A DNA stretch of 34,009 bases from Candidatus Thorarchaeota archaeon (GTDB lineage: Archaea; Asgardarchaeota; Thorarchaeia; Thorarchaeales; Thorarchaeaceae), in contig JAEOTX010000149.1 in NCBI GenBank assembly GCA_016839605.1, positions 1-34,009 of the forward strand. Reading direction: 5' to 3'. The position numbers were made by a program, and so were the translations under genes. Each line of letters opens with the position of its first letter. Within the stretch, counting starts at the first letter, position 1. Under the pieces are notes generated by a model, which ran no database searches, was not told the DNA's origin, and saw only the letters and a program-made list of their open reading frames with translations. Positions 1 to 34,009 of the stretch are shown here, piece after piece.

Positions 1-130
1 CAAAGTGCAATGGATTGTAGTCTCCACTCAGGTCTCCGAATATTTTGATATCTTCTTCTGTAATAGTATGTTCTACTTCCGCGTGCTGTCCTATTGACAG
101 GTCAGAATATTTTGTAATTTCCATCTTCAT
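1..130 (-). CDS. MaoC-family (R)-specific enoyl-CoA hydratase/dehydratase, N-terminal part (runs off window edge)
   Basis: Not in the ORF track. Hand translation from ATG 130 (TGATG overlap with the upstream stop; alternative ATG 124) gives MKMEITKYSDLSIGQHAEVEHTITEEDIKIFGDLSGDYNPLHF, containing the MaoC/PhaJ hydratase motif F-x-x-LSGDxNPLH. Confidence 0.88.
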   Translation of the reverse strand, partial: MKMEITKYSDLSIGQHAEVEHTITEEDIKIFGDLSGDYNPLHF

Positions 131-1152
131 CACTCTCTCATAGTTCCCCATCTTATCGTCATAGCATTCCATGACCATCCGATTCCAGCTGCGGTTAACA
201 CCACCACATCCCCCTCTTTGATTTTACCATCCCTCAGACCTTCTTCGAGAGACACAATCGAGTCGTTTTGCCCCATATGCCCCCATTCCTCGAAGTACGT
301 CGATTGCTCATACGGATGAACCCCAAGCTCATTGGCTACGTACTCAAATGCGCTTCTCTTCATCCTGATTAGACCAAGATAGTCGATGTCCTCTCTTGAA
401 TATCCACTCTTCACAAGTGACTCATCAACAACCTTTAGGAAGTTACTCATTGAGAGCCTGTCAAGTCGATCCTTGAGACCGGCTGGGTCTGTAACATCGA
501 GATAGTGCAACCTCTGCTCAAGCGTTTCACAGGTAGCTGGCATTACCGTACCTCCTGCAGGAACATACACATCTTCTGAAAACTGACCATCGGAGATGAC
601 ACTGCCCTCAAGAACTACGTTTTGCGGATAGTCATTCCGAAGTATCATCGCAACTCCACTGGCAGCTAGGTCGTGCATGAAGCGAGTCCGAATGTTGGTG
701 TAATCGATAAGGTCACAGTTTCTATATCCACTACCAATCAGGACTCTACGGTATCCATGAGTCTGCATCAATGACTTGGCAAGAATCATCGCGACAACAA
801 TGGTGCCACACCTCTGGTTGACATCGAAGGCCCATGCTTTAGTCGCACCCACCTCGTTTTGAAACTTAATCGCGTAGGTCTGCATCGGATGTTCAGCGTA
901 CACCTCTCCAGCCCATATCACCAAGTCAATATCATTAGCTGGATCAATTCCCGCTCGCTCAATAGCTACCTTTGCTGCTTTGATTCCCATGGCAACCGTA
1001 TGGTCGTCAGGACCTGGTACCGATTTGCTCAACATCCCCATCTTTGTCTTGATGATTTCAGCAGGAGTTCCAGAATGCTCAGAGATATACTCAGCTGTGT
1101 GTCTCTCTGAAGGTATGTAGGTCCCTATCGCTTCAATACCAATTGATGTCAT
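130..1152 (-). CDS. fabH: 3-oxoacyl-ACP synthase III (FabH-fold) family protein with non-canonical active site
   Basis: 340 aa. N-terminal GIEAIGTYIP, catalytic Cys in FDVNQRCG, C-terminal VVLTAAGIGWSW. The canonical HQAN and GNTS motifs are replaced by IRMK and GHMGQND. Confidence 0.85.
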   Translation of the reverse strand: MTSIGIEAIGTYIPSERHTAEYISEHSGTPAEIIKTKMGMLSKSVPGPDDHTVAMGIKAAKVAIERAGIDPANDIDLVIWAGEVYAEHPMQTYAIKFQNEVGATKAWAFDVNQRCGTIVVAMILAKSLMQTHGYRRVLIGSGYRNCDLIDYTNIRTRFMHDLAASGVAMILRNDYPQNVVLEGSVISDGQFSEDVYVPAGGTVMPATCETLEQRLHYLDVTDPAGLKDRLDRLSMSNFLKVVDESLVKSGYSREDIDYLGLIRMKRSAFEYVANELGVHPYEQSTYFEEWGHMGQNDSIVSLEEGLRDGKIKEGDVVVLTAAGIGWSWNAMTIRWGTMRE

Positions 1153-2684
1153 GATTGTTCCTCCAATTCTCTTTTCAGAATCTTACCTGCGGCACTCTTG
1201 GGTAGGTCTTCACGAAATTCATAGTACTTGGGTATCTTGTAGCGTGCCAATTTCCCATCAAAATAGATTCGGACTTCATCCTCTGTCAACGACTCACCAG
1301 TTCTCAGTACAATGAATGCTTTGCCCACTTCACCCCATTTTTCGTCAGGAACTCCTACCACTGCAGATTCAGAGATTTTGGGGTGTTTGTAAAGAATCTC
1401 CTCTATTTCAGTGGGAAACACATTCTCGCCACCACTGATGAACATATCCTTCTTGCGACCAACAATATAGTAGAATCCGTCCTTGTCCTTCATTACTAAA
1501 TCCCCGGTGTGAACCCATCCATCAGGTTCCACCACCTTCGCTGTTTCCGCTGGTTCTTCCCAATATCCACTAAATGCGTGTGGTCCTTTGAGCAATAACT
1601 CTCCCACTTCTCCATTTCCTACCGCATTATTATCATCATCAGCTATCATGGTGTCACAATGGAATGCAGGAAAACCAACAGATGTTGGTCGCTTCTTCAC
1701 TGTATCATCAGGCAGGTGGAAATTATTGGGTCCTACCTCAGTGAGTCCATACCCCATCTTCAGAATCTTGTCGAGTGCCCAGTATTTTTCCATTATCGCA
1801 ACAGGACACGGAGCGCCACCACTGATGAACACTCGCACGTGGTCAAAGTTTGTCTTCATGAAATTCGGCGATTGTGAAATCATGTTAAACATAGTAGGGA
1901 CGCCAATCACAACAGTGCATTTCTCTCTCTCAATCACTCTGAGTGTTTCCTCAGAATCGAAGTCACCCATGATTACACTCAATGCTCCAAGGTGGTAGAA
2001 CGGAATGAGAAGTACATTGATGCCACCCGTATGAAAGAGTGGAAAGAGTAGTGGTTGAATATCATCTGGTCTAAGTCCCCAAGAAACGATTGTGTTAACT
2101 GAGTTCCAAAATACCAATCCATGTGATAGGACAGCACCTTTGGGAAGACCTGTAGTTCCTCCTGTAAACACGATGAGCCAAGGATCATCCATTGTAATCG
2201 AAGGTCGTTCTACTGCGTTAGAGGATTTCTTTGTCATGAGCGATGAAATATCGGAGTCTGCATCATACGTCTTATCTCCCAGGACGACTAGTTGCTTCTT
2301 TTCAAGGAATGGACGGAGTTCCCCAAATTGGGTTCGCAAATCGGGATCATAGAAAACCACTGAAGGATTTGTCTTCTTCAAAAGATATTGAATCTCAGGT
2401 GTGGTGAGCCGGATGTTGAACGGAGTCGCAATAGCTCCTATCTTTCCACAAGCAAAGAGGATTTCAAGAAAGTCGAATCTATTCTTCGAATAGATGCCTA
2501 CTCGGTGTCCCTTTTGGACTCCTGAATCAAGCAATACTCTTGCCACTTGATTCGCTCGTCTATCCATATCTTCGAATGAGTATCTCTTATTCTGGATGTT
2601 GTCAACTATTGCTTCTCTCTCTGGAGTCAATAGAGCCCTTCTTCCTGTCCAGTCACCTATCCATGACCAGTCCTTCAGGTCCAT
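1149..2684 (-). CDS. fadD: Long-chain fatty acid-CoA ligase / AMP-dependent acyl-CoA synthetase
   Basis: 511 aa. ANL motifs FTGGTTGLPKG, GYGLTE, GWVHTGD, GRKKDMFISGGENV, PKSAAGKILK. ATGA overlap with the downstream gene. Confidence 0.9.
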   Translation of the reverse strand: MDLKDWSWIGDWTGRRALLTPEREAIVDNIQNKRYSFEDMDRRANQVARVLLDSGVQKGHRVGIYSKNRFDFLEILFACGKIGAIATPFNIRLTTPEIQYLLKKTNPSVVFYDPDLRTQFGELRPFLEKKQLVVLGDKTYDADSDISSLMTKKSSNAVERPSITMDDPWLIVFTGGTTGLPKGAVLSHGLVFWNSVNTIVSWGLRPDDIQPLLFPLFHTGGINVLLIPFYHLGALSVIMGDFDSEETLRVIEREKCTVVIGVPTMFNMISQSPNFMKTNFDHVRVFISGGAPCPVAIMEKYWALDKILKMGYGLTEVGPNNFHLPDDTVKKRPTSVGFPAFHCDTMIADDDNNAVGNGEVGELLLKGPHAFSGYWEEPAETAKVVEPDGWVHTGDLVMKDKDGFYYIVGRKKDMFISGGENVFPTEIEEILYKHPKISESAVVGVPDEKWGEVGKAFIVLRTGESLTEDEVRIYFDGKLARYKIPKYYEFREDLPKSAAGKILKRELEEQS

Positions 2685-2782
2685 AATGATTTAGAATGAA
2701 AACATTGTCAAGTATTAGTCTTACTGAAGAGAAACTTGCTGCACTGGGGAGATATCTGCCCGTTTCATTATTCCCGGAATCC

Positions 2783-2797
2783 AAAAGGTATATTATT
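2783..2797 (+). promoter_or_regulatory. Putative BRE/TATA element for the ABC transporter operon
   Basis: AAAAGGTATATTATT about 45-60 nt upstream of ATG 2842 in the divergent intergenic region. Confidence 0.45.
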
Positions 2798-2841
2798 GGC
2801 CGGCATCGGACCCTCTTGGGATATCCAATTCCAGATATGCC

Positions 2842-3660
2842 ATGTCAATTCAGGAGGAAGTCGAATTGTCCTCAGCGAATGAACTTATCCTGAGCACGAG
2901 TGGGTTGACCAAGAATTTTGGTGGTCTAGTTGCTGTCAATGATGTAAGTCTTGATGTCGAAAGAGGTTCGATAAAAGCAATCATCGGTCCAAATGGGTCC
3001 GGAAAAACTACCTTTTTCAATCTCATTACAGGAGCCCTTCCACCTACAGCTGGACGAATATTCTTTGAAGGTCAAAATATAACTAGATCCTCAATGCATC
3101 AACGGACACGACTAGGCATATCACGCTCCTATCAGATCACGAATATCTTCCCGTATCAAACAACATTCGAGAATATTCGATTGGCAGCTCAGGGCTGTAG
3201 TGGTGCAAGAGTAAACTTCCTAGGGATGTTAAAGAGAGCAGGCTCATATGATGAGTTTCATGAGAAGGTCCTGGATATTGCTTCAATTGTGGGTCTTGAT
3301 CCTACGAGGCTCTATATCCCGGCCGCTTTGATACCGCATGCTGAACAAAGAAAGCTTGAAATCGCGATGGCGCTCGCTACAGAACCGAGACTCCTCTTAC
3401 TTGACGAACCTGCTGCGGGAATGGCAATAGAAGAGATACCAGAGGTTATTGATGCCATTTTGCGGGTAAAAGAATCCTATGGTGATCAACTAACTCTACT
3501 TGTGGTTGAGCATAAGATGGACATTGTTATGACCCTCAGTGAGGAAATCTTTGTTCTTTCAGAAGGAAAGATGATTGCGAAAGGGTCTCCAAAGGAGATC
3601 CAAGAAAATGAACAAGTGTTGACAGCTTATCTTGGTGGTACAGATGAACAACTTGCTTGA
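2842..3660 (+). CDS. livG: Liv-type (HAAT) ABC transporter ATP-binding protein, LivG-like
   Basis: KNFGGLVAV, Walker A GPNGSGKTT, Walker B LLLLDEPAAG, VEH motif, AYLG C-terminus. The signature motif is degenerate (IPHAEQ). Confidence 0.9.
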   Translation: MSIQEEVELSSANELILSTSGLTKNFGGLVAVNDVSLDVERGSIKAIIGPNGSGKTTFFNLITGALPPTAGRIFFEGQNITRSSMHQRTRLGISRSYQITNIFPYQTTFENIRLAAQGCSGARVNFLGMLKRAGSYDEFHEKVLDIASIVGLDPTRLYIPAALIPHAEQRKLEIAMALATEPRLLLLDEPAAGMAIEEIPEVIDAILRVKESYGDQLTLLVVEHKMDIVMTLSEEIFVLSEGKMIAKGSPKEIQENEQVLTAYLGGTDEQLA

Positions 3661-4363
3661 AATACAAGACGCTCACGTATACATTGGCTCCTTCTATATT
3701 TTACAAGGAATCTCAATGGTCGTACCCAAAGGAGAAGTGACTCTGTTATTGGGCAGGAACGGTGCTGGTAAAACTACAACGATGAAAACAATACTCGGTC
3801 TCTATCCACCTAGAGAAGGAAAGGTTGTTTTCAAGGGTGAGGAAATATCAAATCTGCCTACCCATAAAATTGTCAATAAAGGCATTGGATATGTCCCTGA
3901 TACCAGAAGGATATTTGGGACACTGACAGTTGAACAGAATCTAACTGTGTCTAGACGGAAGAGCAGTTCTCGGGATGACCTGCAAGAACGATTGGATCTC
4001 ATCTTTGACTTGTTTCCTGACATGAAAGGATTTCTCAAGCAGAGAGCAGGAACTCTGTCTGGCGGTCAACAGCAAATGCTAGCTGTAGCCCGTGCATTGG
4101 TGAATGACAATGATTTGTTGCTCATAGACGAACCTACAGAGGGATTGAGTCCTCTCTTGGCTAAGAATCTTATCAATGCTCTTGACAGACTAAAGGAATT
4201 CGCCACTATCTTACTAGTCGAACAGAACTTTCGGACTGTGTCGAAGCTGGGTGATAACTACTACATTTTCGATAGTGGAAAAATCGTGCATGAGGGCAAT
4301 AACATGAGTGAGCTAATAGCCGACAAGGCACTTGTTGCACAATACTTGGGGGTGAGCATTTAA
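3644..4363 (+). CDS. livF: Liv-type ABC transporter ATP-binding protein, LivF-like
   Basis: GRNGAGKTT, LSGGQQQ, LLLIDEPTEGLSP, LLVEQN. ATG 3644 is preferred over TTG 3632 because it follows an SD-like GGTGG. Confidence 0.9.
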   Translation: MNNLLEIQDAHVYIGSFYILQGISMVVPKGEVTLLLGRNGAGKTTTMKTILGLYPPREGKVVFKGEEISNLPTHKIVNKGIGYVPDTRRIFGTLTVEQNLTVSRRKSSSRDDLQERLDLIFDLFPDMKGFLKQRAGTLSGGQQQMLAVARALVNDNDLLLIDEPTEGLSPLLAKNLINALDRLKEFATILLVEQNFRTVSKLGDNYYIFDSGKIVHEGNNMSELIADKALVAQYLGVSI

Positions 4364-5475
4364 TGACTATGCAAACAAAGAGATTCTCTCCTCGGGATTA
4401 CTTGGAGGAAAACCCACAGGTTCGTAAGATATTGAGAATTGCAATGGTTATTGCACTCATAATAATTGGAGGTCTATTGGTCGTAATGGCTATAGACGTT
4501 TATACATGGGATGGATTTGTTGCAAGGACTAGCAAATCGGTGGTTAATGGTCTTGCGCTCAGCATGTTGCTTTTCTTGATGGTTTCTGGTTTCTTCTTGA
4601 TCTTTGGTCTATGTGATGTCATCAATTTCGCTCATGGCGCTTTCTTTATGTTGGGAGGGTTCATGGGTTTTGTTATCTATCTTGGAACCGAGGCTCTTTT
4701 CCTAGATTCAACCCTGCCGTTCCATCTTATCTTTGGAGCTAATCAATTTGCCATGTCTCTCACAGCTTTTATTGTAAGTGCCCTTGGAGCTACTGCAATT
4801 CTTGCCCTTATTGGTGGAGGAATAGAGTTCTTTACAGTTCGGCGGCTTTATGGCAATCCTATTGCTCAGATACTGCTGACAGTTGGTTTTATGTTCATTA
4901 TCACTCAGATTGCCGAGATCATCTGGGGGCCTCCCCAATTTAGCTACTTCATTACTCCCAATTCGCAAATAGCCTACTTCTTCATGAGTGGTATTCTTGA
5001 TTTTGGCGAAGGGATGATATTTGAGATATATCGCATTTTCTTGATTTTTCTCGGGTTAGCAGTTGCTGCAATAATGTTTGTTGGATTTAGAAAGACACGT
5101 ATCGGACTCCAGATACAAGCAGGTATAGAAGATTCAGAGATGGTTGAAGCGTTAGGGACTGATATCAGAAAATTGTTCACAATTGTATTCATGTTGGGTG
5201 CAGGTCTAGCGGGACTATCAGGTGCTGTCCTGGTCCCGTGGATTGGAGCAAACTCAGGACATGGTTTGACATACCTCATTTACGCTTTTGTCATAGTCGT
5301 TATTGGCGGCGCACATTACGGTCGCTTTGAAGGGACTTTCTTCGGTGCGCTTATAGTCGGTCTATCAATGCAATTCACAGCATATTTCATTCCATTTCTT
5401 GAGAACATCATTGTATTCATCATTATGGCGATTATTCTGATTATAAGACCAGGAGGACTGACGGGTCATGAATGA
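4363..5475 (+). CDS. livH: Liv-type ABC transporter permease, LivH-like
   Basis: Multi-TM protein with LIFGLCDVINFAHG, KTRIG, VIVVIGG and IRPGGL motifs. TAATG coupling to the upstream gene. Confidence 0.88.
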   Translation: MTMQTKRFSPRDYLEENPQVRKILRIAMVIALIIIGGLLVVMAIDVYTWDGFVARTSKSVVNGLALSMLLFLMVSGFFLIFGLCDVINFAHGAFFMLGGFMGFVIYLGTEALFLDSTLPFHLIFGANQFAMSLTAFIVSALGATAILALIGGGIEFFTVRRLYGNPIAQILLTVGFMFIITQIAEIIWGPPQFSYFITPNSQIAYFFMSGILDFGEGMIFEIYRIFLIFLGLAVAAIMFVGFRKTRIGLQIQAGIEDSEMVEALGTDIRKLFTIVFMLGAGLAGLSGAVLVPWIGANSGHGLTYLIYAFVIVVIGGAHYGRFEGTFFGALIVGLSMQFTAYFIPFLENIIVFIIMAIILIIRPGGLTGHE

Positions 5476-7210
5476 AGAAAGAAAAATCGTTGGGAATCTG
5501 AAAGGAACTATCCTTAGGATACCCTCTATACTTTCAAACAATAGAACAGTAATCGCTGTTCTAGCGTTTTTGTACTTACTCCCATTGGGTACAACTGCAG
5601 GGACGTCCCCCGTTCGAGCTCTGCTCTTCCTTATTACTCAGATAATGATTTTCAGTCTTCTTGCAATGTCTTTTGATCTACAATTAGGCCGTTCAGCGCT
5701 TCTGAATTTTGGACATGTTGCACTTTTCGGTGTGGGGGCTTATTTCATGGCATATACTTTGGATGCAGGTTTTCTCCCCGAGCCCTTTAATGCTATTGCA
5801 GCCATTCCATATCCGCTCACGTTAGTTCTAGCAATGATGATTGGAGGATTTCTTGGGCTTATAATGGGATTGACAACGAGCCGAATGAGAGGCACAGCAT
5901 TTGCATTTATTGCTTTAGCGATTTCGATGTTCCTCTATAATTTCTACGCTGAAAATCCGGGTCTTTCTGGTGGAGAAACAGGACTGGGGGTGCCAACTCC
6001 AGATCTCATCAGGACTGCACCTTTCTATCTGCTCTTTGTCGCCCTTGCATTTGTATTCCTTGCCGCTTTTGCTGGAATGGTCATCCTTTACTTGAAGAAG
6101 CGAACGGATTCAATTGCCCTCATCTTGTTCACTCCAATCATGATAGTCTTTACAGCTTTCCTATTCTTATTTGGAACAAACATCTATGGGCCTATACTGG
6201 TATTCTATGCCTTTCTTGGGATGATACTTCTCTTTTGGATGGAGCGGAAGAGACGAATAAGTGACCCTTTAGAATATGTTGAGAAGACGTTTGCAATGAA
6301 AGGTGAAGTGGAAACCACTAACAAGATGACAACCTATGTAATACCTTTCATTATCATAATAATAACCCTCATAGGTCTGGCAGTTACTTTCGGAACCAAC
6401 ATTGCTGAGATGGTATCCCTGTGGATTGAAGACACCACCACATTCTATTACACAATTCCGGTGCAATTCTATCTAGTATTGACTTGTCTTGTGATGACCT
6501 ACTTCTTCATTAGGCGATTAATTGCATCACCATTTGGGAGAATGGTAACTGCGGTTGCTCAGAATGAAGAACGGGCTGAAGCCTTAGGCTACAATAGCTA
6601 TCGTGCCAAAATAGTCGTTCTTGTTATAAGTGGGGCAATTGCCGCTCTTGCGGGGGCGTTGTATGCACCTTTCATTAGAACTATTGATCCGGGCACTGCA
6701 TTAGGAGTCGAGGTGACAATCAATGCGATGTTGTACACCATTATCGGAGGAATTGGCACACTACTAGGCCCAATACTCGGCACAGGAGTAGTGGTGTACT
6801 CTGAGCTAAATCTGGTAGACTTCATCACGGAGGGTCTAGGCCTACCTGGACGATTATGGTTGGTTGGGCTAGGAGTGATGTATATTTTCATTGTTCTATT
6901 CATGCCCCTTGGTATCGTAGGTTCTATTGGACGCAGGGCTGGGTCTATCAAAGAAAGTCTACGACAATTGAAATTCGGTCGTTTTGAGTTTGGACTGAAG
7001 GATGTTGACTATTGGGTATTTGGGTTCCTAGGAATAATGGGCCTATTCTTCTTCTTGGTGGAAGATCCTAGGTTTCTCCCTATTGCTATCGGTATCTTTG
7101 GATTTCTGGGGGTAGTAGGTTTCTTCCTTTTGTATATCTTTAGAGGGGAGATTTCATCGAGAATAAGAAGCTACGCCAAGAAATTGCGCTTTGCTAGAGG
7201 AGGCGATTGA
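5468..7210 (+). CDS. livM: Liv-type ABC transporter permease, LivM-like, with large internal insertion
   Basis: LLNFGHVALFGVGAY, SGGETG, SPFGR...QNEERAEALGY, IIGGIGTLLGPILG, MPLGIVG. At 580 aa it is longer than typical. Confidence 0.88.
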   Translation: MNEERKIVGNLKGTILRIPSILSNNRTVIAVLAFLYLLPLGTTAGTSPVRALLFLITQIMIFSLLAMSFDLQLGRSALLNFGHVALFGVGAYFMAYTLDAGFLPEPFNAIAAIPYPLTLVLAMMIGGFLGLIMGLTTSRMRGTAFAFIALAISMFLYNFYAENPGLSGGETGLGVPTPDLIRTAPFYLLFVALAFVFLAAFAGMVILYLKKRTDSIALILFTPIMIVFTAFLFLFGTNIYGPILVFYAFLGMILLFWMERKRRISDPLEYVEKTFAMKGEVETTNKMTTYVIPFIIIIITLIGLAVTFGTNIAEMVSLWIEDTTTFYYTIPVQFYLVLTCLVMTYFFIRRLIASPFGRMVTAVAQNEERAEALGYNSYRAKIVVLVISGAIAALAGALYAPFIRTIDPGTALGVEVTINAMLYTIIGGIGTLLGPILGTGVVVYSELNLVDFITEGLGLPGRLWLVGLGVMYIFIVLFMPLGIVGSIGRRAGSIKESLRQLKFGRFEFGLKDVDYWVFGFLGIMGLFFFLVEDPRFLPIAIGIFGFLGVVGFFLLYIFRGEISSRIRSYAKKLRFARGGD

Positions 7211-7211
7211 G

Positions 7212-8051
7212 TTGCCACATGTAGCTATAGGTGACGTTGATCTCTATTATGAATCTCATGGGGCCCCCGGACTCCCAACAATTGTTTTCATTGGAGGATG
7301 GGCCAGTTACCGTTGGATATGGTTTCGACAAATTCCCTACTTAAAAGAAAGATACAGATGTATTGTCTTTGATAATCGTGGATCCGGAAGAAGTTCCAAA
7401 CCTGATTATCCGTATACAATGGATATGTTTGCTAGCGATACCGTTGGTCTGATGGAGGCATTGAATATCGAAACTGCACATGTCCTAGGGATTTCAATGG
7501 GTGGATTGATTGCACAGCAAATAGCTATTTCCTATCCTGAAAAGCTTCGAAGTTTGATCATTGTTTCTAGCCATTTTGGAGGGCCCAATCATATTCCTAT
7601 AGATGACAAAACACTGGCCTTGCTAGGTGCCATTCCCACTGAAACAATCTCGAGAGAGCAGTCCATGGAGATGCGTTATAGGGCAACTTTCAGTCCGCAG
7701 TTCCTTCAAGAAAACAGGTCATTGATAGAATTAACACAAGAATGGGCAAATAAGCATCCAGCACCGCTATTTGCACAAGTACATCAAGCCTCTGCAACAA
7801 GCGCATTTAATGCTGAATCGGAATTGAAAAAGATATCTGCACCTACACTTATCTTACATGGAGATAGTGACCTTGCGGTACCGACTAGGAATGGAGAACT
7901 GTTAGATCAACGCATATCCAATTCGAAATTGAAAATCATAAAGGACGCATCACATTTTGTCATCATTGAAAAGCATGAAGAGTTCAATAATGAGGTAATG
8001 AATTTTATAGATGAAGTGGAACAAGGACAATTCTCTCCTAGGCCCCAGTAG
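7212..8051 (+). CDS. Alpha/beta-fold hydrolase (esterase / enol-lactonase-like)
   Basis: DNRGSGRS, nucleophile elbow GISMGG, acid in HGDSD, His in ASHF. TTG 7212 is preferred because it follows GGAGG, avoids overlap and aligns with the paralog's N-terminus; the track start is 7191. Confidence 0.87.
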   Translation: MPHVAIGDVDLYYESHGAPGLPTIVFIGGWASYRWIWFRQIPYLKERYRCIVFDNRGSGRSSKPDYPYTMDMFASDTVGLMEALNIETAHVLGISMGGLIAQQIAISYPEKLRSLIIVSSHFGGPNHIPIDDKTLALLGAIPTETISREQSMEMRYRATFSPQFLQENRSLIELTQEWANKHPAPLFAQVHQASATSAFNAESELKKISAPTLILHGDSDLAVPTRNGELLDQRISNSKLKIIKDASHFVIIEKHEEFNNEVMNFIDEVEQGQFSPRPQ

Positions 8052-8112
8052 AAGGTGATTTAGGCAAGAAAGAGTGTGCTTGTCCAGATATCAAACTTAG
8101 AGGAAGTTGTAG

Positions 8113-9123
8113 ATGGTTCGTTCAGCTGTGGTCACAAGTCTGGGAATGTATGTTCCTGAAAAGATGTTAACAAATGAAGAAATTGAGCAGATGCTTGATC
8201 GTCCTGGAACAGCAGATTGGTTGGTGGAGAATGTTGGCATCAGACAACGTCACATCATGGCTGAAGATGAGGTGACATCTGATCTTGCTCTTCATGCTGG
8301 TCGTGAAGCATTAGAAAATACGGGATTGGAAGCAGACGATCTCGACCTAATCATTTTGAGTACTGACACACCGGACTATCTATCTCCAGCAACTTCCGTT
8401 GTGGTTCAGCACAAACTCGGCGCAAAAAATGCAGGTACATTTGATGTCAACTGCGCTTGTGCCGGTTTGGTCACTTCTTTGGATATTGCTTCTCGATATA
8501 TCAAAACAGACTCGGACATTAATTCGGTATTGGTGATTGGCGCATATGGAATGACCAAATTTGTAGATTGGACTGATCACTATACCTGTACGTTGTTTGC
8601 GGACGCTGCAGGAGCTATGGTAGTGCGAGCCAGTGAAGACCAAGAAGGATTCATAGCCTCAAAATTGATTTCGGATGGCTCATTCCACGATCATCTAGGT
8701 ATCTTCGTTGGAGGAACAGCTGAGCCACCAACAGTTGAAGCAATCCAGAATCATAGGCACCATCTATCTTTTCGTAAACGCTTTCCTGCAGACACAAACC
8801 TCCAACATTGGCCAACTATGACAAGAGATTGTGTATCAAAGGCGAATCTATCCATCGAGGATATCGATTGGATTTTCTTCACTCAGGTGAACATACGAAC
8901 TATTGAGGCGGTAATGAAGGAACTAGGTATGCCTCTTGAGAAGACCCACAATGTTATGGATAAATGGGGTTATACAGGTTCAGCTTGTATTGCATTGGCG
9001 ATGTACGATGCAATTGAGCAAGGAAAACTTCCGCCACCTGGACAAGGAAATGGTGAGAATATAGCACTCTGCTCGTCGGGGGGAGGTTTCAACATGGCTG
9101 CCGCTGTGTTGAAATGGTGGTAA
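8113..9123 (+). CDS. fabH: 3-oxoacyl-ACP synthase III (FabH-fold) family protein with non-canonical active site
   Basis: GMYVPE, GIRQRH, catalytic Cys in FDVNCACAG, LFADAAGA, SGGGF. HQAN is replaced by TQVN and GNT by GYT. Confidence 0.88.
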   Translation: MVRSAVVTSLGMYVPEKMLTNEEIEQMLDRPGTADWLVENVGIRQRHIMAEDEVTSDLALHAGREALENTGLEADDLDLIILSTDTPDYLSPATSVVVQHKLGAKNAGTFDVNCACAGLVTSLDIASRYIKTDSDINSVLVIGAYGMTKFVDWTDHYTCTLFADAAGAMVVRASEDQEGFIASKLISDGSFHDHLGIFVGGTAEPPTVEAIQNHRHHLSFRKRFPADTNLQHWPTMTRDCVSKANLSIEDIDWIFFTQVNIRTIEAVMKELGMPLEKTHNVMDKWGYTGSACIALAMYDAIEQGKLPPPGQGNGENIALCSSGGGFNMAAAVLKWW

Positions 9124-9193
9124 GGGATTTTTATTCCGGTTGTTCTTGATAATGCATATTGAGCAGGTATAGATTTCCTACTGAGGGGATTCA

Positions 9194-10744
9194 ATGGTAA
9201 ACCAGTTTGATTATTTATCCAAGAGGGACATCTTCTCACCAGAGGCTGAAGCTCTAGTAGATGTTGAAACCGGGAGAAGATACTCCTATAGGGCGTTCAA
9301 CAAACGTGCGAATAAGGTCGCCAACTTCCTTCAACAAGTAGTTGAATTTCAGAAGGGGGATCGTTTATGCATTCTTGCCCAAAATAGCTTGGAATACTGG
9401 GAAACGTTTTTCGGATGTCAAAAGAGTGGAGGTATTTTCAGTCCGCTCAACTGGCGGTTGGTCGCTCGAGAATTAGCGGGACTGATTGATGATCTTGCCC
9501 CCTCCGTGTTATTCTTTGATTCTGAACTAGCTGAAGTTGCATCAGAGCTGAAGCAAGATGTCACGGTTGAACACTGGGTCTCATTGGATTCGAAAGGAAC
9601 GGAAGTGGAAGGTTCTCTAAGCTACGAGGAAGGTATGAATAAAGCAGCATCCAGTCCGCCTGATGCAGTTGATCTCTCTTATGAAGATCCAATGGGCATC
9701 GTATTTACTGGAGGGACAACGGGTCTTCCAAAAGGTGCTATGATTACCTACAGACAGGTTGCGTTCAACACTCTTACTACAATTAGGGACATCCTTCCTG
9801 GTGATGTCTACATAAATCATCTACCTCTCTTCCATGTCGGAGGACTCTATGTTTATGCAATTCCACTCTTCATATTGGGAGGAAAAGTAATCCAAATGAA
9901 GAGATGGGATCTTGATGTGTTAATTGATGTAATCAACAAGGAGAATCCAAACTTCTTCTTTGCCGTTCCCACGCAATATCGAATGCTGATGAATCATCCT
10001 GATTTCAACTCAATTGACTTCAAGAACGTTCGATTCTTGACATCCGGAGGCGAACCTTTACCCTTAGACATTATCAAGACATTCCGAGAGAAACACGGAG
10101 TAAAATTCAAACAAGGTTTTGGAATGACAGAGGTTGGACCAGGTTGTTTTGCTCTTGATCCATGGGATGCTGAACGTAAGATTGGCAGTATTGGTACGCC
10201 CAACTTCTTCATCGACGCGAAAGTAGTTGATCCTGAAACCGGAAGGGACTGCAGTGCAAACGAGGTTGGTGAACTTCTGTTCAGAGGACCAACGGTGACT
10301 ATTGGCTACTGGAATCGACCAGAATTGAATAAGACGCTATTAGATGAAGGTGGCTGGTTTAGCACAGGCGACATGGTCTATTTCGATGATGAGGGGTACT
10401 ACTATGTAGTGGATCGGGTGAAGGACATGTTCATCTCTGGGGGTGAGAATGTCTATCCCAGAGAAATCGAAAAACTCCTGGAAGAGCATCCAAAGATAGC
10501 TCAAGTGCAGGTAATCGGCGTACCTGATTCCAAATGGGGAGAGGTTGGACGTGCGATTGTTGTCTTGAAGGCGGGACAAGAAGCATCGGAGGAAGAAATA
10601 ATCGACTACTGCGAAGGTAAACTGGCTAGATTCAAGATTCCCAAATCAGTGCGCTTCACAGAGAGTTTCACTTCCTATATCTCGGGAGCGGGAAAGATCC
10701 TAAAACGAAGATTGCGGGAGGATTTTGGACAGGAGGAGAAATAG
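9194..10744 (+). CDS. fadD: Long-chain fatty acid-CoA ligase / AMP-dependent acyl-CoA synthetase
   Basis: FTGGTTGLPKG, QGFGMTE, WFSTGD, DRVKDMFISGGENVYP, GAGKILK. Paralog of 1149..2684. Confidence 0.9.
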   Translation: MVNQFDYLSKRDIFSPEAEALVDVETGRRYSYRAFNKRANKVANFLQQVVEFQKGDRLCILAQNSLEYWETFFGCQKSGGIFSPLNWRLVARELAGLIDDLAPSVLFFDSELAEVASELKQDVTVEHWVSLDSKGTEVEGSLSYEEGMNKAASSPPDAVDLSYEDPMGIVFTGGTTGLPKGAMITYRQVAFNTLTTIRDILPGDVYINHLPLFHVGGLYVYAIPLFILGGKVIQMKRWDLDVLIDVINKENPNFFFAVPTQYRMLMNHPDFNSIDFKNVRFLTSGGEPLPLDIIKTFREKHGVKFKQGFGMTEVGPGCFALDPWDAERKIGSIGTPNFFIDAKVVDPETGRDCSANEVGELLFRGPTVTIGYWNRPELNKTLLDEGGWFSTGDMVYFDDEGYYYVVDRVKDMFISGGENVYPREIEKLLEEHPKIAQVQVIGVPDSKWGEVGRAIVVLKAGQEASEEEIIDYCEGKLARFKIPKSVRFTESFTSYISGAGKILKRRLREDFGQEEK

Positions 10745-10746
10745 CC

Positions 10747-11553
10747 ATGCCATTCAGTGAAGTAAATGGGATAAACATCTATTATGAGATCCATGGCAAA
10801 GGTGAGCCAGTAGTCTTTGGTAATGGTGTCTTCCAAAATACATTGGGGTGGGTCAATCAGATTCCAACGTTTTCTAAAGAGTATCAAGTCATATTGTATG
10901 ACATGCGTGGGCAAGGCCAAAGCGATAAGCCCGAAGGTCCATATTCTTTCGAAATCCATGCTGAAGACCAAAAGACTCTTCTCGAAAATCTTGGGATTTC
11001 TGAAGTTCATCATGTTGGAATCAGTTACGGGGCTGAACTTGGTCTAGTCTTTGCGTTGACATATCCAGAAATGCTGAAGAGCCTTGTCGTTTGTAGTGCT
11101 GTTTCATTTGTAGGACCCTTACTCAATAAGATGGTCCAATTATGGAGGTATGCTTGTGCTCGTGAGGACCCTGAGATGTTCTATTTCGCAACATTGCCTT
11201 TGAATTTTAGCGAGACCTTCCTTCGAGAGCAAACTGCTGTTCTAGAACAAGCAAAAGAACGATACGTGCATTTAGATTTTCCACCGCTTGTAAGATTGAT
11301 AGATGCTTTTCTGAAGCTGAATATCACGGACAAGTTACCGCAGATCGAAATACCCACTTGTGTCATTGCGGGTGAGAAGGATATTTTGAAGCCTGCATAT
11401 CCGTATTCGATGGTGATTCATGATGGTGTGCCCAATTCAGAAATGGTCATAATTCGTGATTCGGGGCATGCCATTATGTTTGACAAACCCGAAGAGTTCA
11501 ACAGCATAGTTCTAGGATTCTTACGAAAGCATTCCCAATCGCATAAACTCTAG
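10747..11553 (+). CDS. Alpha/beta-fold hydrolase (PcaD/enol-lactonase-like)
   Basis: DMRGQGQSDKP, GISYGA nucleophile elbow, GEKD acid, SGH His. Confidence 0.87.
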   Translation: MPFSEVNGINIYYEIHGKGEPVVFGNGVFQNTLGWVNQIPTFSKEYQVILYDMRGQGQSDKPEGPYSFEIHAEDQKTLLENLGISEVHHVGISYGAELGLVFALTYPEMLKSLVVCSAVSFVGPLLNKMVQLWRYACAREDPEMFYFATLPLNFSETFLREQTAVLEQAKERYVHLDFPPLVRLIDAFLKLNITDKLPQIEIPTCVIAGEKDILKPAYPYSMVIHDGVPNSEMVIIRDSGHAIMFDKPEEFNSIVLGFLRKHSQSHKL

Positions 11554-11593
11554 AGAGGGGTAATTCCGCTGTTATTCCCCAATTTCCTTAAGA

Positions 11594-11641
11594 GATATAT
11601 ATCGGGGGCCCCAGCGTTAAGGGCTAGACATAGAATGTCTA
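11594..11641 (+). promoter_or_regulatory. Putative TATA box and inverted-repeat operator upstream of the substrate-binding protein gene
   Basis: GATATATATC at 11594-11603, followed about 22 nt later by the perfect inverted repeat TAGACAT-AGA-ATGTCTA (11625-11641). Confidence 0.5.
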
Positions 11642-11693
11642 TGTTCTAAATCTAACACAATACTGTTCAAGTACTGTGATTGGAGGAAAGAAG

Positions 11694-13187
11694 ATGAAAA
11701 AAATACGAACGATATCGCTATCTCTTTTGTTGCTACTATCGGTATCCCTCTTCTTGCCCTGTTTCTTGGCTAGACCAGCTGCTGCACAGCCAGACCCAAT
11801 TAAGATTGGAGTTTTCACCCCCGAAACAGCAGGTCTGATAGCATATGGACCATGGACAAAACAAGGCTTCTCATTGGGATTGGAATATGCAACTACGATG
11901 ATGGGATATGATAATAAGAACAAGACCGAAGCAGGTCGGCCCTATGAAGTTCACTTTTATGATACTCAGGGTGATATAACCCATGCAGCATCCGAAGCAG
12001 TAGATGCTATCGAAACTGATGGAATCGACATTCTCGTCGGAGGAACTTCTAGTGCAGTTGCCGCAGCAATAGCACCTATTGCTGAAGATTATGAAAAGCT
12101 ATATTTCATAAGTCCAGCTGCTGCTTCTTCACTGACTGCTGCTGACTTTAATCCATACATTTTCCGTATCGCCAGAAACAACTGGCATGATGCCTATGCA
12201 GGCGTCACGTATGCTATGGATTACCTCAACTATACGAAATTCGCCTTTCTTGCTGCTGATTATTCCTTTGGATATGACGGCGTTGCTTCAATGACAACTG
12301 TAATCGAGGACAAGGGAGGAGTAGTGCTCAGTTCCGTGTATGCAAATCTCTTTGATACTGATTTCTCTCAAGAGATTGATGCTCTCAAAGCTGCTGATTT
12401 AGTAAACGATATTGAGTATCTGTTCATCATTTGGGCTCTTGACTTCTCATATCTATACAATGACATGACAACATACAATCTCGCAGCTGACATGGAAATT
12501 GCTGGAGCATGTATTGATATCCTTTCAATGAACACCATTGAAGCGAGTTTGACTCCTCCAGCTACCTACATCGGTTCCACTGGGCTCTGTCTGTACGGCT
12601 ATGAACTACCCAACAACACGGTTAATGATTGGATGGTGGACCAGCATGTCACACAAAACATCATGCCGAATCATCTCTTTGCACTGACCTATCGAGTACC
12701 AGAGCTTTTCACTGCAAGTGCCTTTGCAACGGCGCAATTCTTGGTTGATGTAACAAATGCGGTCCCAGATCTAGATACGCATTCGATGATCAACTATCTT
12801 GAAGGCGGCATTACCATTGACTGCCCGAAGGGACCAACATACTTGAGACCGGGTGACCATCAAGGGCTTGCAGAGATGTATATCGCAGAAGCTGTGAATG
12901 ATACCCGCTCCGGGTCTGAAACAGAGAATCTCGTCATTGCCGAATTGGTTGAAACCTTAGACCGTGACACTGTTGCACCTCCAGTTGAGGCTGTCTGGGA
13001 TGGCGTTCCATATGTTCCAGGTGGATTCGCACCAGAAACAACCACTACTACTACTACTACCACTCCTACGACGACAACCGAACCTCCACCACCACCACCA
13101 CCGATTGATCCGATACTGCTTCTGGCACTCGGTGGCGGAGCTCTAGTAGTGATAGTCCTCATTGTCGTGGTAATGAAAAGGCAATAG
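11694..13187 (+). CDS. Liv-type ABC substrate-binding protein (periplasmic binding protein type 1) with signal peptide, Thr/Pro linker and C-terminal TM anchor
   Basis: Signal peptide MKKIR-hydrophobic-AAA, then PIKIG, DILVGGTSS, YIFR, ADYSFG, PKG...RPGDHQ. Ends in a T/P-rich linker, a TM helix and MKRQ. ATG 11694 follows GGAGG; the track start is GTG 11676. Confidence 0.88.
   Translation: MKKIRTISLSLLLLLSVSLFLPCFLARPAAAQPDPIKIGVFTPETAGLIAYGPWTKQGFSLGLEYATTMMGYDNKNKTEAGRPYEVHFYDTQGDITHAASEAVDAIETDGIDILVGGTSSAVAAAIAPIAEDYEKLYFISPAAASSLTAADFNPYIFRIARNNWHDAYAGVTYAMDYLNYTKFAFLAADYSFGYDGVASMTTVIEDKGGVVLSSVYANLFDTDFSQEIDALKAADLVNDIEYLFIIWALDFSYLYNDMTTYNLAADMEIAGACIDILSMNTIEASLTPPATYIGSTGLCLYGYELPNNTVNDWMVDQHVTQNIMPNHLFALTYRVPELFTASAFATAQFLVDVTNAVPDLDTHSMINYLEGGITIDCPKGPTYLRPGDHQGLAEMYIAEAVNDTRSGSETENLVIAELVETLDRDTVAPPVEAVWDGVPYVPGGFAPETTTTTTTTTPTTTTEPPPPPPPIDPILLLALGGGALVVIVLIVVVMKRQ
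13038..13103 (+). repeat. ACN/CCN trinucleotide low-complexity tract encoding the poly-Thr/poly-Pro linker
   Basis: ACA ACC ACT ACT ACT... then CCT CCA CCA CCA CCA CCA CCG, encoding TTTTTTTTTPTTTTEPPPPPPP. Confidence 0.85.
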
Positions 13188-13200
13188 CATCAATACAAAT

Positions 13201-13240
13201 GTAGTCTGGAAATCCCCCAGACTACTCCCCTTCTTTTTTC
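13201..13240 (+). terminator. Hairpin plus pyrimidine/T-tract terminator after the lipid/ABC operon
   Basis: Perfect 9-bp stem GTAGTCTGG / CCAGACTAC with a 7-nt loop, followed by TCCCCTTCTTTTTTC, 13 nt after the stop, between convergent genes. Confidence 0.7.
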
Positions 13241-13330
13241 TCAATATCAAGAACAGCTGCTCAGAAGAACAGAGAATCATCTGCTCTAGAATCCTCACTG
13301 CAAACCAGCGGTATAGAAATCGATTTGCTC

Positions 13331-13726
13331 TTATGTCGAGAGTAGATCGCCGACTTCTTTGGCGTATTTCCTCATCTGAGTTGTAGCCAAGCCCATGGAT
13401 GTCAAGTCTTTGGCGGCACCCATAAGTAGAAACTCGCCAGCCTGTGAAAGGACAGCAAAACCCTTCGCTCCTCTGACCGTCACCTCAAAGAGTTCTCCCA
13501 AATCAAGCCTCTCTGGAGATGCAGCCATCTCTCCAGTCATCAACAATGCTGCACTTACAGCAGCCATGAGGTCTGGATCTGCTTCAGAGTCCTCTGTGGC
13601 GAAGTACGCCAGCTTTACACCCTGTTTGCTGACAACCGCAATGGCGTCAAGGTCAGCATAGTTGGTCAATCCCATTAGGAGCTCTACGAGTTCCTTCTCC
13701 TTTTCTGGGTCGAGATGTTGCGACAT
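13331..13726 (-). CDS. Roadblock/LC7 (MglB/LAMTOR2-like) domain protein
   Basis: 131 aa with the roadblock pattern AIAVVSKQG...DPDLMAAVSAALL...GE...L.LGEL.EVTVRGAKG...AG...SMGL. Confidence 0.85.
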   Translation of the reverse strand: MSQHLDPEKEKELVELLMGLTNYADLDAIAVVSKQGVKLAYFATEDSEADPDLMAAVSAALLMTGEMAASPERLDLGELFEVTVRGAKGFAVLSQAGEFLLMGAAKDLTSMGLATTQMRKYAKEVGDLLST

Positions 13727-13754
13727 GATATCTTGCTCCCTATTGATTCAGTGG

Positions 13755-14693
13755 TTATTTTGCTACTAGCTTCTTCTTCTTTTTAGTGGTCTTAGCCTTT
13801 CCCTTCGCGGCTGGTACAGCAGGCGCTTCTGTTTCGGACCTGAAGAAACTGATAAGGTCTCCCAAGCGCTCTTTCATCTCTTGCTTGATTGGGCTCAGAA
13901 TGGCTTCAGGCGTGCCCTTTAGTAATTCAATGCCTAGGACCTTCCCATCCTTCACAATAACGCGAGGAATGAATCCCTCTGCCATAAATGTGCCCTCTGG
14001 CGGATCCCTGACTTTTTCGAACTTCCTCTCGACTTTCTCTTGTCCAAAGACGGCTATCTTATGCTCTGCAACTGTGAACAATTCATTATACACGATTAGC
14101 AGTTCTCTCTGGTAGCCTTCAGGTGGATCAGTTGTCTGCAACTCCTCAATCATAGCGCTTATCTCACTTGAGACTGGCACTGCAGGGGGAGCAGTAGCTG
14201 GAGCTGCCTTTGGGATTGCTGCAGGTTTGGGTGGGGCTTTGGCTGTAGCAGGTGGCTTCGGAGGCGGTGCCGCTGCTTTTGGAGCTGGTTTCGGCTTCGG
14301 AGGTGGTGCAGTTTCTACCTTTGCAGTTGGTGTTTCTGCGGCAGGTGCTTTTGGTTTTGGCTTTGGGGGGGCTGTAGTCGGAGCCTTCTCTCCTGGCTTA
14401 AGGACACGTGTTGCAGCTGTTGTGCCATCTAAGGCGGTGAAAAACGTTGGCGGCTCTTCGCCTTCGTCTACCGCGCGTACCTTGAAATGGAATCCGTACT
14501 CAGTTCGAAGATTGGTAGCAACTCTGGCACCAATGAATTTCCTTCTGATTCCTGCTTGAGTACCCTTCCAAAGATAGATTGACTTGGTCTCGTCGTCAAC
14601 AACGCAGACAACCATTTGAGAATCTAAGTCCGCTTTGGAAATCTCAACTTCGTTGAGGGTTCCATCCTCCATTACCTCATAACCTACGACCAT
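13755..14693 (-). CDS. Gelsolin-like domain protein with Pro/Ala/Lys-rich linker, uncharacterised C-terminal domain and polybasic tail
   Basis: The N-terminal ~90 aa match the gelsolin repeat pattern (LDS..V..V D...IYLWKG......K..A...A......VDEGEEP..F). A ~85 aa P/A/K linker follows, then a globular domain and a KKKKK tail. Confidence 0.75.
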   Translation of the reverse strand: MVVGYEVMEDGTLNEVEISKADLDSQMVVCVVDDETKSIYLWKGTQAGIRRKFIGARVATNLRTEYGFHFKVRAVDEGEEPPTFFTALDGTTAATRVLKPGEKAPTTAPPKPKPKAPAAETPTAKVETAPPPKPKPAPKAAAPPPKPPATAKAPPKPAAIPKAAPATAPPAVPVSSEISAMIEELQTTDPPEGYQRELLIVYNELFTVAEHKIAVFGQEKVERKFEKVRDPPEGTFMAEGFIPRVIVKDGKVLGIELLKGTPEAILSPIKQEMKERLGDLISFFRSETEAPAVPAAKGKAKTTKKKKKLVAK

Positions 14694-14913
14694 GATTGTT
14701 CACTAACTTGCAGTTTTTGTCTTCTTGCTCCTGTGCCCCCAATCCGGGCAACTGAAGACTAGTCGAGATATGGTCATCTCTGTGGACAACTGGATATCTC
14801 TGTTTGGGATATAAGATTGTTATTGTGGTGGATGTAGCACGTACAAACACTGAAAGTGAAGCAGGTCAACAAGCCTTATGTAGCAGGGGAGCTAACGGCT
14901 TTCGTTGGTGCCG

Positions 14914-15972
14914 ATGACTGAACAGTCAGCTGAAGCATTCTATGCTGAGCAATTTGGTAAAGGCAAGACTCTCACTGTGTTCCAGCTAATTCTAGGCTTT
15001 GTTATCTCTACACTCATTATGGTTGGATCCACTTGGGGTCTCATATACGTCTATGACGTTCTGACAGATTTCACAATATCACCATCGAATCTAGGCATTT
15101 ACACGCTTGCAATGACGATAGGATCTCTTGTTGCTACGATAATTGGTGTAATTGTATGTTATGTCATTCTGAAGGTCCCGCGTTCCGCTTTGGTGCTATT
15201 GAGGGTTCATGAGTTTTTCAAGAGAGGCACTGGTGAGTATTTTGTCTGGCCAGAACCCAAGAATCAAAGCTTGAGACTTGTCTTTCGGAGGGCGCTATAC
15301 GGCTCTATTCTAGTTGTTGGCATTGGCATGACCCTGGTCAGTTTTGAATTGATGGGCGTTGCACAAACTGCGGATCTTGCTGTTTTTGGCACTTGGGTTG
15401 TGATTATCTCTGCAGCTGTTCTTCCTCTCACGATTCTGATATTGTACTATGGTCCGTGGCTCATTAAGGATGCAGGCCTCTTCCACATGGACCTCAGGGA
15501 TCGCTCACTCAGCAATGTAGGCGACGACTTAGAAGACATGCTCGAGTTCTTTGCAGGGGTTGATCTGGTTCTTGTTTGGCTTGAGTTGACATTGACGGCA
15601 GGCTTCGAGCAACCCTGGTTTTCAGTATTTGTGATCATGGTAGCTTTGGGTCCTCTGCTCGCCATAATCTTCAATTTCACCCTCGTGTTCATGTTTATCA
15701 AAAACCGAGCCACGTTGCAGATTATTGACCGCTTGGTGGCCCGATATGATACGCAAGATATGTTCAACGCATCAGACAGCATCAGAACCAAAGTCCTCGC
15801 CCTCATTGATAGAGATATTCTTGCTTCACTAGAAACATCTGATGATGATGCTAGTACTTCCGTTGAAGAAGAATATGACTCCATTCCGATTGAATCTGAT
15901 GAGACCGAGGAACCTGCTGTGACTCAAGAAGAAGATACTGTTGTCACTGAAGAAGAAGACAGCTGGACTTAG
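14914..15972 (+). CDS. Hypothetical integral membrane protein (~6 TM) with acidic C-terminal tail
   Basis: Long ORF with about six hydrophobic segments and a D/E-rich tail. No family recognised. Start may be 14905, 14908 or 14914. Confidence 0.75.
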   Translation: MTEQSAEAFYAEQFGKGKTLTVFQLILGFVISTLIMVGSTWGLIYVYDVLTDFTISPSNLGIYTLAMTIGSLVATIIGVIVCYVILKVPRSALVLLRVHEFFKRGTGEYFVWPEPKNQSLRLVFRRALYGSILVVGIGMTLVSFELMGVAQTADLAVFGTWVVIISAAVLPLTILILYYGPWLIKDAGLFHMDLRDRSLSNVGDDLEDMLEFFAGVDLVLVWLELTLTAGFEQPWFSVFVIMVALGPLLAIIFNFTLVFMFIKNRATLQIIDRLVARYDTQDMFNASDSIRTKVLALIDRDILASLETSDDDASTSVEEEYDSIPIESDETEEPAVTQEEDTVVTEEEDSWT

Positions 15973-15980
15973 CACAATCT

Positions 15981-17042
15981 TCATTCGTCAATGAGCATCA
16001 CTGATCCATCAGTGAATCTGAAGCCAACTTCGGCTTCTTTCATTGACCTTAGCTTATGAGCTAGCGATTCATCTGGAACTGAGGCTACAATAGCTTGTCC
16101 ATGAAAGTCGATTGTGATTCTGAAAGTTCCTATTCTTGGAACAACAGAGATTATTGATGCTGTTGGAGCGTCTGTATTCCCATCCAGAGTTAAGACGATG
16201 TCCTCTGGCTTAACAGTGTATTTCACTGTCTGGCCCTCTACTCCAGATCCATTTGCACCAAATCGATATCCATCAGTTTCGACAATTACGTGCTCTTTTT
16301 GCAGCTCCATTACCACGCCTGTCAGAACATTTCCGCTTCCCAAGAAGCTAGCCACGAACTCATTGGCAGGTCTATCATAAAGCTCCTCAGGCTGGCCTAC
16401 TTGATTGACCACTCCTTCATTCAGTATTGCCACGCGATCAGATATGGCGAACGCCTCATCCTGGCTATGAGTCACATAGATAGTAGTGATATCAAGCTCA
16501 TCCTGTATCCTTCGAATTTCGGTCTGGAGCCGTTCCCTCAATTGAGGATCTAATGCTGAGAGAGGCTCGTCAAGAAGGAGAAGATTCGGCTCTTTTGCAA
16601 GAGCTCGTGCCAGAGCAATCCTTTGGCCCTCTCCACCGCTCACCTCGTTACTTCGCCTCAGCAGCAGGCCTCGAATATCCAAAAGGTCTGCCAGATACTC
16701 AACCCGGTCAATGGTTGCTTCGCGACTCCATCCTGCCATTTCTAGCGCGAATGCTATATTCTGATACACATTCATGTTTGGGAAAAGTGCCACAGATTGA
16801 AACACCATGCCTATGTTCCTATCTCTTGGAGGAGCTAATGTGACATCTTGATTATCAAAAAGAAGTCTACCTGCTTGTGGTCTGAAGAAACCTGCAATCA
16901 TTCGAAGTGTTGTAGTCTTTCCTGACCCGCTTGGCCCTAGTAGGGTCATGAGCTCCCCATCATTGACTGTGAGGTCAATGGGGCCAATACTTGTACCATC
17001 TCTGAATCTTCGCATAAGTCCGTGCAAAACAACACTAACCAC
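15981..17042 (-). CDS. thiQ: Thiamine ABC transporter ATP-binding protein
   Basis: GPSGSGKTT, VSGGEGQR, LLLLDEPLSALD, YVTH, TOBE-like C-terminus. GTG 17042 overlaps the thiP stop (TAGTG) and follows GGAGG, so the track extension to 17105 is unlikely. Substrate inferred from context. Confidence 0.82.
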   Translation of the reverse strand: MVSVVLHGLMRRFRDGTSIGPIDLTVNDGELMTLLGPSGSGKTTTLRMIAGFFRPQAGRLLFDNQDVTLAPPRDRNIGMVFQSVALFPNMNVYQNIAFALEMAGWSREATIDRVEYLADLLDIRGLLLRRSNEVSGGEGQRIALARALAKEPNLLLLDEPLSALDPQLRERLQTEIRRIQDELDITTIYVTHSQDEAFAISDRVAILNEGVVNQVGQPEELYDRPANEFVASFLGSGNVLTGVVMELQKEHVIVETDGYRFGANGSGVEGQTVKYTVKPEDIVLTLDGNTDAPTASIISVVPRIGTFRITIDFHGQAIVASVPDESLAHKLRSMKEAEVGFRFTDGSVMLIDE

Positions 17043-18685
17043 TATAATGCACCTCCTGAAGTATCGCCTGAAAGTTTCCCAATTGCCAGAAATGCGATAA
17101 AGCATATCGCTACGAGAACAAAGGCGGCTGCTCCAGCCTCCACCATTCTGCGAACGCCTAGATACTGGTAGATCACGACAGCCAATGTTGTGTTCTGCTC
17201 GAGTGCAATGAACAATGTTGCTGACATCTCACCAATGGCCATAGCAAATGCGAACACCCCTCCTGCAAGGATTCCCGGTGCTAGCAGAGGAAGCTCAACA
17301 TGGAACAATCTCTGCAGGCGCGACGCTCCCAACGATTCTGCTTGCTCAAGGACTTCGCTGTCAATGTTCCTAAGAGATATCTCGATAGCTCTAGCGCTGA
17401 AAGGCAGCCCAATGAGCGTTTGCGCAATCACAATCAGAACCCAAGGATTGGTAGTCAGCCCTAACGGGACCGCAATGATACGCATTAGACCATATGCCAC
17501 TGTGATTGCAGACACACCTAGGGGCAGAAGCGTCATCGCAGATGCCAGGGTTGGCAAGCCCCTCTGCCGAGTTCTGTGTAGGTAGGCTAAAGGAATGCCA
17601 AACACAACAGCTAGGATGGTAGCTAGGACTGCATACAACAGGGAATTAGCCAGAGGCAGAAGACCTCCTCCCGCCCCAGGATCGAGCAGATTAGCAAATC
17701 CCTGGAGTGTGTATTGATCGCTAAACGGGTTGTAAACGGCTGCTTGTGCAATAGCGATTATTGGTCCAGCGACTAGAACTGCAATGAGCACAAGGTAACC
17801 GGCCGCACAAGCTCTCCATTTCAAGCTAATCTCGTCAAAGGACATTGTTTTGATTGTCCCAGTTCTTCCACCATTGTCCTGGATTCTTCCAAGTCTAATA
17901 TAGGAATAGGCGAGGGCCATGGTGATGAGAATTTGAATCATTGCTAGAGAACTTGCCTCACCAAAATCGAAGGTTCTGAAGGCATACCAGATTCGCACCT
18001 CTAGGGTCATGTACCTACCCTCTCCAAGTGCTAGAACTATTGGAAATGACATGAAACAGAAGAGAAATGTTAGAACTGAAGCAGCTAAGAGAGACGCACG
18101 AATGTGAGGTAGGATGACATGCCTGAATTTCTGAAAGGTGGTCGCTCCAAGAATCTCTGCAGTTTCTTCAATCTCAGGATTCAATCTCTCCAGTGCTGAC
18201 GAAACCATGACGATGACTAATGGTATATTATAGAACGTGTGGGCCAGGATTATTCCAACAAATCCATTTGCTAAGTTCAAGATACTATCAGATGTTCCGG
18301 CTATGGTCATAAAGAAGGAGTCCAAGATTCCAAATTCTCCGAAAACACGCAGGAAGCCTACTACCACAACAATAGGCGGCAATACGAAGGGTACGATGAG
18401 CGATGCTCTTAGCAGGGACTTCCCTCTCATTCTCAATCTAGCTAGAAGAAATGCACCTGGCAGACCAATAATCACGACTAGTATCGTGCTGATTAGGGCT
18501 TGAAATACTGTAAAATTGAGAACCGACTGTGTCACCATTGAAGAAATGACATCAATGAATGATGTGCCTGGTCCGTAAACAAGGCCTTCGACCAGAACTG
18601 TGACAACAGGGAAAACTAGGAAAGCTCCAAGAAGCACCAGCGGAGAAGCGATAGCAGCCCATCTTAGTGAGGATCTCCACTCCAT
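17042..18685 (-). CDS. thiP: Thiamine ABC transporter permease (duplicated ThiP/FbpB-type)
   Basis: Two EAA loops (EETAEILGA, EQAESLGA), PFVLPPIVV, LAHTFYNIP, FLFCFMSF...LALG. Lies between thiB and the ATPase. Confidence 0.87.
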   Translation of the reverse strand: MEWRSSLRWAAIASPLVLLGAFLVFPVVTVLVEGLVYGPGTSFIDVISSMVTQSVLNFTVFQALISTILVVIIGLPGAFLLARLRMRGKSLLRASLIVPFVLPPIVVVVGFLRVFGEFGILDSFFMTIAGTSDSILNLANGFVGIILAHTFYNIPLVIVMVSSALERLNPEIEETAEILGATTFQKFRHVILPHIRASLLAASVLTFLFCFMSFPIVLALGEGRYMTLEVRIWYAFRTFDFGEASSLAMIQILITMALAYSYIRLGRIQDNGGRTGTIKTMSFDEISLKWRACAAGYLVLIAVLVAGPIIAIAQAAVYNPFSDQYTLQGFANLLDPGAGGGLLPLANSLLYAVLATILAVVFGIPLAYLHRTRQRGLPTLASAMTLLPLGVSAITVAYGLMRIIAVPLGLTTNPWVLIVIAQTLIGLPFSARAIEISLRNIDSEVLEQAESLGASRLQRLFHVELPLLAPGILAGGVFAFAMAIGEMSATLFIALEQNTTLAVVIYQYLGVRRMVEAGAAAFVLVAICFIAFLAIGKLSGDTSGGAL

Positions 18686-18700
18686 GATCTCGCCCTCGAG

Positions 18701-19825
18701 CTAGGTTATTCTAATTTCAACATATGTGTTAAGCCAGACAGTGAGATTGGCTGCAATCTCCGTTCTTGGAAGGAGCTCATTTAGCAAAGATACCTCGCTG
18801 GGATGTAGTGCATATTCAAAGGCTGGGTCCAAATCAACACCATTTCTGACAGGGAACATCCATTGGTTTGTAGCTATGAGGGATTGAAAAGTTTCATTCA
18901 GACAATAGTCAATGAACAATTTTGCCAGATCAGGATTTGGACCGTTCTTGACTAATCCCAAACCTTCGACCTGCATCCACGCATAGTAGTCACCATCATG
19001 GTAGATCGGAGCAATTCCTGTTTCTGGTTCTCCTCCATAGAAATACACTGAATATGCACCATCAGTTCCATAGCTATTCATAATGTGCTTGCTTGGAGAA
19101 TCGTACCAGACACTCCATGCTTCAGACCATCCTGGCTGCACGTCTATATACTCATTGACATCAATCCACCATTCTGTCCAGTTCAAATGCAGAAGCTTCT
19201 CGTGAAACGCAATTTCTGTTAAAAGGAACGCAAGACCCGGACTACTGAATTGAGGATCTTGAGTGACTAAGCCGCTTGCCAAGTCTTGGACCGCCAAATC
19301 CGCGAATGTCAGGTTATTCAACTGCGGGAACAGATCAAGGCTGCTGTTCTTGTATATCAGGGTTACAAGACCAAAATCAAATGGGATAATATAGTAATCA
19401 GGATCTAGGGCATCAATGAATGTGGAGTTCACTACATCAATGTTCGACGGTTCGTACGGGGTAAGGAGATCAGTTACCCCCGATTGAAGAATTAGGATGT
19501 TATCAATCCCGATAACCACATCTGCAACAGGATTGCTTTGCTCTGTGCCCAATCGTGAGATGATGCCATTGGCATCTGTCTGAAGTCTCTCGATTGTCAC
19601 ATTGCAATTGAATCGCTCCTCAAACGGACCGAAGGCTCTCTCGAATATTGTGTCTTTATCATCACCCCACTGCATGAAGCTATCATAGGTATAGACAATC
19701 AGAGTGGGTTTCTCACTCGGGGGCCGAAATGAGATTATAGCTATAGAGGCGACTGCAATAACAGCTACAATGACCACTGCGGCGACCACAAATCTAGGGT
19801 CTCTTCTCACTGGATACTCAGACAT
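18701..19825 (-). CDS. thiB: Thiamine ABC transporter substrate-binding protein
   Basis: ThiB/TbpA motifs LIVYTYDSF, ADVVIGIDN, PFDFG, SSPGLAFLL, GWSEAW, SYGTD, QVEG, NQWMFP, with an N-terminal TM anchor. ATG 19825 fits the TATA spacing; 19840 is an alternative. Confidence 0.9.
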   Translation of the reverse strand: MSEYPVRRDPRFVVAAVVIVAVIAVASIAIISFRPPSEKPTLIVYTYDSFMQWGDDKDTIFERAFGPFEERFNCNVTIERLQTDANGIISRLGTEQSNPVADVVIGIDNILILQSGVTDLLTPYEPSNIDVVNSTFIDALDPDYYIIPFDFGLVTLIYKNSSLDLFPQLNNLTFADLAVQDLASGLVTQDPQFSSPGLAFLLTEIAFHEKLLHLNWTEWWIDVNEYIDVQPGWSEAWSVWYDSPSKHIMNSYGTDGAYSVYFYGGEPETGIAPIYHDGDYYAWMQVEGLGLVKNGPNPDLAKLFIDYCLNETFQSLIATNQWMFPVRNGVDLDPAFEYALHPSEVSLLNELLPRTEIAANLTVWLNTYVEIRIT

Positions 19826-19857
19826 CACAGACACAACCATACTATTCTTATATCTGT

Positions 19858-19880
19858 GTTATACAACATAGTTATAGAAC
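19858..19880. promoter_or_regulatory. Candidate ThiR operator (imperfect palindrome)
   Basis: GTTATACAAC-ATA-GTTATAGAAC, 8/10 inverted arms, between divergent thiB and thiR and adjacent to a minus-strand ATATAAG at 19847-19853. Confidence 0.65.
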
Positions 19881-19913
19881 GGACTGAGATAAATAGTTTG
19901 CTTTGGAGTGAAT

Positions 19914-20843
19914 ATGATGCGACCCCCATGTGAACTCGTACAGAAAGAGTATCTACCAAGTCTTAGAGCTAATCTCGCGATGAGGCTTCATGAATCAGGT
20001 CAGTCTCAGAGTGAAATTGCACGGAGAATGAGTATCACCCAGGCAGCTGTGAGCAAATATCTCAGTCAGGGGAGCAAAAAACGCTCACTCCAGAAGCATG
20101 TAGACATTCTCACAGAGAATCTCATGAATATGATACTGTCTGATGCTCCTCAGCAAGACAAGATGGTGAAGGAGATGTGCAAGACATGCATGTACCTTCG
20201 AATTGGATCTTCAATCTGCAAAATGCACAGAGAATCCGTGCCAGCTTTAGGTGAGGTGAAATGTCAGATTTGTACAGACCTTCTTGCAGGTGAGGAAAAG
20301 GAGTTCACAAGTCGAGGAGTGACGCTGAGAGATCTTCAAGAAGCCTTAGTACAAATCTCGAATGCTCCTCAGTTCTCGCTTCTAATTCCTCAAGTAAGAG
20401 CAAATCTTGTAGCATGCGGGTCGGACGCCAGTACATACATGGACGTAGCTGGGGTTCCTGGACGAATCACGCTGGTTAATGGACGTGCTGTAGCTCTGAC
20501 TACTCCTCAGTTTGGTGCCTCACAGCACACTGCCAATCTTCTTCTTTGGGCACGATCGAATTGGCCATCACTTCAAGCTTGCCTGGGTATCAGGGGAACC
20601 AAGGAGATTGTCACCGCTGCAGAACAAAATGGCTTCAAGATGATTGGTCTATCAACACCCGCTACTGACCATGTATCAATCTCTGAAGCTGCTCAGAAAT
20701 TTACAGGGCGCGCGAAGAAGACGCTACAAAATGTCGCGATACATGTCCCCGGTGGAATTGGCGTAGAACCCATTCTCTACCTCTTTGGTCCAAGTGCAGT
20801 AGGCTTAGCCAATGTATCAATATCTTTGAGCAAGAAGTTGTAG
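19914..20843 (+). CDS. thiR: ThiR transcriptional regulator (HTH plus ThiN-like thiamine-phosphate-binding domain)
   Basis: N-terminal PCE...LPSLR...SQSEIARRMSITQAAVSKYL HTH, a Cys-rich segment, and a ThiN-like domain (LIPQVRAN, GVPGRI, FGASQH, GGIGVEP). Divergent from thiBPQ. Confidence 0.85.
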   Translation: MMRPPCELVQKEYLPSLRANLAMRLHESGQSQSEIARRMSITQAAVSKYLSQGSKKRSLQKHVDILTENLMNMILSDAPQQDKMVKEMCKTCMYLRIGSSICKMHRESVPALGEVKCQICTDLLAGEEKEFTSRGVTLRDLQEALVQISNAPQFSLLIPQVRANLVACGSDASTYMDVAGVPGRITLVNGRAVALTTPQFGASQHTANLLLWARSNWPSLQACLGIRGTKEIVTAAEQNGFKMIGLSTPATDHVSISEAAQKFTGRAKKTLQNVAIHVPGGIGVEPILYLFGPSAVGLANVSISLSKKL

Positions 20844-20915
20844 GGTCCTGTCATACACATCCTTATTTCTTCTAGAAGGGAGCATCAGTTGATACTACAT
20901 ACTAGGCGGTCTGCG

Positions 20916-21764
20916 ATGGTCAAAATAAGAAATGGCATAATGAAGGATTGCAAGGACCTTCTAGAGGTGTATATGGGCACCCGTTGGTCTGAGGGATTCA
21001 CCACTGTTGAGCAAGTCAAAATGGAGCATAAAGGCGTGGCGTTTGAGAAATGGGGTTGGCTTGTAGCAGAGATTCGAGGAAGAGTAGTGGGTGAAATCCT
21101 GTGCCGTATTGAGAAGAACCCAGTTGCTGGAAGAATTGGTATCATTAGAAGCCTCGGAATCGATGTTCGGCATCAGAAGAAGGCCATAGGAACGAAACTG
21201 ACCAAGGCTGCGGAGAAAGTGCTGCGAGCCAAAAAAGCTGGACGGTTTGTCGGAACCACCACTCCAGAGGCGTACAATTACTGGATGAAGGTCGACTATC
21301 ATAAACGCTATTGGGTGCTGAAGATCGAGTCACCCCTCTCAAAAATACCTTCCAAGAGTTCTAAGAAGTTGAAACGTAATATCATCTCAGAACCAAAGAC
21401 ACTCCTAAAGACAATGCGCTTCTCAAACATAGCTTATCCTGGAGAACTCGCAGAAGTCGCCAGAGAAATCATCACATATGGAAAGTCCGGTTTGATAATG
21501 GAGTTCTACTCAGATGATGTTCTCATGGGTGTGGGTGCTGTTGTCAAACAAGATGACAACACGGCGAAGTTCATAGCAGATGTCACACCAAAGGGTGCTG
21601 ATTTTTCGAATCTTGTTGTACTTCAGACTGCGAAAGCTGCCTCCAAGCTGAAGCCAAAGAAGGTCTGGACTCTCATTCCTGAGGATAAACTCCCTTGGTA
21701 CAAGGGATTAGTCAAGTGGAAGTCCGAGATATATCGGAACTTCCCTGTGACCAAGTTAGCCTAG
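20916..21764 (+). CDS. GNAT-family N-acetyltransferase with C-terminal extension
   Basis: LVAE...VVG and motif A LGIDVRHQKKAIGTKL, AYNYW. Lys-rich C-terminal half. ATG 20916 preferred over TTG 20889. Confidence 0.75.
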   Translation: MVKIRNGIMKDCKDLLEVYMGTRWSEGFTTVEQVKMEHKGVAFEKWGWLVAEIRGRVVGEILCRIEKNPVAGRIGIIRSLGIDVRHQKKAIGTKLTKAAEKVLRAKKAGRFVGTTTPEAYNYWMKVDYHKRYWVLKIESPLSKIPSKSSKKLKRNIISEPKTLLKTMRFSNIAYPGELAEVAREIITYGKSGLIMEFYSDDVLMGVGAVVKQDDNTAKFIADVTPKGADFSNLVVLQTAKAASKLKPKKVWTLIPEDKLPWYKGLVKWKSEIYRNFPVTKLA

Positions 21765-23950
21765 TTCCCTTCCTGTTCTGACTCCATTGCAAGTGGGACT
21801 GCAATGTTAGTGAAGATTAGTGCAGCTCCTATTGCCCATATACTTGCCATATTGATATGCCATATTGCGAATGGAATAGAGTTCACACCCAATGCAAAGA
21901 AGACACCTGCAACAATTGCAACGAATAGCAGATCTGCTATGAGAACTGCTGCTATGGAGCTTCCTGTTCTCCATCGCCTGATCGGCAGACCAAACGCAAT
22001 AACAAGAATGACAACCAAGCTCACAATCTCTTCCAGTTTGAAGTTTGCGAATCCAAATAGTTCTTCGGCATCTCCTTCGAGTCCTTCATCTGTCACAATG
22101 AGGACTTTCACAACATGTTCCCATTTGCTGTATTGGTTCGTATCGATTTCGAAGGTTATCTCTCCGACATCGACTATGAGACCTTCAAGAGTCGTCACAA
22201 CTTCATCATCGACAAATACTGTCAGATTCACAGTGTCCCATGTGCTGTCGATTTCAACGGTGAATGTAGTAACTCCAACCACAACATCCTCTTGTGGGGA
22301 CACGAAGCTAACCAAAGGTATGCCGTGATTGTCAACTTCAAGGGTTATTTTATAGATATAGACGAAGCCTCCAGTAGCATATGCTCTGAATGTGAAGTTG
22401 TGCTCTCCTTCTGAGTACGATGTTGTGTTGATATTGAACGAAGCTATGCCGGTTTGCAGTGTGATGTTAACAACATCAGAAACGAGTGCACCATCAATGT
22501 ACGCTGAGAGTGTTACATTAGCATAGGGAGATTCAATTCGGAGGGTGATGGTTGCATCTCCTGATACGCTATCGTAGGCTGTTAGGTCTCTGATTTCGAA
22601 TCTCACATGGTCAAGGAAATTGAAGTTTCTTGATGTTGAACTCTGAATTCCTTCTTCAGTTTCTACAATAGCCACAATCGTTTGATCACCATTTTCGTAG
22701 CGGCTACCATTTATCGCGTAGATTCCAACTCCGCTGGCAACTAGAGTCTGATTATACTCTGTTGTTATCTCATCGTCGACTGTGATAGTCAAGTTAACGA
22801 AATCGTAATCCGAAGTTATATTCAGCGTAAACTCATCCAATCCAATGAAGTCTACACCAGCATCTGGTGTCAGAAATACAATAGAAGGTGCCCCATGATT
22901 GTTGACAGAGAAGATATACATGTAGGTGACATTGGCGTTCTCTCCAGTCATGTTGTACTCAAACAACAGAGTGAAATTCAGAGCCCCCTCTGCGAGTATA
23001 GTTGTGTTTAGTTCCAAGTCATGTGCGCCATTGCTGATGAATGTTAAATTGAACTGGGGATATTCTATCTCGCCTTCCACAAACAAGGTGAGGTTTGCTC
23101 CGCCATAATCTGAACCAAGGTGCACAGTGAGATTGAATTCGCCAGACACTTGACTCTGGTTAGTTGGTGAAAGAAGATAGAGTGTGATTGGCTGCCCATC
23201 GTTGTCAACAACAAATGCGAGGTAGTGGGAATGAGTCTCCTGAATATCAGATACATTGTAGTCGAAGATGAGAGTGAAGTTAAGTAGGCCTTCTCTGATT
23301 GTGGTTGTGTCAACCTGAACCACTTGAGGCTCGCCAACTATTGTTGTACCATCATATGCAGGATAGATTGTACCATCGATGTAGAGTGTGAAATTAATGA
23401 AAGCAAAGTCCGTTGTGATATTGAGTAGAAGACTTGCTGTACCTGTGAGTGTGCTTTCATTTGCTGGACTTTGAAGGCTTACCTCGAAGTTCTGGAGATC
23501 ATTGTCAACAAAGTACTCCAAGTAGAATGATTCCTTCTCATCCCATGTTTCATTCTTGTATTCAAGGAGAATAGTGAAGTTGAGATTGCCTTCAGCGAGA
23601 GTCAATGTATCAACTGACAGCATTTGATTACCTGTACCAATTGGGGTCTTGTTGTATGCCGAGTAGATTGCGTCCTCAATCAATAGGGTGACATTGAGTG
23701 TCCCAAAATCGGATGTTATGTCTATAGTGATGTCCAAATCGCCCGAAGCACCACTCCTGTTTGTAGGACTGACTAGACTAACTGATATGTTCTGAGAGTC
23801 AAAGCCAGCAGTGACCGAATAATGTGAATCATCCAGGCGGGCTACCATGGAAGTGTCATTTGTGGTCATAACAAGTGGTTGAACATAGATTGCTCCGGCT
23901 AATATTACGGCAAGGAGCATTATTGATAGGAGTCTACTCGTTGACTTCAT
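21761..23950 (-). CDS. Cell-surface glycoprotein with six tandem Ig-like repeats and C-terminal multi-TM anchor
   Basis: Signal-like N-terminus MKSTSRLLSIMLLAVILAG. Six ~95-aa repeats (SP.N...SG...N.TL.ID......DTT...EG..NFT...VDN), many N-x-S/T sequons, about three C-terminal TM helices. The track start is 23971. Confidence 0.8.
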   Translation of the reverse strand: MKSTSRLLSIMLLAVILAGAIYVQPLVMTTNDTSMVARLDDSHYSVTAGFDSQNISVSLVSPTNRSGASGDLDITIDITSDFGTLNVTLLIEDAIYSAYNKTPIGTGNQMLSVDTLTLAEGNLNFTILLEYKNETWDEKESFYLEYFVDNDLQNFEVSLQSPANESTLTGTASLLLNITTDFAFINFTLYIDGTIYPAYDGTTIVGEPQVVQVDTTTIREGLLNFTLIFDYNVSDIQETHSHYLAFVVDNDGQPITLYLLSPTNQSQVSGEFNLTVHLGSDYGGANLTLFVEGEIEYPQFNLTFISNGAHDLELNTTILAEGALNFTLLFEYNMTGENANVTYMYIFSVNNHGAPSIVFLTPDAGVDFIGLDEFTLNITSDYDFVNLTITVDDEITTEYNQTLVASGVGIYAINGSRYENGDQTIVAIVETEEGIQSSTSRNFNFLDHVRFEIRDLTAYDSVSGDATITLRIESPYANVTLSAYIDGALVSDVVNITLQTGIASFNINTTSYSEGEHNFTFRAYATGGFVYIYKITLEVDNHGIPLVSFVSPQEDVVVGVTTFTVEIDSTWDTVNLTVFVDDEVVTTLEGLIVDVGEITFEIDTNQYSKWEHVVKVLIVTDEGLEGDAEELFGFANFKLEEIVSLVVILVIAFGLPIRRWRTGSSIAAVLIADLLFVAIVAGVFFALGVNSIPFAIWHINMASIWAIGAALIFTNIAVPLAMESEQEGN

Positions 23951-24139
23951 AGTCAAGCCTTCCTGATGCATAGTGACCAGTGGTCAGGCTGGGGCGACAG
24001 GATTGAGCCCGTTTTTAAAGCTAGCGCCGGTTTGATATTCGTACGCTAGCTGAATCTGAACCGGATTCAATTCGCTTATATTGAATGAAAGTGCGAGAGA
24101 GCCATAAGAAGACTCGGTCAAATGTATGGAGCACACGCT

Positions 24140-25069
24140 TTGACAATTGGACTTGTAACCAACATTCAGAGATGTTCGACAGAAGATGGACCCGGAATCC
24201 GAACCACTGTCTTCCTTAAAGGATGTCCCATGAGTTGTATCTGGTGCCATAATATAGAAGCAATAGAGTCTCAACCACGGACAGTCTGGTATTCAGCGAA
24301 GTGTATTGGTGATCAAGCCTGCATCGAAGCATGTCCTGAAGGCGCCTTAAAGCTTCTTGATAATGGCATGAAGATTGACTTAGAGAAATGCAAGATTTGT
24401 GGAATTTGTGAAGAGGTGTGTCCTACTGGTGCAATCAAGGTCATGGGGAAAGAATGGGAATCAGAAGCATTGGTGGAGGAGTTGCTCCGCGACAAGGTTT
24501 TCTTTGCCACATCAGGAGGAGGAGTCACACTCTCTGGAGGAGAGGCAACTTTTCAAGCTGATTTTATGGTAGAGCTAGCTGAAGGCTTGCGAGAGAAAGG
24601 AGTTCATGTGGCTCTGGATACTTGCGGCCATTGTAGTGAATCTGTGATCAAGCAAGCTTTGTCTGCAGTTAATATGGTTCTTTACGATCTAAAAGTGATG
24701 GATCCTAAGAAACACTTGGAGTATACAGGAGTACCCTTGACACAAGTCCTCTCAAACGCAAAAGTAGTGGCTGAAAGCGGATTGCCAGTTTGGATTCGGA
24801 CACCTGTAATCCCTGAGTACACTGACAGTGAAGAAAACATCCGGGCTATCGCACGGTTCATCGTTGATACTTTCCCACAAGCTGAACGATTTAATCTTCT
24901 GGCTTTCAATAAGATGTGCATTGACAAGTATACTCTTTTCGGACTCGAATATCCATTAAGGAAAGTGGATCTTGTTTCAAAACATAAAATGGATCGATTG
25001 GCGGATATTGCTAGAGAAGAGGGTGTGACCAATGTCGTATGGTCAGGAATGACAAAGAATAATGATTGA
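24140..25069 (+). CDS. Glycyl-radical enzyme activating protein (radical SAM with ferredoxin-like insert)
   Basis: IQR..TEDGPGIRTTVFLKGCPMSCIWCHN, ferredoxin-like insert, GGVTLSGGE, DTCG, YDLK, IRTPVIP. TTG 24140 follows GGAG; ATG 24122 is an alternative. Confidence 0.9.
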   Translation: MTIGLVTNIQRCSTEDGPGIRTTVFLKGCPMSCIWCHNIEAIESQPRTVWYSAKCIGDQACIEACPEGALKLLDNGMKIDLEKCKICGICEEVCPTGAIKVMGKEWESEALVEELLRDKVFFATSGGGVTLSGGEATFQADFMVELAEGLREKGVHVALDTCGHCSESVIKQALSAVNMVLYDLKVMDPKKHLEYTGVPLTQVLSNAKVVAESGLPVWIRTPVIPEYTDSEENIRAIARFIVDTFPQAERFNLLAFNKMCIDKYTLFGLEYPLRKVDLVSKHKMDRLADIAREEGVTNVVWSGMTKNND

Positions 25070-25135
25070 ATTATCTCAAGGACCACACCAAAACCCTTTT
25101 TGTCAACATAATTCAGCAAATCGTTCGAGCCATCA

Positions 25136-25666
25136 ATGAGAACCTGGGAATATTCCACAAAAGACGGCGCTATTATATCAGTGCGCCATGCAGTTCCCGC
25201 TGACGCTCGGCAGCTCCATGGTGGTTTCAACGAGGTCATTCAAGAGGGGATATGGCTCCCTACATTCAATGCAAATAGTAACATTGCAGACTGGGTGAAC
25301 TGGATTCAGCGGACTAATCAATGTCGTGACGTGATGCTAGTAGCTGAGATTGATGAAAAGTACACAGGACATCTCACCCTCCAGACTGAGGAATGGATGG
25401 CTTCAAGGCACGTCGCAAAGCTTGGCATTATTGTCGCAAAACAGCATAGAGGAAGGGGGATAGGGCGAGCTTTGATGCGCGCTGCCGAAGAGGCTGGGTT
25501 GGCTTCAGGTTTTCAGAAGATTGTGCTTAGCACATTTGAAGACAATGCAATAGCACAATCGCTATACTTGGCGATGGAATACCGCGAGGTGGGCATCAGA
25601 AAGCGTCACTTCAAGATGCCGAAGGGCTTTATAGACGAAGTACTATTTGAAAAGGAACTTGATTAG
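25136..25666 (+). CDS. GNAT-family N-acetyltransferase
   Basis: Motif A IVAKQHRGRGIGRALM, motif B N..AQSLY...YREVG. Confidence 0.87.
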   Translation: MRTWEYSTKDGAIISVRHAVPADARQLHGGFNEVIQEGIWLPTFNANSNIADWVNWIQRTNQCRDVMLVAEIDEKYTGHLTLQTEEWMASRHVAKLGIIVAKQHRGRGIGRALMRAAEEAGLASGFQKIVLSTFEDNAIAQSLYLAMEYREVGIRKRHFKMPKGFIDEVLFEKELD

Positions 25667-25694
25667 AAATCCAACATGTACGGCGGTCACTTGA

Positions 25695-26204
25695 ATGTGG
25701 CGTGAAATTGTAGAGTACTTCCATGAATCCCCTCAAAGGTTGAAGGTGGCCCAGGCCATTGTCCGTCATGGCTTCAATATTGAAAAACCAGGAGTGATTC
25801 GTTGTGGACCTATTCGCGTACCATTGAAAGCCATTGGCGATGCGCTTGGTATCGATAGGCGAACGGTCCGAGCAACCACTGAAGACATCTGTCAAAATGA
25901 TCAGCTCTGTGAATTTTTCAAACGTCTGCAACCGGCGGGGCCCTCTCTTGAGAAAGTTCGTGAGGTCCTAGGCTATGGCGTGTTGACAATCTTTGTCGAG
26001 TCTCCCGAGAATGCCGGCATTCTATCAGAAGTGACATCTACTATTGCAGGCTATGGAATTTCAATCCGACAGGTTCTAGCAGAGGACATCGACATATACG
26101 AAGAGCCTTGCTTGAAGGTCATCACCCATGAACCTCTCCCGGGGAGAGTTATCGAAACACTCACCGCGATCAAAGGTGTGAGTCGAGTCATCATTGAGAA
26201 ATAA
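25695..26204 (+). CDS. Archaeal ACT-domain regulator of amino acid metabolism (COG2150-like)
   Basis: MW..I..YF...P.R..VA, HTH-like GIDRRTV, ACT domain GILSEV...I...GISIRQ...ED. Confidence 0.8.
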   Translation: MWREIVEYFHESPQRLKVAQAIVRHGFNIEKPGVIRCGPIRVPLKAIGDALGIDRRTVRATTEDICQNDQLCEFFKRLQPAGPSLEKVREVLGYGVLTIFVESPENAGILSEVTSTIAGYGISIRQVLAEDIDIYEEPCLKVITHEPLPGRVIETLTAIKGVSRVIIEK

Positions 26205-26266
26205 TCAAGTGCCTCTTAGCAACACTGAAAAGGCTGCACAATTGCCCCGCTCTGAGCGCTTCTGTA

Positions 26267-27529
26267 ATGGATGAAATTGAGGAACAACCAGCAGTAGACA
26301 ATGCCCTGTATCAGGAGAGCAGTCCTGACAAGAAGACGGGCATGCACCAGGTATGGATGCTGGCAATATCATTGAGTATCCTCCAGATTGGCTTTGGTAT
26401 CGTGACTCCAATCTTCCCATTCTATATCGTGGAATTAGGAGTTGGTGCAACCGAACTAGGTGTACTTGCAGCTTCATTTGCACTCACTAGAATTCTATTG
26501 GCAGGTCCATTGGGGGGCCTATCGGACAGAGTAGGAAGAAAGAGAGTCCTTCTTGTGGCGCTCGCTGGTTTTGCTGTTTCAAATCTCATCTACGCCTACG
26601 CTGATACCATCATTGTGATGATCATCGCCAGATCACTGGAGGGTGGGATATCCGCAGGATTCTATCCCGCGGCCAATGCATTCGTGTCTGATATGACAAC
26701 TCCTGAAAACAGAGGGAGTGCCATGGGATATTTGAGCATGGGTAACATGGTCGGTTTTGTAGTGGGCCCCTCGCTTGGCGGGATTTTAGCAGAATACCTC
26801 GGTATTCGTCTTCCCTTCGTTATTGCTGCCGCAGCAAGCCTTGTTACTCTGGTCATTCTGAACCTCATTGTTCATGAGCCTGAACGCCAGACATCACTGA
26901 GCGAGCTTGAAAAGCGTAGAATACCTGTACGTGAGGTCTTCTCAAAGAACGCGAAAGCATACTCCGCGCTTGGTATCACAATGTTCGCAAACATGTTCGC
27001 TATTGGAATCTTGGAAGTAGCATTCATGCTTGATGCCGTTCAAAGATATGCTTTCAGTCCCTTACAGATTGGAGTGTTCTTTGGTGTTCTCGGAGTGATT
27101 GTTATCATAGGAAACATCGCCTTCGGAAAGATGTCTGACAGACTAGGAAGAAAATGGTTAATTACAAGTGGTTCTCTTGTCGCCGCCCTGTCTCTGTATT
27201 TCTTCATGATTGCATCCGGCGTGGTAGACTTCTACTTAGCTGGTGCAATACTAGGCGTGGCAATTTCCATGAGAGGTCCTACAATCCAAGCAATGATAGC
27301 TGATCTCTCAGATGCAAGAGCATATGGAAGCGTAATGGGCACATTTGGTGCGATCAGCAACTCCGCCTATGTAGTGGGTCCAATCTTGGGCGGTGTTATG
27401 TTTGATACTAGTGGAGACTCGATTTCCGCACTAGGCCTCACTGTCATGGTATCTGTTGCATCAGCTTTTGTTGCAGGGATTGGTCTACCTGACTACAAAC
27501 CCAGTAAGGCTTCTCCAGACTCTGAATAG
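26267..27529 (+). CDS. MFS transporter (DHA1/TetA-like)
   Basis: Motif A in both halves (GGLSDRVGRKR, GKMSDRLGRK), GFVVGPSLGG, about 12 TM segments. Confidence 0.9.
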   Translation: MDEIEEQPAVDNALYQESSPDKKTGMHQVWMLAISLSILQIGFGIVTPIFPFYIVELGVGATELGVLAASFALTRILLAGPLGGLSDRVGRKRVLLVALAGFAVSNLIYAYADTIIVMIIARSLEGGISAGFYPAANAFVSDMTTPENRGSAMGYLSMGNMVGFVVGPSLGGILAEYLGIRLPFVIAAAASLVTLVILNLIVHEPERQTSLSELEKRRIPVREVFSKNAKAYSALGITMFANMFAIGILEVAFMLDAVQRYAFSPLQIGVFFGVLGVIVIIGNIAFGKMSDRLGRKWLITSGSLVAALSLYFFMIASGVVDFYLAGAILGVAISMRGPTIQAMIADLSDARAYGSVMGTFGAISNSAYVVGPILGGVMFDTSGDSISALGLTVMVSVASAFVAGIGLPDYKPSKASPDSE

Positions 27530-27537
27530 CGCTAAGA

Positions 27538-28377
27538 TTAGACAATCTCTGCTGACACGTAAGCCACTACGTCTTTGTAGTTGCCTGTCATATCACCTGA
27601 GTTAGTATACTTCAGCACATCAAACCTAGTAGCGCCACGTTCCTTCGCGTATACCATAGCAGTAGCAATGGGGCCAGCTCCACAAATACTCACACGATGA
27701 CTCTGTACAAAATCAATGAAGCCTTGGGGATCCAAAAACTCGAGATATTCCATTGCTTGACTGTCCTTCTTCTTGGCACTCTCTGCGGATTCAAAATGTG
27801 TGAAATCAGAGCTAGCAATTACAAGAATGTCCAAATCATTAGCCAGTGAAGCGATTGTCTTTCCTATAGATTCGCACAACTCGTATGTAGGTTCTCTAAT
27901 ACAGATTGGCACAAAGCTGAGGTCTTCTCCAAACATGAATTGGAGAAAGGGTAGCTGCACCTCAATTGAGTGTTCACTGCTGTGCGCTACACAATCGTTG
28001 GAAGCGTGTTCGTTTTCCTCGACAATAGCGGAGCCCAATTCTGTATCATATCGTACAGTTCCCAATGGTGTTTCCCAGTTTTCATTACATACTGCAGCTC
28101 GTGCACCAACACCATAGTGATTTGGACCGATTATCACGATATGTTGTGGCTTACCATCCTCATAGAGCCGGAGAAAGCTATGCGCAGCTGGCATCCCTGA
28201 ATACATGTACCCTGCATGCGGAGCTATGATTGCTTTCAGTTCACGTGTTGTACCTGGATCATCCCCGGGAAGACGTCCGGGTCCGAGGCCGGTTAGAAAA
28301 CAGTTCTGAATTCTCTCAGTGAGGATCTCAGCTTTTCCTTCATAGAATCTTCCGGCAACCACTGGCATACGAACCAT
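27538..28377 (-). CDS. amrB: MEMO1 family / AmmeMemoRadiSam system protein B
   Basis: R.PVVAGRFY, PHAGYMYSG, GPNH, EHSIEVQLPFLQ, ASSDFTH, CGAGP, YTNSGD...VVAY. ATG 28377 preferred over TTG 28389. Confidence 0.9.
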   Translation of the reverse strand: MVRMPVVAGRFYEGKAEILTERIQNCFLTGLGPGRLPGDDPGTTRELKAIIAPHAGYMYSGMPAAHSFLRLYEDGKPQHIVIIGPNHYGVGARAAVCNENWETPLGTVRYDTELGSAIVEENEHASNDCVAHSSEHSIEVQLPFLQFMFGEDLSFVPICIREPTYELCESIGKTIASLANDLDILVIASSDFTHFESAESAKKKDSQAMEYLEFLDPQGFIDFVQSHRVSICGAGPIATAMVYAKERGATRFDVLKYTNSGDMTGNYKDVVAYVSAEIV

Positions 28378-28449
28378 ATTGAATCCCAAAGAACCATAGA
28401 CATGGTGTGAGAAAAGCCTTACCGTGTAAGGCTAACTCACCTTTGCCCT

Positions 28450-29754
28450 CTAAAGACGTTCCTTGATTTCATTGGTCAGATTCTCAATCTTGACTTGCGT
28501 GGTCTCCTTGGTGCTCATATTTCTTAGACTTGCCTCGCCTTTTTCGATGTCTCGTTGACCAACAATCACAACAAACTTGGCCTTTCTAGACTCCGCCTGT
28601 TCAAACAGCTTCTTGAGAGGTCTCTCCATGAGATCACATTCTCCAGAGATGCCTTCGCTGGCTAATTCAGCAAGTAGCTTCATGCCATATTTGACCATGG
28701 GTCTCTTTATGGGGGCAATATAGACATCAATCCCAGTATCTAGCTTATCACCAAAACCACGTGCCATCAGGATGTCTATGAGTCGATCGATGCCCATTGA
28801 GATACCAGTAGCAGGTGTAGGCTGCCCGCCAAATTGCTCTATGAGGTTGTCATATCGACCTCCCCCGCCAATTGAACCTAGCTTCGGCTTTCCGAGATAG
28901 GCAACTTCGAATACTGGTCCGGTGTAGTAATCAAGCCCACGAGCGAGAGACATATCGAACTCGGTGAACTCGCCTAATCCACTCTCATCAAAGATCTCGG
29001 CCATTAGTTGTAACTCCTCAACGCCCTTCATTCCCGTTTCAGATCCCTCAAGAAGCGCTGCAAATTTGTCAAGCGTTTCTAGGCCGGAACCCCTGACTTG
29101 AATAGCATCAAGTAGGAAATCACTCTCTTTGGTGCCGATTCCTCGAGTCTTGAGTTCTTCTTTGACTCCTTCTCTACCAATCTTATCGAGCTTGTCAATC
29201 GCCCTGAAGCACTCGAATGCTAAGTTGTCAGAGACCCCTGCCTTCTCTACCATGCCCTTGAGCACCTTTCGATTGTTGATTCGTATGATATAGCTATCAC
29301 CAAGAACTCGTTTCAATAGCTCAAGAGCCACAAGAATCACTTCTGCATCCGCAGCCGAGCTGCTGGCACCCACGATATCTACATCAGCCTGACTGAATTC
29401 CCGGTACCGTCCTGGTTGGGGCCTATCATATCTCCATGCCTTTCCTATTGCATACCGCTTGAATGGCTTTGGCAGATGAGGATTTGAAGCTGAGATTCTG
29501 GCCAACGGAATCGTTAGGTCAAATATGAGTCCCAACTCTCGATCGCCCTTATCTTTGAATTTGAAGGTCTCTGCTTCTATATCATCGCCGCCCTTTGCAG
29601 AAATTGTTTCCCAGAGTTCCATCACTGGAGAATCTAAGGGCTCATAGCCGAAATGCTTGAAGACCTCAATTGCGGTGGCAATCAAGTACTCTCGAATTCT
29701 CATCTCAGGACCCATAAGGTCCCTCATGCCTCGTACTCGTCTCAAATCTGACAA
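28450..29754 (-). CDS. hisS: Histidine--tRNA ligase
   Basis: RGMRD, FDLTIPLAR, WRYDRPQPGRYREF, LARGLDYYTG, GGGGRYD, GIDRL and the anticodon-binding domain. TTG start after GGAGG. Confidence 0.96.
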   Translation of the reverse strand: MSDLRRVRGMRDLMGPEMRIREYLIATAIEVFKHFGYEPLDSPVMELWETISAKGGDDIEAETFKFKDKGDRELGLIFDLTIPLARISASNPHLPKPFKRYAIGKAWRYDRPQPGRYREFSQADVDIVGASSSAADAEVILVALELLKRVLGDSYIIRINNRKVLKGMVEKAGVSDNLAFECFRAIDKLDKIGREGVKEELKTRGIGTKESDFLLDAIQVRGSGLETLDKFAALLEGSETGMKGVEELQLMAEIFDESGLGEFTEFDMSLARGLDYYTGPVFEVAYLGKPKLGSIGGGGRYDNLIEQFGGQPTPATGISMGIDRLIDILMARGFGDKLDTGIDVYIAPIKRPMVKYGMKLLAELASEGISGECDLMERPLKKLFEQAESRKAKFVVIVGQRDIEKGEASLRNMSTKETTQVKIENLTNEIKERL

Positions 29755-29909
29755 TTAGAAGTCCTCCATAAAATTCTCGCAGCAACAACTCCTTGGGGCG
29801 GCATAGAGTCCACTAACACAGTCATCATTGCAGATGAACTAAGCCACCAACATCCAATGTTGTCACCAAAGGCGAGTCGGCTGTGATGGACTTTAAGTCT
29901 TACGCTTGC

Positions 29910-31241
29910 TCATGCTATTGGGAGTATCCCAAAGAAGAGTAAGAGGATGAATATTATTACTCCTGCCGCCATGATCAATGAGTCCTTGGCTACCATCTTG
30001 AGCAGGGTGGTTTCACGATCTGAGGTATAGACATAGACCATTTTATTCAACACTGAGGTGGTAGTAGCGATGACAACGGCATACACTGCTGTTGAAAGCG
30101 ACATTGTTGCACCTGCAAATCCAATTCCGACAATTGCAACAATAGCCCCCGCTGAAGCAAAACCTCCAATGGATGCTGCCACAAGAACTCCCAAGTCAGC
30201 GTAGATGTCTTGTAGAAACAGCGAGAGGACAGACACACCAGCGAACACAAGAGCGAATCGAATCGCTGCTCCAAACTCAAAGGGTGATACTAAGGCACCT
30301 TCCAGTTGTTCGTCCTCAACCTTTTCTGACCTCTTGCTTACCCTGCGCATTCGATAAAGTCCAACAAGGAACAGTATTGCCAGAGGTATCATGTAGTATC
30401 TGAATATCTGGAGTGATGGGTCTACAATAATCAGAAGAACTCCATTCCTAAGAACCATGGCAACGTTTGCAAGGACTGCGCCTACTGCCGTCCTTCCAGG
30501 AAATGCTCTTTCAGTGCGAACGTGAAAGTCTGTCAAGCTTGAAACTGTTGCCTCGCTATTGGCAAATCCGCCAAAGAAACCGAAGAAGTATGGTCCCCTT
30601 CCTCGGAATTTCTTGACTAGCAGATAGTTGACAAAGCTGATTGTCAATAGGATAATTGCAAAGAGATAGATCTGGAAAGTCGGAACAGTTATTGTCCATA
30701 GCTGAACAGTCTGAGGCATCAGCGGCCACAGGAACAAGATCAGTACTCCCAGCTCAGCTGCGCTAATCATTTCCTCGCGTGTGATTACTTCAACTGCTGT
30801 TCTGAACTCTTGCTTGAATCCTAAGACAAGAAACACTAGGAATGAAACAGTCATAGCGAATACTGCCAATGGGCCTATAATCTGTCCAGGAGCAGGTATC
30901 TCATCGAGTCCTACAATCGTGCCCAATACAAAGGAGATTGCCAGAACGATTGATGTCGTCATTCCCTTGCGCATGGTTCGAAACATCTTGTAGATAACCT
31001 GAACTCCAATCAAGATTGTAGAGACCGCGATCGCATAAATCAGGATCAAAGAGTTGCTAGTAATCGTGTATGTGTAGGCAGAAACGGTTCCGAATAGACT
31101 CAGAAGACCAAATGATCTGACACCACCAGGTGACTCTTCTATGTCTCTCTTCTGTCGCTCAAGTCCAATGAGAGCTCCAACAGCGAAGCCTATCAAGCAT
31201 CTTACAACAAGGTCTGAACTGAGGAGCGTCTCTTGCATCAT
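29910..31241 (-). CDS. MgtC/SapB N-terminal domain plus DUF4010 membrane protein
   Basis: GALIGLERQ...GGVRSF (MgtC), ISFVNY, GFFGGFANSEAT, SPFEF..A.RFA (DUF4010-like). Highly hydrophobic. Confidence 0.85.
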   Translation of the reverse strand: MMQETLLSSDLVVRCLIGFAVGALIGLERQKRDIEESPGGVRSFGLLSLFGTVSAYTYTITSNSLILIYAIAVSTILIGVQVIYKMFRTMRKGMTTSIVLAISFVLGTIVGLDEIPAPGQIIGPLAVFAMTVSFLVFLVLGFKQEFRTAVEVITREEMISAAELGVLILFLWPLMPQTVQLWTITVPTFQIYLFAIILLTISFVNYLLVKKFRGRGPYFFGFFGGFANSEATVSSLTDFHVRTERAFPGRTAVGAVLANVAMVLRNGVLLIIVDPSLQIFRYYMIPLAILFLVGLYRMRRVSKRSEKVEDEQLEGALVSPFEFGAAIRFALVFAGVSVLSLFLQDIYADLGVLVAASIGGFASAGAIVAIVGIGFAGATMSLSTAVYAVVIATTTSVLNKMVYVYTSDRETTLLKMVAKDSLIMAAGVIIFILLLFFGILPIA

Positions 31242-31318
31242 GAATCACACTCTGCTCTATGCGGAACTAACGGTTGGGTTTGAATCCCATTTAAGACATT
31301 GTGTCTTTGCACAATATA

Positions 31319-31346
31319 ACAAAGAAAAGAGAAGACGAGGTCGACC
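31319..31346 (-). terminator. Oligo-T archaeal terminator after rpoK
   Basis: Minus-strand TCTTCTCTTTTCTTTGT shortly downstream of the stop at 31347. Confidence 0.5.
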
Positions 31347-32024
31347 TCAGTCGAGCCTCGTGTTTTCTAATAGACGAGTGAGTGGGATGTCGAAATATTC
31401 ACCTGTTGGCAACGTTCTTCTGACAGTCATCGGGAGGACACGAGCACGTAGTTCTGCTTCTGCCAGAGAAAACAGCTCACTGGGGGCAGTTCGTGTATCG
31501 ACTATCACAGGTGCACCCATTGAAATCTGCAAAGCCCTTGCTCCAATAATCCTGGCTTTCTCAAACCTACTCAGCCATTTCGGACCAATGGGAATGCCCA
31601 TTGATACCTTATCTGTTTCAAGTCCTGTTTTCAGACTGGATCGGATCTTGGCGCGAGCAATCTCCTCAGCCGGAGGTAGTTCATGAACATCAGGATCTGG
31701 TTCGGGGGCTTTCTTCCTCTTTGATTTCTTGCCCTTTCGAGTAAGGTCTATCTCTCCAGCCTCGACTGCTTCTTTCAGCTTTGTCGCAGCTGTAATGAAA
31801 TCAACTGCCTTTGCTGTACTGACTCCAGGAACGGCCGCTGCAAGCTCTTCAGAATCTGCTGAAGCGATCTTATCTATGGTATCATAGCCGGCTGCGACCA
31901 ATTTCTCGGCATTCTTGGGTCCAACCGATTGGATATTTGTGAGAATCTGTGCTTTCTCAGCATCAGTTTCCTCTTTAGATTCCTCTTCAGTCTTGGTTTC
32001 CGTTTCCTTGGGGTCGTCTGACAT
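31347..32024 (-). CDS. rpoK: DNA-directed RNA polymerase subunit Rpo6 (K) with N-terminal acidic tract and helix-hairpin-helix domain
   Basis: The C-terminal ~80 aa are Rpo6/RPB6 ([22 protein letters not shown]...[10 protein letters not shown]). The N-terminal part has tandem HhH motifs ([17 protein letters not shown]; VPGVSTAKA). ATG 32024 follows AGGTG; the track start is GTG 32030. Confidence 0.9.
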
Positions 32025-32058
32025 ACGCACACCTGCTCTCTATTGTGTTTGACTGCTT

Positions 32059-33699
32059 CTAATCCTCGTCGGCGTCAAAGTCGCCGCCAGGACCTGCTCC
32101 ACCCGCGTCAAAGGCTGCTCCCTTAGAGCTTATGACATCATCGATTTTTAGGATCATTTGCGCAGCTTCAGCTGATGACAAAACAATCTGCCTATTAACA
32201 AGTGCGGACTCAATGATTCGAGCCTTTTTCATGTCATCCACTTTACCCTTGCCAATATCTACACCATATGTGACTTTGCCAGCTGCATGAGCGTTTCTGA
32301 GATTCACTATCATGTCAATAGGATCTAGACCTGCGTTCTCAGCAAGAGTTGTTGGCAAAGACTCAATGGCATCAGCAAATGCATTCACTGCATATTGCTC
32401 ACGACCCTTGAGTGTTTCTGAGTAGTCTCGCAGTTGCTTTGCAATCTCTCCAGCCAGAGATCCGCCTCCATATGTGATGTACGGATGAATCACGATATCC
32501 CGCACAACATAGAGTGAGTCGTTTAACGCGCGGTCAACCTCGTCTACTATGTGGTCTGTGCCTCCTCTGACAAGAAGAGTAACAACCGATGTCTTCTTTG
32601 TGCCTTCTATGAAGAGCATCTTGTCCTCGCCAACCGTCCTCTGTTCCACAAGCTTTGCAGTTCCAAGGTCGTCCTTGGTGAGATTCTGAATCTTCGACAC
32701 AATTGTAGCGCCAGTTGTCCTGTGCAATCTCTCGATGTCTGATTTTTTGATTCTCCTCACAGCCATGATGTTCTCTTTTGCCAAGTAATGTTGCACAACA
32801 TCATCAATTCCCTTCTGGGCAATAACAACGGTCGCGCCCACCTCAACTATCTTGTCAACCATGGATTTCAGCATGCGGTCTTCCTCATCCAGGAAGCTCT
32901 GCATAGATGTGGGATCACTGATTGCAATCTTCGCATCAAATTCAGTCTTCTGAATCTCTAATGGACTCTCAAGAAGCACTATCTTGGCATTCTCAGCTTT
33001 CTTCGGCATGCCTGGATGTACTATCTCCTTGTCCAAAACCAAACCTTTCACCAGTTCAGTGGCATCTACCTGCATTCCTTCCTGTTTCTGTCTGGGAATG
33101 TCATCAATGTTCAATTCCTCATCAGGACCACGGTCCTTGTTAATGGCAAGTACAGCATCAACAACCACCTTTGACAGTTTGTCACGGGAGGTTGAGACGA
33201 ACTTGCTGGACATGGCTGTCCTAGAAGCATCAACGAGAATCTTCTTGTAACCGCTGCTCTCAGGATCGACTTTCTCTGCTGTCGCCTCGATGACATCAAG
33301 GGCTTTGTCTGCTGCCTTGCGGTATCCACTGACGATGGTAGTTGGATGGATTTTCTGATCAAGAAGAGTTTCCGCTGCCTTCAATAGCTCTCCGGTGAAT
33401 ATCGCAGCAGTTGTGGTCCCATCTCCGACCTCTGCGTCAACCGTCTTAGCAACTTCAATCACCATCTTCGCTGCAGGATGCGCTACATCCATCTCTTTCA
33501 GAATGGTAGCACCGTCATTTGATACAGTGATATCCCCAAAGCTGTCAACTAACATTTTATCTGCGCCCTTGGGGCCTAGTGCAGACTTGACTGCCTCAGC
33601 TATTACAATCGCAGCCATGATGTTGTTTCTCTGTGCATCACGACCACGAGTCCTCTCGGTGTCTTCTCTCAGTACTATTACTGGTACCTGTTGACTCAA
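32059..33699 (-). CDS. ths: Thermosome subunit (group II chaperonin)
   Basis: [51 protein letters not shown] start after GGAGG at 33708-33712. Confidence 0.96.
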
Positions 33700-33779
33700 T
33701 ACTTGTTCCTCCGCCTGAATAAATCATTAACTATCGTGAAAGCGAAACTTCCAGATAACTGTACATGGACTTCGGGTTG

Positions 33780-33793
33780 AGCTTTTAAAAGCT
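33780..33793 (-). promoter_or_regulatory. Putative TATA box of the thermosome gene within a perfect palindrome
   Basis: AGCTTTTAAAAGCT about 80-95 nt upstream of the start codon. Confidence 0.5.
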
Positions 33794-33847
33794 GCGGTCT
33801 GTGAAAGCTCTGGCGTGTCGTTTGTCATAAAAACCTTGTCTAATATC

Positions 33848-34009
33848 CTAGGGCGCCGGGCGCCTTAGCACGACATTGTCTCCCTTTTTCGCAAAGATTG
33901 CTCTGGAGATGTGAGAACACTTCCCCCTTGTGATATAGAATGTCTCTATCTTCATCTCCCGCTGGATCTCTGGAAAGGACTCTATATTGGCCTGCCCCTT
34001 TGAGATGAC
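33848..34009 (-). CDS. DUF89/ARMT1-like damage-control phosphatase, C-terminal fragment (runs off window edge)
   Basis: Not in the ORF track. Hand translation gives VISKGQANIESFPEIQREMKIETFYITRGKCSHISRAIFAKKGDNVVLRRPAP*, matching the DUF89 C-terminal KGQ.N.E ... KC..I......GD.V pattern. Confidence 0.75.
   Translation of the reverse strand, partial: VISKGQANIESFPEIQREMKIETFYITRGKCSHISRAIFAKKGDNVVLRRPAP

Follow-up and report, generated by a model that had tools for sequence, protein, structure and literature searches.

We read the divergent gene cluster described here, which comes from a Thorarchaeota-type Asgard archaeon, as an accessory, horizontally mobile operon that takes up and processes a carboxylic acid or an acyl/hydroxyacyl ester of external origin, and not as a fatty-acid synthase, and we put the probability of this reading at about 0.5. 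The compound would be imported, de-esterified, activated with CoA and passed through a non-decarboxylative step, either thiolase-like or an acyl transfer. ORF and Pfam analyses of the window (the whole stretch of 34,009 nucleotides that was analysed) found every gene of the cluster. The genes are intact and are arranged with tight coupling into two divergent arms, which have the following features.

2..178, minus strand: MaoC-type (R)-specific enoyl-CoA hydratase/dehydratase, N-terminal 59 codons (open-ended ORF; motif SGDYNPLH)
130..1152, minus strand: KAS1, KAS III-fold protein of the NCBIfam PRK06840 family (PF08545 and PF08541; NF005308)
1149..2684, minus strand: acyl-CoA ligase 1, ANL family (AMP-binding and AMP-binding_C; 4-bp overlap with KAS1)
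2685..2841, no strand: predicted divergent intergenic promoter region (sequence reading and spacer alignment of five related loci)
2842..3660, plus strand: LivG-like ABC ATPase (ABC_tran and BCA_ABC_TP_C)
3632..4363, plus strand: LivF-like ABC ATPase (ABC_tran)
4363..5475, plus strand: LivH-like permease (BPD_transp_2)
5468..7210, plus strand: LivM-like permease with a long N-terminal membrane extension (BPD_transp_2 over residues 290–475)
7191..8051, plus strand: alpha/beta-fold serine hydrolase A, predicted cytoplasmic (Abhydrolase_1; nucleophile elbow GISMGG)
8113..9123, plus strand: KAS2, KAS III-fold protein of the Cys116-Thr257-Tyr287 clade (Pfam, alignments, tree and structure model)
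9194..10744, plus strand: acyl-CoA ligase 2 (AMP-binding)
10747..11553, plus strand: alpha/beta-fold serine hydrolase B, predicted cytoplasmic (Abhydrolase_1; GISYGA)
11676..13187, plus strand: Liv-type substrate-binding protein, predicted extracellular (Peripla_BP_6)
13201..13242, plus strand: terminator-like hairpin, GTAGTCTGG / CCAGACTAC, followed by a T-run (read from the sequence)

The left arm thus carries an AMP-ligase, KAS1 and a MaoC fragment on the minus strand, and the right arm carries two ABC ATPases, two permeases, hydrolase A, KAS2, ligase 2, hydrolase B and the binding protein on the plus strand. Neighbouring genes overlap by 4, 29, 1, 8 and 20 bp and are otherwise separated by gaps of 2–122 bp. 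The first-pass annotation had described two divergent arms with this gene content and coupling, and the ORFs and Pfam families agree with it. Pairwise identities within the cluster were 40% for the ligases, 32% for the hydrolases and 23% for KAS1 and KAS2; paralogy between the arms is only partial. The intergenic spacer contains a box, AAGTATTAGTCTTACTGAA, at 2710–2728 and a BRE/TATA-like box, AATCCAAAAGGTATATTATT, at 2778–2797, ca. 45 nt upstream of the ATG of the ABC operon. Both boxes are kept across Thorarchaeota loci in the alignment of five related loci, and 2685–2841 is presumed to be the promoter region for both arms. A TATA-like box was also found in the 122-bp spacer upstream of the binding-protein gene, which may therefore have its own promoter. 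The hairpin at 13201–13242 is the predicted end of the right arm. The MaoC ORF is truncated by the contig end and has candidate ATG start codons at 178, 151, 130 or 124. Full-length orthologues occupy the same position in loci L002, L018, L024, L025, and L027, and all of them match PF01575.

KAS1 and KAS2 both match Pfam ACP_syn_III and ACP_syn_III_C and hence have the KAS III fold, but they belong to different families. The KAS2 model (pLDDT 94.9) has an intact fold with TM scores of 0.85–0.91 to FabH and BioZ, sequence matches to FabH reach E 1e-53, and fold and length equal those of the FabH proteins of E. coli (1hn9), B. subtilis (FabHA, 8vd9), and N. meningitidis (4ryb). KAS2 also keeps the nucleophilic Cys and the GGG oxyanion loop, and presumably the CoA-stacking Trp, judged by alignment to E. 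coli FabH. In contrast to FabH, its triad positions read Cys-Thr-Tyr instead of Cys-His-Asn (His to Thr and Asn to Tyr). Cys-Thr-Tyr was found in 19 of 19 clade representatives set against 108 Cys-His-Asn sequences, and the clade is monophyletic with an SH-aLRT support of 100%. The alignment gave eight clade-specific positions, among them D85, P225, N229, W233, G289, and Cys292. Cys292 is present in 19/19 Cys-Thr-Tyr representatives and in 0/108 Cys-His-Asn sequences, and the pantetheine-tunnel helix (P225, N229, W233) is rebuilt in the clade. Read from the alignment to FabH, Cys292, Thr257, and Tyr287 would all lie close to Cys116.

KAS2 scored 245.1 against TIGR00747, below the cut-off of 292.1, and 272 against the subfamily model NF006829, above the cut-off of 249; the latter explains the database label 'ketoacyl-ACP synthase III'. 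Since its score against Thiolase_N was 21.1 bits (cut-off 26.4), KAS2 is not in the thiolase family. The active site of thiolases has two cysteines, one the nucleophile and one an acid/base; in KAS2 the candidate for the second would be Cys292. KAS1 exceeded the cut-off of the equivalog NF005308 (PRK06840, '3-oxoacyl-ACP synthase') with 419.7 bits against 315, and the KAS1-family neighbour of KAS2 in locus L007 reached 486.9 bits. In alignments, KAS1 retains the Cys and differs from FabH in having Ile-Arg at the His position and His at the Asn position. An assignment of KAS2 as FabH was rejected on the basis of the Cys-Thr-Tyr set, the rebuilt tunnel helix, and the clade-specific second cysteine. 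A literature search found no characterised member of either KAS clade.

The supply side was consistent with this. In the genome, which is 80% complete, profile searches found no PF00550 (PP-binding/ACP), PF01648 (ACPS/PPTase), PF00698 (Acyl_transf_1/malonyl transacylase), or PF02785 (Biotin_carb_C); at least four thiolases and six acyl-CoA dehydrogenases are encoded in the same genome. Nor did PF00550 or PF02785 match CP070658, a complete Thorarchaeota chromosome in which the module is present. The cluster had been described as lacking ACP, PPTase, and malonyl transacylase, and this holds for the 80%-complete genome and, for ACP, also for CP070658. Because neither KAS protein has the His-Asn pair used for decarboxylation and no malonyl-CoA/ACP route was found, malonyl-decarboxylating condensation of the FabH type by KAS1 or KAS2 is unlikely, and the condensing role of this type that had been proposed for them is not upheld. 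An archaeal CoA-dependent fatty-acid synthase composed of ketothiolase/DUF35, SDR, MaoC, and enoyl-CoA reductase has been described (bioRxiv 10.1101/2024.07.05.601840). The cluster resembles it in being ACP-independent and CoA-based and in having a MaoC-type (R)-dehydratase. However, condensation there relies on ketothiolase/DUF35, whereas KAS III-fold proteins stand in the cluster, from which DUF35 and reductases are absent and in which the importer and esterases are additions.

Among the other enzymes, ligase 1 found its top NCBIfam matches in fatty-acyl-CoA ligase families, every one below cut-off, and the nearest solved structures to ligase 2 were fatty-acyl-CoA synthase and feruloyl-CoA synthetase (8weu, 8wev) and FadD13. 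No signal peptide was read in the sequences of hydrolases A and B. The nearest solved structures were the carboxylesterases Est1 (6eb3, 8v16) and 5egn for hydrolase A, and the metagenomic esterases MGS-M2 (4q3l) and Est1 for hydrolase B. Within the catabolic reading, the substrate might be (R)-3-hydroxyalkanoate oligomers, the breakdown products of PHA, or similar hydroxy-acid esters. In this salvage route the oligomers would be imported and hydrolysed, the monomers ligated to CoA and then either dehydrated by MaoC or oxidised by a FabG-like enzyme, and the products thiolysed. The fold classes are those of PHA turnover (PhaZ-like hydrolase, PhaJ-type MaoC, PhaB-like FabG, and ligase), the module keeps the (R)-specific hydratase, and record titles place carriers in sediment, soil, and activated sludge, with a marine sediment metagenome as the source runs of this DNA. 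Both hydrolases match PHA depolymerase models weakly: against NF050089 (cut-off 300) and TIGR02240 (cut-off 250.6), hydrolase A scored 78.9 and 83.5 and hydrolase B 69.3 and 64.3, respectively. However, even the best scores, 79–83 bits, are far under cut-offs of 250–300, and known PHA catabolism assigns no step to KAS III-like enzymes. We regard this salvage, which the first-pass annotation had named as an alternative, as rather improbable.

The transporter forms a complete HAAT/Liv-type ABC importer set of two ATPases, two BPD_transp_2 permeases, and a Peripla_BP_6 protein. The latter starts with a signal peptide, has a stalk rich in Thr and Pro, and ends in a membrane anchor. The Pfam and NCBIfam names of the transporter components refer to branched-chain amino-acid and urea systems, as would be expected if a branched-chain amino-acid transporter simply happened to lie beside functionally separate acyl-CoA genes. 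This coincidence is very improbable. The gene for hydrolase A begins 20 bp before the permease gene ends; transporter and enzymes are linked again in Hodarchaeales, Hermodarchaeota, Anaerolineales, Caldisericia, and others; and the binding protein scored just 29 bits against the LivJ-type model NF011933 (cut-off 477). Its nearest solved relatives are 3nnd and 3n0x of R. palustris, the organism in which the ligands of most COG0683 binding proteins were fatty, dicarboxylic, or aromatic acids and not Leu/Ile/Val (PMC3223731). These ligands bear out the earlier suggestion that such an importer need not carry amino acids. In the same organism, Liv-type (COG0683) importers that take up fatty and dicarboxylic acids adjoin pimFABCDE, with its acyl-CoA ligase and acyl-CoA processing genes (PMC3223731). 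The cluster is similar to pim in placing a Liv-type importer beside an acyl-CoA ligase and in having a binding protein that is closest to R. palustris proteins. It differs in having esterases, KAS III-like proteins, and MaoC where pim has a standard beta-oxidation set.

The gene association is conserved far beyond this genome, as the first-pass annotation had proposed to check by synteny and phylogeny. Of 77 loci from Asgard archaea, Chloroflexota, Acidobacteriota, and Myxococcota, 63 have a ligase as the next gene after KAS2, and the gene directly upstream of KAS2 is a hydrolase in 14/14 Asgard and 14/15 Acidobacteriota loci. The core order hydrolase–KAS2–ligase–hydrolase is kept in Thor-, Hermod-, Hod-, and Heimdallarchaeia and, among bacteria, in Chloroflexota, Acidobacteriota, Myxococcota, Acetothermia, and Caldisericia. 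Liv-type ABC transporters flank the enzyme core in Asgard archaea, Chloroflexota, and Caldisericia. Acidobacteriota loci carry a TonB-type outer-membrane barrel (10/11) and an MFS transporter (7/11); the latter could be an exporter, which counts against the uptake reading. The KAS2 clade was found in at least 597 species genomes, mainly bacterial, and is patchy in Asgard archaea (18 of 201 sampled genomes). The Asgard genomes tested have KAS1 together with KAS2, whereas KAS1 was absent from two complete Myxococcota genomes searched, both of which have KAS2. Three Competibacteraceae carry KAS2 alone, also an observation against the uptake reading.

A possible but unlikely alternative is that the module is biosynthetic. 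Two acids would be imported or activated and then joined or extended by the KAS III-like enzymes without ACP, the joining being head-to-head or of the pyrone/resorcinol type as in OleA, CorB/MxnB, PpyS, DarB/StlD, and PqsBC. The 3-oxo and enoyl partners would come from a FabG-like reductase and MaoC, release or decarboxylation of the product would fall to the alpha/beta hydrolases, and an SRPBCC protein would act as cyclase or carrier. Each KAS gene is indeed paired with its own ligase, and the KAS1 and KAS2 genes are adjacent in L007; however, the Myxococcota genomes have KAS2 without KAS1. Elongating KAS I/II enzymes have a Cys-His-His site, and most KAS1-family members have an HMK motif and GHxGQ, so that a one-residue alignment shift would give Cys-His-His in this family. 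OleA, CorB, and PqsD retain the Cys-His-Asn triad. KAS2 does not, and these enzymes match it weakly or partially (OleA with E 1e-16 over residues 20–142).

The four Ole fold classes, i.e., the KAS (thiolase superfamily), AMP-ligase, alpha/beta hydrolase, and SDR, occur together in bacterial loci, but an OleD-type reductase is absent from the Asgard clusters. In addition, an AcetylCoA_hydro-type CoA-transferase takes the ligase position in two bacterial loci (L006 and L007), which is incompatible with an OleC-like lactone synthetase role. Because the ligase can be exchanged in this way and importers accompany the module, the OleABC-like alternative raised at first is weakened. PqsBC, CerJ, ChlB3/ChlB6, and DpsC are KAS III folds with incomplete triads (a Cys-His dyad in PqsC), like the KAS proteins of the cluster. 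These enzymes take their acyl group from a CoA ester that a ligase of their own supplies and transfer it to an acceptor other than malonyl, and here too two different KAS III-like genes stand together. On the other hand, similarity to PqsC is low (ca. E 1e-10), the residue sets are unlike, KAS2 occurs without KAS1 in Myxococcota, and an importer and esterases replace the secondary-metabolite context. LAL/BTAD-type regulators in Chloroflexota loci and a tandem SRPBCC (AHSA1) protein downstream of MaoC in the relative locus L025 fit biosynthesis, whereas SBP-dependent ABC importers and TonB-type receptors adjacent or translationally coupled to the enzymes do not, nor does the lack of a detectable biotin carboxylase for malonyl-CoA in the Thorarchaeota (the 80%-complete genome and CP070658).

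According to the uptake-and-processing reading, the compound would, by family assignment, be taken up by the Liv-type ABC transporter with its anchored binding protein, and the two cytoplasmic serine esterases may open ester or lactone bonds. The two paralogous ligases would convert the resulting acids to CoA thioesters, and the CoA-transferases found in the ligase position support this role. The two KAS III-fold enzymes, in which the acyl-accepting Cys and the oxyanion hole are kept and the malonyl-decarboxylation pair is lost, would act on the thioesters. KAS2 (Cys116, Thr257, Tyr287, Cys292) may form an acyl-Cys intermediate and then catalyse a step without decarboxylation, in which either a C–C bond of a 3-oxoacyl-CoA is cleaved or formed as by a thiolase or the acyl group is handed to a new acceptor. 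MaoC would interconvert (R)-3-hydroxyacyl-CoA and enoyl-CoA, and the products would enter the genome's own thiolases and acyl-CoA dehydrogenases. Beta-oxidation genes seldom adjoin the module (acyl-CoA dehydrogenase in one locus and thiolase in three), which counts against this reading.

As a more tentative and somewhat unlikely proposal, the Cys-Thr-Tyr(-Cys292) KAS III clade might be a new catalytic class in the thiolase superfamily, performing non-decarboxylative C–C chemistry of the thiolase type or C–O acyl transfer on CoA esters. The clade and its constant partners, namely esterase, ligase, MaoC, and in some cases a PRK06840 KAS, would constitute an undescribed pathway. Several Asgard lineages, and anaerobic and soil microbes from at least six bacterial phyla, would use it to consume or modify an ester or hydroxy-acid that is abundant in the environment. 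No characterised pathway matching the cluster was found, which is in favour of the initial interpretation.

'Ketoacyl-ACP synthase III' is the database label on hundreds of KAS2-clade proteins, and in archaea this label invites the wrong inference of bacterial-type fatty-acid synthesis in relatives of eukaryotes. Our results correct the FabH reading and mark out a well-defined, widespread, uncharacterised enzyme clade and pathway. The wide occurrence of the module in bacteria suggests a shared accessory pathway and not archaeal fatty-acid synthesis; the importer-linked conserved operon is an accessory trait common to bacteria and not lineage-defining for Asgard archaea. The significance that had been suggested for how the eukaryote-related lineage handles lipids is weak, because few Asgard genomes carry the predominantly bacterial enzyme clade. 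Of the original interpretation, conserved association and ACP independence stand, while FabH-type condensation, likeness to OleABC, and the bearing on the eukaryote lineage have lost ground. Cultured Myxococcota carriers such as Archangium, Pyxidicoccus, and Chondromyces exist, so the biochemistry is directly testable.

The module also varies in composition. Many bacterial versions add a FabG-like reductase; KAS, FabG-like reductase, MaoC, and ligase together also fit biosynthetic elongation or condensation, and SRPBCC (AHSA1) proteins can be polyketide cyclases, and both points count against the uptake reading. TetR regulators lie near the KAS2 module in Myxococcota loci, and hydrolase A and KAS2 are fused in frame in one Anaerolineae MAG.

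The first-pass annotation had described two divergent arms of acyl-CoA genes at positions 1-13187, and this gene set was recovered there from the ORFs, their Pfam families, and their tight coupling, forming two divergent transcription units. The cluster lies on contig C79 of the window's own genome (3.08 Mb, 259 contigs, 80% complete), whose proteins have their nearest relatives among sequences labelled Thorarchaeota.

Genes of the acyl cluster
2-178, - strand: MaoC hydratase, first 59 codons, truncated by the contig end
130-1152, - strand: KAS1, a KAS III-fold protein
1149-2684, - strand: AMP-ligase (ligase 1)
+ strand, in this order: two ABC ATPases, two BPD_transp_2 permeases, alpha/beta hydrolase A, KAS2, AMP-ligase 2, alpha/beta hydrolase B, Peripla_BP_6 protein
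8113-9123, + strand: KAS2
11676-13187, + strand: Peripla_BP_6 binding protein

Genes of the cluster overlap by 1-29 bp or are separated by gaps of 2-122 bp. The divergent spacer (157 bp) contains two boxes conserved across loci of Thorarchaeota, one resembling a BRE/TATA element, and a hairpin followed by a T-run was found 3' of the binding-protein gene. Sequence features of the binding protein include a signal peptide, a stalk of Thr/Pro type, and a membrane anchor at the C-terminus; both hydrolases have intact Ser elbows and no signal peptide. The nearest solved relatives were the carboxylesterases Est1, 5egn, and MGS-M2 for the hydrolases; a fatty-acyl-CoA synthase, a feruloyl-CoA synthetase, and FadD13 for ligase 2; and two Rhodopseudomonas palustris proteins (3NND and 3N0X) for the binding protein. 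Among the COG0683 'branched-chain amino acid' binding proteins of R. palustris, few bound Leu, Ile, or Val, and many took fatty, dicarboxylic, or aromatic acids (PMC3223731). Among the public runs listed for positions 130-10129 there was none of RNA; the DNA runs bore metagenome labels of marine sediment, wetland, or soil, with small shares for wetland and soil.

In an alignment with solved FabH structures, KAS2 retained the nucleophilic Cys, with TQVN in place of HQAN and GYT in place of GNT (Cys116-Thr257-Tyr287). KAS2 served as the query against 1.84 billion representative proteins, and of its top 150 matches the 135 with at least 290 residues were aligned. The Cys-Thr-Tyr triad was present in 19 aligned sequences, counting KAS2 itself, and the canonical Cys-His-Asn triad in 108 others. 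The 16 nearest aligned relatives (36-53% identity) all carried Cys-Thr-Tyr, except for one with Cys-Asn-Tyr. A maximum-likelihood tree placed the Cys-Thr-Tyr clade apart from canonical FabH on a branch of length 0.71 (SH-aLRT 100%). Eight differences from FabH were fixed in the clade (D85, P225, N229, W233, T257, Y287, G289, and C292); Cys292 occurred in 19 of 19 members but in none of the 108 canonical sequences, and P225, N229, and W233 replace the FabH tunnel motif GxxVFKxAV. The structural model of KAS2 had an intact fold (pLDDT 94.9) with TM scores of 0.85-0.91 to FabH, FabH2, and BioZ. Thus, KAS2 retains the acyl-loading half of its active site, with the second-substrate half rebuilt.

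KAS1 also kept the Cys when aligned with FabH, having IRMK and GHM at the two other catalytic sites. It belongs to a family distinct from that of KAS2, NCBIfam PRK06840 (419.7 bits, where the cut-off is 315), most members of which carry xHMK(R/K)S and GHxGQ; Arg stands at the position of that His in the Thorarchaeota copies. Judged by their sequences, neither KAS2 nor KAS1 is a FabH: this is the closest known family, but their triads and partner system exclude them from it. As functional analogues, PqsBC, CerJ, and ChlB3, all non-canonical KAS III-like enzymes, come nearest. KAS III homologues dimerise, as judged from their likeness to solved structures. In L007, a bacterial locus, KAS1 (45% identical to that of the window) lies directly 3' of KAS2; in the complete Thorarchaeota chromosome CP070658 the two are 100 kb apart, and searches of two complete Myxococcota genomes did not find KAS1. 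Therefore, a KAS1-KAS2 partnership is possible, though not obligatory for the KAS2 clade.

The gene association proved to be conserved elsewhere. The same gene order was observed in Hodarchaeales (L001 and L027), other Thorarchaeota (L018-L026), a Heimdallarchaeota chromosome (L028), and Hermodarchaeota (L002), the last with the full mirrored layout. Neighbours of KAS2 were counted in 85 loci, of which 77 had sufficient flank for the ligase. The next gene 3' was a ligase in 63 of the 77 (Asgard 13/13, Chloroflexota 21/23, Acidobacteriota 14/19, and Myxococcota 13/14), and the next gene 5' was an alpha/beta hydrolase in Asgard (14/14) and Acidobacteriota (14/15). Some Chloroflexota have a FabG-like SDR instead of the hydrolase in this position, and MaoC was found within 8 kb of KAS2 in 10 of 11 Acidobacteriota loci. 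In an uncultured Anaerolineae MAG, one continuous ORF (L093, 8804-11011) fuses the 5' hydrolase to the Cys-Thr-Tyr KAS III (product P0307, 624 aa). The neighbours in Competibacteraceae (a restriction-modification system, a pyridine-nucleotide oxidoreductase, and Tex) are uninformative on function.

When one genome was scanned for each species, at least 597 genomes had a Cys-Thr-Tyr relative. Carriers include Anaerolineae, other Chloroflexota, Pyrinomonadaceae, Blastocatellia, Myxococcota (among them the cultured Archangium gephyra, Pyxidicoccus fallax, and Chondromyces apiculatus), Competibacteraceae, and Acetothermia; Caldisericia members came from the representative-protein clusters. The module was present in 18 of 201 sampled Asgard genomes and in 13 of 43 of the window's own family. 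The Asgard KAS2 sequences formed one clade (100% SH-aLRT) in a basal polytomy with bacterial clades. Because of this polytomy and because sampling was confined to the 80 loci of highest similarity, the tree does not give the direction of transfer; a bacterial origin is plausible since the carriers are predominantly bacterial.

The uptake genes differed among the carriers. Liv-type ABC systems flank the enzymes in Asgard archaea, Chloroflexota, and Caldisericia, and the Acidobacteriota loci have a TonB-type outer-membrane barrel (10/11) and an MFS transporter (7/11). Regulators beside the module were TetR in Myxococcota and LAL/BTAD in Chloroflexota. In L006 and L007, an AcetylCoA_hydro-type CoA-transferase takes the place of the ligase; its score of 316 bits with the model for butyryl-CoA:acetate CoA-transferase is under the cut-off. 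L006 also gains a thiolase. The substitution indicates that the ligase serves for CoA activation, which counts against an OleC-like lactone synthetase.

In profile searches of the window's genome (80% complete), PP-binding, ACPS, Acyl_transf_1, Biotin_carb_C, and PhaC_N had no match. This genome encodes HMG-CoA synthase, at least four thiolases, six acyl-CoA dehydrogenases, and carboxyltransferases. Because it is incomplete, the key searches were rerun on CP070658, a complete chromosome carrying the module, where neither PP-binding nor Biotin_carb_C had a match. The lack of ACP, PPTase, and malonyl transacylase that the first-pass annotation saw in the cluster thus holds across the window's genome as far as it is complete, and that of ACP also in CP070658; of the further genes it named, PhaC (as PhaC_N) was absent and thiolases were present. 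An archaeal ketothiolase/DUF35 fatty-acid synthase was rejected, the cluster having neither the ketothiolase/DUF35 pair nor reductases. The Heimdallarchaeota chromosome CP070760 has two biotin carboxylase genes and an 83-aa ORF (C1:1690551-1690733) with a marginal PP-binding match (23.7 bits against a cut-off of 20.8); unlike Thorarchaeota, it may encode an ACP-like protein and a carboxylase.

We propose, with a probability of about one half, that the module is an accessory operon by which an external compound is imported, de-esterified, and CoA-activated, and its thioester then processed. The imported form would be esters or lactones. KAS2 would form an acyl-Cys116 intermediate and then carry out a non-decarboxylative step, either thiolase-like cleavage or formation of a 3-oxoacyl-CoA, with Tyr287 and Thr257 as putative oxyanion ligands and Cys292 as acid/base, or movement of the acyl group to a new acceptor. 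The specific thiolase-like role is tentative and rather improbable. MaoC, with FabG in bacteria, might supply or remove 3-hydroxy, 3-oxo, and enoyl intermediates. At the operon level, the nearest analogy is the R. palustris pim operon with Liv-type transporters. PHA-oligomer salvage, raised in the first-pass annotation, is a possible special case of this catabolic reading, but the hydrolases score far under PHA depolymerase cut-offs. Its chief competitor is a biosynthetic reading in which two activated chains would be joined without ACP, by chemistry like that of OleA, pyrone, resorcinol, or PqsBC systems. That every KAS has a ligase as its partner, the SRPBCC protein of a relative, and the LAL regulators agree with such joining, but the attached importers, the replacement of the ligase by a CoA-transferase, and the lack of malonyl supply count against it, and it is rather improbable. 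The importers and the CoA-transferase likewise weaken the OleABC-like alternative of the first-pass annotation.

The module is real, conserved, and uncharacterised, and represents a new variant in an enzyme superfamily that is itself known; no paper characterising the module or one of the two KAS clades came up in the literature searches. The present analysis contributes cross-phylum synteny counts, transporter swapping, the CoA-transferase substitution, the fusion, clade-specific residues, and complete-genome checks. The module does not count as evidence that the archaeal lineage related to eukaryotes, on which it had been thought to bear, makes fatty acids in the bacterial way or possesses a special lipid trait: it is patchy in Asgard archaea, and its clade is mostly bacterial.

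Two further features were seen in L025, which comes from a Thorarchaeota relative. Its left arm ends in a gene (673-1575, - strand) for a 300-aa tandem AHSA1/SRPBCC protein, next after MaoC; the matching position in the window lies past the contig end. AHSA1/SRPBCC is a hydrophobic-ligand fold, and the protein could be a lipid/hydrophobic-ligand carrier or a cyclase of the module. At 15192-19592, the binding-protein gene is followed by genes for a response-regulator/GAF/PAS protein and for a histidine kinase with multiple PAS domains, a position where the window lacks them; they may regulate the module.

Beyond the acyl cluster, the window holds housekeeping genes (thermosome, HisRS, ThiN, and another ABC system). 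A Roadblock/LC7-domain gene (13331-13726, - strand; Pfam E 4.6e-08) lies directly 3' of a 312-aa gene with no Pfam match (13755-14693, - strand); the pair, which lies outside the cluster, identifies the genome as Asgard. No Pfam family was found for 14905-15972 (+ strand, 355 aa) at E ≤ 0.01 or for 21761-23971 (- strand, 736 aa) at E ≤ 1e-5. A second, unrelated ABC importer (15981-19840, - strand) consists of an ATPase, a 547-aa BPD_transp_1 permease, and an SBP_bac_1 binding protein, and adjoins the ThiN-domain gene (19908-20843), suggesting thiamine-related uptake.

Follow-up and report, generated by a model that had tools for sequence, protein, structure and literature searches.

The 34,009-nt Thorarchaeota contig analysed here (the window) contains a closely spaced pair of genes on its minus strand, a 1DGelX-type gelsolin gene (GelX; coordinates 13755..14693, a 312 aa ORF, P0001) and, directly downstream, a Roadblock/LC7 (MglB-like) gene (coordinates 13331..13726, a 131 aa ORF, P0002), and this arrangement is kept in Asgard archaea far beyond Thor. 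We propose that the pair is an ancient Asgard two-gene operon in which the roadblock protein couples a small GTPase to GelX, a reading to which we give about an even chance of being right. We found no paper describing a gelsolin–roadblock gene pair, and the words 'roadblock', 'operon' and 'neighbor' are absent from the text of Akil et al. 2020 (PMC7444086), which deals with 1DGelX alone.

Architecture of the locus and its products

The two genes are separated by 28 nt (coordinates 13727..13754, minus strand; CCACTGAATCAATAGGGAGCAAGATATC). The gap includes a Shine-Dalgarno-like GGGAG (13736-13740, minus strand) 9 nt 5' of the roadblock ATG, and a consensus scan shows no terminator-like site within it. 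The shared strand, short gap, ribosome-binding-like motif and lack of an intervening terminator give the layout of a two-gene operon, and the first-pass annotation was correct in placing the gelsolin gene directly upstream of the roadblock gene with no obvious terminator between them. The first hairpin with a T-rich tail found by the scan on the minus strand is at 13225-13201, about 106 nt past the roadblock stop, with an 11-pair stem followed by ATTTGTATTG; it is a possible transcript end, although weak evidence in an archaeon because the scan was designed for bacterial terminators. At 29 Thor loci the gelsolin–roadblock gaps range from 11 to 98 nt (median 29), and most have a GAGG/GGAG-type motif 6-10 nt 5' of the roadblock ATG. 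There are 8 Robl_LC7 matches in the ~3.1 Mb genome, such that a roadblock gene would be expected immediately downstream by chance in well under 1% of cases, and chance is an improbable source of the adjacency. The first-pass annotation also held that the window carries no GTPase or actin gene, and we agree: no Ras-, Arf- or MglA-like GTPase ORF was found on the 34-kb contig, P0002 has no cognate small GTPase beside it there in the style of mglA and mglB, and the single actin gene of the genome is on another contig (C255).

P0001 is an orthologue of Thor 1DGelX, a protein that is already published. It shares 77% identity with P0020, the sole such protein of Thorarchaeota SMTZ1-83, which is the source assembly of the characterised 1DGelX (Akil et al. 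2020, PNAS; PMC7444086); 1DGelX-type genes are present in one copy per Thor genome, and we infer that P0020 is the exact protein assayed. 1DGelX binds rabbit actin with a Kd of 7.7 uM, nucleates actin at low ratios, and severs it without calcium in vitro (PMC7444086), and from the 77% identity P0001 is predicted to bind and sever actin too. The gelsolin/cofilin-fold domain (residues 1-90; coordinates 14424..14693, minus strand) was assigned with phmmer, AF2 and Foldseek. Pfam searches give no match to PF00626 (Gelsolin) at E values up to 1, and the sole Pfam match of P0001 is to DUF7904 at 14.9 bits, under the cut-off of 30. The PF00626 model is too distant, since P0001 is significantly similar to solved Asgard gelsolins, with phmmer matches in the PDB to Thor ProGel (7c2f_B, E 1.2e-12) and to the 2DGels of Thor, Heimdall and Loki. 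The AF2 model of this domain has pLDDT values above 90, and its best Foldseek match is again 7c2f_B (TM 0.93 by target, rmsd 1.1 A); domains of adseverin, gelsolin and villin come next.

The gelsolin domain is followed by a Pro/Ala/Lys-rich linker (residues 91-171; coordinates 14181..14423, minus strand) that is predicted to be disordered (AF2 pLDDT 33-57). Alignment A1 shows that linker length and composition differ among Asgard orthologues; it is Pro-rich mainly in Thor, where it is of a PPPKPKP type. Beyond the linker is domain X (residues 172-288; coordinates 13830..14180, minus strand), supported by AF2 and alignment A1; P0001 has the published Thorarchaeota 1DGelX architecture of one gelsolin domain, linker and domain X (PMC7444086). 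Domain X was modelled there as a coiled coil, whereas AF2 here predicts a helix, three strands, a loop, two strands and a long C-terminal helix, forming a five-stranded sheet flanked by two helices. The pLDDT of the domain is about 90 when the whole protein is modelled and 84.5 when the domain is modelled by itself. R196, E197, G217, G234, R244 and E256 are invariant in the 28 orthologues sampled phylum-wide in A1. The protein ends in a low-confidence tail (coordinates 13758..13829, minus strand; AF2 pLDDT 44-51) with a polybasic end (KTTKKKKKLVAK), and a K-rich end is common to Thor orthologues and some others.

Domain X is Asgard-only. It is present in 361 of 400 Asgard genomes, and its profile finds only 243 clusters among 1.84 billion representatives, almost all of them gelsolin-bearing proteins. 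A Foldseek search of the PDB gives nothing below E 0.2, and the domain X profile has no match among PDB sequences. A wide VIA-align search scores no higher than Z 3.5, for Cache/PAS-type sensor domains; the roadblock part of a Loki Rag-like GTPase scores Z 2.8. From the ESM Atlas come Asgard gelsolin-type clusters alone, followed by Cache/PAS sensors at TM ~0.5; these matches might point to a PAS/profilin-like sandwich. Profile-profile comparison with the roadblock family returns a probability of 1%. No fusion of domain X to a roadblock or GTPase domain is present among the 150 representatives listed, and ten of the unusually long or oddly arranged proteins among these, when scanned, have a match to gelsolin, a coiled coil or HeH/SAP, or nothing recognised by Pfam. 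Complex prediction for domain X (alignment A3) and the roadblock protein (alignment A2) gave a score of 0.00, which weighs neither way on binding.

P0002 matches Pfam PF03259 (Robl_LC7) over residues 15-102 (E 4.6e-8; 33.1 bits against a gathering cut-off of 23), and thus both domain identities given in the first-pass annotation stand. In the PDB it matches the 120 aa Robl_LC7 protein 7f8m_A (E 9e-9, query residues 26-125) and aligns with 9jue_D over residues 16-129; by alignment to the solved proteins it is of the full-length roadblock type with a C-terminal helix, and not of the truncated LC7 type. Its orthologues are 75-98% identical within Thor and 31-45% identical in other classes, with P51-D52 invariant. 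The usual small-GTPase platforms are roadblock or longin dimers; homodimers with GAP/GEF or scaffold activity are known for MglB and solved Asgard roadblocks, and MglB-type dimers regulate MglA (PMC10933270). Because canonical MglA-like/roadblock pairs are encoded elsewhere in this genome (C14), P0002 itself need not serve a GTPase.

Conservation of the pair across Asgard archaea

Lack of a conserved adjacency across Asgard lineages was among the conditions set beforehand as refuting the first-pass idea, and this refutation fails, as the pair is found well outside Thor. Within Thor, the roadblock gene is directly downstream of GelX at all 30 informative loci, a further locus in a complete chromosome (L034) being uninformative because the gene there is interrupted by a run of N. 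Taken by itself, conservation within Thor carries little weight, because the whole upstream region is syntenic there. Among the 29 Asgard families that carry the gene, however, the pair is retained in representatives of 14. Direct adjacency, with the roadblock gene immediately 3' of GelX, is seen in f2, f6, f7, f9, f10, f13, f14, f20, f21, f22, f28, f29 and f31, with one representative of each, and in two Hel families the roadblock gene is one small gene away. Comparing the two sets of gene positions by eye shows both genes on one contig and in one orientation in about 70 genomes of the Thor family and in 29 others. The pair-keeping families have NCBI labels of Thor, Hermod, Odin, Baldr, Loki and Heimdall/Kari, and identical NCBI proteins bear the names Odin (O. 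yellowstonii LCB_4), Baldr, Hermod, Loki (Harpocratesius, CR_4) and Kariarchaeaceae, all these lineage names being dependent on NCBI labels of MAGs, which are inconsistent.

Across at least six classes the two genes have the same orientation with gaps of mostly 2-100 nt, and outside Thor the genes flanking the pair are not conserved. Of 400 Asgard genomes, 361 have GelX and 361 have the roadblock gene; families f24-f27 have neither, and the same 14 Thor-family genomes lack both. Apart from GelX (35 loci) and roadblock (18) themselves, the commonest neighbours are GTPases (9) and YjeF (8). YjeF is a metabolite-repair enzyme, and its conservation beside GelX means that some of this gene order may be inherited without function. 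About 12 sampled families (f3, f4, f5, f8, f11, f12, f15, f16, f17, f23, f30 and f32) have the two genes apart, and all keep both. In Hermod and Loki genomes that have each gene in two copies, the second copies are not adjacent, and the surroundings of orphan roadblock orthologues in 14 genomes contain nothing conserved and no GTPase.

Small-GTPase neighbours and comparison with known systems

In a sister GelX clade (f11 and f12, Hod-like, of the Heimdall class; NCBI labels Heimdallarchaeota/Hodarchaeota), GelX is followed by a Rab-like GTPase gene and then by an MglA-like GTPase gene, an order seen at all 20 informative f11 loci and also in f12; at the Hod-like locus L104, GelX occupies 3383-4324, the Rab-like gene 4347-4886 and the MglA-like gene 4925-5677. 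The first of these GTPases matches PF00071 (E 2e-49), and the best solved relatives of the second are MglA proteins (E 1.2e-19). Short GelX paralogues in f8, f10 and f13 abut Rab-like GTPases, and in Odin and f28 the second gene upstream encodes a 561-aa Ras GTPase. Ras-family genes make up only ~1% of the genes in the genomes concerned, and the GTPase-linked GelX genes form one clade (support 97/90). The lineages in which a GTPase follows GelX have their roadblock orthologue elsewhere, at G067:C1:1456103-1456480 in one Hod-like genome, with no GTPase nearby, no locus among those surveyed has GelX, roadblock and GTPase genes all contiguous, and in most lineages no GTPase gene adjoins the gelsolin–roadblock pair. 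The Thor genome studied encodes about 24-30 small GTPases; a one-to-one Thor orthologue of the GelX-linked Rab- or MglA-like GTPases was sought and no clear candidate emerged, the best matches being 35-42% identical with several tied. MglA-like proteins in Thor are encoded at C192:37498-38397, C205:10579-11226 and C14:8506-8892. The first-pass annotation had suggested, on adjacency, that the pair links small-GTPase regulation to actin. This idea gains comparative support from the GTPase genes beside the sister clade and from the Odin Ras GTPase, although the contig itself contributes no GTPase, and coupling of a GTPase to actin through the pair is a candidate function.

P0002 is a single-domain protein of the size of MglB in the MglA/MglB polarity switch of Myxococcus and Thermus, and the Hod-like genomes have the MglA-like gene two places after GelX. 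The mglA and mglB genes are usually adjacent, whereas the neighbour of P0002 encodes an actin-binding protein on a contig free of GTPase genes. MglA-GTP engages the actin homologue MreB during gliding, and this contact gives a bacterial precedent for a route from a GTPase and a roadblock protein to an actin-family filament. Dimers of the roadblock fold also act as scaffolds in Ragulator (LAMTOR2/3 and 4/5) with the Rag GTPases and in dynein LC7/Robl (PMC10933270), although LAMTOR1, Rag and dynein components are absent here. A separate observation is that the roadblock gene is followed at 12 of 30 Thor loci, although not in the window, by a small gene whose weak LAMTOR3/MP1-like match (19.5 bits) is below the Pfam cut-off of 25.

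Direct contact between a gelsolin fold and a GTPase has a precedent in COPII, where the gelsolin-fold domain of Sec23 touches the Sar1 GTPase and contributes to GAP activity (PMC11914678); a GelX counterpart would be an analogy only, as Sec23 is a coat protein with five domains and has no action on actin. An Asgard operon of a LAMTOR1-like roadblock, a Rab-like GTPase and a DENN gene has been reported (Liu et al. 2020 preprint) and likewise represents a conserved Asgard neighbourhood joining a roadblock-superfamily gene to small-GTPase signalling; its genes are different, and the passages found in that paper do not list a gelsolin–roadblock neighbourhood.

A possible route from small GTPases to actin

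In the reading that we favour, GelX and the roadblock gene would be transcribed together as a two-gene operon of ancient origin within Asgard archaea. GelX would bind actin through its gelsolin domain and sever, cap or nucleate filaments, and the roadblock protein, a single-domain MglB-type protein made in step with GelX, would act in the same pathway, most likely as a dimer, as a regulator or adaptor coupling an MglA-like or Rab-like GTPase to GelX. The GTPase concerned would be encoded elsewhere in the Thor genome, and its nucleotide state would set the place and time of GelX action on actin. That place would probably be the membrane, which the polybasic tail may contact. As a tentative extension, the pair may be what survives of an ancestral Asgard module, its core, in which an MglA-like or Rab-like GTPase, acting via a roadblock dimer, switched on an actin-severing/capping protein at the membrane.

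It is also conceivable, if somewhat unlikely, that the roadblock protein is a direct structural partner of GelX with no GTPase involved, its dimer binding domain X or the long C-terminal helix of that domain in the way that LC7/Robl engages the dynein intermediate chain or LAMTOR dimers hold LAMTOR1. Two single-domain gelsolins would then be joined, providing a second actin contact for severing or bundling. The tight and widely conserved pairing, the phyletic profile common to both genes and the dearth of GTPase genes beside the pair all agree with such an arrangement; roadblock-fold dimers are known to hold a helix of a partner (dynein DLRB1 and LAMTOR4/5; PMC10933270), and the authors of the 1DGelX study proposed that the region C-terminal to the gelsolin domain adds an extra function (PMC7444086). 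The C-terminal helix of domain X is, however, missing in some roadblock-adjacent orthologues (for example in Loki f21), 1DGelX severs actin in vitro with no roadblock protein (PMC7444086), and the GTPase neighbours of the sister GelX clade would be left unexplained.

That the adjacency is gene order inherited from an early Asgard ancestor, with no shared function, seems improbable. The maintenance of orientation and short spacing in so many classes while the flanks are otherwise scrambled argues against it, as do the conserved Shine-Dalgarno-like motif 5' of the second gene, the nearly identical presence and absence of the two genes over 400 genomes, and the independent association of GelX genes with GTPase-system genes; in its favour are the occurrence of YjeF, with no evident actin link, beside GelX in several classes, the families in which the pair is broken and both genes persist, and the strong local synteny within Thor. 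We would be surprised if the roadblock protein were instead profilin-like, binding actin monomers or the Pro-rich GelX linker so as to feed GelX nucleation. Roadblock and profilin do share a core fold (PMC10933270) and Thor GelX has a PPPKPKP-type linker, but P0002 matches Robl_LC7 and aligns with a solved canonical roadblock over nearly all of its length, also across the central-helix region where profilin has strands instead (PMC10933270), and Loki and Odin orthologues with a roadblock neighbour have linkers that are not Pro-rich.

GTPase control through the roadblock protein remains the reading that we prefer. Asgard archaea possess eukaryote-like actin, profilins and gelsolins, and their small GTPases, which have roadblock and longin partners, number in the dozens. 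To our knowledge there is hardly any connection between the actin set and the small-GTPase set. The authors of the solved Asgard roadblock and GTPase structures noted that genome layout is of little help in matching GTPases to their regulators (PMC10933270). The pair described here joins an actin regulator of known biochemistry to a roadblock protein, a link conserved across the phylum, and the recurrence of the pair in most major Asgard lineages provides a lead on actin control in the closest archaeal relatives of eukaryotes. As the pair names specific proteins, the question of GTPase control of actin before eukaryotes becomes directly testable, and the orphan domain X acquires a candidate role. 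If our proposals are correct, domain X would represent a novel effector domain that binds a GTPase or a roadblock protein, and small-GTPase control of actin, which underlies eukaryotic cell shape and motility, would have a prokaryotic forerunner in the ancestral module.

Organization of the gene pair

The first gene of the pair codes for the GelX protein P0001 (312 aa; 13755-14693, minus strand), and the second for the Roadblock/LC7 protein P0002 (131 aa; 13331-13726, minus strand). The two ORFs are separated by exactly 28 nt, a gap that contains GGGAG 9 nt upstream of the roadblock ATG and no terminator-like site by consensus scan; the earliest minus-strand hairpin with a T-rich tail in that scan lies about 106 nt past the roadblock stop. 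The same-strand pair proposed in the first-pass annotation, with its 28 nt gap and no terminator-like site in between, is therefore confirmed. The annotation also reported no GTPase or actin gene here, and this holds: none of the approximately 24-30 Ras-like and MglA-like candidate GTPase genes of the genome (G000) is on this contig, and its one actin gene is carried by contig C255. The MAG from which the contig comes is of Thorarchaeota type (3.08 Mb in 259 contigs, 80% complete), and the nearest relatives of both P0001 and P0002 carry Thorarchaeota labels.

The convergent neighbour (11676-13187, plus strand) belongs to the Pfam periplasmic-binding-protein family Peripla_BP_6; its product has a poly-Thr/poly-Pro stalk followed by a hydrophobic anchor at the end, typical of archaeal surface-tethered solute receptors. 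The divergent neighbour (14905-15972, plus strand) encodes a predicted multi-pass membrane protein of 355 aa whose tail is acidic and which matches no Pfam family. Its position next to GelX is conserved in 22 of the 31 Thor loci (this one counted) but not outside Thor.

The GelX and roadblock proteins

Pfam does not recognise a gelsolin repeat in P0001. A phmmer search of solved structures gives a match to Thor ProGel (7c2f_B, E 1.2e-12) and also to the two-domain gelsolins of Thor, Heimdall and Loki. In an AF2 model built from 28 orthologs the N-terminal domain has pLDDT above 90, and the top Foldseek match of that domain is again 7c2f_B (TM 0.93 by target, rmsd 1.1 Å), followed by domains of adseverin, gelsolin and villin. 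Residues 91-171 are a linker rich in Pro, Ala and Lys with predicted disorder. Residues 172-288 form a second confident domain, domain X, in which a helix is followed by three strands, a loop, two more strands and a long helix; the C-terminal end is KTTKKKKKLVAK. This is the '1DGelX' architecture, which is already published and characterised: the protein from assembly SMTZ1-83 binds rabbit actin (Kd 7.7 uM), nucleates at low ratios and severs filaments independently of calcium (Akil et al. 2020, PMC7444086). In the database SMTZ1-83 has a single protein of this kind, P0020, which is 77% identical to P0001 and, we infer, is the one assayed. Domain X was modelled as a coiled coil in that study, whereas the AF2 model here disagrees. 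Domain X is a rare, Asgard-only domain (243 clusters among 1.84 billion representatives), and no solved relative of it is detectable. Among relatives matching the domain X profile, P0413 has an additional C-terminal HeH/LEM-SAP-type domain (E about 1e-10) and P0371 an additional C-terminal long coiled coil.

P0002 scores above the Pfam Robl_LC7 threshold (33.1 bits vs 23), and almost all of it can be aligned with roadblock proteins of solved structure (7f8m_A, E 9e-9; 9jue_D, E 3e-6). It is one of eight roadblock-domain matches in its genome, which elsewhere has canonical GTPase/roadblock neighbours: an MglA-like ORF followed directly by a roadblock gene (G000:C14:8195-8892), and a Ras-family GTPase divergent from a roadblock-containing ORF (G000:C192:97339-98338). 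Roadblock/GTPase modules are well known. The roadblock orthologs of Frey and Jord are longer (193-235 aa).

Conservation of the pair

In 30/30 Thor loci whose sequence covers the 3' end of GelX, the next gene downstream, on the same strand, is a roadblock ortholog, with gaps of 11-98 nt (median 29) and in most of them a GAGG/GGAG-type motif 6-10 nt upstream of the roadblock ATG. Conservation within Thor alone proves little, because the ABC-transporter genes upstream of the pair are syntenic there too. The flanks are not conserved outside Thor, where one locus was fetched per family; besides Thor (f1), GelX is followed immediately by roadblock on the same strand in 13 further families (f2, f6, f7, f9, f10, f13, f14, f20, f21, f22, f28, f29 and f31). 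By identical NCBI proteins, the families keeping the pair include Odinarchaeum yellowstonii LCB_4, Baldrarchaeia, Hermodarchaeota, Lokiarchaeia (Harpocratesius, CR_4) and Kariarchaeaceae, although lineage labels are inconsistent among MAGs and these assignments are approximate. When the place lists of both genes are compared by eye, about 70 Thor-family and 29 other genomes have them on one contig and strand, with the start of the roadblock gene a few tens of bases past GelX.

The two genes also share a distribution. Domain X searches find the gene in 361 of 400 Asgard genomes (29 of 33 families), and profile searches find roadblock orthologs (E up to 1e-25) in 361 of the same 400; neither occurs in f24-f27, and a shared set of 14 Thor-family genomes is without either gene. 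GelX and its roadblock ortholog are not adjacent in f3, f4 (Atabey), f5, f8 (Heimdallarchaeum), f11, f12, f15 (Frey), f16 (Jord), f17, f23, f30 and f32, and nearly all of these retain the roadblock ortholog elsewhere, while in f5 the match is weaker (E 4e-17). Where Hermod and Loki genomes have second paralogs of GelX and roadblock, these do not lie side by side. Two Hel families have a gene of 62-65 aa that separates GelX from a roadblock gene whose product has a long disordered tail (L079:2131-4870, f19; L080:3452-5896, f18). The small Hel protein is helical and conserved, and the tail is about 180 aa, Pro/Thr/Ser-rich, with a conserved end motif ...ISDKEAVLEALKVLGWEE.

Two further features were seen in Thor. 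A third small gene (134 aa) lies directly 3' of roadblock on the same strand at L006:6444-6848 and in 11 other loci (L008, L010, L012-L014, L016, L017, L019, L020, L024 and L025), and its match to MAPKK1_Int (MP1/LAMTOR3, roadblock-fold; E 9e-4) is weak and falls below threshold. This gene is absent from the window; its best G000 homolog (C213:10217-10672, 34% identity) adjoins a Ras-family GTPase. In the Thor chromosome CP070658.1, labelled complete, the low-complexity linker of the GelX gene is broken by a run of N (L034:5289-5390), and the sequence past it comes from elsewhere, pointing to a mis-join or a masked stretch.

GTPase neighbours and possible roles

After roadblock, GTPases (9 loci) and YjeF, an enzyme of metabolite repair (8 loci), are the most frequent GelX neighbours across 35 loci; Ras-family genes make up ~1% of genes in the genomes counted (24 matches in G000, 53 in the Hod-like genome G067, 14 in Odin). 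In f11, with proteins labelled Heimdallarchaeota or Hodarchaeota at NCBI, GelX is followed after 22 nt by a 179-aa Rab-like GTPase (PF00071, E 2e-49; labelled 'Rab family GTPase') with Rab23, Rab30 and Rab22 as best solved relatives, and about 40 nt further on by a 250-aa GTPase closest to MglA of Myxococcus and Thermus (E 1.2e-19 and 2.5e-16). The same arrangement recurs in 20/20 informative f11 loci (L104:3383-5677 in G067, and L115-L134), but because all are from one genus they represent one or few evolutionary events, not twenty. Both f12 genomes have GelX then a Rab-like gene (L103/L136-L137), with the MglA-like gene in the only locus reaching far enough; f32 has GelX then a Rab-like gene, with the MglA-like gene just beyond on the opposite strand. 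Shorter GelX paralogs of f8, f10 and f13 also adjoin Rab-like GTPases, in varied orientations. In Odin and f28, a long Ras GTPase (561 aa), YjeF, GelX and roadblock are tightly packed on a single strand (L068:190-4797, Odinarchaeum yellowstonii LCB_4; L070). In the 561-aa protein a Ras-family domain at the N-terminus is accompanied by about 390 aa without recognised identity. YjeF (NAD(P)HX repair) alone is also an upstream neighbour of GelX at Loki and Hel loci. Among the 150 representatives listed for the domain X profile, none was seen with the domain fused to a roadblock or GTPase domain.

In a maximum-likelihood tree of 31 GelX proteins, with a midpoint root only and the short paralogs on long branches, the GTPase-linked forms (f11, f12 and short paralogs) constitute one clade (support 97/90), and all the rest, including roadblock-keeping Heimdall-class long forms, the other. 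Tree and neighbours therefore indicate two sister GelX lineages, each tied to an MglA/MglB-type or Rab-type GTPase-system component.

Conservation supports well the reading of the locus as an operon, which would yield an actin-severing/capping protein alongside a dedicated roadblock protein. The latter probably connects a small GTPase to GelX as regulator or adaptor, and the GTPase of this genome would act in trans. The link to GTPase signalling has independent comparative support and we infer that it is plausible. The main competing reading is that roadblock and GelX form a direct complex in which no GTPase is involved; neutral retention of gene order is also a possibility, and YjeF beside GelX shows that such retention can happen.

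The searchable literature, of which coverage was partial and where a prior description may exist, yielded no account of a gelsolin-roadblock operon or a GelX-Rab-MglA arrangement, and the 1DGelX paper (Akil et al. 2020, PMC7444086) makes no mention of roadblock, operon or neighbours. The pair is a widely conserved new form of roadblock-based signalling joined to a known actin regulator, and the question of how regulated actin dynamics originated makes it of real interest.

Follow-up and report, generated by a model that had tools for sequence, protein, structure and literature searches.

A probable Thorarchaeial ortholog of the actin regulator 1DGelX: predicted fold and Asgard distribution of domain X, and a linked Roadblock/LC7 gene

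We have analysed a gene at positions 13755..14693 on the minus strand of the window, that is, the whole stretch of 34,009 nucleotides of Candidatus Thorarchaeota DNA under study. Its product is very probably the Thorarchaeial ortholog of 1DGelX, a calcium-independent actin regulator, as judged from sequence comparison, a structural model and analogy with the assayed ortholog, from which the activities are carried over. As such the gene holds no surprise: its family has been described and its architecture is already known. [quoted passage not shown] To these we add the lineage-specific motifs of the linker and the tail. 1DGelX is among the few Asgard actin regulators with a measured activity, and its C-terminal half has so far been a black box. 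The results on domain X, on the linker and tail and on the Roadblock gene bear on the positioning and regulation of the pre-eukaryotic actin cytoskeleton.

Gene structure and domain organisation

The gene is an ORF of 312 residues plus a stop codon. All relatives in the alignment have the N-terminus MVVGYEV in common, which supports the start codon. More than 300 protein clusters are related to the window protein at 65-91% identity, and the named relatives come mostly from Candidatus Thorarchaeota, including SMTZ1-83 and SMTZ1-45. 1DGelX is present in 85 of the 87 genomes of the class, as a single copy per Thorarchaeial genome. In the genome of the window, the gelsolin-domain HMM and the domain X HMM both match the same ORF, once.

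A full-length AlphaFold2 (AF2) model, built on 49 homologs, shows folded and disordered segments in alternation. The gelsolin/cofilin-type domain, identified by phmmer, AF2 and Foldseek, covers residues 1-91 (14421..14693, minus strand; pLDDT 88-98). It is followed by a basic linker rich in Pro, Lys and Ala, residues 92-174 (14172..14420, minus strand; pLDDT 46-69), which is disordered and almost without secondary structure in the model. Domain X, residues 175-288 (13830..14171, minus strand; pLDDT 81-96), has a confident AF2 fold, and a disordered polybasic tail, residues 289-312 (13758..13829, minus strand; pLDDT <60), ends the protein.

The original prediction, made from the DNA sequence, agrees with this organisation in most of its parts. 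The single gelsolin repeat that it had described lies at residues 1-91 by both sequence and model. Its globular domain of ~90 residues is indeed a folded domain, but one that spans ~114 residues (175-288) by AF2. It had further described an amphipathic helix between this domain and the tail; the segment KQEMKERLGDLISFF is present at residues 270-284, but it is part of the domain X helix 262-288 and not a separate module. The polybasic terminus was read correctly, and the C-terminus is KGKAKTTKKKKKLVAK. The likeness to 1DGelX-type proteins had been named correctly as well, whereas the existing biochemical characterisation of the family had been missed.

The gelsolin head

Residues 1-88 match the Thorarchaeota ProGel structure 7c2f_B in phmmer searches (E 1.2e-12), and the gelsolin domain matches 7c2g_G (E 2.5e-8) and 7whf_G (E 1.2e-5); solved 2DGel structures of Thor, Heimdall and Loki are among the matches. 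When the AF2 model of residues 1-91 was searched with Foldseek, the top match was again 7c2f_B (TMt 0.90, rmsd 0.9 Å, 34% identity). This search gave 74 PDB matches at E<1e-3, and among the matches listed all are gelsolin, villin, adseverin, CapG or fragmin domains. The Pfam search of the window protein (P0001) gave no PF00626 row at E<=1; its only row was DUF7904 over residues 34-91, with 14.9 bits against a cut-off of 30. The PF00626 model is mainly built from eukaryotic repeats, and it is matched by 28 of the 78 relatives at E<=0.01. An N-domain without the gelsolin fold had been named beforehand as what would speak against the original prediction. The superposition of the AF2 model on 7c2f_B and the gelsolin-family matches show the opposite, and by sequence and model the N-domain of the window protein is a gelsolin fold, in which a central mixed beta-sheet has a long helix on one face and a short one on the other.

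The head is thus of the same gelsolin/cofilin type as that of ProGel (7C2F) and 2DGel (7C2G/7C2H). ProGel lacks the linker, domain X and the tail and barely binds actin, while in 2DGel the gelsolin domain is duplicated and regulated by calcium, unlike the calcium-independent 1DGelX. On the eukaryotic side, villin with its headpiece, CapG and adseverin resemble 1DGelX in combining a gelsolin-fold severing or capping head with a linker and a separate C-terminal element. However, the eukaryotic gelsolin superfamily has 3-6 gelsolin repeats where the window protein has 1, its calcium control was not found for the SMTZ1-83 ortholog, and neither the villin headpiece nor any other solved fold is detectably related to domain X.

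Most Thorarchaeial genomes carry one 1DGelX and one or two short ProGel-type gelsolins. In the genome of the window, a ProGel-type single-domain paralog is encoded at G000:C100:1397-1654 (minus strand; locus L002), and it is 33% identical to the 1DGelX head.

Orthology to the assayed 1DGelX and the proposed mechanism

The '1DGelX' architecture was defined by Akil et al. (2020, PNAS), who assayed the protein of SMTZ1-83 (PMC7444086). The SMTZ1-83 homolog P0020, which we infer to be the exact construct of Akil et al., has 304 residues and is 77-80% identical to the window protein. By region, the identity is 92% in the gelsolin domain, 90% in domain X, 54% in the linker and 38% in the tail. The orthology follows from the high identity of the gelsolin domain and domain X and from the single copy per Thorarchaeial genome. 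A comparison with the described 1DGelX had been proposed in the original prediction, and it returns the same architecture and an orthologous protein. The two proteins also share the Pro-rich linker and a tail ending in KKLVAK; the window copy differs in its four APP(P)KP units (the Thorarchaeial median is 1) and in a longer lysine run.

The SMTZ1-83 1DGelX binds rabbit actin with a Kd of 7.7 uM, as against 337 uM for ProGel; at low ratios (0.1 uM) it shortened the nucleation lag, and at 1:1 it blocked polymerisation (PMC7444086). By pyrene assay, viscometry and TIRF, it severed filaments rapidly with or without Ca2+, and short fragments were transiently bundled (PMC7444086). These actin activities were obtained without profilin and without membranes, and co-sedimentation with filaments was inconclusive (PMC7444086). 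In U2OS cells, GFP-1DGelX was enriched at nuclear-envelope/ER-like regions and its association with filaments was weak (PMC7444086). ProGel by itself showed very weak actin binding and no severing (PMC7444086). The activities of the ortholog were measured on rabbit actin, not on Thorarchaeial actin, and they would apply to the window protein by analogy. The genome of the window encodes an actin of its own, which is eukaryote-like at 440 bits (G000:C255:11587-12690).

ProGel on its own is a poor actin binder and does not sever, so that the extra affinity or geometry would have to come from the C-terminal half. In the mechanism that we propose, the N-terminal gelsolin domain would be the actin-binding and severing head, docking on actin as ProGel does in 7C2F, and the disordered, basic and Pro-rich linker of ~80 residues would tether this head to domain X. 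Domain X would then supply a second contact, which may be the side of the filament, another copy of itself or a partner protein. The Thorarchaeia-specific linker motifs and the KKLVAK tail would probably bind acidic surfaces, either F-actin or anionic membranes, and perhaps profilin. 1DGelX is probably co-transcribed with the dedicated Roadblock/LC7 ortholog, and joint action of the two may be suggested.

Predicted fold of domain X

An AF2 model of domain X from a 78-sequence alignment has a mean pLDDT of 89 (core 92-97) and shows the same elements as the full-length model. These are a helix (175-187), five strands (194-201, 204-215, 218-227, 241-248 and 251-260) and a last helix (262-288; pLDDT mostly 81-96), with a 13-residue loop containing DPPEG between strands 218-227 and 241-248. 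Domain X is therefore predicted by the model to be a compact module in which a helix, a five-strand meander and a long helix follow each other. In the alignment the domain is near-invariant within Thorarchaeia, and the residues conserved across Asgard lineages cluster in three places: P-x-G-Y-x-R-E leads into strand 1, P-E-G-x-F leads into strand 4, and strand 4 itself holds an Arg. A comparison of the domain with itself for internal duplication found only the P-E-G motif to be shared. As for the earlier structural work, crystallisation of 1DGelX failed and domain X was modelled by I-TASSER as a coiled coil (PMC7444086). This coiled-coil model is not supported by the AF2 prediction, which gives the helix, five-strand sheet and helix described above.

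The original prediction had proposed a Foldseek search for each domain. Such a search matched the gelsolin head, as given above, and found no PDB fold for the domain X model, whose best match had E 0.1 and a TM of ~0.2. The alpha-crystallin and lipocalin rows of this search are noise at that level. No Pfam model covers domain X in the whole protein or in the distant relatives; a single weak match to MPK1_gelsolin_C occurs in one relative (E 0.003). In the ESM Atlas, domain X retrieved only unnamed Asgard clusters (0.79). When VIA-align was run against 48,161 representative chains and the top 1000 of Foldseek, the best Z was 3.6, for 74 residues of the Cache domain of Tlp3 (rmsd 3.5 Å). Cache, GAF and PAS domains head the list with Z 2.2-3.6, and the other rows are single-helix matches. 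The likeness of the Cache, GAF and PAS rows to domain X goes no further than a helix lying on an antiparallel sheet of five strands. In the model the strands follow one another as a simple meander, uninterrupted by helices; Cache, GAF and PAS folds, like those of the Roadblock, longin and profilin type, differ from such a meander. A best Z as low as 3.6 is unusual, and the modelled monomer of domain X may not be a free-standing globule, which suggests that the domain may work as an oligomer or in a complex.

This reasoning touches the hypothesis of Akil et al., by which domain X binds the side of F-actin or associates with itself, places the head on the filament and explains the bundling. We regard this as a real possibility, somewhat short of an even chance. 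It is consistent with the step from ProGel, which binds weakly and does not sever, to 1DGelX, which binds far better and severs, with the low fold-search Z as a hint at a non-globular monomer, and with a natural protein (P0179, below) that has domain X twice. However, co-sedimentation gave no clear answer on filament binding by the ortholog, which associated weakly with filaments in cells, and neither Foldseek nor VIA-align found any likeness of domain X to known actin-binding folds.

Distribution of domain X

Residues 170-312 were used as the domain X query in a phmmer search of 1.8 billion representative proteins, and 96 representative clusters were found at E<1e-3. Most of these relatives have 280-320 residues with domain X on the C-terminal side of a gelsolin domain, including the protein of Odinarchaeum LCB_4. 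In a census of Asgard genomes of at least 80% completeness, domain X was found in 311 of 332 Asgard-phylum genomes, with 73 of the 78 genera and 27 of the 30 families represented, and roughly 760 domain X loci came to light. Thorarchaeia have a single copy, and in two large families the copy number is 2-5.

Several relatives have other architectures. P0170 of Helarchaeota continues after the gelsolin domain and domain X with a coiled coil of roughly 230 residues, and P0179, from the metagenomic/Helarchaeota set of relatives, has a gelsolin domain and two tandem X domains. In P0183, domain X lies at the N-terminus of an unrelated protein of 444 residues without a gelsolin domain. A further candidate, P0208, has 2928 residues and weakly resembles domain X in five stretches; it also contains a mannosidase Ig-like domain, and we set it aside as probably a chance match.

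The proline-rich linker and the polybasic tail

The repeated APP(P)KP units named in the original prediction were located in the linker of the window protein in four copies: APPKP at residue 108, APPPKP at residues 129 and 142, and APPKP at residue 153. In 20,000 composition-preserving shuffles the mean count was 0.16, and 0 shuffles reached the observed 4. Tandem Repeats Finder reported no DNA-level tandem repeat in the linker, so the units are better described as recurring short motifs than as a recent duplication. Across 121 Thorarchaeial homologs, the linker has 67-92 residues, a Pro content of 26-36% and a net charge of +2 to +12. Its sequence is variable within Thorarchaeia (34-66% identity), and within it some positions are 88-100% conserved, namely K99, P100, G101, P105, P109, P110, P112 and K113, and further P131, P132, P134, P143-145 and P147. 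The conserved motifs that they form are KPG, PPKPK, PPxP and PPPKP(P). The tail has a net charge of +4 to +13 in the 121 homologs, and its last 8 residues carry a net charge of +2 or more in every one of them (121/121). It ends in KKLVAK in Thorarchaeia; KLVAK is invariant in alignment A1, and the most distant family has KLVPK (49 Thorarchaeial loci).

The picture is different beyond the class. In 54 relatives from other Asgard lineages, the linker has a median of 74 residues, a Pro content of 2-34%, a charge of -47 to +15 and a longest Pro run of 1-4, and most of these proteins end at or soon after domain X. Tails of at least 8 residues occur in 14 of them; 5 of these 14 have clearly basic ends, and some, as in Odinarchaeum, are acidic. 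A linker and tail without conservation had been named as evidence against the original prediction: they turned out to be conserved within Thorarchaeia, and not in the other Asgard lineages. Given this restriction to the class, the Pro-rich linker and the KKLVAK tail are, on comparative grounds, lineage-specific elements outside the ancestral 1DGelX design. Within Thorarchaeia, the linker motifs and the tail are conserved short motifs and are probably functional.

Two roles had been expected of these segments, membrane linking and profilin recruitment, and both are plausible for the window protein. In the first, the polybasic tail and the basic linker would bind anionic archaeal lipids, and severing and nucleation would take place at the membrane. 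We consider it possible, with the odds on the unfavourable side. The positive net charge and the KKLVAK end are kept across the Thorarchaeial homologs, and the nuclear-envelope/ER-like localisation of GFP-1DGelX in U2OS cells, with its weak filament association (PMC7444086), would fit; however, localisation in human cells is indirect. Tails are absent or acidic in many non-Thorarchaeial relatives, for example in Odinarchaeum, the window protein has no lipid anchor, and polycationic tails are equally good at binding and bundling F-actin.

In the second, PPKPK and PPPKP(P) would bind Thorarchaeial profilin and feed actin to the head in the manner of VASP or a formin FH1 region. We hold this to be quite unlikely. 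On the one hand, the linker, variable elsewhere, keeps three conserved proline clusters, the genome of the window encodes a profilin (G000:C153:4094-4429), and PPPKPP (143-148) resembles the PPPAPP of a VASP peptide. Ena/VASP proteins and formin FH1 regions also show a disordered Pro-rich segment beside an actin-binding module. On the other hand, profilin-ligand-type runs of ~5 or more consecutive prolines (XPPPPP) are absent from the window protein and from the 121 Thorarchaeial homologs. Only motifs of the PPPKPP and PPKPK type are present in the window linker; its longest Pro run is 3, that of the homologs is 3-4, and classical ligands are longer. Unlike Ena/VASP and formins, the window protein has no WH2, FH2 or EVH2. 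The PPPAPP peptide of VASP is bound by thorProfilin weakly, with a Kd of 200-500 uM, and the polyproline-binding thorProfilin is a minority type with an N-terminal extension (PMC8410842). The affinity is thus already weak for a better ligand, and the profilin frame of the genome of the window has only 130 residues. In addition, the linker prolines dwindle outside Thorarchaeia, and the ortholog needs no profilin to nucleate and sever.

The Roadblock/LC7 neighbour

Directly downstream of 1DGelX, a co-oriented gene of 131 residues (13331..13726, minus strand) belongs to the Roadblock/LC7 family, with a Pfam match to PF03259 (E 4.6e-8, above cut-off) and a match to the PDB Robl_LC7 structure 7f8m_A (E 9e-9). 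The intergenic spacer has 28 nt (13727..13754, minus strand), and no terminator-like site was found in it. The Roadblock gene is probably co-transcribed with 1DGelX.

The arrangement is conserved. A Roadblock gene lies directly downstream on the same strand, after a short gap, in 49 of 49 Thorarchaeial loci (17 genera and a second family). Outside the class we sampled 20 loci of 14 other Asgard families, picked from high-scoring domain X matches; 9 of them, including Odinarchaeum, have the same Roadblock subfamily directly downstream on the same strand. In one further locus Roadblock lies at a distance of ~0.9 kb, and in another it is convergent. The loci with a linked Roadblock gene are L004-L051, L082, L084, L085, L088, L092, L093, L095, L099 and L100. 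With an HMM built from the Thorarchaeial Roadblock genes, the neighbour scores 251 bits and four other paralogs of the same genome score at most 45 bits, and the linked genes of distant lineages are matched at E 1e-27 to 1e-37. Where the adjacency is lost, the likely ortholog is often found elsewhere in the genome. In families f23 and f24, domain X was not found and the Roadblock ortholog is also absent. In family f30, a Roadblock ortholog is present at G345:C13:8478-8849 (locus L101; 108 bits), and domain X was not found in this genome (G345, 87% complete) with the domain X query.

The conserved linkage suggests joint action of the Roadblock protein and 1DGelX; adjacency is no proof of interaction. 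Taken further, domain X could be the docking module for the co-transcribed Roadblock/LC7 protein, and severing could be coupled to a small-GTPase/Roadblock switch. We regard such docking as unlikely. The constant presence of one subfamily downstream of 1DGelX in all Thorarchaeial loci and in nearly half of the others, and the joint absence of domain X and the Roadblock ortholog from f23 and f24, point in its direction. However, the basis is adjacency only, the linkage is lost in several lineages and broken in about half of the sampled non-Thorarchaeial loci, and f30 has the Roadblock ortholog and yielded no domain X. None of the 96 representative clusters is a fusion of domain X with Roadblock. 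The comparison of domain X with the linked Roadblock family by hhalign gave a probability of 0.3%, and so there is no profile similarity by which domain X would pair like a Roadblock domain. As in MglB-type systems, where Roadblock/LC7 proteins are partners of small GTPases, the downstream gene codes for a genuine member of this family; unlike in these systems, no GTPase gene is linked at the 1DGelX loci. Beyond Roadblock, no conserved partner gene was found outside Thorarchaeia. A study of Asgard Roadblock proteins states that Roadblock genes as a rule do not share operons with GTPase genes, and it makes no mention of gelsolin (PMC10933270).

The most far-reaching combination of these results would make domain X a fold that has not yet been classified, that our searches met only in Asgard archaea and that acts with a co-transcribed and co-inherited Roadblock/LC7 partner. 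As a whole, we consider this combination quite unlikely. If true, gelsolin-type severing under Roadblock/small-GTPase control would be a prokaryotic forerunner of GTPase-regulated actin remodelling.

Other genes of the locus

Upstream of 1DGelX on the same strand lies an ABC transporter operon with genes for a solute-binding protein, a permease and an ATPase (window:15981-19840, minus strand). The position of the ABC ATPase and the permease is kept in 19-20 Thorarchaeial loci with long flanks, and this looks like class-level synteny, not like a functional link. Between the ABC ATPase and 1DGelX, the window has an ORF on the opposite strand (window:14905-15972, plus strand) for a multi-pass membrane protein of 355 residues, which matches no Pfam model and whose C-terminal tail is acidic and rich in D, E and T. 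At the distant Thorarchaeial locus L033, the ABC ATPase and 1DGelX are only ~86 nt apart. On the other side, a Peripla_BP_6 solute-binding protein is encoded at window:11676-13187 (plus strand). Towards its C-terminal end it has a poly-Thr tract, a transmembrane anchor and a run of seven prolines, which, unlike the linker of 1DGelX, is a true polyproline run.

Follow-up and report, generated by a model that had tools for sequence, protein, structure and literature searches.

An N-terminal tandem helix-hairpin-helix domain and basic patch on the RNA polymerase subunit Rpo6 of one Thorarchaeota family

Rpo6, the counterpart of RPB6 and bacterial omega, is a universal assembly subunit of RNA polymerase that is usually regarded as passive. 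The DNA analysed here (the window; 34,009 nt, contig JAEOTX010000149.1 of a Candidatus Thorarchaeota archaeon) encodes an Rpo6 with a folded domain at its N terminus. Is this extension truly part of the protein, how is it distributed, and what might it do on a polymerase?

The complete rpo6 (rpoK) CDS lies on the minus strand at 31347..32024, stop included, as an open frame of 225 residues that starts with MSDD; the assignment draws on the translated frame, Pfam and NCBIfam matches and full-length homologs, and re-translation confirmed the coordinates and strand given in the first-pass annotation. From N to C terminus, the protein consists of an acidic tail, an (HhH)2 domain of five helices, an invariant K/R patch, a Pro/acidic connector and a full Rpo6/RpoK core. 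Translation and profile matches bear out the earlier description of a single continuous Rpo6 in which an acidic tract, a basic segment and a genuine (HhH)2 domain are present.

The ATG at 32024 is preceded, at a distance of 5 nt, by a Shine-Dalgarno-like AGGTG (32030..32034, minus strand), and 23 of the 24 fused rpo6 loci have GGTG 4–16 nt 5' of their first ATG. The GTG at 32030 was rejected as a start, being part of this motif. Translation from the internal Met142 (MGIPIGP), which the first-pass annotation had considered, was likewise rejected: Met142 is not kept (8 of 23 loci have non-start codons for K, L, I or R there), and strong purifying selection also acts on the part upstream of it. 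A weak AAGGT precedes Met142 in this genome. The gene thus yields a single 225-residue protein that begins at the MSDD ATG and includes the N-terminal part. RNA-library contigs from two studies, from relatives 85–97% identical, cover the connector and the start of rpo6, but these short metatranscriptome pieces, with gaps, unspecified strand and possible DNA carry-over, give a weak hint. Independent DNA contigs span the HhH/core junction, and dozens of independent assemblies contain the same junction; the assembly artefact that had been raised as a concern was rejected. A profile search of this genome (80%-complete assembly) returned one significant rpo6 match and no second, confirming the gene as the sole copy.

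The thermosome (Cpn60/TCP-1) gene (32059..33699, minus strand; PF00118, E 1.6e-174) ends 34 nt upstream of rpo6, and the two genes are probably co-transcribed; one RNA-library contig, again weak evidence, bridges them (31997–32078). Directly after the rpo6 stop, a consensus scan found a short hairpin and T-rich run (31336..31349, minus strand), possibly the end of the transcription unit. Adjacency of thermosome gene and rpo6 is seen at nearly all loci of the GTDB family of this genome, which bears the fused Rpo6 (f1), and likewise in its sister family (f2) and two other Asgard lineages. The order thermosome–rpo6–DUF4010/MgtC–hisS is kept across f1 and in f2, whose rpo6 lacks HhH. The fused rpo6 is a genuine ortholog in the orthologous position.

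The Rpo6/RpoK core (residues 146–225; 31350..31589, minus strand), with an RPB6-like C-terminal strand pair, is identified by NF002207, the Sulfolobus chain 2pmz_K and Foldseek. NCBIfam NF002207 (RpoK) matches residues 139–224 with 83.8 bits (cut-off 71) and NF002208 scores 71.9 (cut-off 57); with Pfam PF01192 (cut-off 26) the match is borderline, the protein scoring 24.7 bits and the search of the genome giving 26.6. Solved Rpo6/RPB6 chains match residues 146–221, the best being Sulfolobus Rpo6 (2pmz_K, E 7.6e-14). The AlphaFold2 (AF2) model of the core (pLDDT 83–92) has the Rpo6 fold of two helices and a C-terminal strand pair and superimposes on RPB6/Rpo6 chains in Foldseek with an r.m.s.d. 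of 1.2–1.4 Å over ~72 residues (TM ~0.8 relative to the target). In sequence and fold, the core matches canonical Rpo6/RpoK, RPB6 (RPABC2) and bacterial omega.

The (HhH)2 domain comprises residues 25–90 (31755..31952, minus strand) and is defined by HHH_5, AF2 and structural matches. Pfam HHH_5 (PF14520) covers residues 27–73 (E 2.3e-10, 41.3 bits, cut-off 27), and AF2 places five helices (21–29, 36–44, 50–54, 58–64 and 70–89) with moderate confidence (pLDDT 62–82). The first hairpin reads SVGPK (f1 consensus PGVGPK) and the second PGVS. Across 35 sequences, G35, K41, G67, S69 and K72 are invariant, and position 37 (K here) is occupied by K or R throughout; the conserved residues are those of the hairpins, the lysines and the hydrophobic core, and no separate conserved surface patch is evident in this alignment. 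The domain evolves under strong constraint (dN/dS 0.06), purifying selection on the fusion's N-terminal part being at the level of the core, and is itself mildly acidic (net charge −3 here, median −4).

A fold search with the whole AF2 model returned Rpo6/RPB6 chains only; the N-terminal part was then predicted alone. By sequence, residues 9–96 match solved structures of RadA/Rad51 N-domains, of the HhH repeats in Topo V and of the N-termini of haloarchaeal L32e. The closest solved relative is the RadA N-domain 1pzn (E 1.3e-5), and RadA N-domains superimpose with an r.m.s.d. of 0.7–0.9 Å over 57–58 residues at 40–42% identity; RadA/Rad51 and Rpo6 modules also share a canonical hairpin first and a G-x-S hairpin second, although their host proteins differ. 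The best whole-domain structural matches are NusA AR1 and AR2 (Z 9.9–11.8, with 11.8 for AR1), whereas the NusA C-terminal repeat profile reaches only E 0.049 on the fused Rpo6, far under its cut-off. The comparison with the RadA N-domain and the NusA acidic repeats drawn in the first-pass annotation holds at the level of the fold. Its further label, alpha-CTD-like, would apply to the general fold at most. The alpha-CTD and NusA AR1/AR2 are, like the domain predicted on Rpo6, of the five-helix (HhH)2 type and attached to transcription machinery, but membership of the alpha-CTD family was rejected, PF03118 (RNA_pol_A_CTD) giving no match at E ≤1. The structural matches listed include a 2jzb chain that is NusA AR2 and no alpha-CTD chain, an absence that is compatible with similarity.

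On either side of the (HhH)2 domain are segments of opposite charge. The tail (residues 1–24; 31953..32024, minus strand) has a net charge of −7; in 35 homologs it is 19–73 residues long and almost always acidic (median −7, range −32 to 0). Its dN/dS is 0.27 and its pLDDT below 50. The basic patch (residues 96–105; 31710..31739, minus strand) is conserved: in 35 sequences K102, R103 and K104 never vary, K100 and K105 hardly do, and the segment has a net charge of +5 to +8 over 11–12 residues; in the present protein, the charge over residues 94–105 is +8.

Between patch and core, the Pro/acidic connector (residues 106–145, with a short helix at 134–141; 31590..31709, minus strand) is conserved and of fixed length, 18 + 22 residues with zero indels in 35 sequences. 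A106, P111, L116, L131, G134 and G143 are invariant, pLDDT is 70–86, and dN/dS over residues 91–145 (0.03) is the lowest in the protein. These properties do not agree with the flexible tether previously proposed. By contrast with the alpha-CTD, which hangs C-terminally on a variable flexible linker, fixed length and the lowest dN/dS of the protein suggest that the Rpo6 connector is a docked or bound segment.

Searches returned 269 homologs at E ≤1e-3, and among the 120 listed most are full-length fusions of ~220–232 residues; the fused frame is found in more than 200 protein clusters from independent assemblies, and chance does not account for it. A survey of Rpo6 architectures in Asgard archaea, a check suggested by the first-pass annotation, located the full-length fusion in about 80 of 85 f1 genomes, from 16 genera, whereas all other Asgard families match the Rpo6 core only, with open frames of ~100–130 residues lacking HhH. 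In the six f1 genomes without a full match, rpo6 is absent or cut at the contig start, and partial copies in three genomes (G327, G378 and G381) all stop at contig ends; no f1 relative encodes the parts separately. Of four candidate stand-alone HhH-plus-linker proteins (P0177, P0180, P0144 and P0126), at least some are fragments: P0177 is annotated as partial and clusters with a 232-residue full-length protein, and P0180 is from a 755-nt contig. The representative search also contained P0223 (LarA plus Rpo6 core, 553 residues) and P0269, which may be gene-call fusions.

The Rpo6 (HhH)2 modules form one clade (support 99/91) in a 46-row tree of HhH2 modules. This tree did not resolve whether L32e, Top6A or RadA was the donor, and it showed no recent exchange of modules between host proteins. 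As the best explanation of the whole, we propose, with about even confidence, that the orthologous rpo6 of the f1 ancestor received, in situ at its 5' end, a portable module consisting of a RadA/NusA-AR-type (HhH)2 domain and then a Lys/Arg patch, which has been inherited vertically since. A second lineage has Rpo6 proteins with one or two HhH2 modules at the C terminus, the opposite end from f1, and sister proteins carry PAKKAAKK repeats at the same place; this lineage is termed Heimdall-like solely because its core is 70% identical to that of a Heimdallarchaeota MAG without the fusion. Its gain of HhH2 was independent of that in f1. In Helarchaeota, the N-terminal tail of Rpo6 is K-rich. We know of no other cellular multisubunit RNA polymerase subunit with HhH2 outside Thorarchaeota and the Heimdall-like lineage, and the homolog and architecture searches returned none.

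The fused architecture itself has been noticed before. Shematorova & Shpakovski (Int J Mol Sci 2026;27:4679; PMC13257274) devote one sentence to a long Thorarchaeota Rpo6 N terminus with a folded fragment, cite an HhH fold paper and present AlphaFold3 models that suggest contacts with Rpo5 and the RID of Rpo1; their Rpo6 belongs to the same protein family and has the same architecture. That report contains neither distribution, selection, start-site and synteny data nor the second fusion lineage, the L32e/Top6A link or an experiment. The first-pass statement that no characterised example is known thus still holds, although the architecture was already in print. With eukaryotic RPB6, the fused protein shares an acidic, disordered N-terminal tip (pLDDT and charge as above), but the RPB6 tail is disordered without a folded domain (PMC8754651), whereas here a folded domain sets the tail apart from the core. 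Because it is confined to one family, the fusion is no step towards the eukaryotic tail.

What, then, might the arm do? Its most likely role, by analogy with Rpo13, is that of a non-specific nucleic-acid grip on RNA polymerase, a proposal to which we assign roughly equal odds of being right or wrong; the assembly into polymerase, the placement of the module and the binding target are its parts that we infer. The core would assemble at the clamp base beside Rpo5, as in all Rpo6/RPB6, and the fixed-length connector would run along the polymerase surface and position HhH2 and the K/R patch for sequence-independent contacts with a nucleic-acid backbone, the likeliest target being double-stranded DNA entering or leaving the polymerase. 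Such contacts would stabilize polymerase–DNA complexes, a role that in Sulfolobales falls to the Lys-rich tail of Rpo13, and the basic patch may be masked by the acidic tip as long as DNA is absent. Rpo13 (PMC3479171) and the Rpo6 arm are both small polymerase-borne modules with a Glu-rich N-terminal tail, a helical core and a Lys-rich segment, and the authors of the Rpo13 study predicted analogous factors in other archaea. The likeness is one of layout only: Rpo13 is a subunit in its own right whose core is a helix-turn-helix, and homology was rejected, PF12136 (RNA_pol_Rpo13) having no match in the fused Rpo6 (P0001) and none genome-wide at E ≤1.

Binding to the backbone irrespective of sequence is suggested by the conserved hairpins and lysines and the adjoining K/R patch, in particular the canonical first hairpin (PGVGPK), the invariant hairpin glycines, K41, K72 and K102-R103-K104. 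Some Rpo6 proteins (P0019 and P0022) contain a tandem duplication of the module, and such variation in copy number suits binding of the avidity type. The alternation of HhH2 and PAKKAAKK repeats on Heimdall-like Rpo6 and the K-rich tail in Helarchaeota would also fit a grip. In Topo V arrays, haloarchaeal HhH-L32e and HhH–polymerase chimeras, HhH2 is appended as a sequence-independent element of affinity or processivity (PMC9489208, PMC8313265), although the host there is the ribosome or an enzyme acting on DNA. In a chimeric Phi29 DNA polymerase, HhH domains are reported to increase both salt tolerance and replication performance (PMC8313265). Against a grip, however, a single Topo V HhH motif brought no gain to a chimeric T7 RNA polymerase (PMC12630135). 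The mildly acidic charge of HhH2 would also count against it, as would the moderate AF2 confidence for the predicted domain and the fact that the best whole-domain matches, the NusA AR domains, bind proteins, not DNA.

This last point leads to a serious, though less probable, alternative, in which HhH2 and the acidic tail are a docking arm on RNA polymerase that recruits a Thorarchaeota factor of transcription, repair or chromatin; the K/R patch would then either contribute to the site of binding or pair with the acidic tail within the molecule. NusA AR1 and AR2 match the whole domain (Z 11.8, 10.7 and 9.9; r.m.s.d. 1.6–2.5 Å over 70–71 residues), NusA AR2 binds the alpha-CTD, the alpha-CTD binds activators, and (HhH)2 domains pair mutually in ERCC1-XPF and Hef, which are among the fold matches here. 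The negative charge of HhH2, with an acidic tail ahead of it, and the strong conservation and fixed length of the connector would suit a specific interface. In eukaryotes, the N-terminal tail of RPB6 docks the PH domain of p62 (PMC8754651). A docking arm, however, lacks a partner candidate, and conservation on HhH2 follows hairpins, lysines and hydrophobic core with no distinct surface patch evident. To our knowledge, TFIIH p62 has no archaeal homolog. Variable numbers of modules on other proteins of the family and the alternation with PAKKAAKK repeats fit unspecific nucleic-acid affinity better.

Those other proteins are L32e and Top6A, which carry HhH2 and a K-rich linker in f1 only, among the genomes sampled, Top6A in arrays of 2–7 copies. 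Their modules, each followed by a K-rich linker, are the nearest to the Rpo6 HhH2: against an Rpo6-HhH2 profile they score 37–61 bits, whereas the N-domains of f1's own RadA score 25–30. The occurrence of these nearest modules on Top6A and L32e, with their K-rich linkers, speaks for nucleic-acid binding. That the tags on Rpo6, L32e and Top6A act together, through one scaffold (DNA or chromatin) or through each other, we consider unlikely; if true, transcription, translation and DNA untangling would be physically co-localized, and the Rpo6 arm would be what the polymerase contributes to a coupling system specific to this lineage, instead of a DNA grip working alone. As an account of the arm, binding of the three modules to each other or to a shared scaffold, whether on chromatin or in transcription–translation coupling, such that polymerase, ribosomes and topoisomerase VI are brought together, is quite improbable. 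It would explain why the three fusions share an f1-restricted distribution and why their modules are closer to one another than to RadA, and HhH2–HhH2 pairing has precedents in the NusA AR2:alpha-CTD complex (2jzb) and ERCC1-XPF; yet it is drawn from co-distribution only, haloarchaeal L32e bears an HhH domain too, the module tree gives no sign of recent exchange between hosts, and independent gains of generic nucleic-acid affinity are the simpler account.

Least probable of all is that there is no functional fusion at all, through mis-assembly, upstream read-through, a start at Met142 or a paralog outside the polymerase: although Met142 has its weak upstream AAGGT and polymerase assembly is only inferred, an artefact or Met142 start is already contradicted by the recurrence of the frame in about 80 species genomes, the independently spanned junction, core-level selection on the N-terminal part, the conserved SD-like motif, the non-start codons at residue 142 and the sole gene copy in its orthologous position.

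The significance of the fused Rpo6 has clear bounds, in that the architecture is in print, belongs to one family and lies off the eukaryote line, Heimdall-type and eukaryotic Rpo6/RPB6 being without the f1 fusion. Within these bounds, a subunit regarded as passive bears, throughout one Asgard family, a folded and strongly selected module of nucleic-acid-binding type. Rpo13 has a comparable role in Sulfolobales, as do the eukaryotic Rpb5 N-domain and the bacterial alpha-CTD. Two independent gains of HhH2, at opposite ends of the protein, point to the termini of Rpo6 as a recurrent site for new contacts of the archaeal polymerase.

The fused subunit is encoded on the reverse strand at 31347–32024 (stop codon included) as a 225-residue ORF; the first-pass annotation had its description and coordinates right. 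It comprises an acidic tail (residues 1–24, net charge −7), a double helix-hairpin-helix domain ((HhH)2; residues 25–90, 66 residues), a ten-residue basic patch (residues 96–105), a proline-rich and acidic connector (residues 106–145) and the Rpo6 core (residues 146–225). A Pfam search of the whole protein places HHH_5 at residues 27–73 (E = 2.3e-10, exceeding the cut-off), and the NCBIfam model for RpoK (NF002207) matches residues 139–224 with 83.8 bits against a cut-off of 71. Searches against sequences of solved structures link the C-terminal part to Sulfolobus Rpo6 and eukaryotic RPB6, and the N-terminal part to RadA/Rad51 N-domains, the HhH repeats of topoisomerase V and the N-terminus of haloarchaeal L32e.

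Five lines of evidence show that this fusion is one real protein. It is the sole Rpo6 of the genome (a Thorarchaeota MAG, 80% complete), and independent DNA contigs span the junction, both points that the first-pass annotation had marked for checking. A word-index search returned 269 homologs; most of the 120 that were listed are full-length fusions that carry the annotation ‘RNA polymerase subunit K, Thorarchaeota’, and the fused frame also recurs across species genomes of the family (below). Across 24 fused loci, the thermosome gene ends ~35 nt upstream of the first ATG, which is preceded by GGTG in 23. An internal start at Met142 (MGIPIGP), raised earlier as a possibility, is contradicted by 8 of 23 loci, in which K, L, I or R stands at the aligned position and the codon could not serve as a start. 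Over the seven closest genomes, dN/dS comes to 0.27 in the tail, 0.06 in the (HhH)2 domain and 0.03 across residues 91–145, ratios that are rough because dS is close to saturation; dN of the N-terminal parts is as low as that of the core. RNA libraries from two studies yielded short contigs that map to the connector and to the start, one of them bridging into the thermosome gene, a weak hint of rpo6 expression and of co-transcription with that gene.

In an AF2 model built from a 35-sequence alignment, the core (pLDDT 83–92) superposes on RPB6/Rpo6 chains at 1.2–1.4 Å. When the N-terminal 135 residues were modelled alone (70 sequences), five helices formed between residues 21 and 89 (pLDDT 69–82), with the tail disordered and the connector extended. 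For this N-terminal model, Foldseek ranked the RadA N-domain first (r.m.s.d. 0.7–0.9 Å over 57–58 residues, 40–42% identity), followed by topoisomerase V HhH and NusA AR1/AR2; an exhaustive aligner ranked NusA AR1 and AR2 first (Z = 11.8, 10.7 and 9.9), ahead of Rad51 N-domains and the HhH domains of Hef, UvrC, ligase and Pol X. The domain is therefore a standard (HhH)2, nearest to the RadA N-domain in sequence, whereas its overall shape is nearest to the NusA acidic repeats.

The first-pass annotation had taken this domain to be flexibly tethered. A passive linker would drift in both sequence and length. Across 35 sequences with identities as low as 50%, segment lengths are constant (66 residues for (HhH)2, 11–12 for the basic patch, 18 and 22 for the connector), and K102-R103-K104, A106, P111, L116, L131, G134 and G143 are invariant, so that the connector is no loose tether. 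From this pattern of conservation, it probably either lies along the surface of the polymerase or serves as a binding site in its own right. In AlphaFold3 models, Thorarchaeota Rpo6 is reported to make contact with Rpo5 and the Rpo1 RID (PMC13257274).

Full-length matches occur in ~80 of the 85 genomes of one GTDB family, covering 16 genera, when 400 Asgard species genomes are searched; in the remaining family genomes, rpo6 is either not assembled or cut at a contig edge. All other Asgard families, the sister family within the same order among them, match only residues ~135–220, in open frames of ~100–160 aa. A search of 1.84 billion cluster representatives turned up just three full-length clusters with the Thorarchaeota arrangement. 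Throughout the family, rpo6 lies in the order thermosome–rpo6–DUF4010/MgtC membrane protein–hisS (28450–33699 in the window; loci L005–L022). The sister family shares this arrangement, and its Rpo6 begins with a charged extension but lacks HhH; because the order is common to both, the module was inserted in place into an orthologous rpo6. In a tree of modules, those from 15 Rpo6 proteins group together as one clade (support 99/91), consistent with a single acquisition followed by vertical descent. The usual archaeal rpoN–rpoK ribosomal-protein neighbourhood was not seen around rpo6 at loci L005–L022, and thermosome and rpo6 are neighbours in two more distantly related Asgard lineages as well (L020, L021).

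Charged N-terminal extensions lacking HhH also mark other Asgard Rpo6 proteins (P0138, P0124). In the sister family, the tail reads acidic–KPKAKK–acidic/Pro and may represent the state preceding the insertion. Helarchaeota Rpo6 has a lysine-rich N-terminal tail with a long AKK-rich basic tract and no HhH. In some Thorarchaeota proteins of 320–325 aa (P0019, P0022, P0270, P0271), the whole unit of (HhH)2, basic patch and connector is duplicated in tandem.

A second lineage, comprising six protein clusters (P0127, P0273–P0276, P0166), displays the reverse order, with one or two (HhH)2 modules placed C-terminal to the Rpo6 core; sister proteins carry PAKKAAKK repeats in their place (P0277, P0278). 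Its core shares 70% identity with the core from a Heimdallarchaeota MAG whose Rpo6 is unfused (loci L040–L044), and this lineage, known from short metagenome contigs only and with unfused closest species genomes, is probably Heimdallarchaeia. Separately, P0223 (553 aa) is a LarA-like protein that ends in an Rpo6 core, and P0269 (512 aa) combines an Rpo6 core with a weak match to Tox-ART-HYD1; both may be fused gene calls on metagenome contigs.

Within the source genome, the Rpo6 module is most closely related to the N-terminal modules of L32e (45% identity) and of the topoisomerase VI A subunit (Top6A; two copies), each followed by a lysine-rich linker, ~60 residues long in L32e (C49:4764–5561, locus L033; Top6A, C148:3–1724, locus L034). 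An (HhH)2 is present in RadA and in one membrane protein too. Scored with a profile built from the Rpo6 module, L32e modules reach 48–57 bits, Top6A modules 37–61 and RadA N-domains 25–30. L32e bears one to three modules in 17 of 17 family genomes and is core only in other families (121 Asgard genomes sampled); haloarchaeal L32e also has an HhH N-terminus, presumably gained independently. Top6A arrays of 2–7 modules occur in six of six family genomes and in the source genome, with other families core only (61 Asgard genomes sampled); module-bearing frames in relatives span 642–954 aa, compared with ~390–480 aa elsewhere in that sample. In four family genomes (G392:C39, G315:C16, G387:C13, G323:C76), radA lies 3–6 kb from top6A on the same contig, both with (HhH)2. 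The membrane protein, polytopic and 566 aa long, ends in a cytoplasmic (HhH)2 (C38:3404–3580, locus L038) that groups with L32e modules on a long branch.

The most economical reading, to which we give an even chance, is that (HhH)2 and the basic patch would together act as a portable, sequence-independent nucleic-acid-affinity module, since module copy number varies, a basic stretch always accompanies it, its host proteins act on nucleic acids, and (HhH)2 alternates with simple lysine repeats in the second lineage. Rpo6 sits at the clamp base, adjoining Rpo5 (PMC8754651, PMC13257274), from where the module could reach DNA entering or leaving the polymerase. The best functional precedent is Rpo13 of Sulfolobales, a small protein bound to the polymerase in which a helical core is combined with one Glu-rich and one Lys-rich tail; the authors of the Rpo13 study predicted that other archaea have analogous factors (PMC3479171). 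A search of the source genome found no Rpo13. The main rival to nucleic-acid affinity, a factor-docking arm, draws on the mildly acidic net charge of (HhH)2, its closest shape match to NusA AR domains and a connector conserved like a specific interface, and we consider it rather unlikely. The bolder idea that the tags on polymerase, ribosome and topoisomerase VI act together seems improbable.

The finding is of moderate interest, the architecture being already in print (Shematorova & Shpakovski 2026, PMC13257274); literature searches turned up no further mention of it. New here are the synteny that reveals in-place insertion, the evidence on start site and selection, a connector that is not flexible, the parallel with Rpo13, and the same module on L32e and Top6A of the same family. 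The fusion is no forerunner of the RPB6 tail in eukaryotes, because it is confined to one family, because the Heimdall-like modules sit at the opposite, C-terminal end with the closest genomes unfused, and because eukaryotic RPB6, to our knowledge, has no HhH. Fused Rpo6 is a real, conserved and lineage-specific variant of a universal polymerase subunit.
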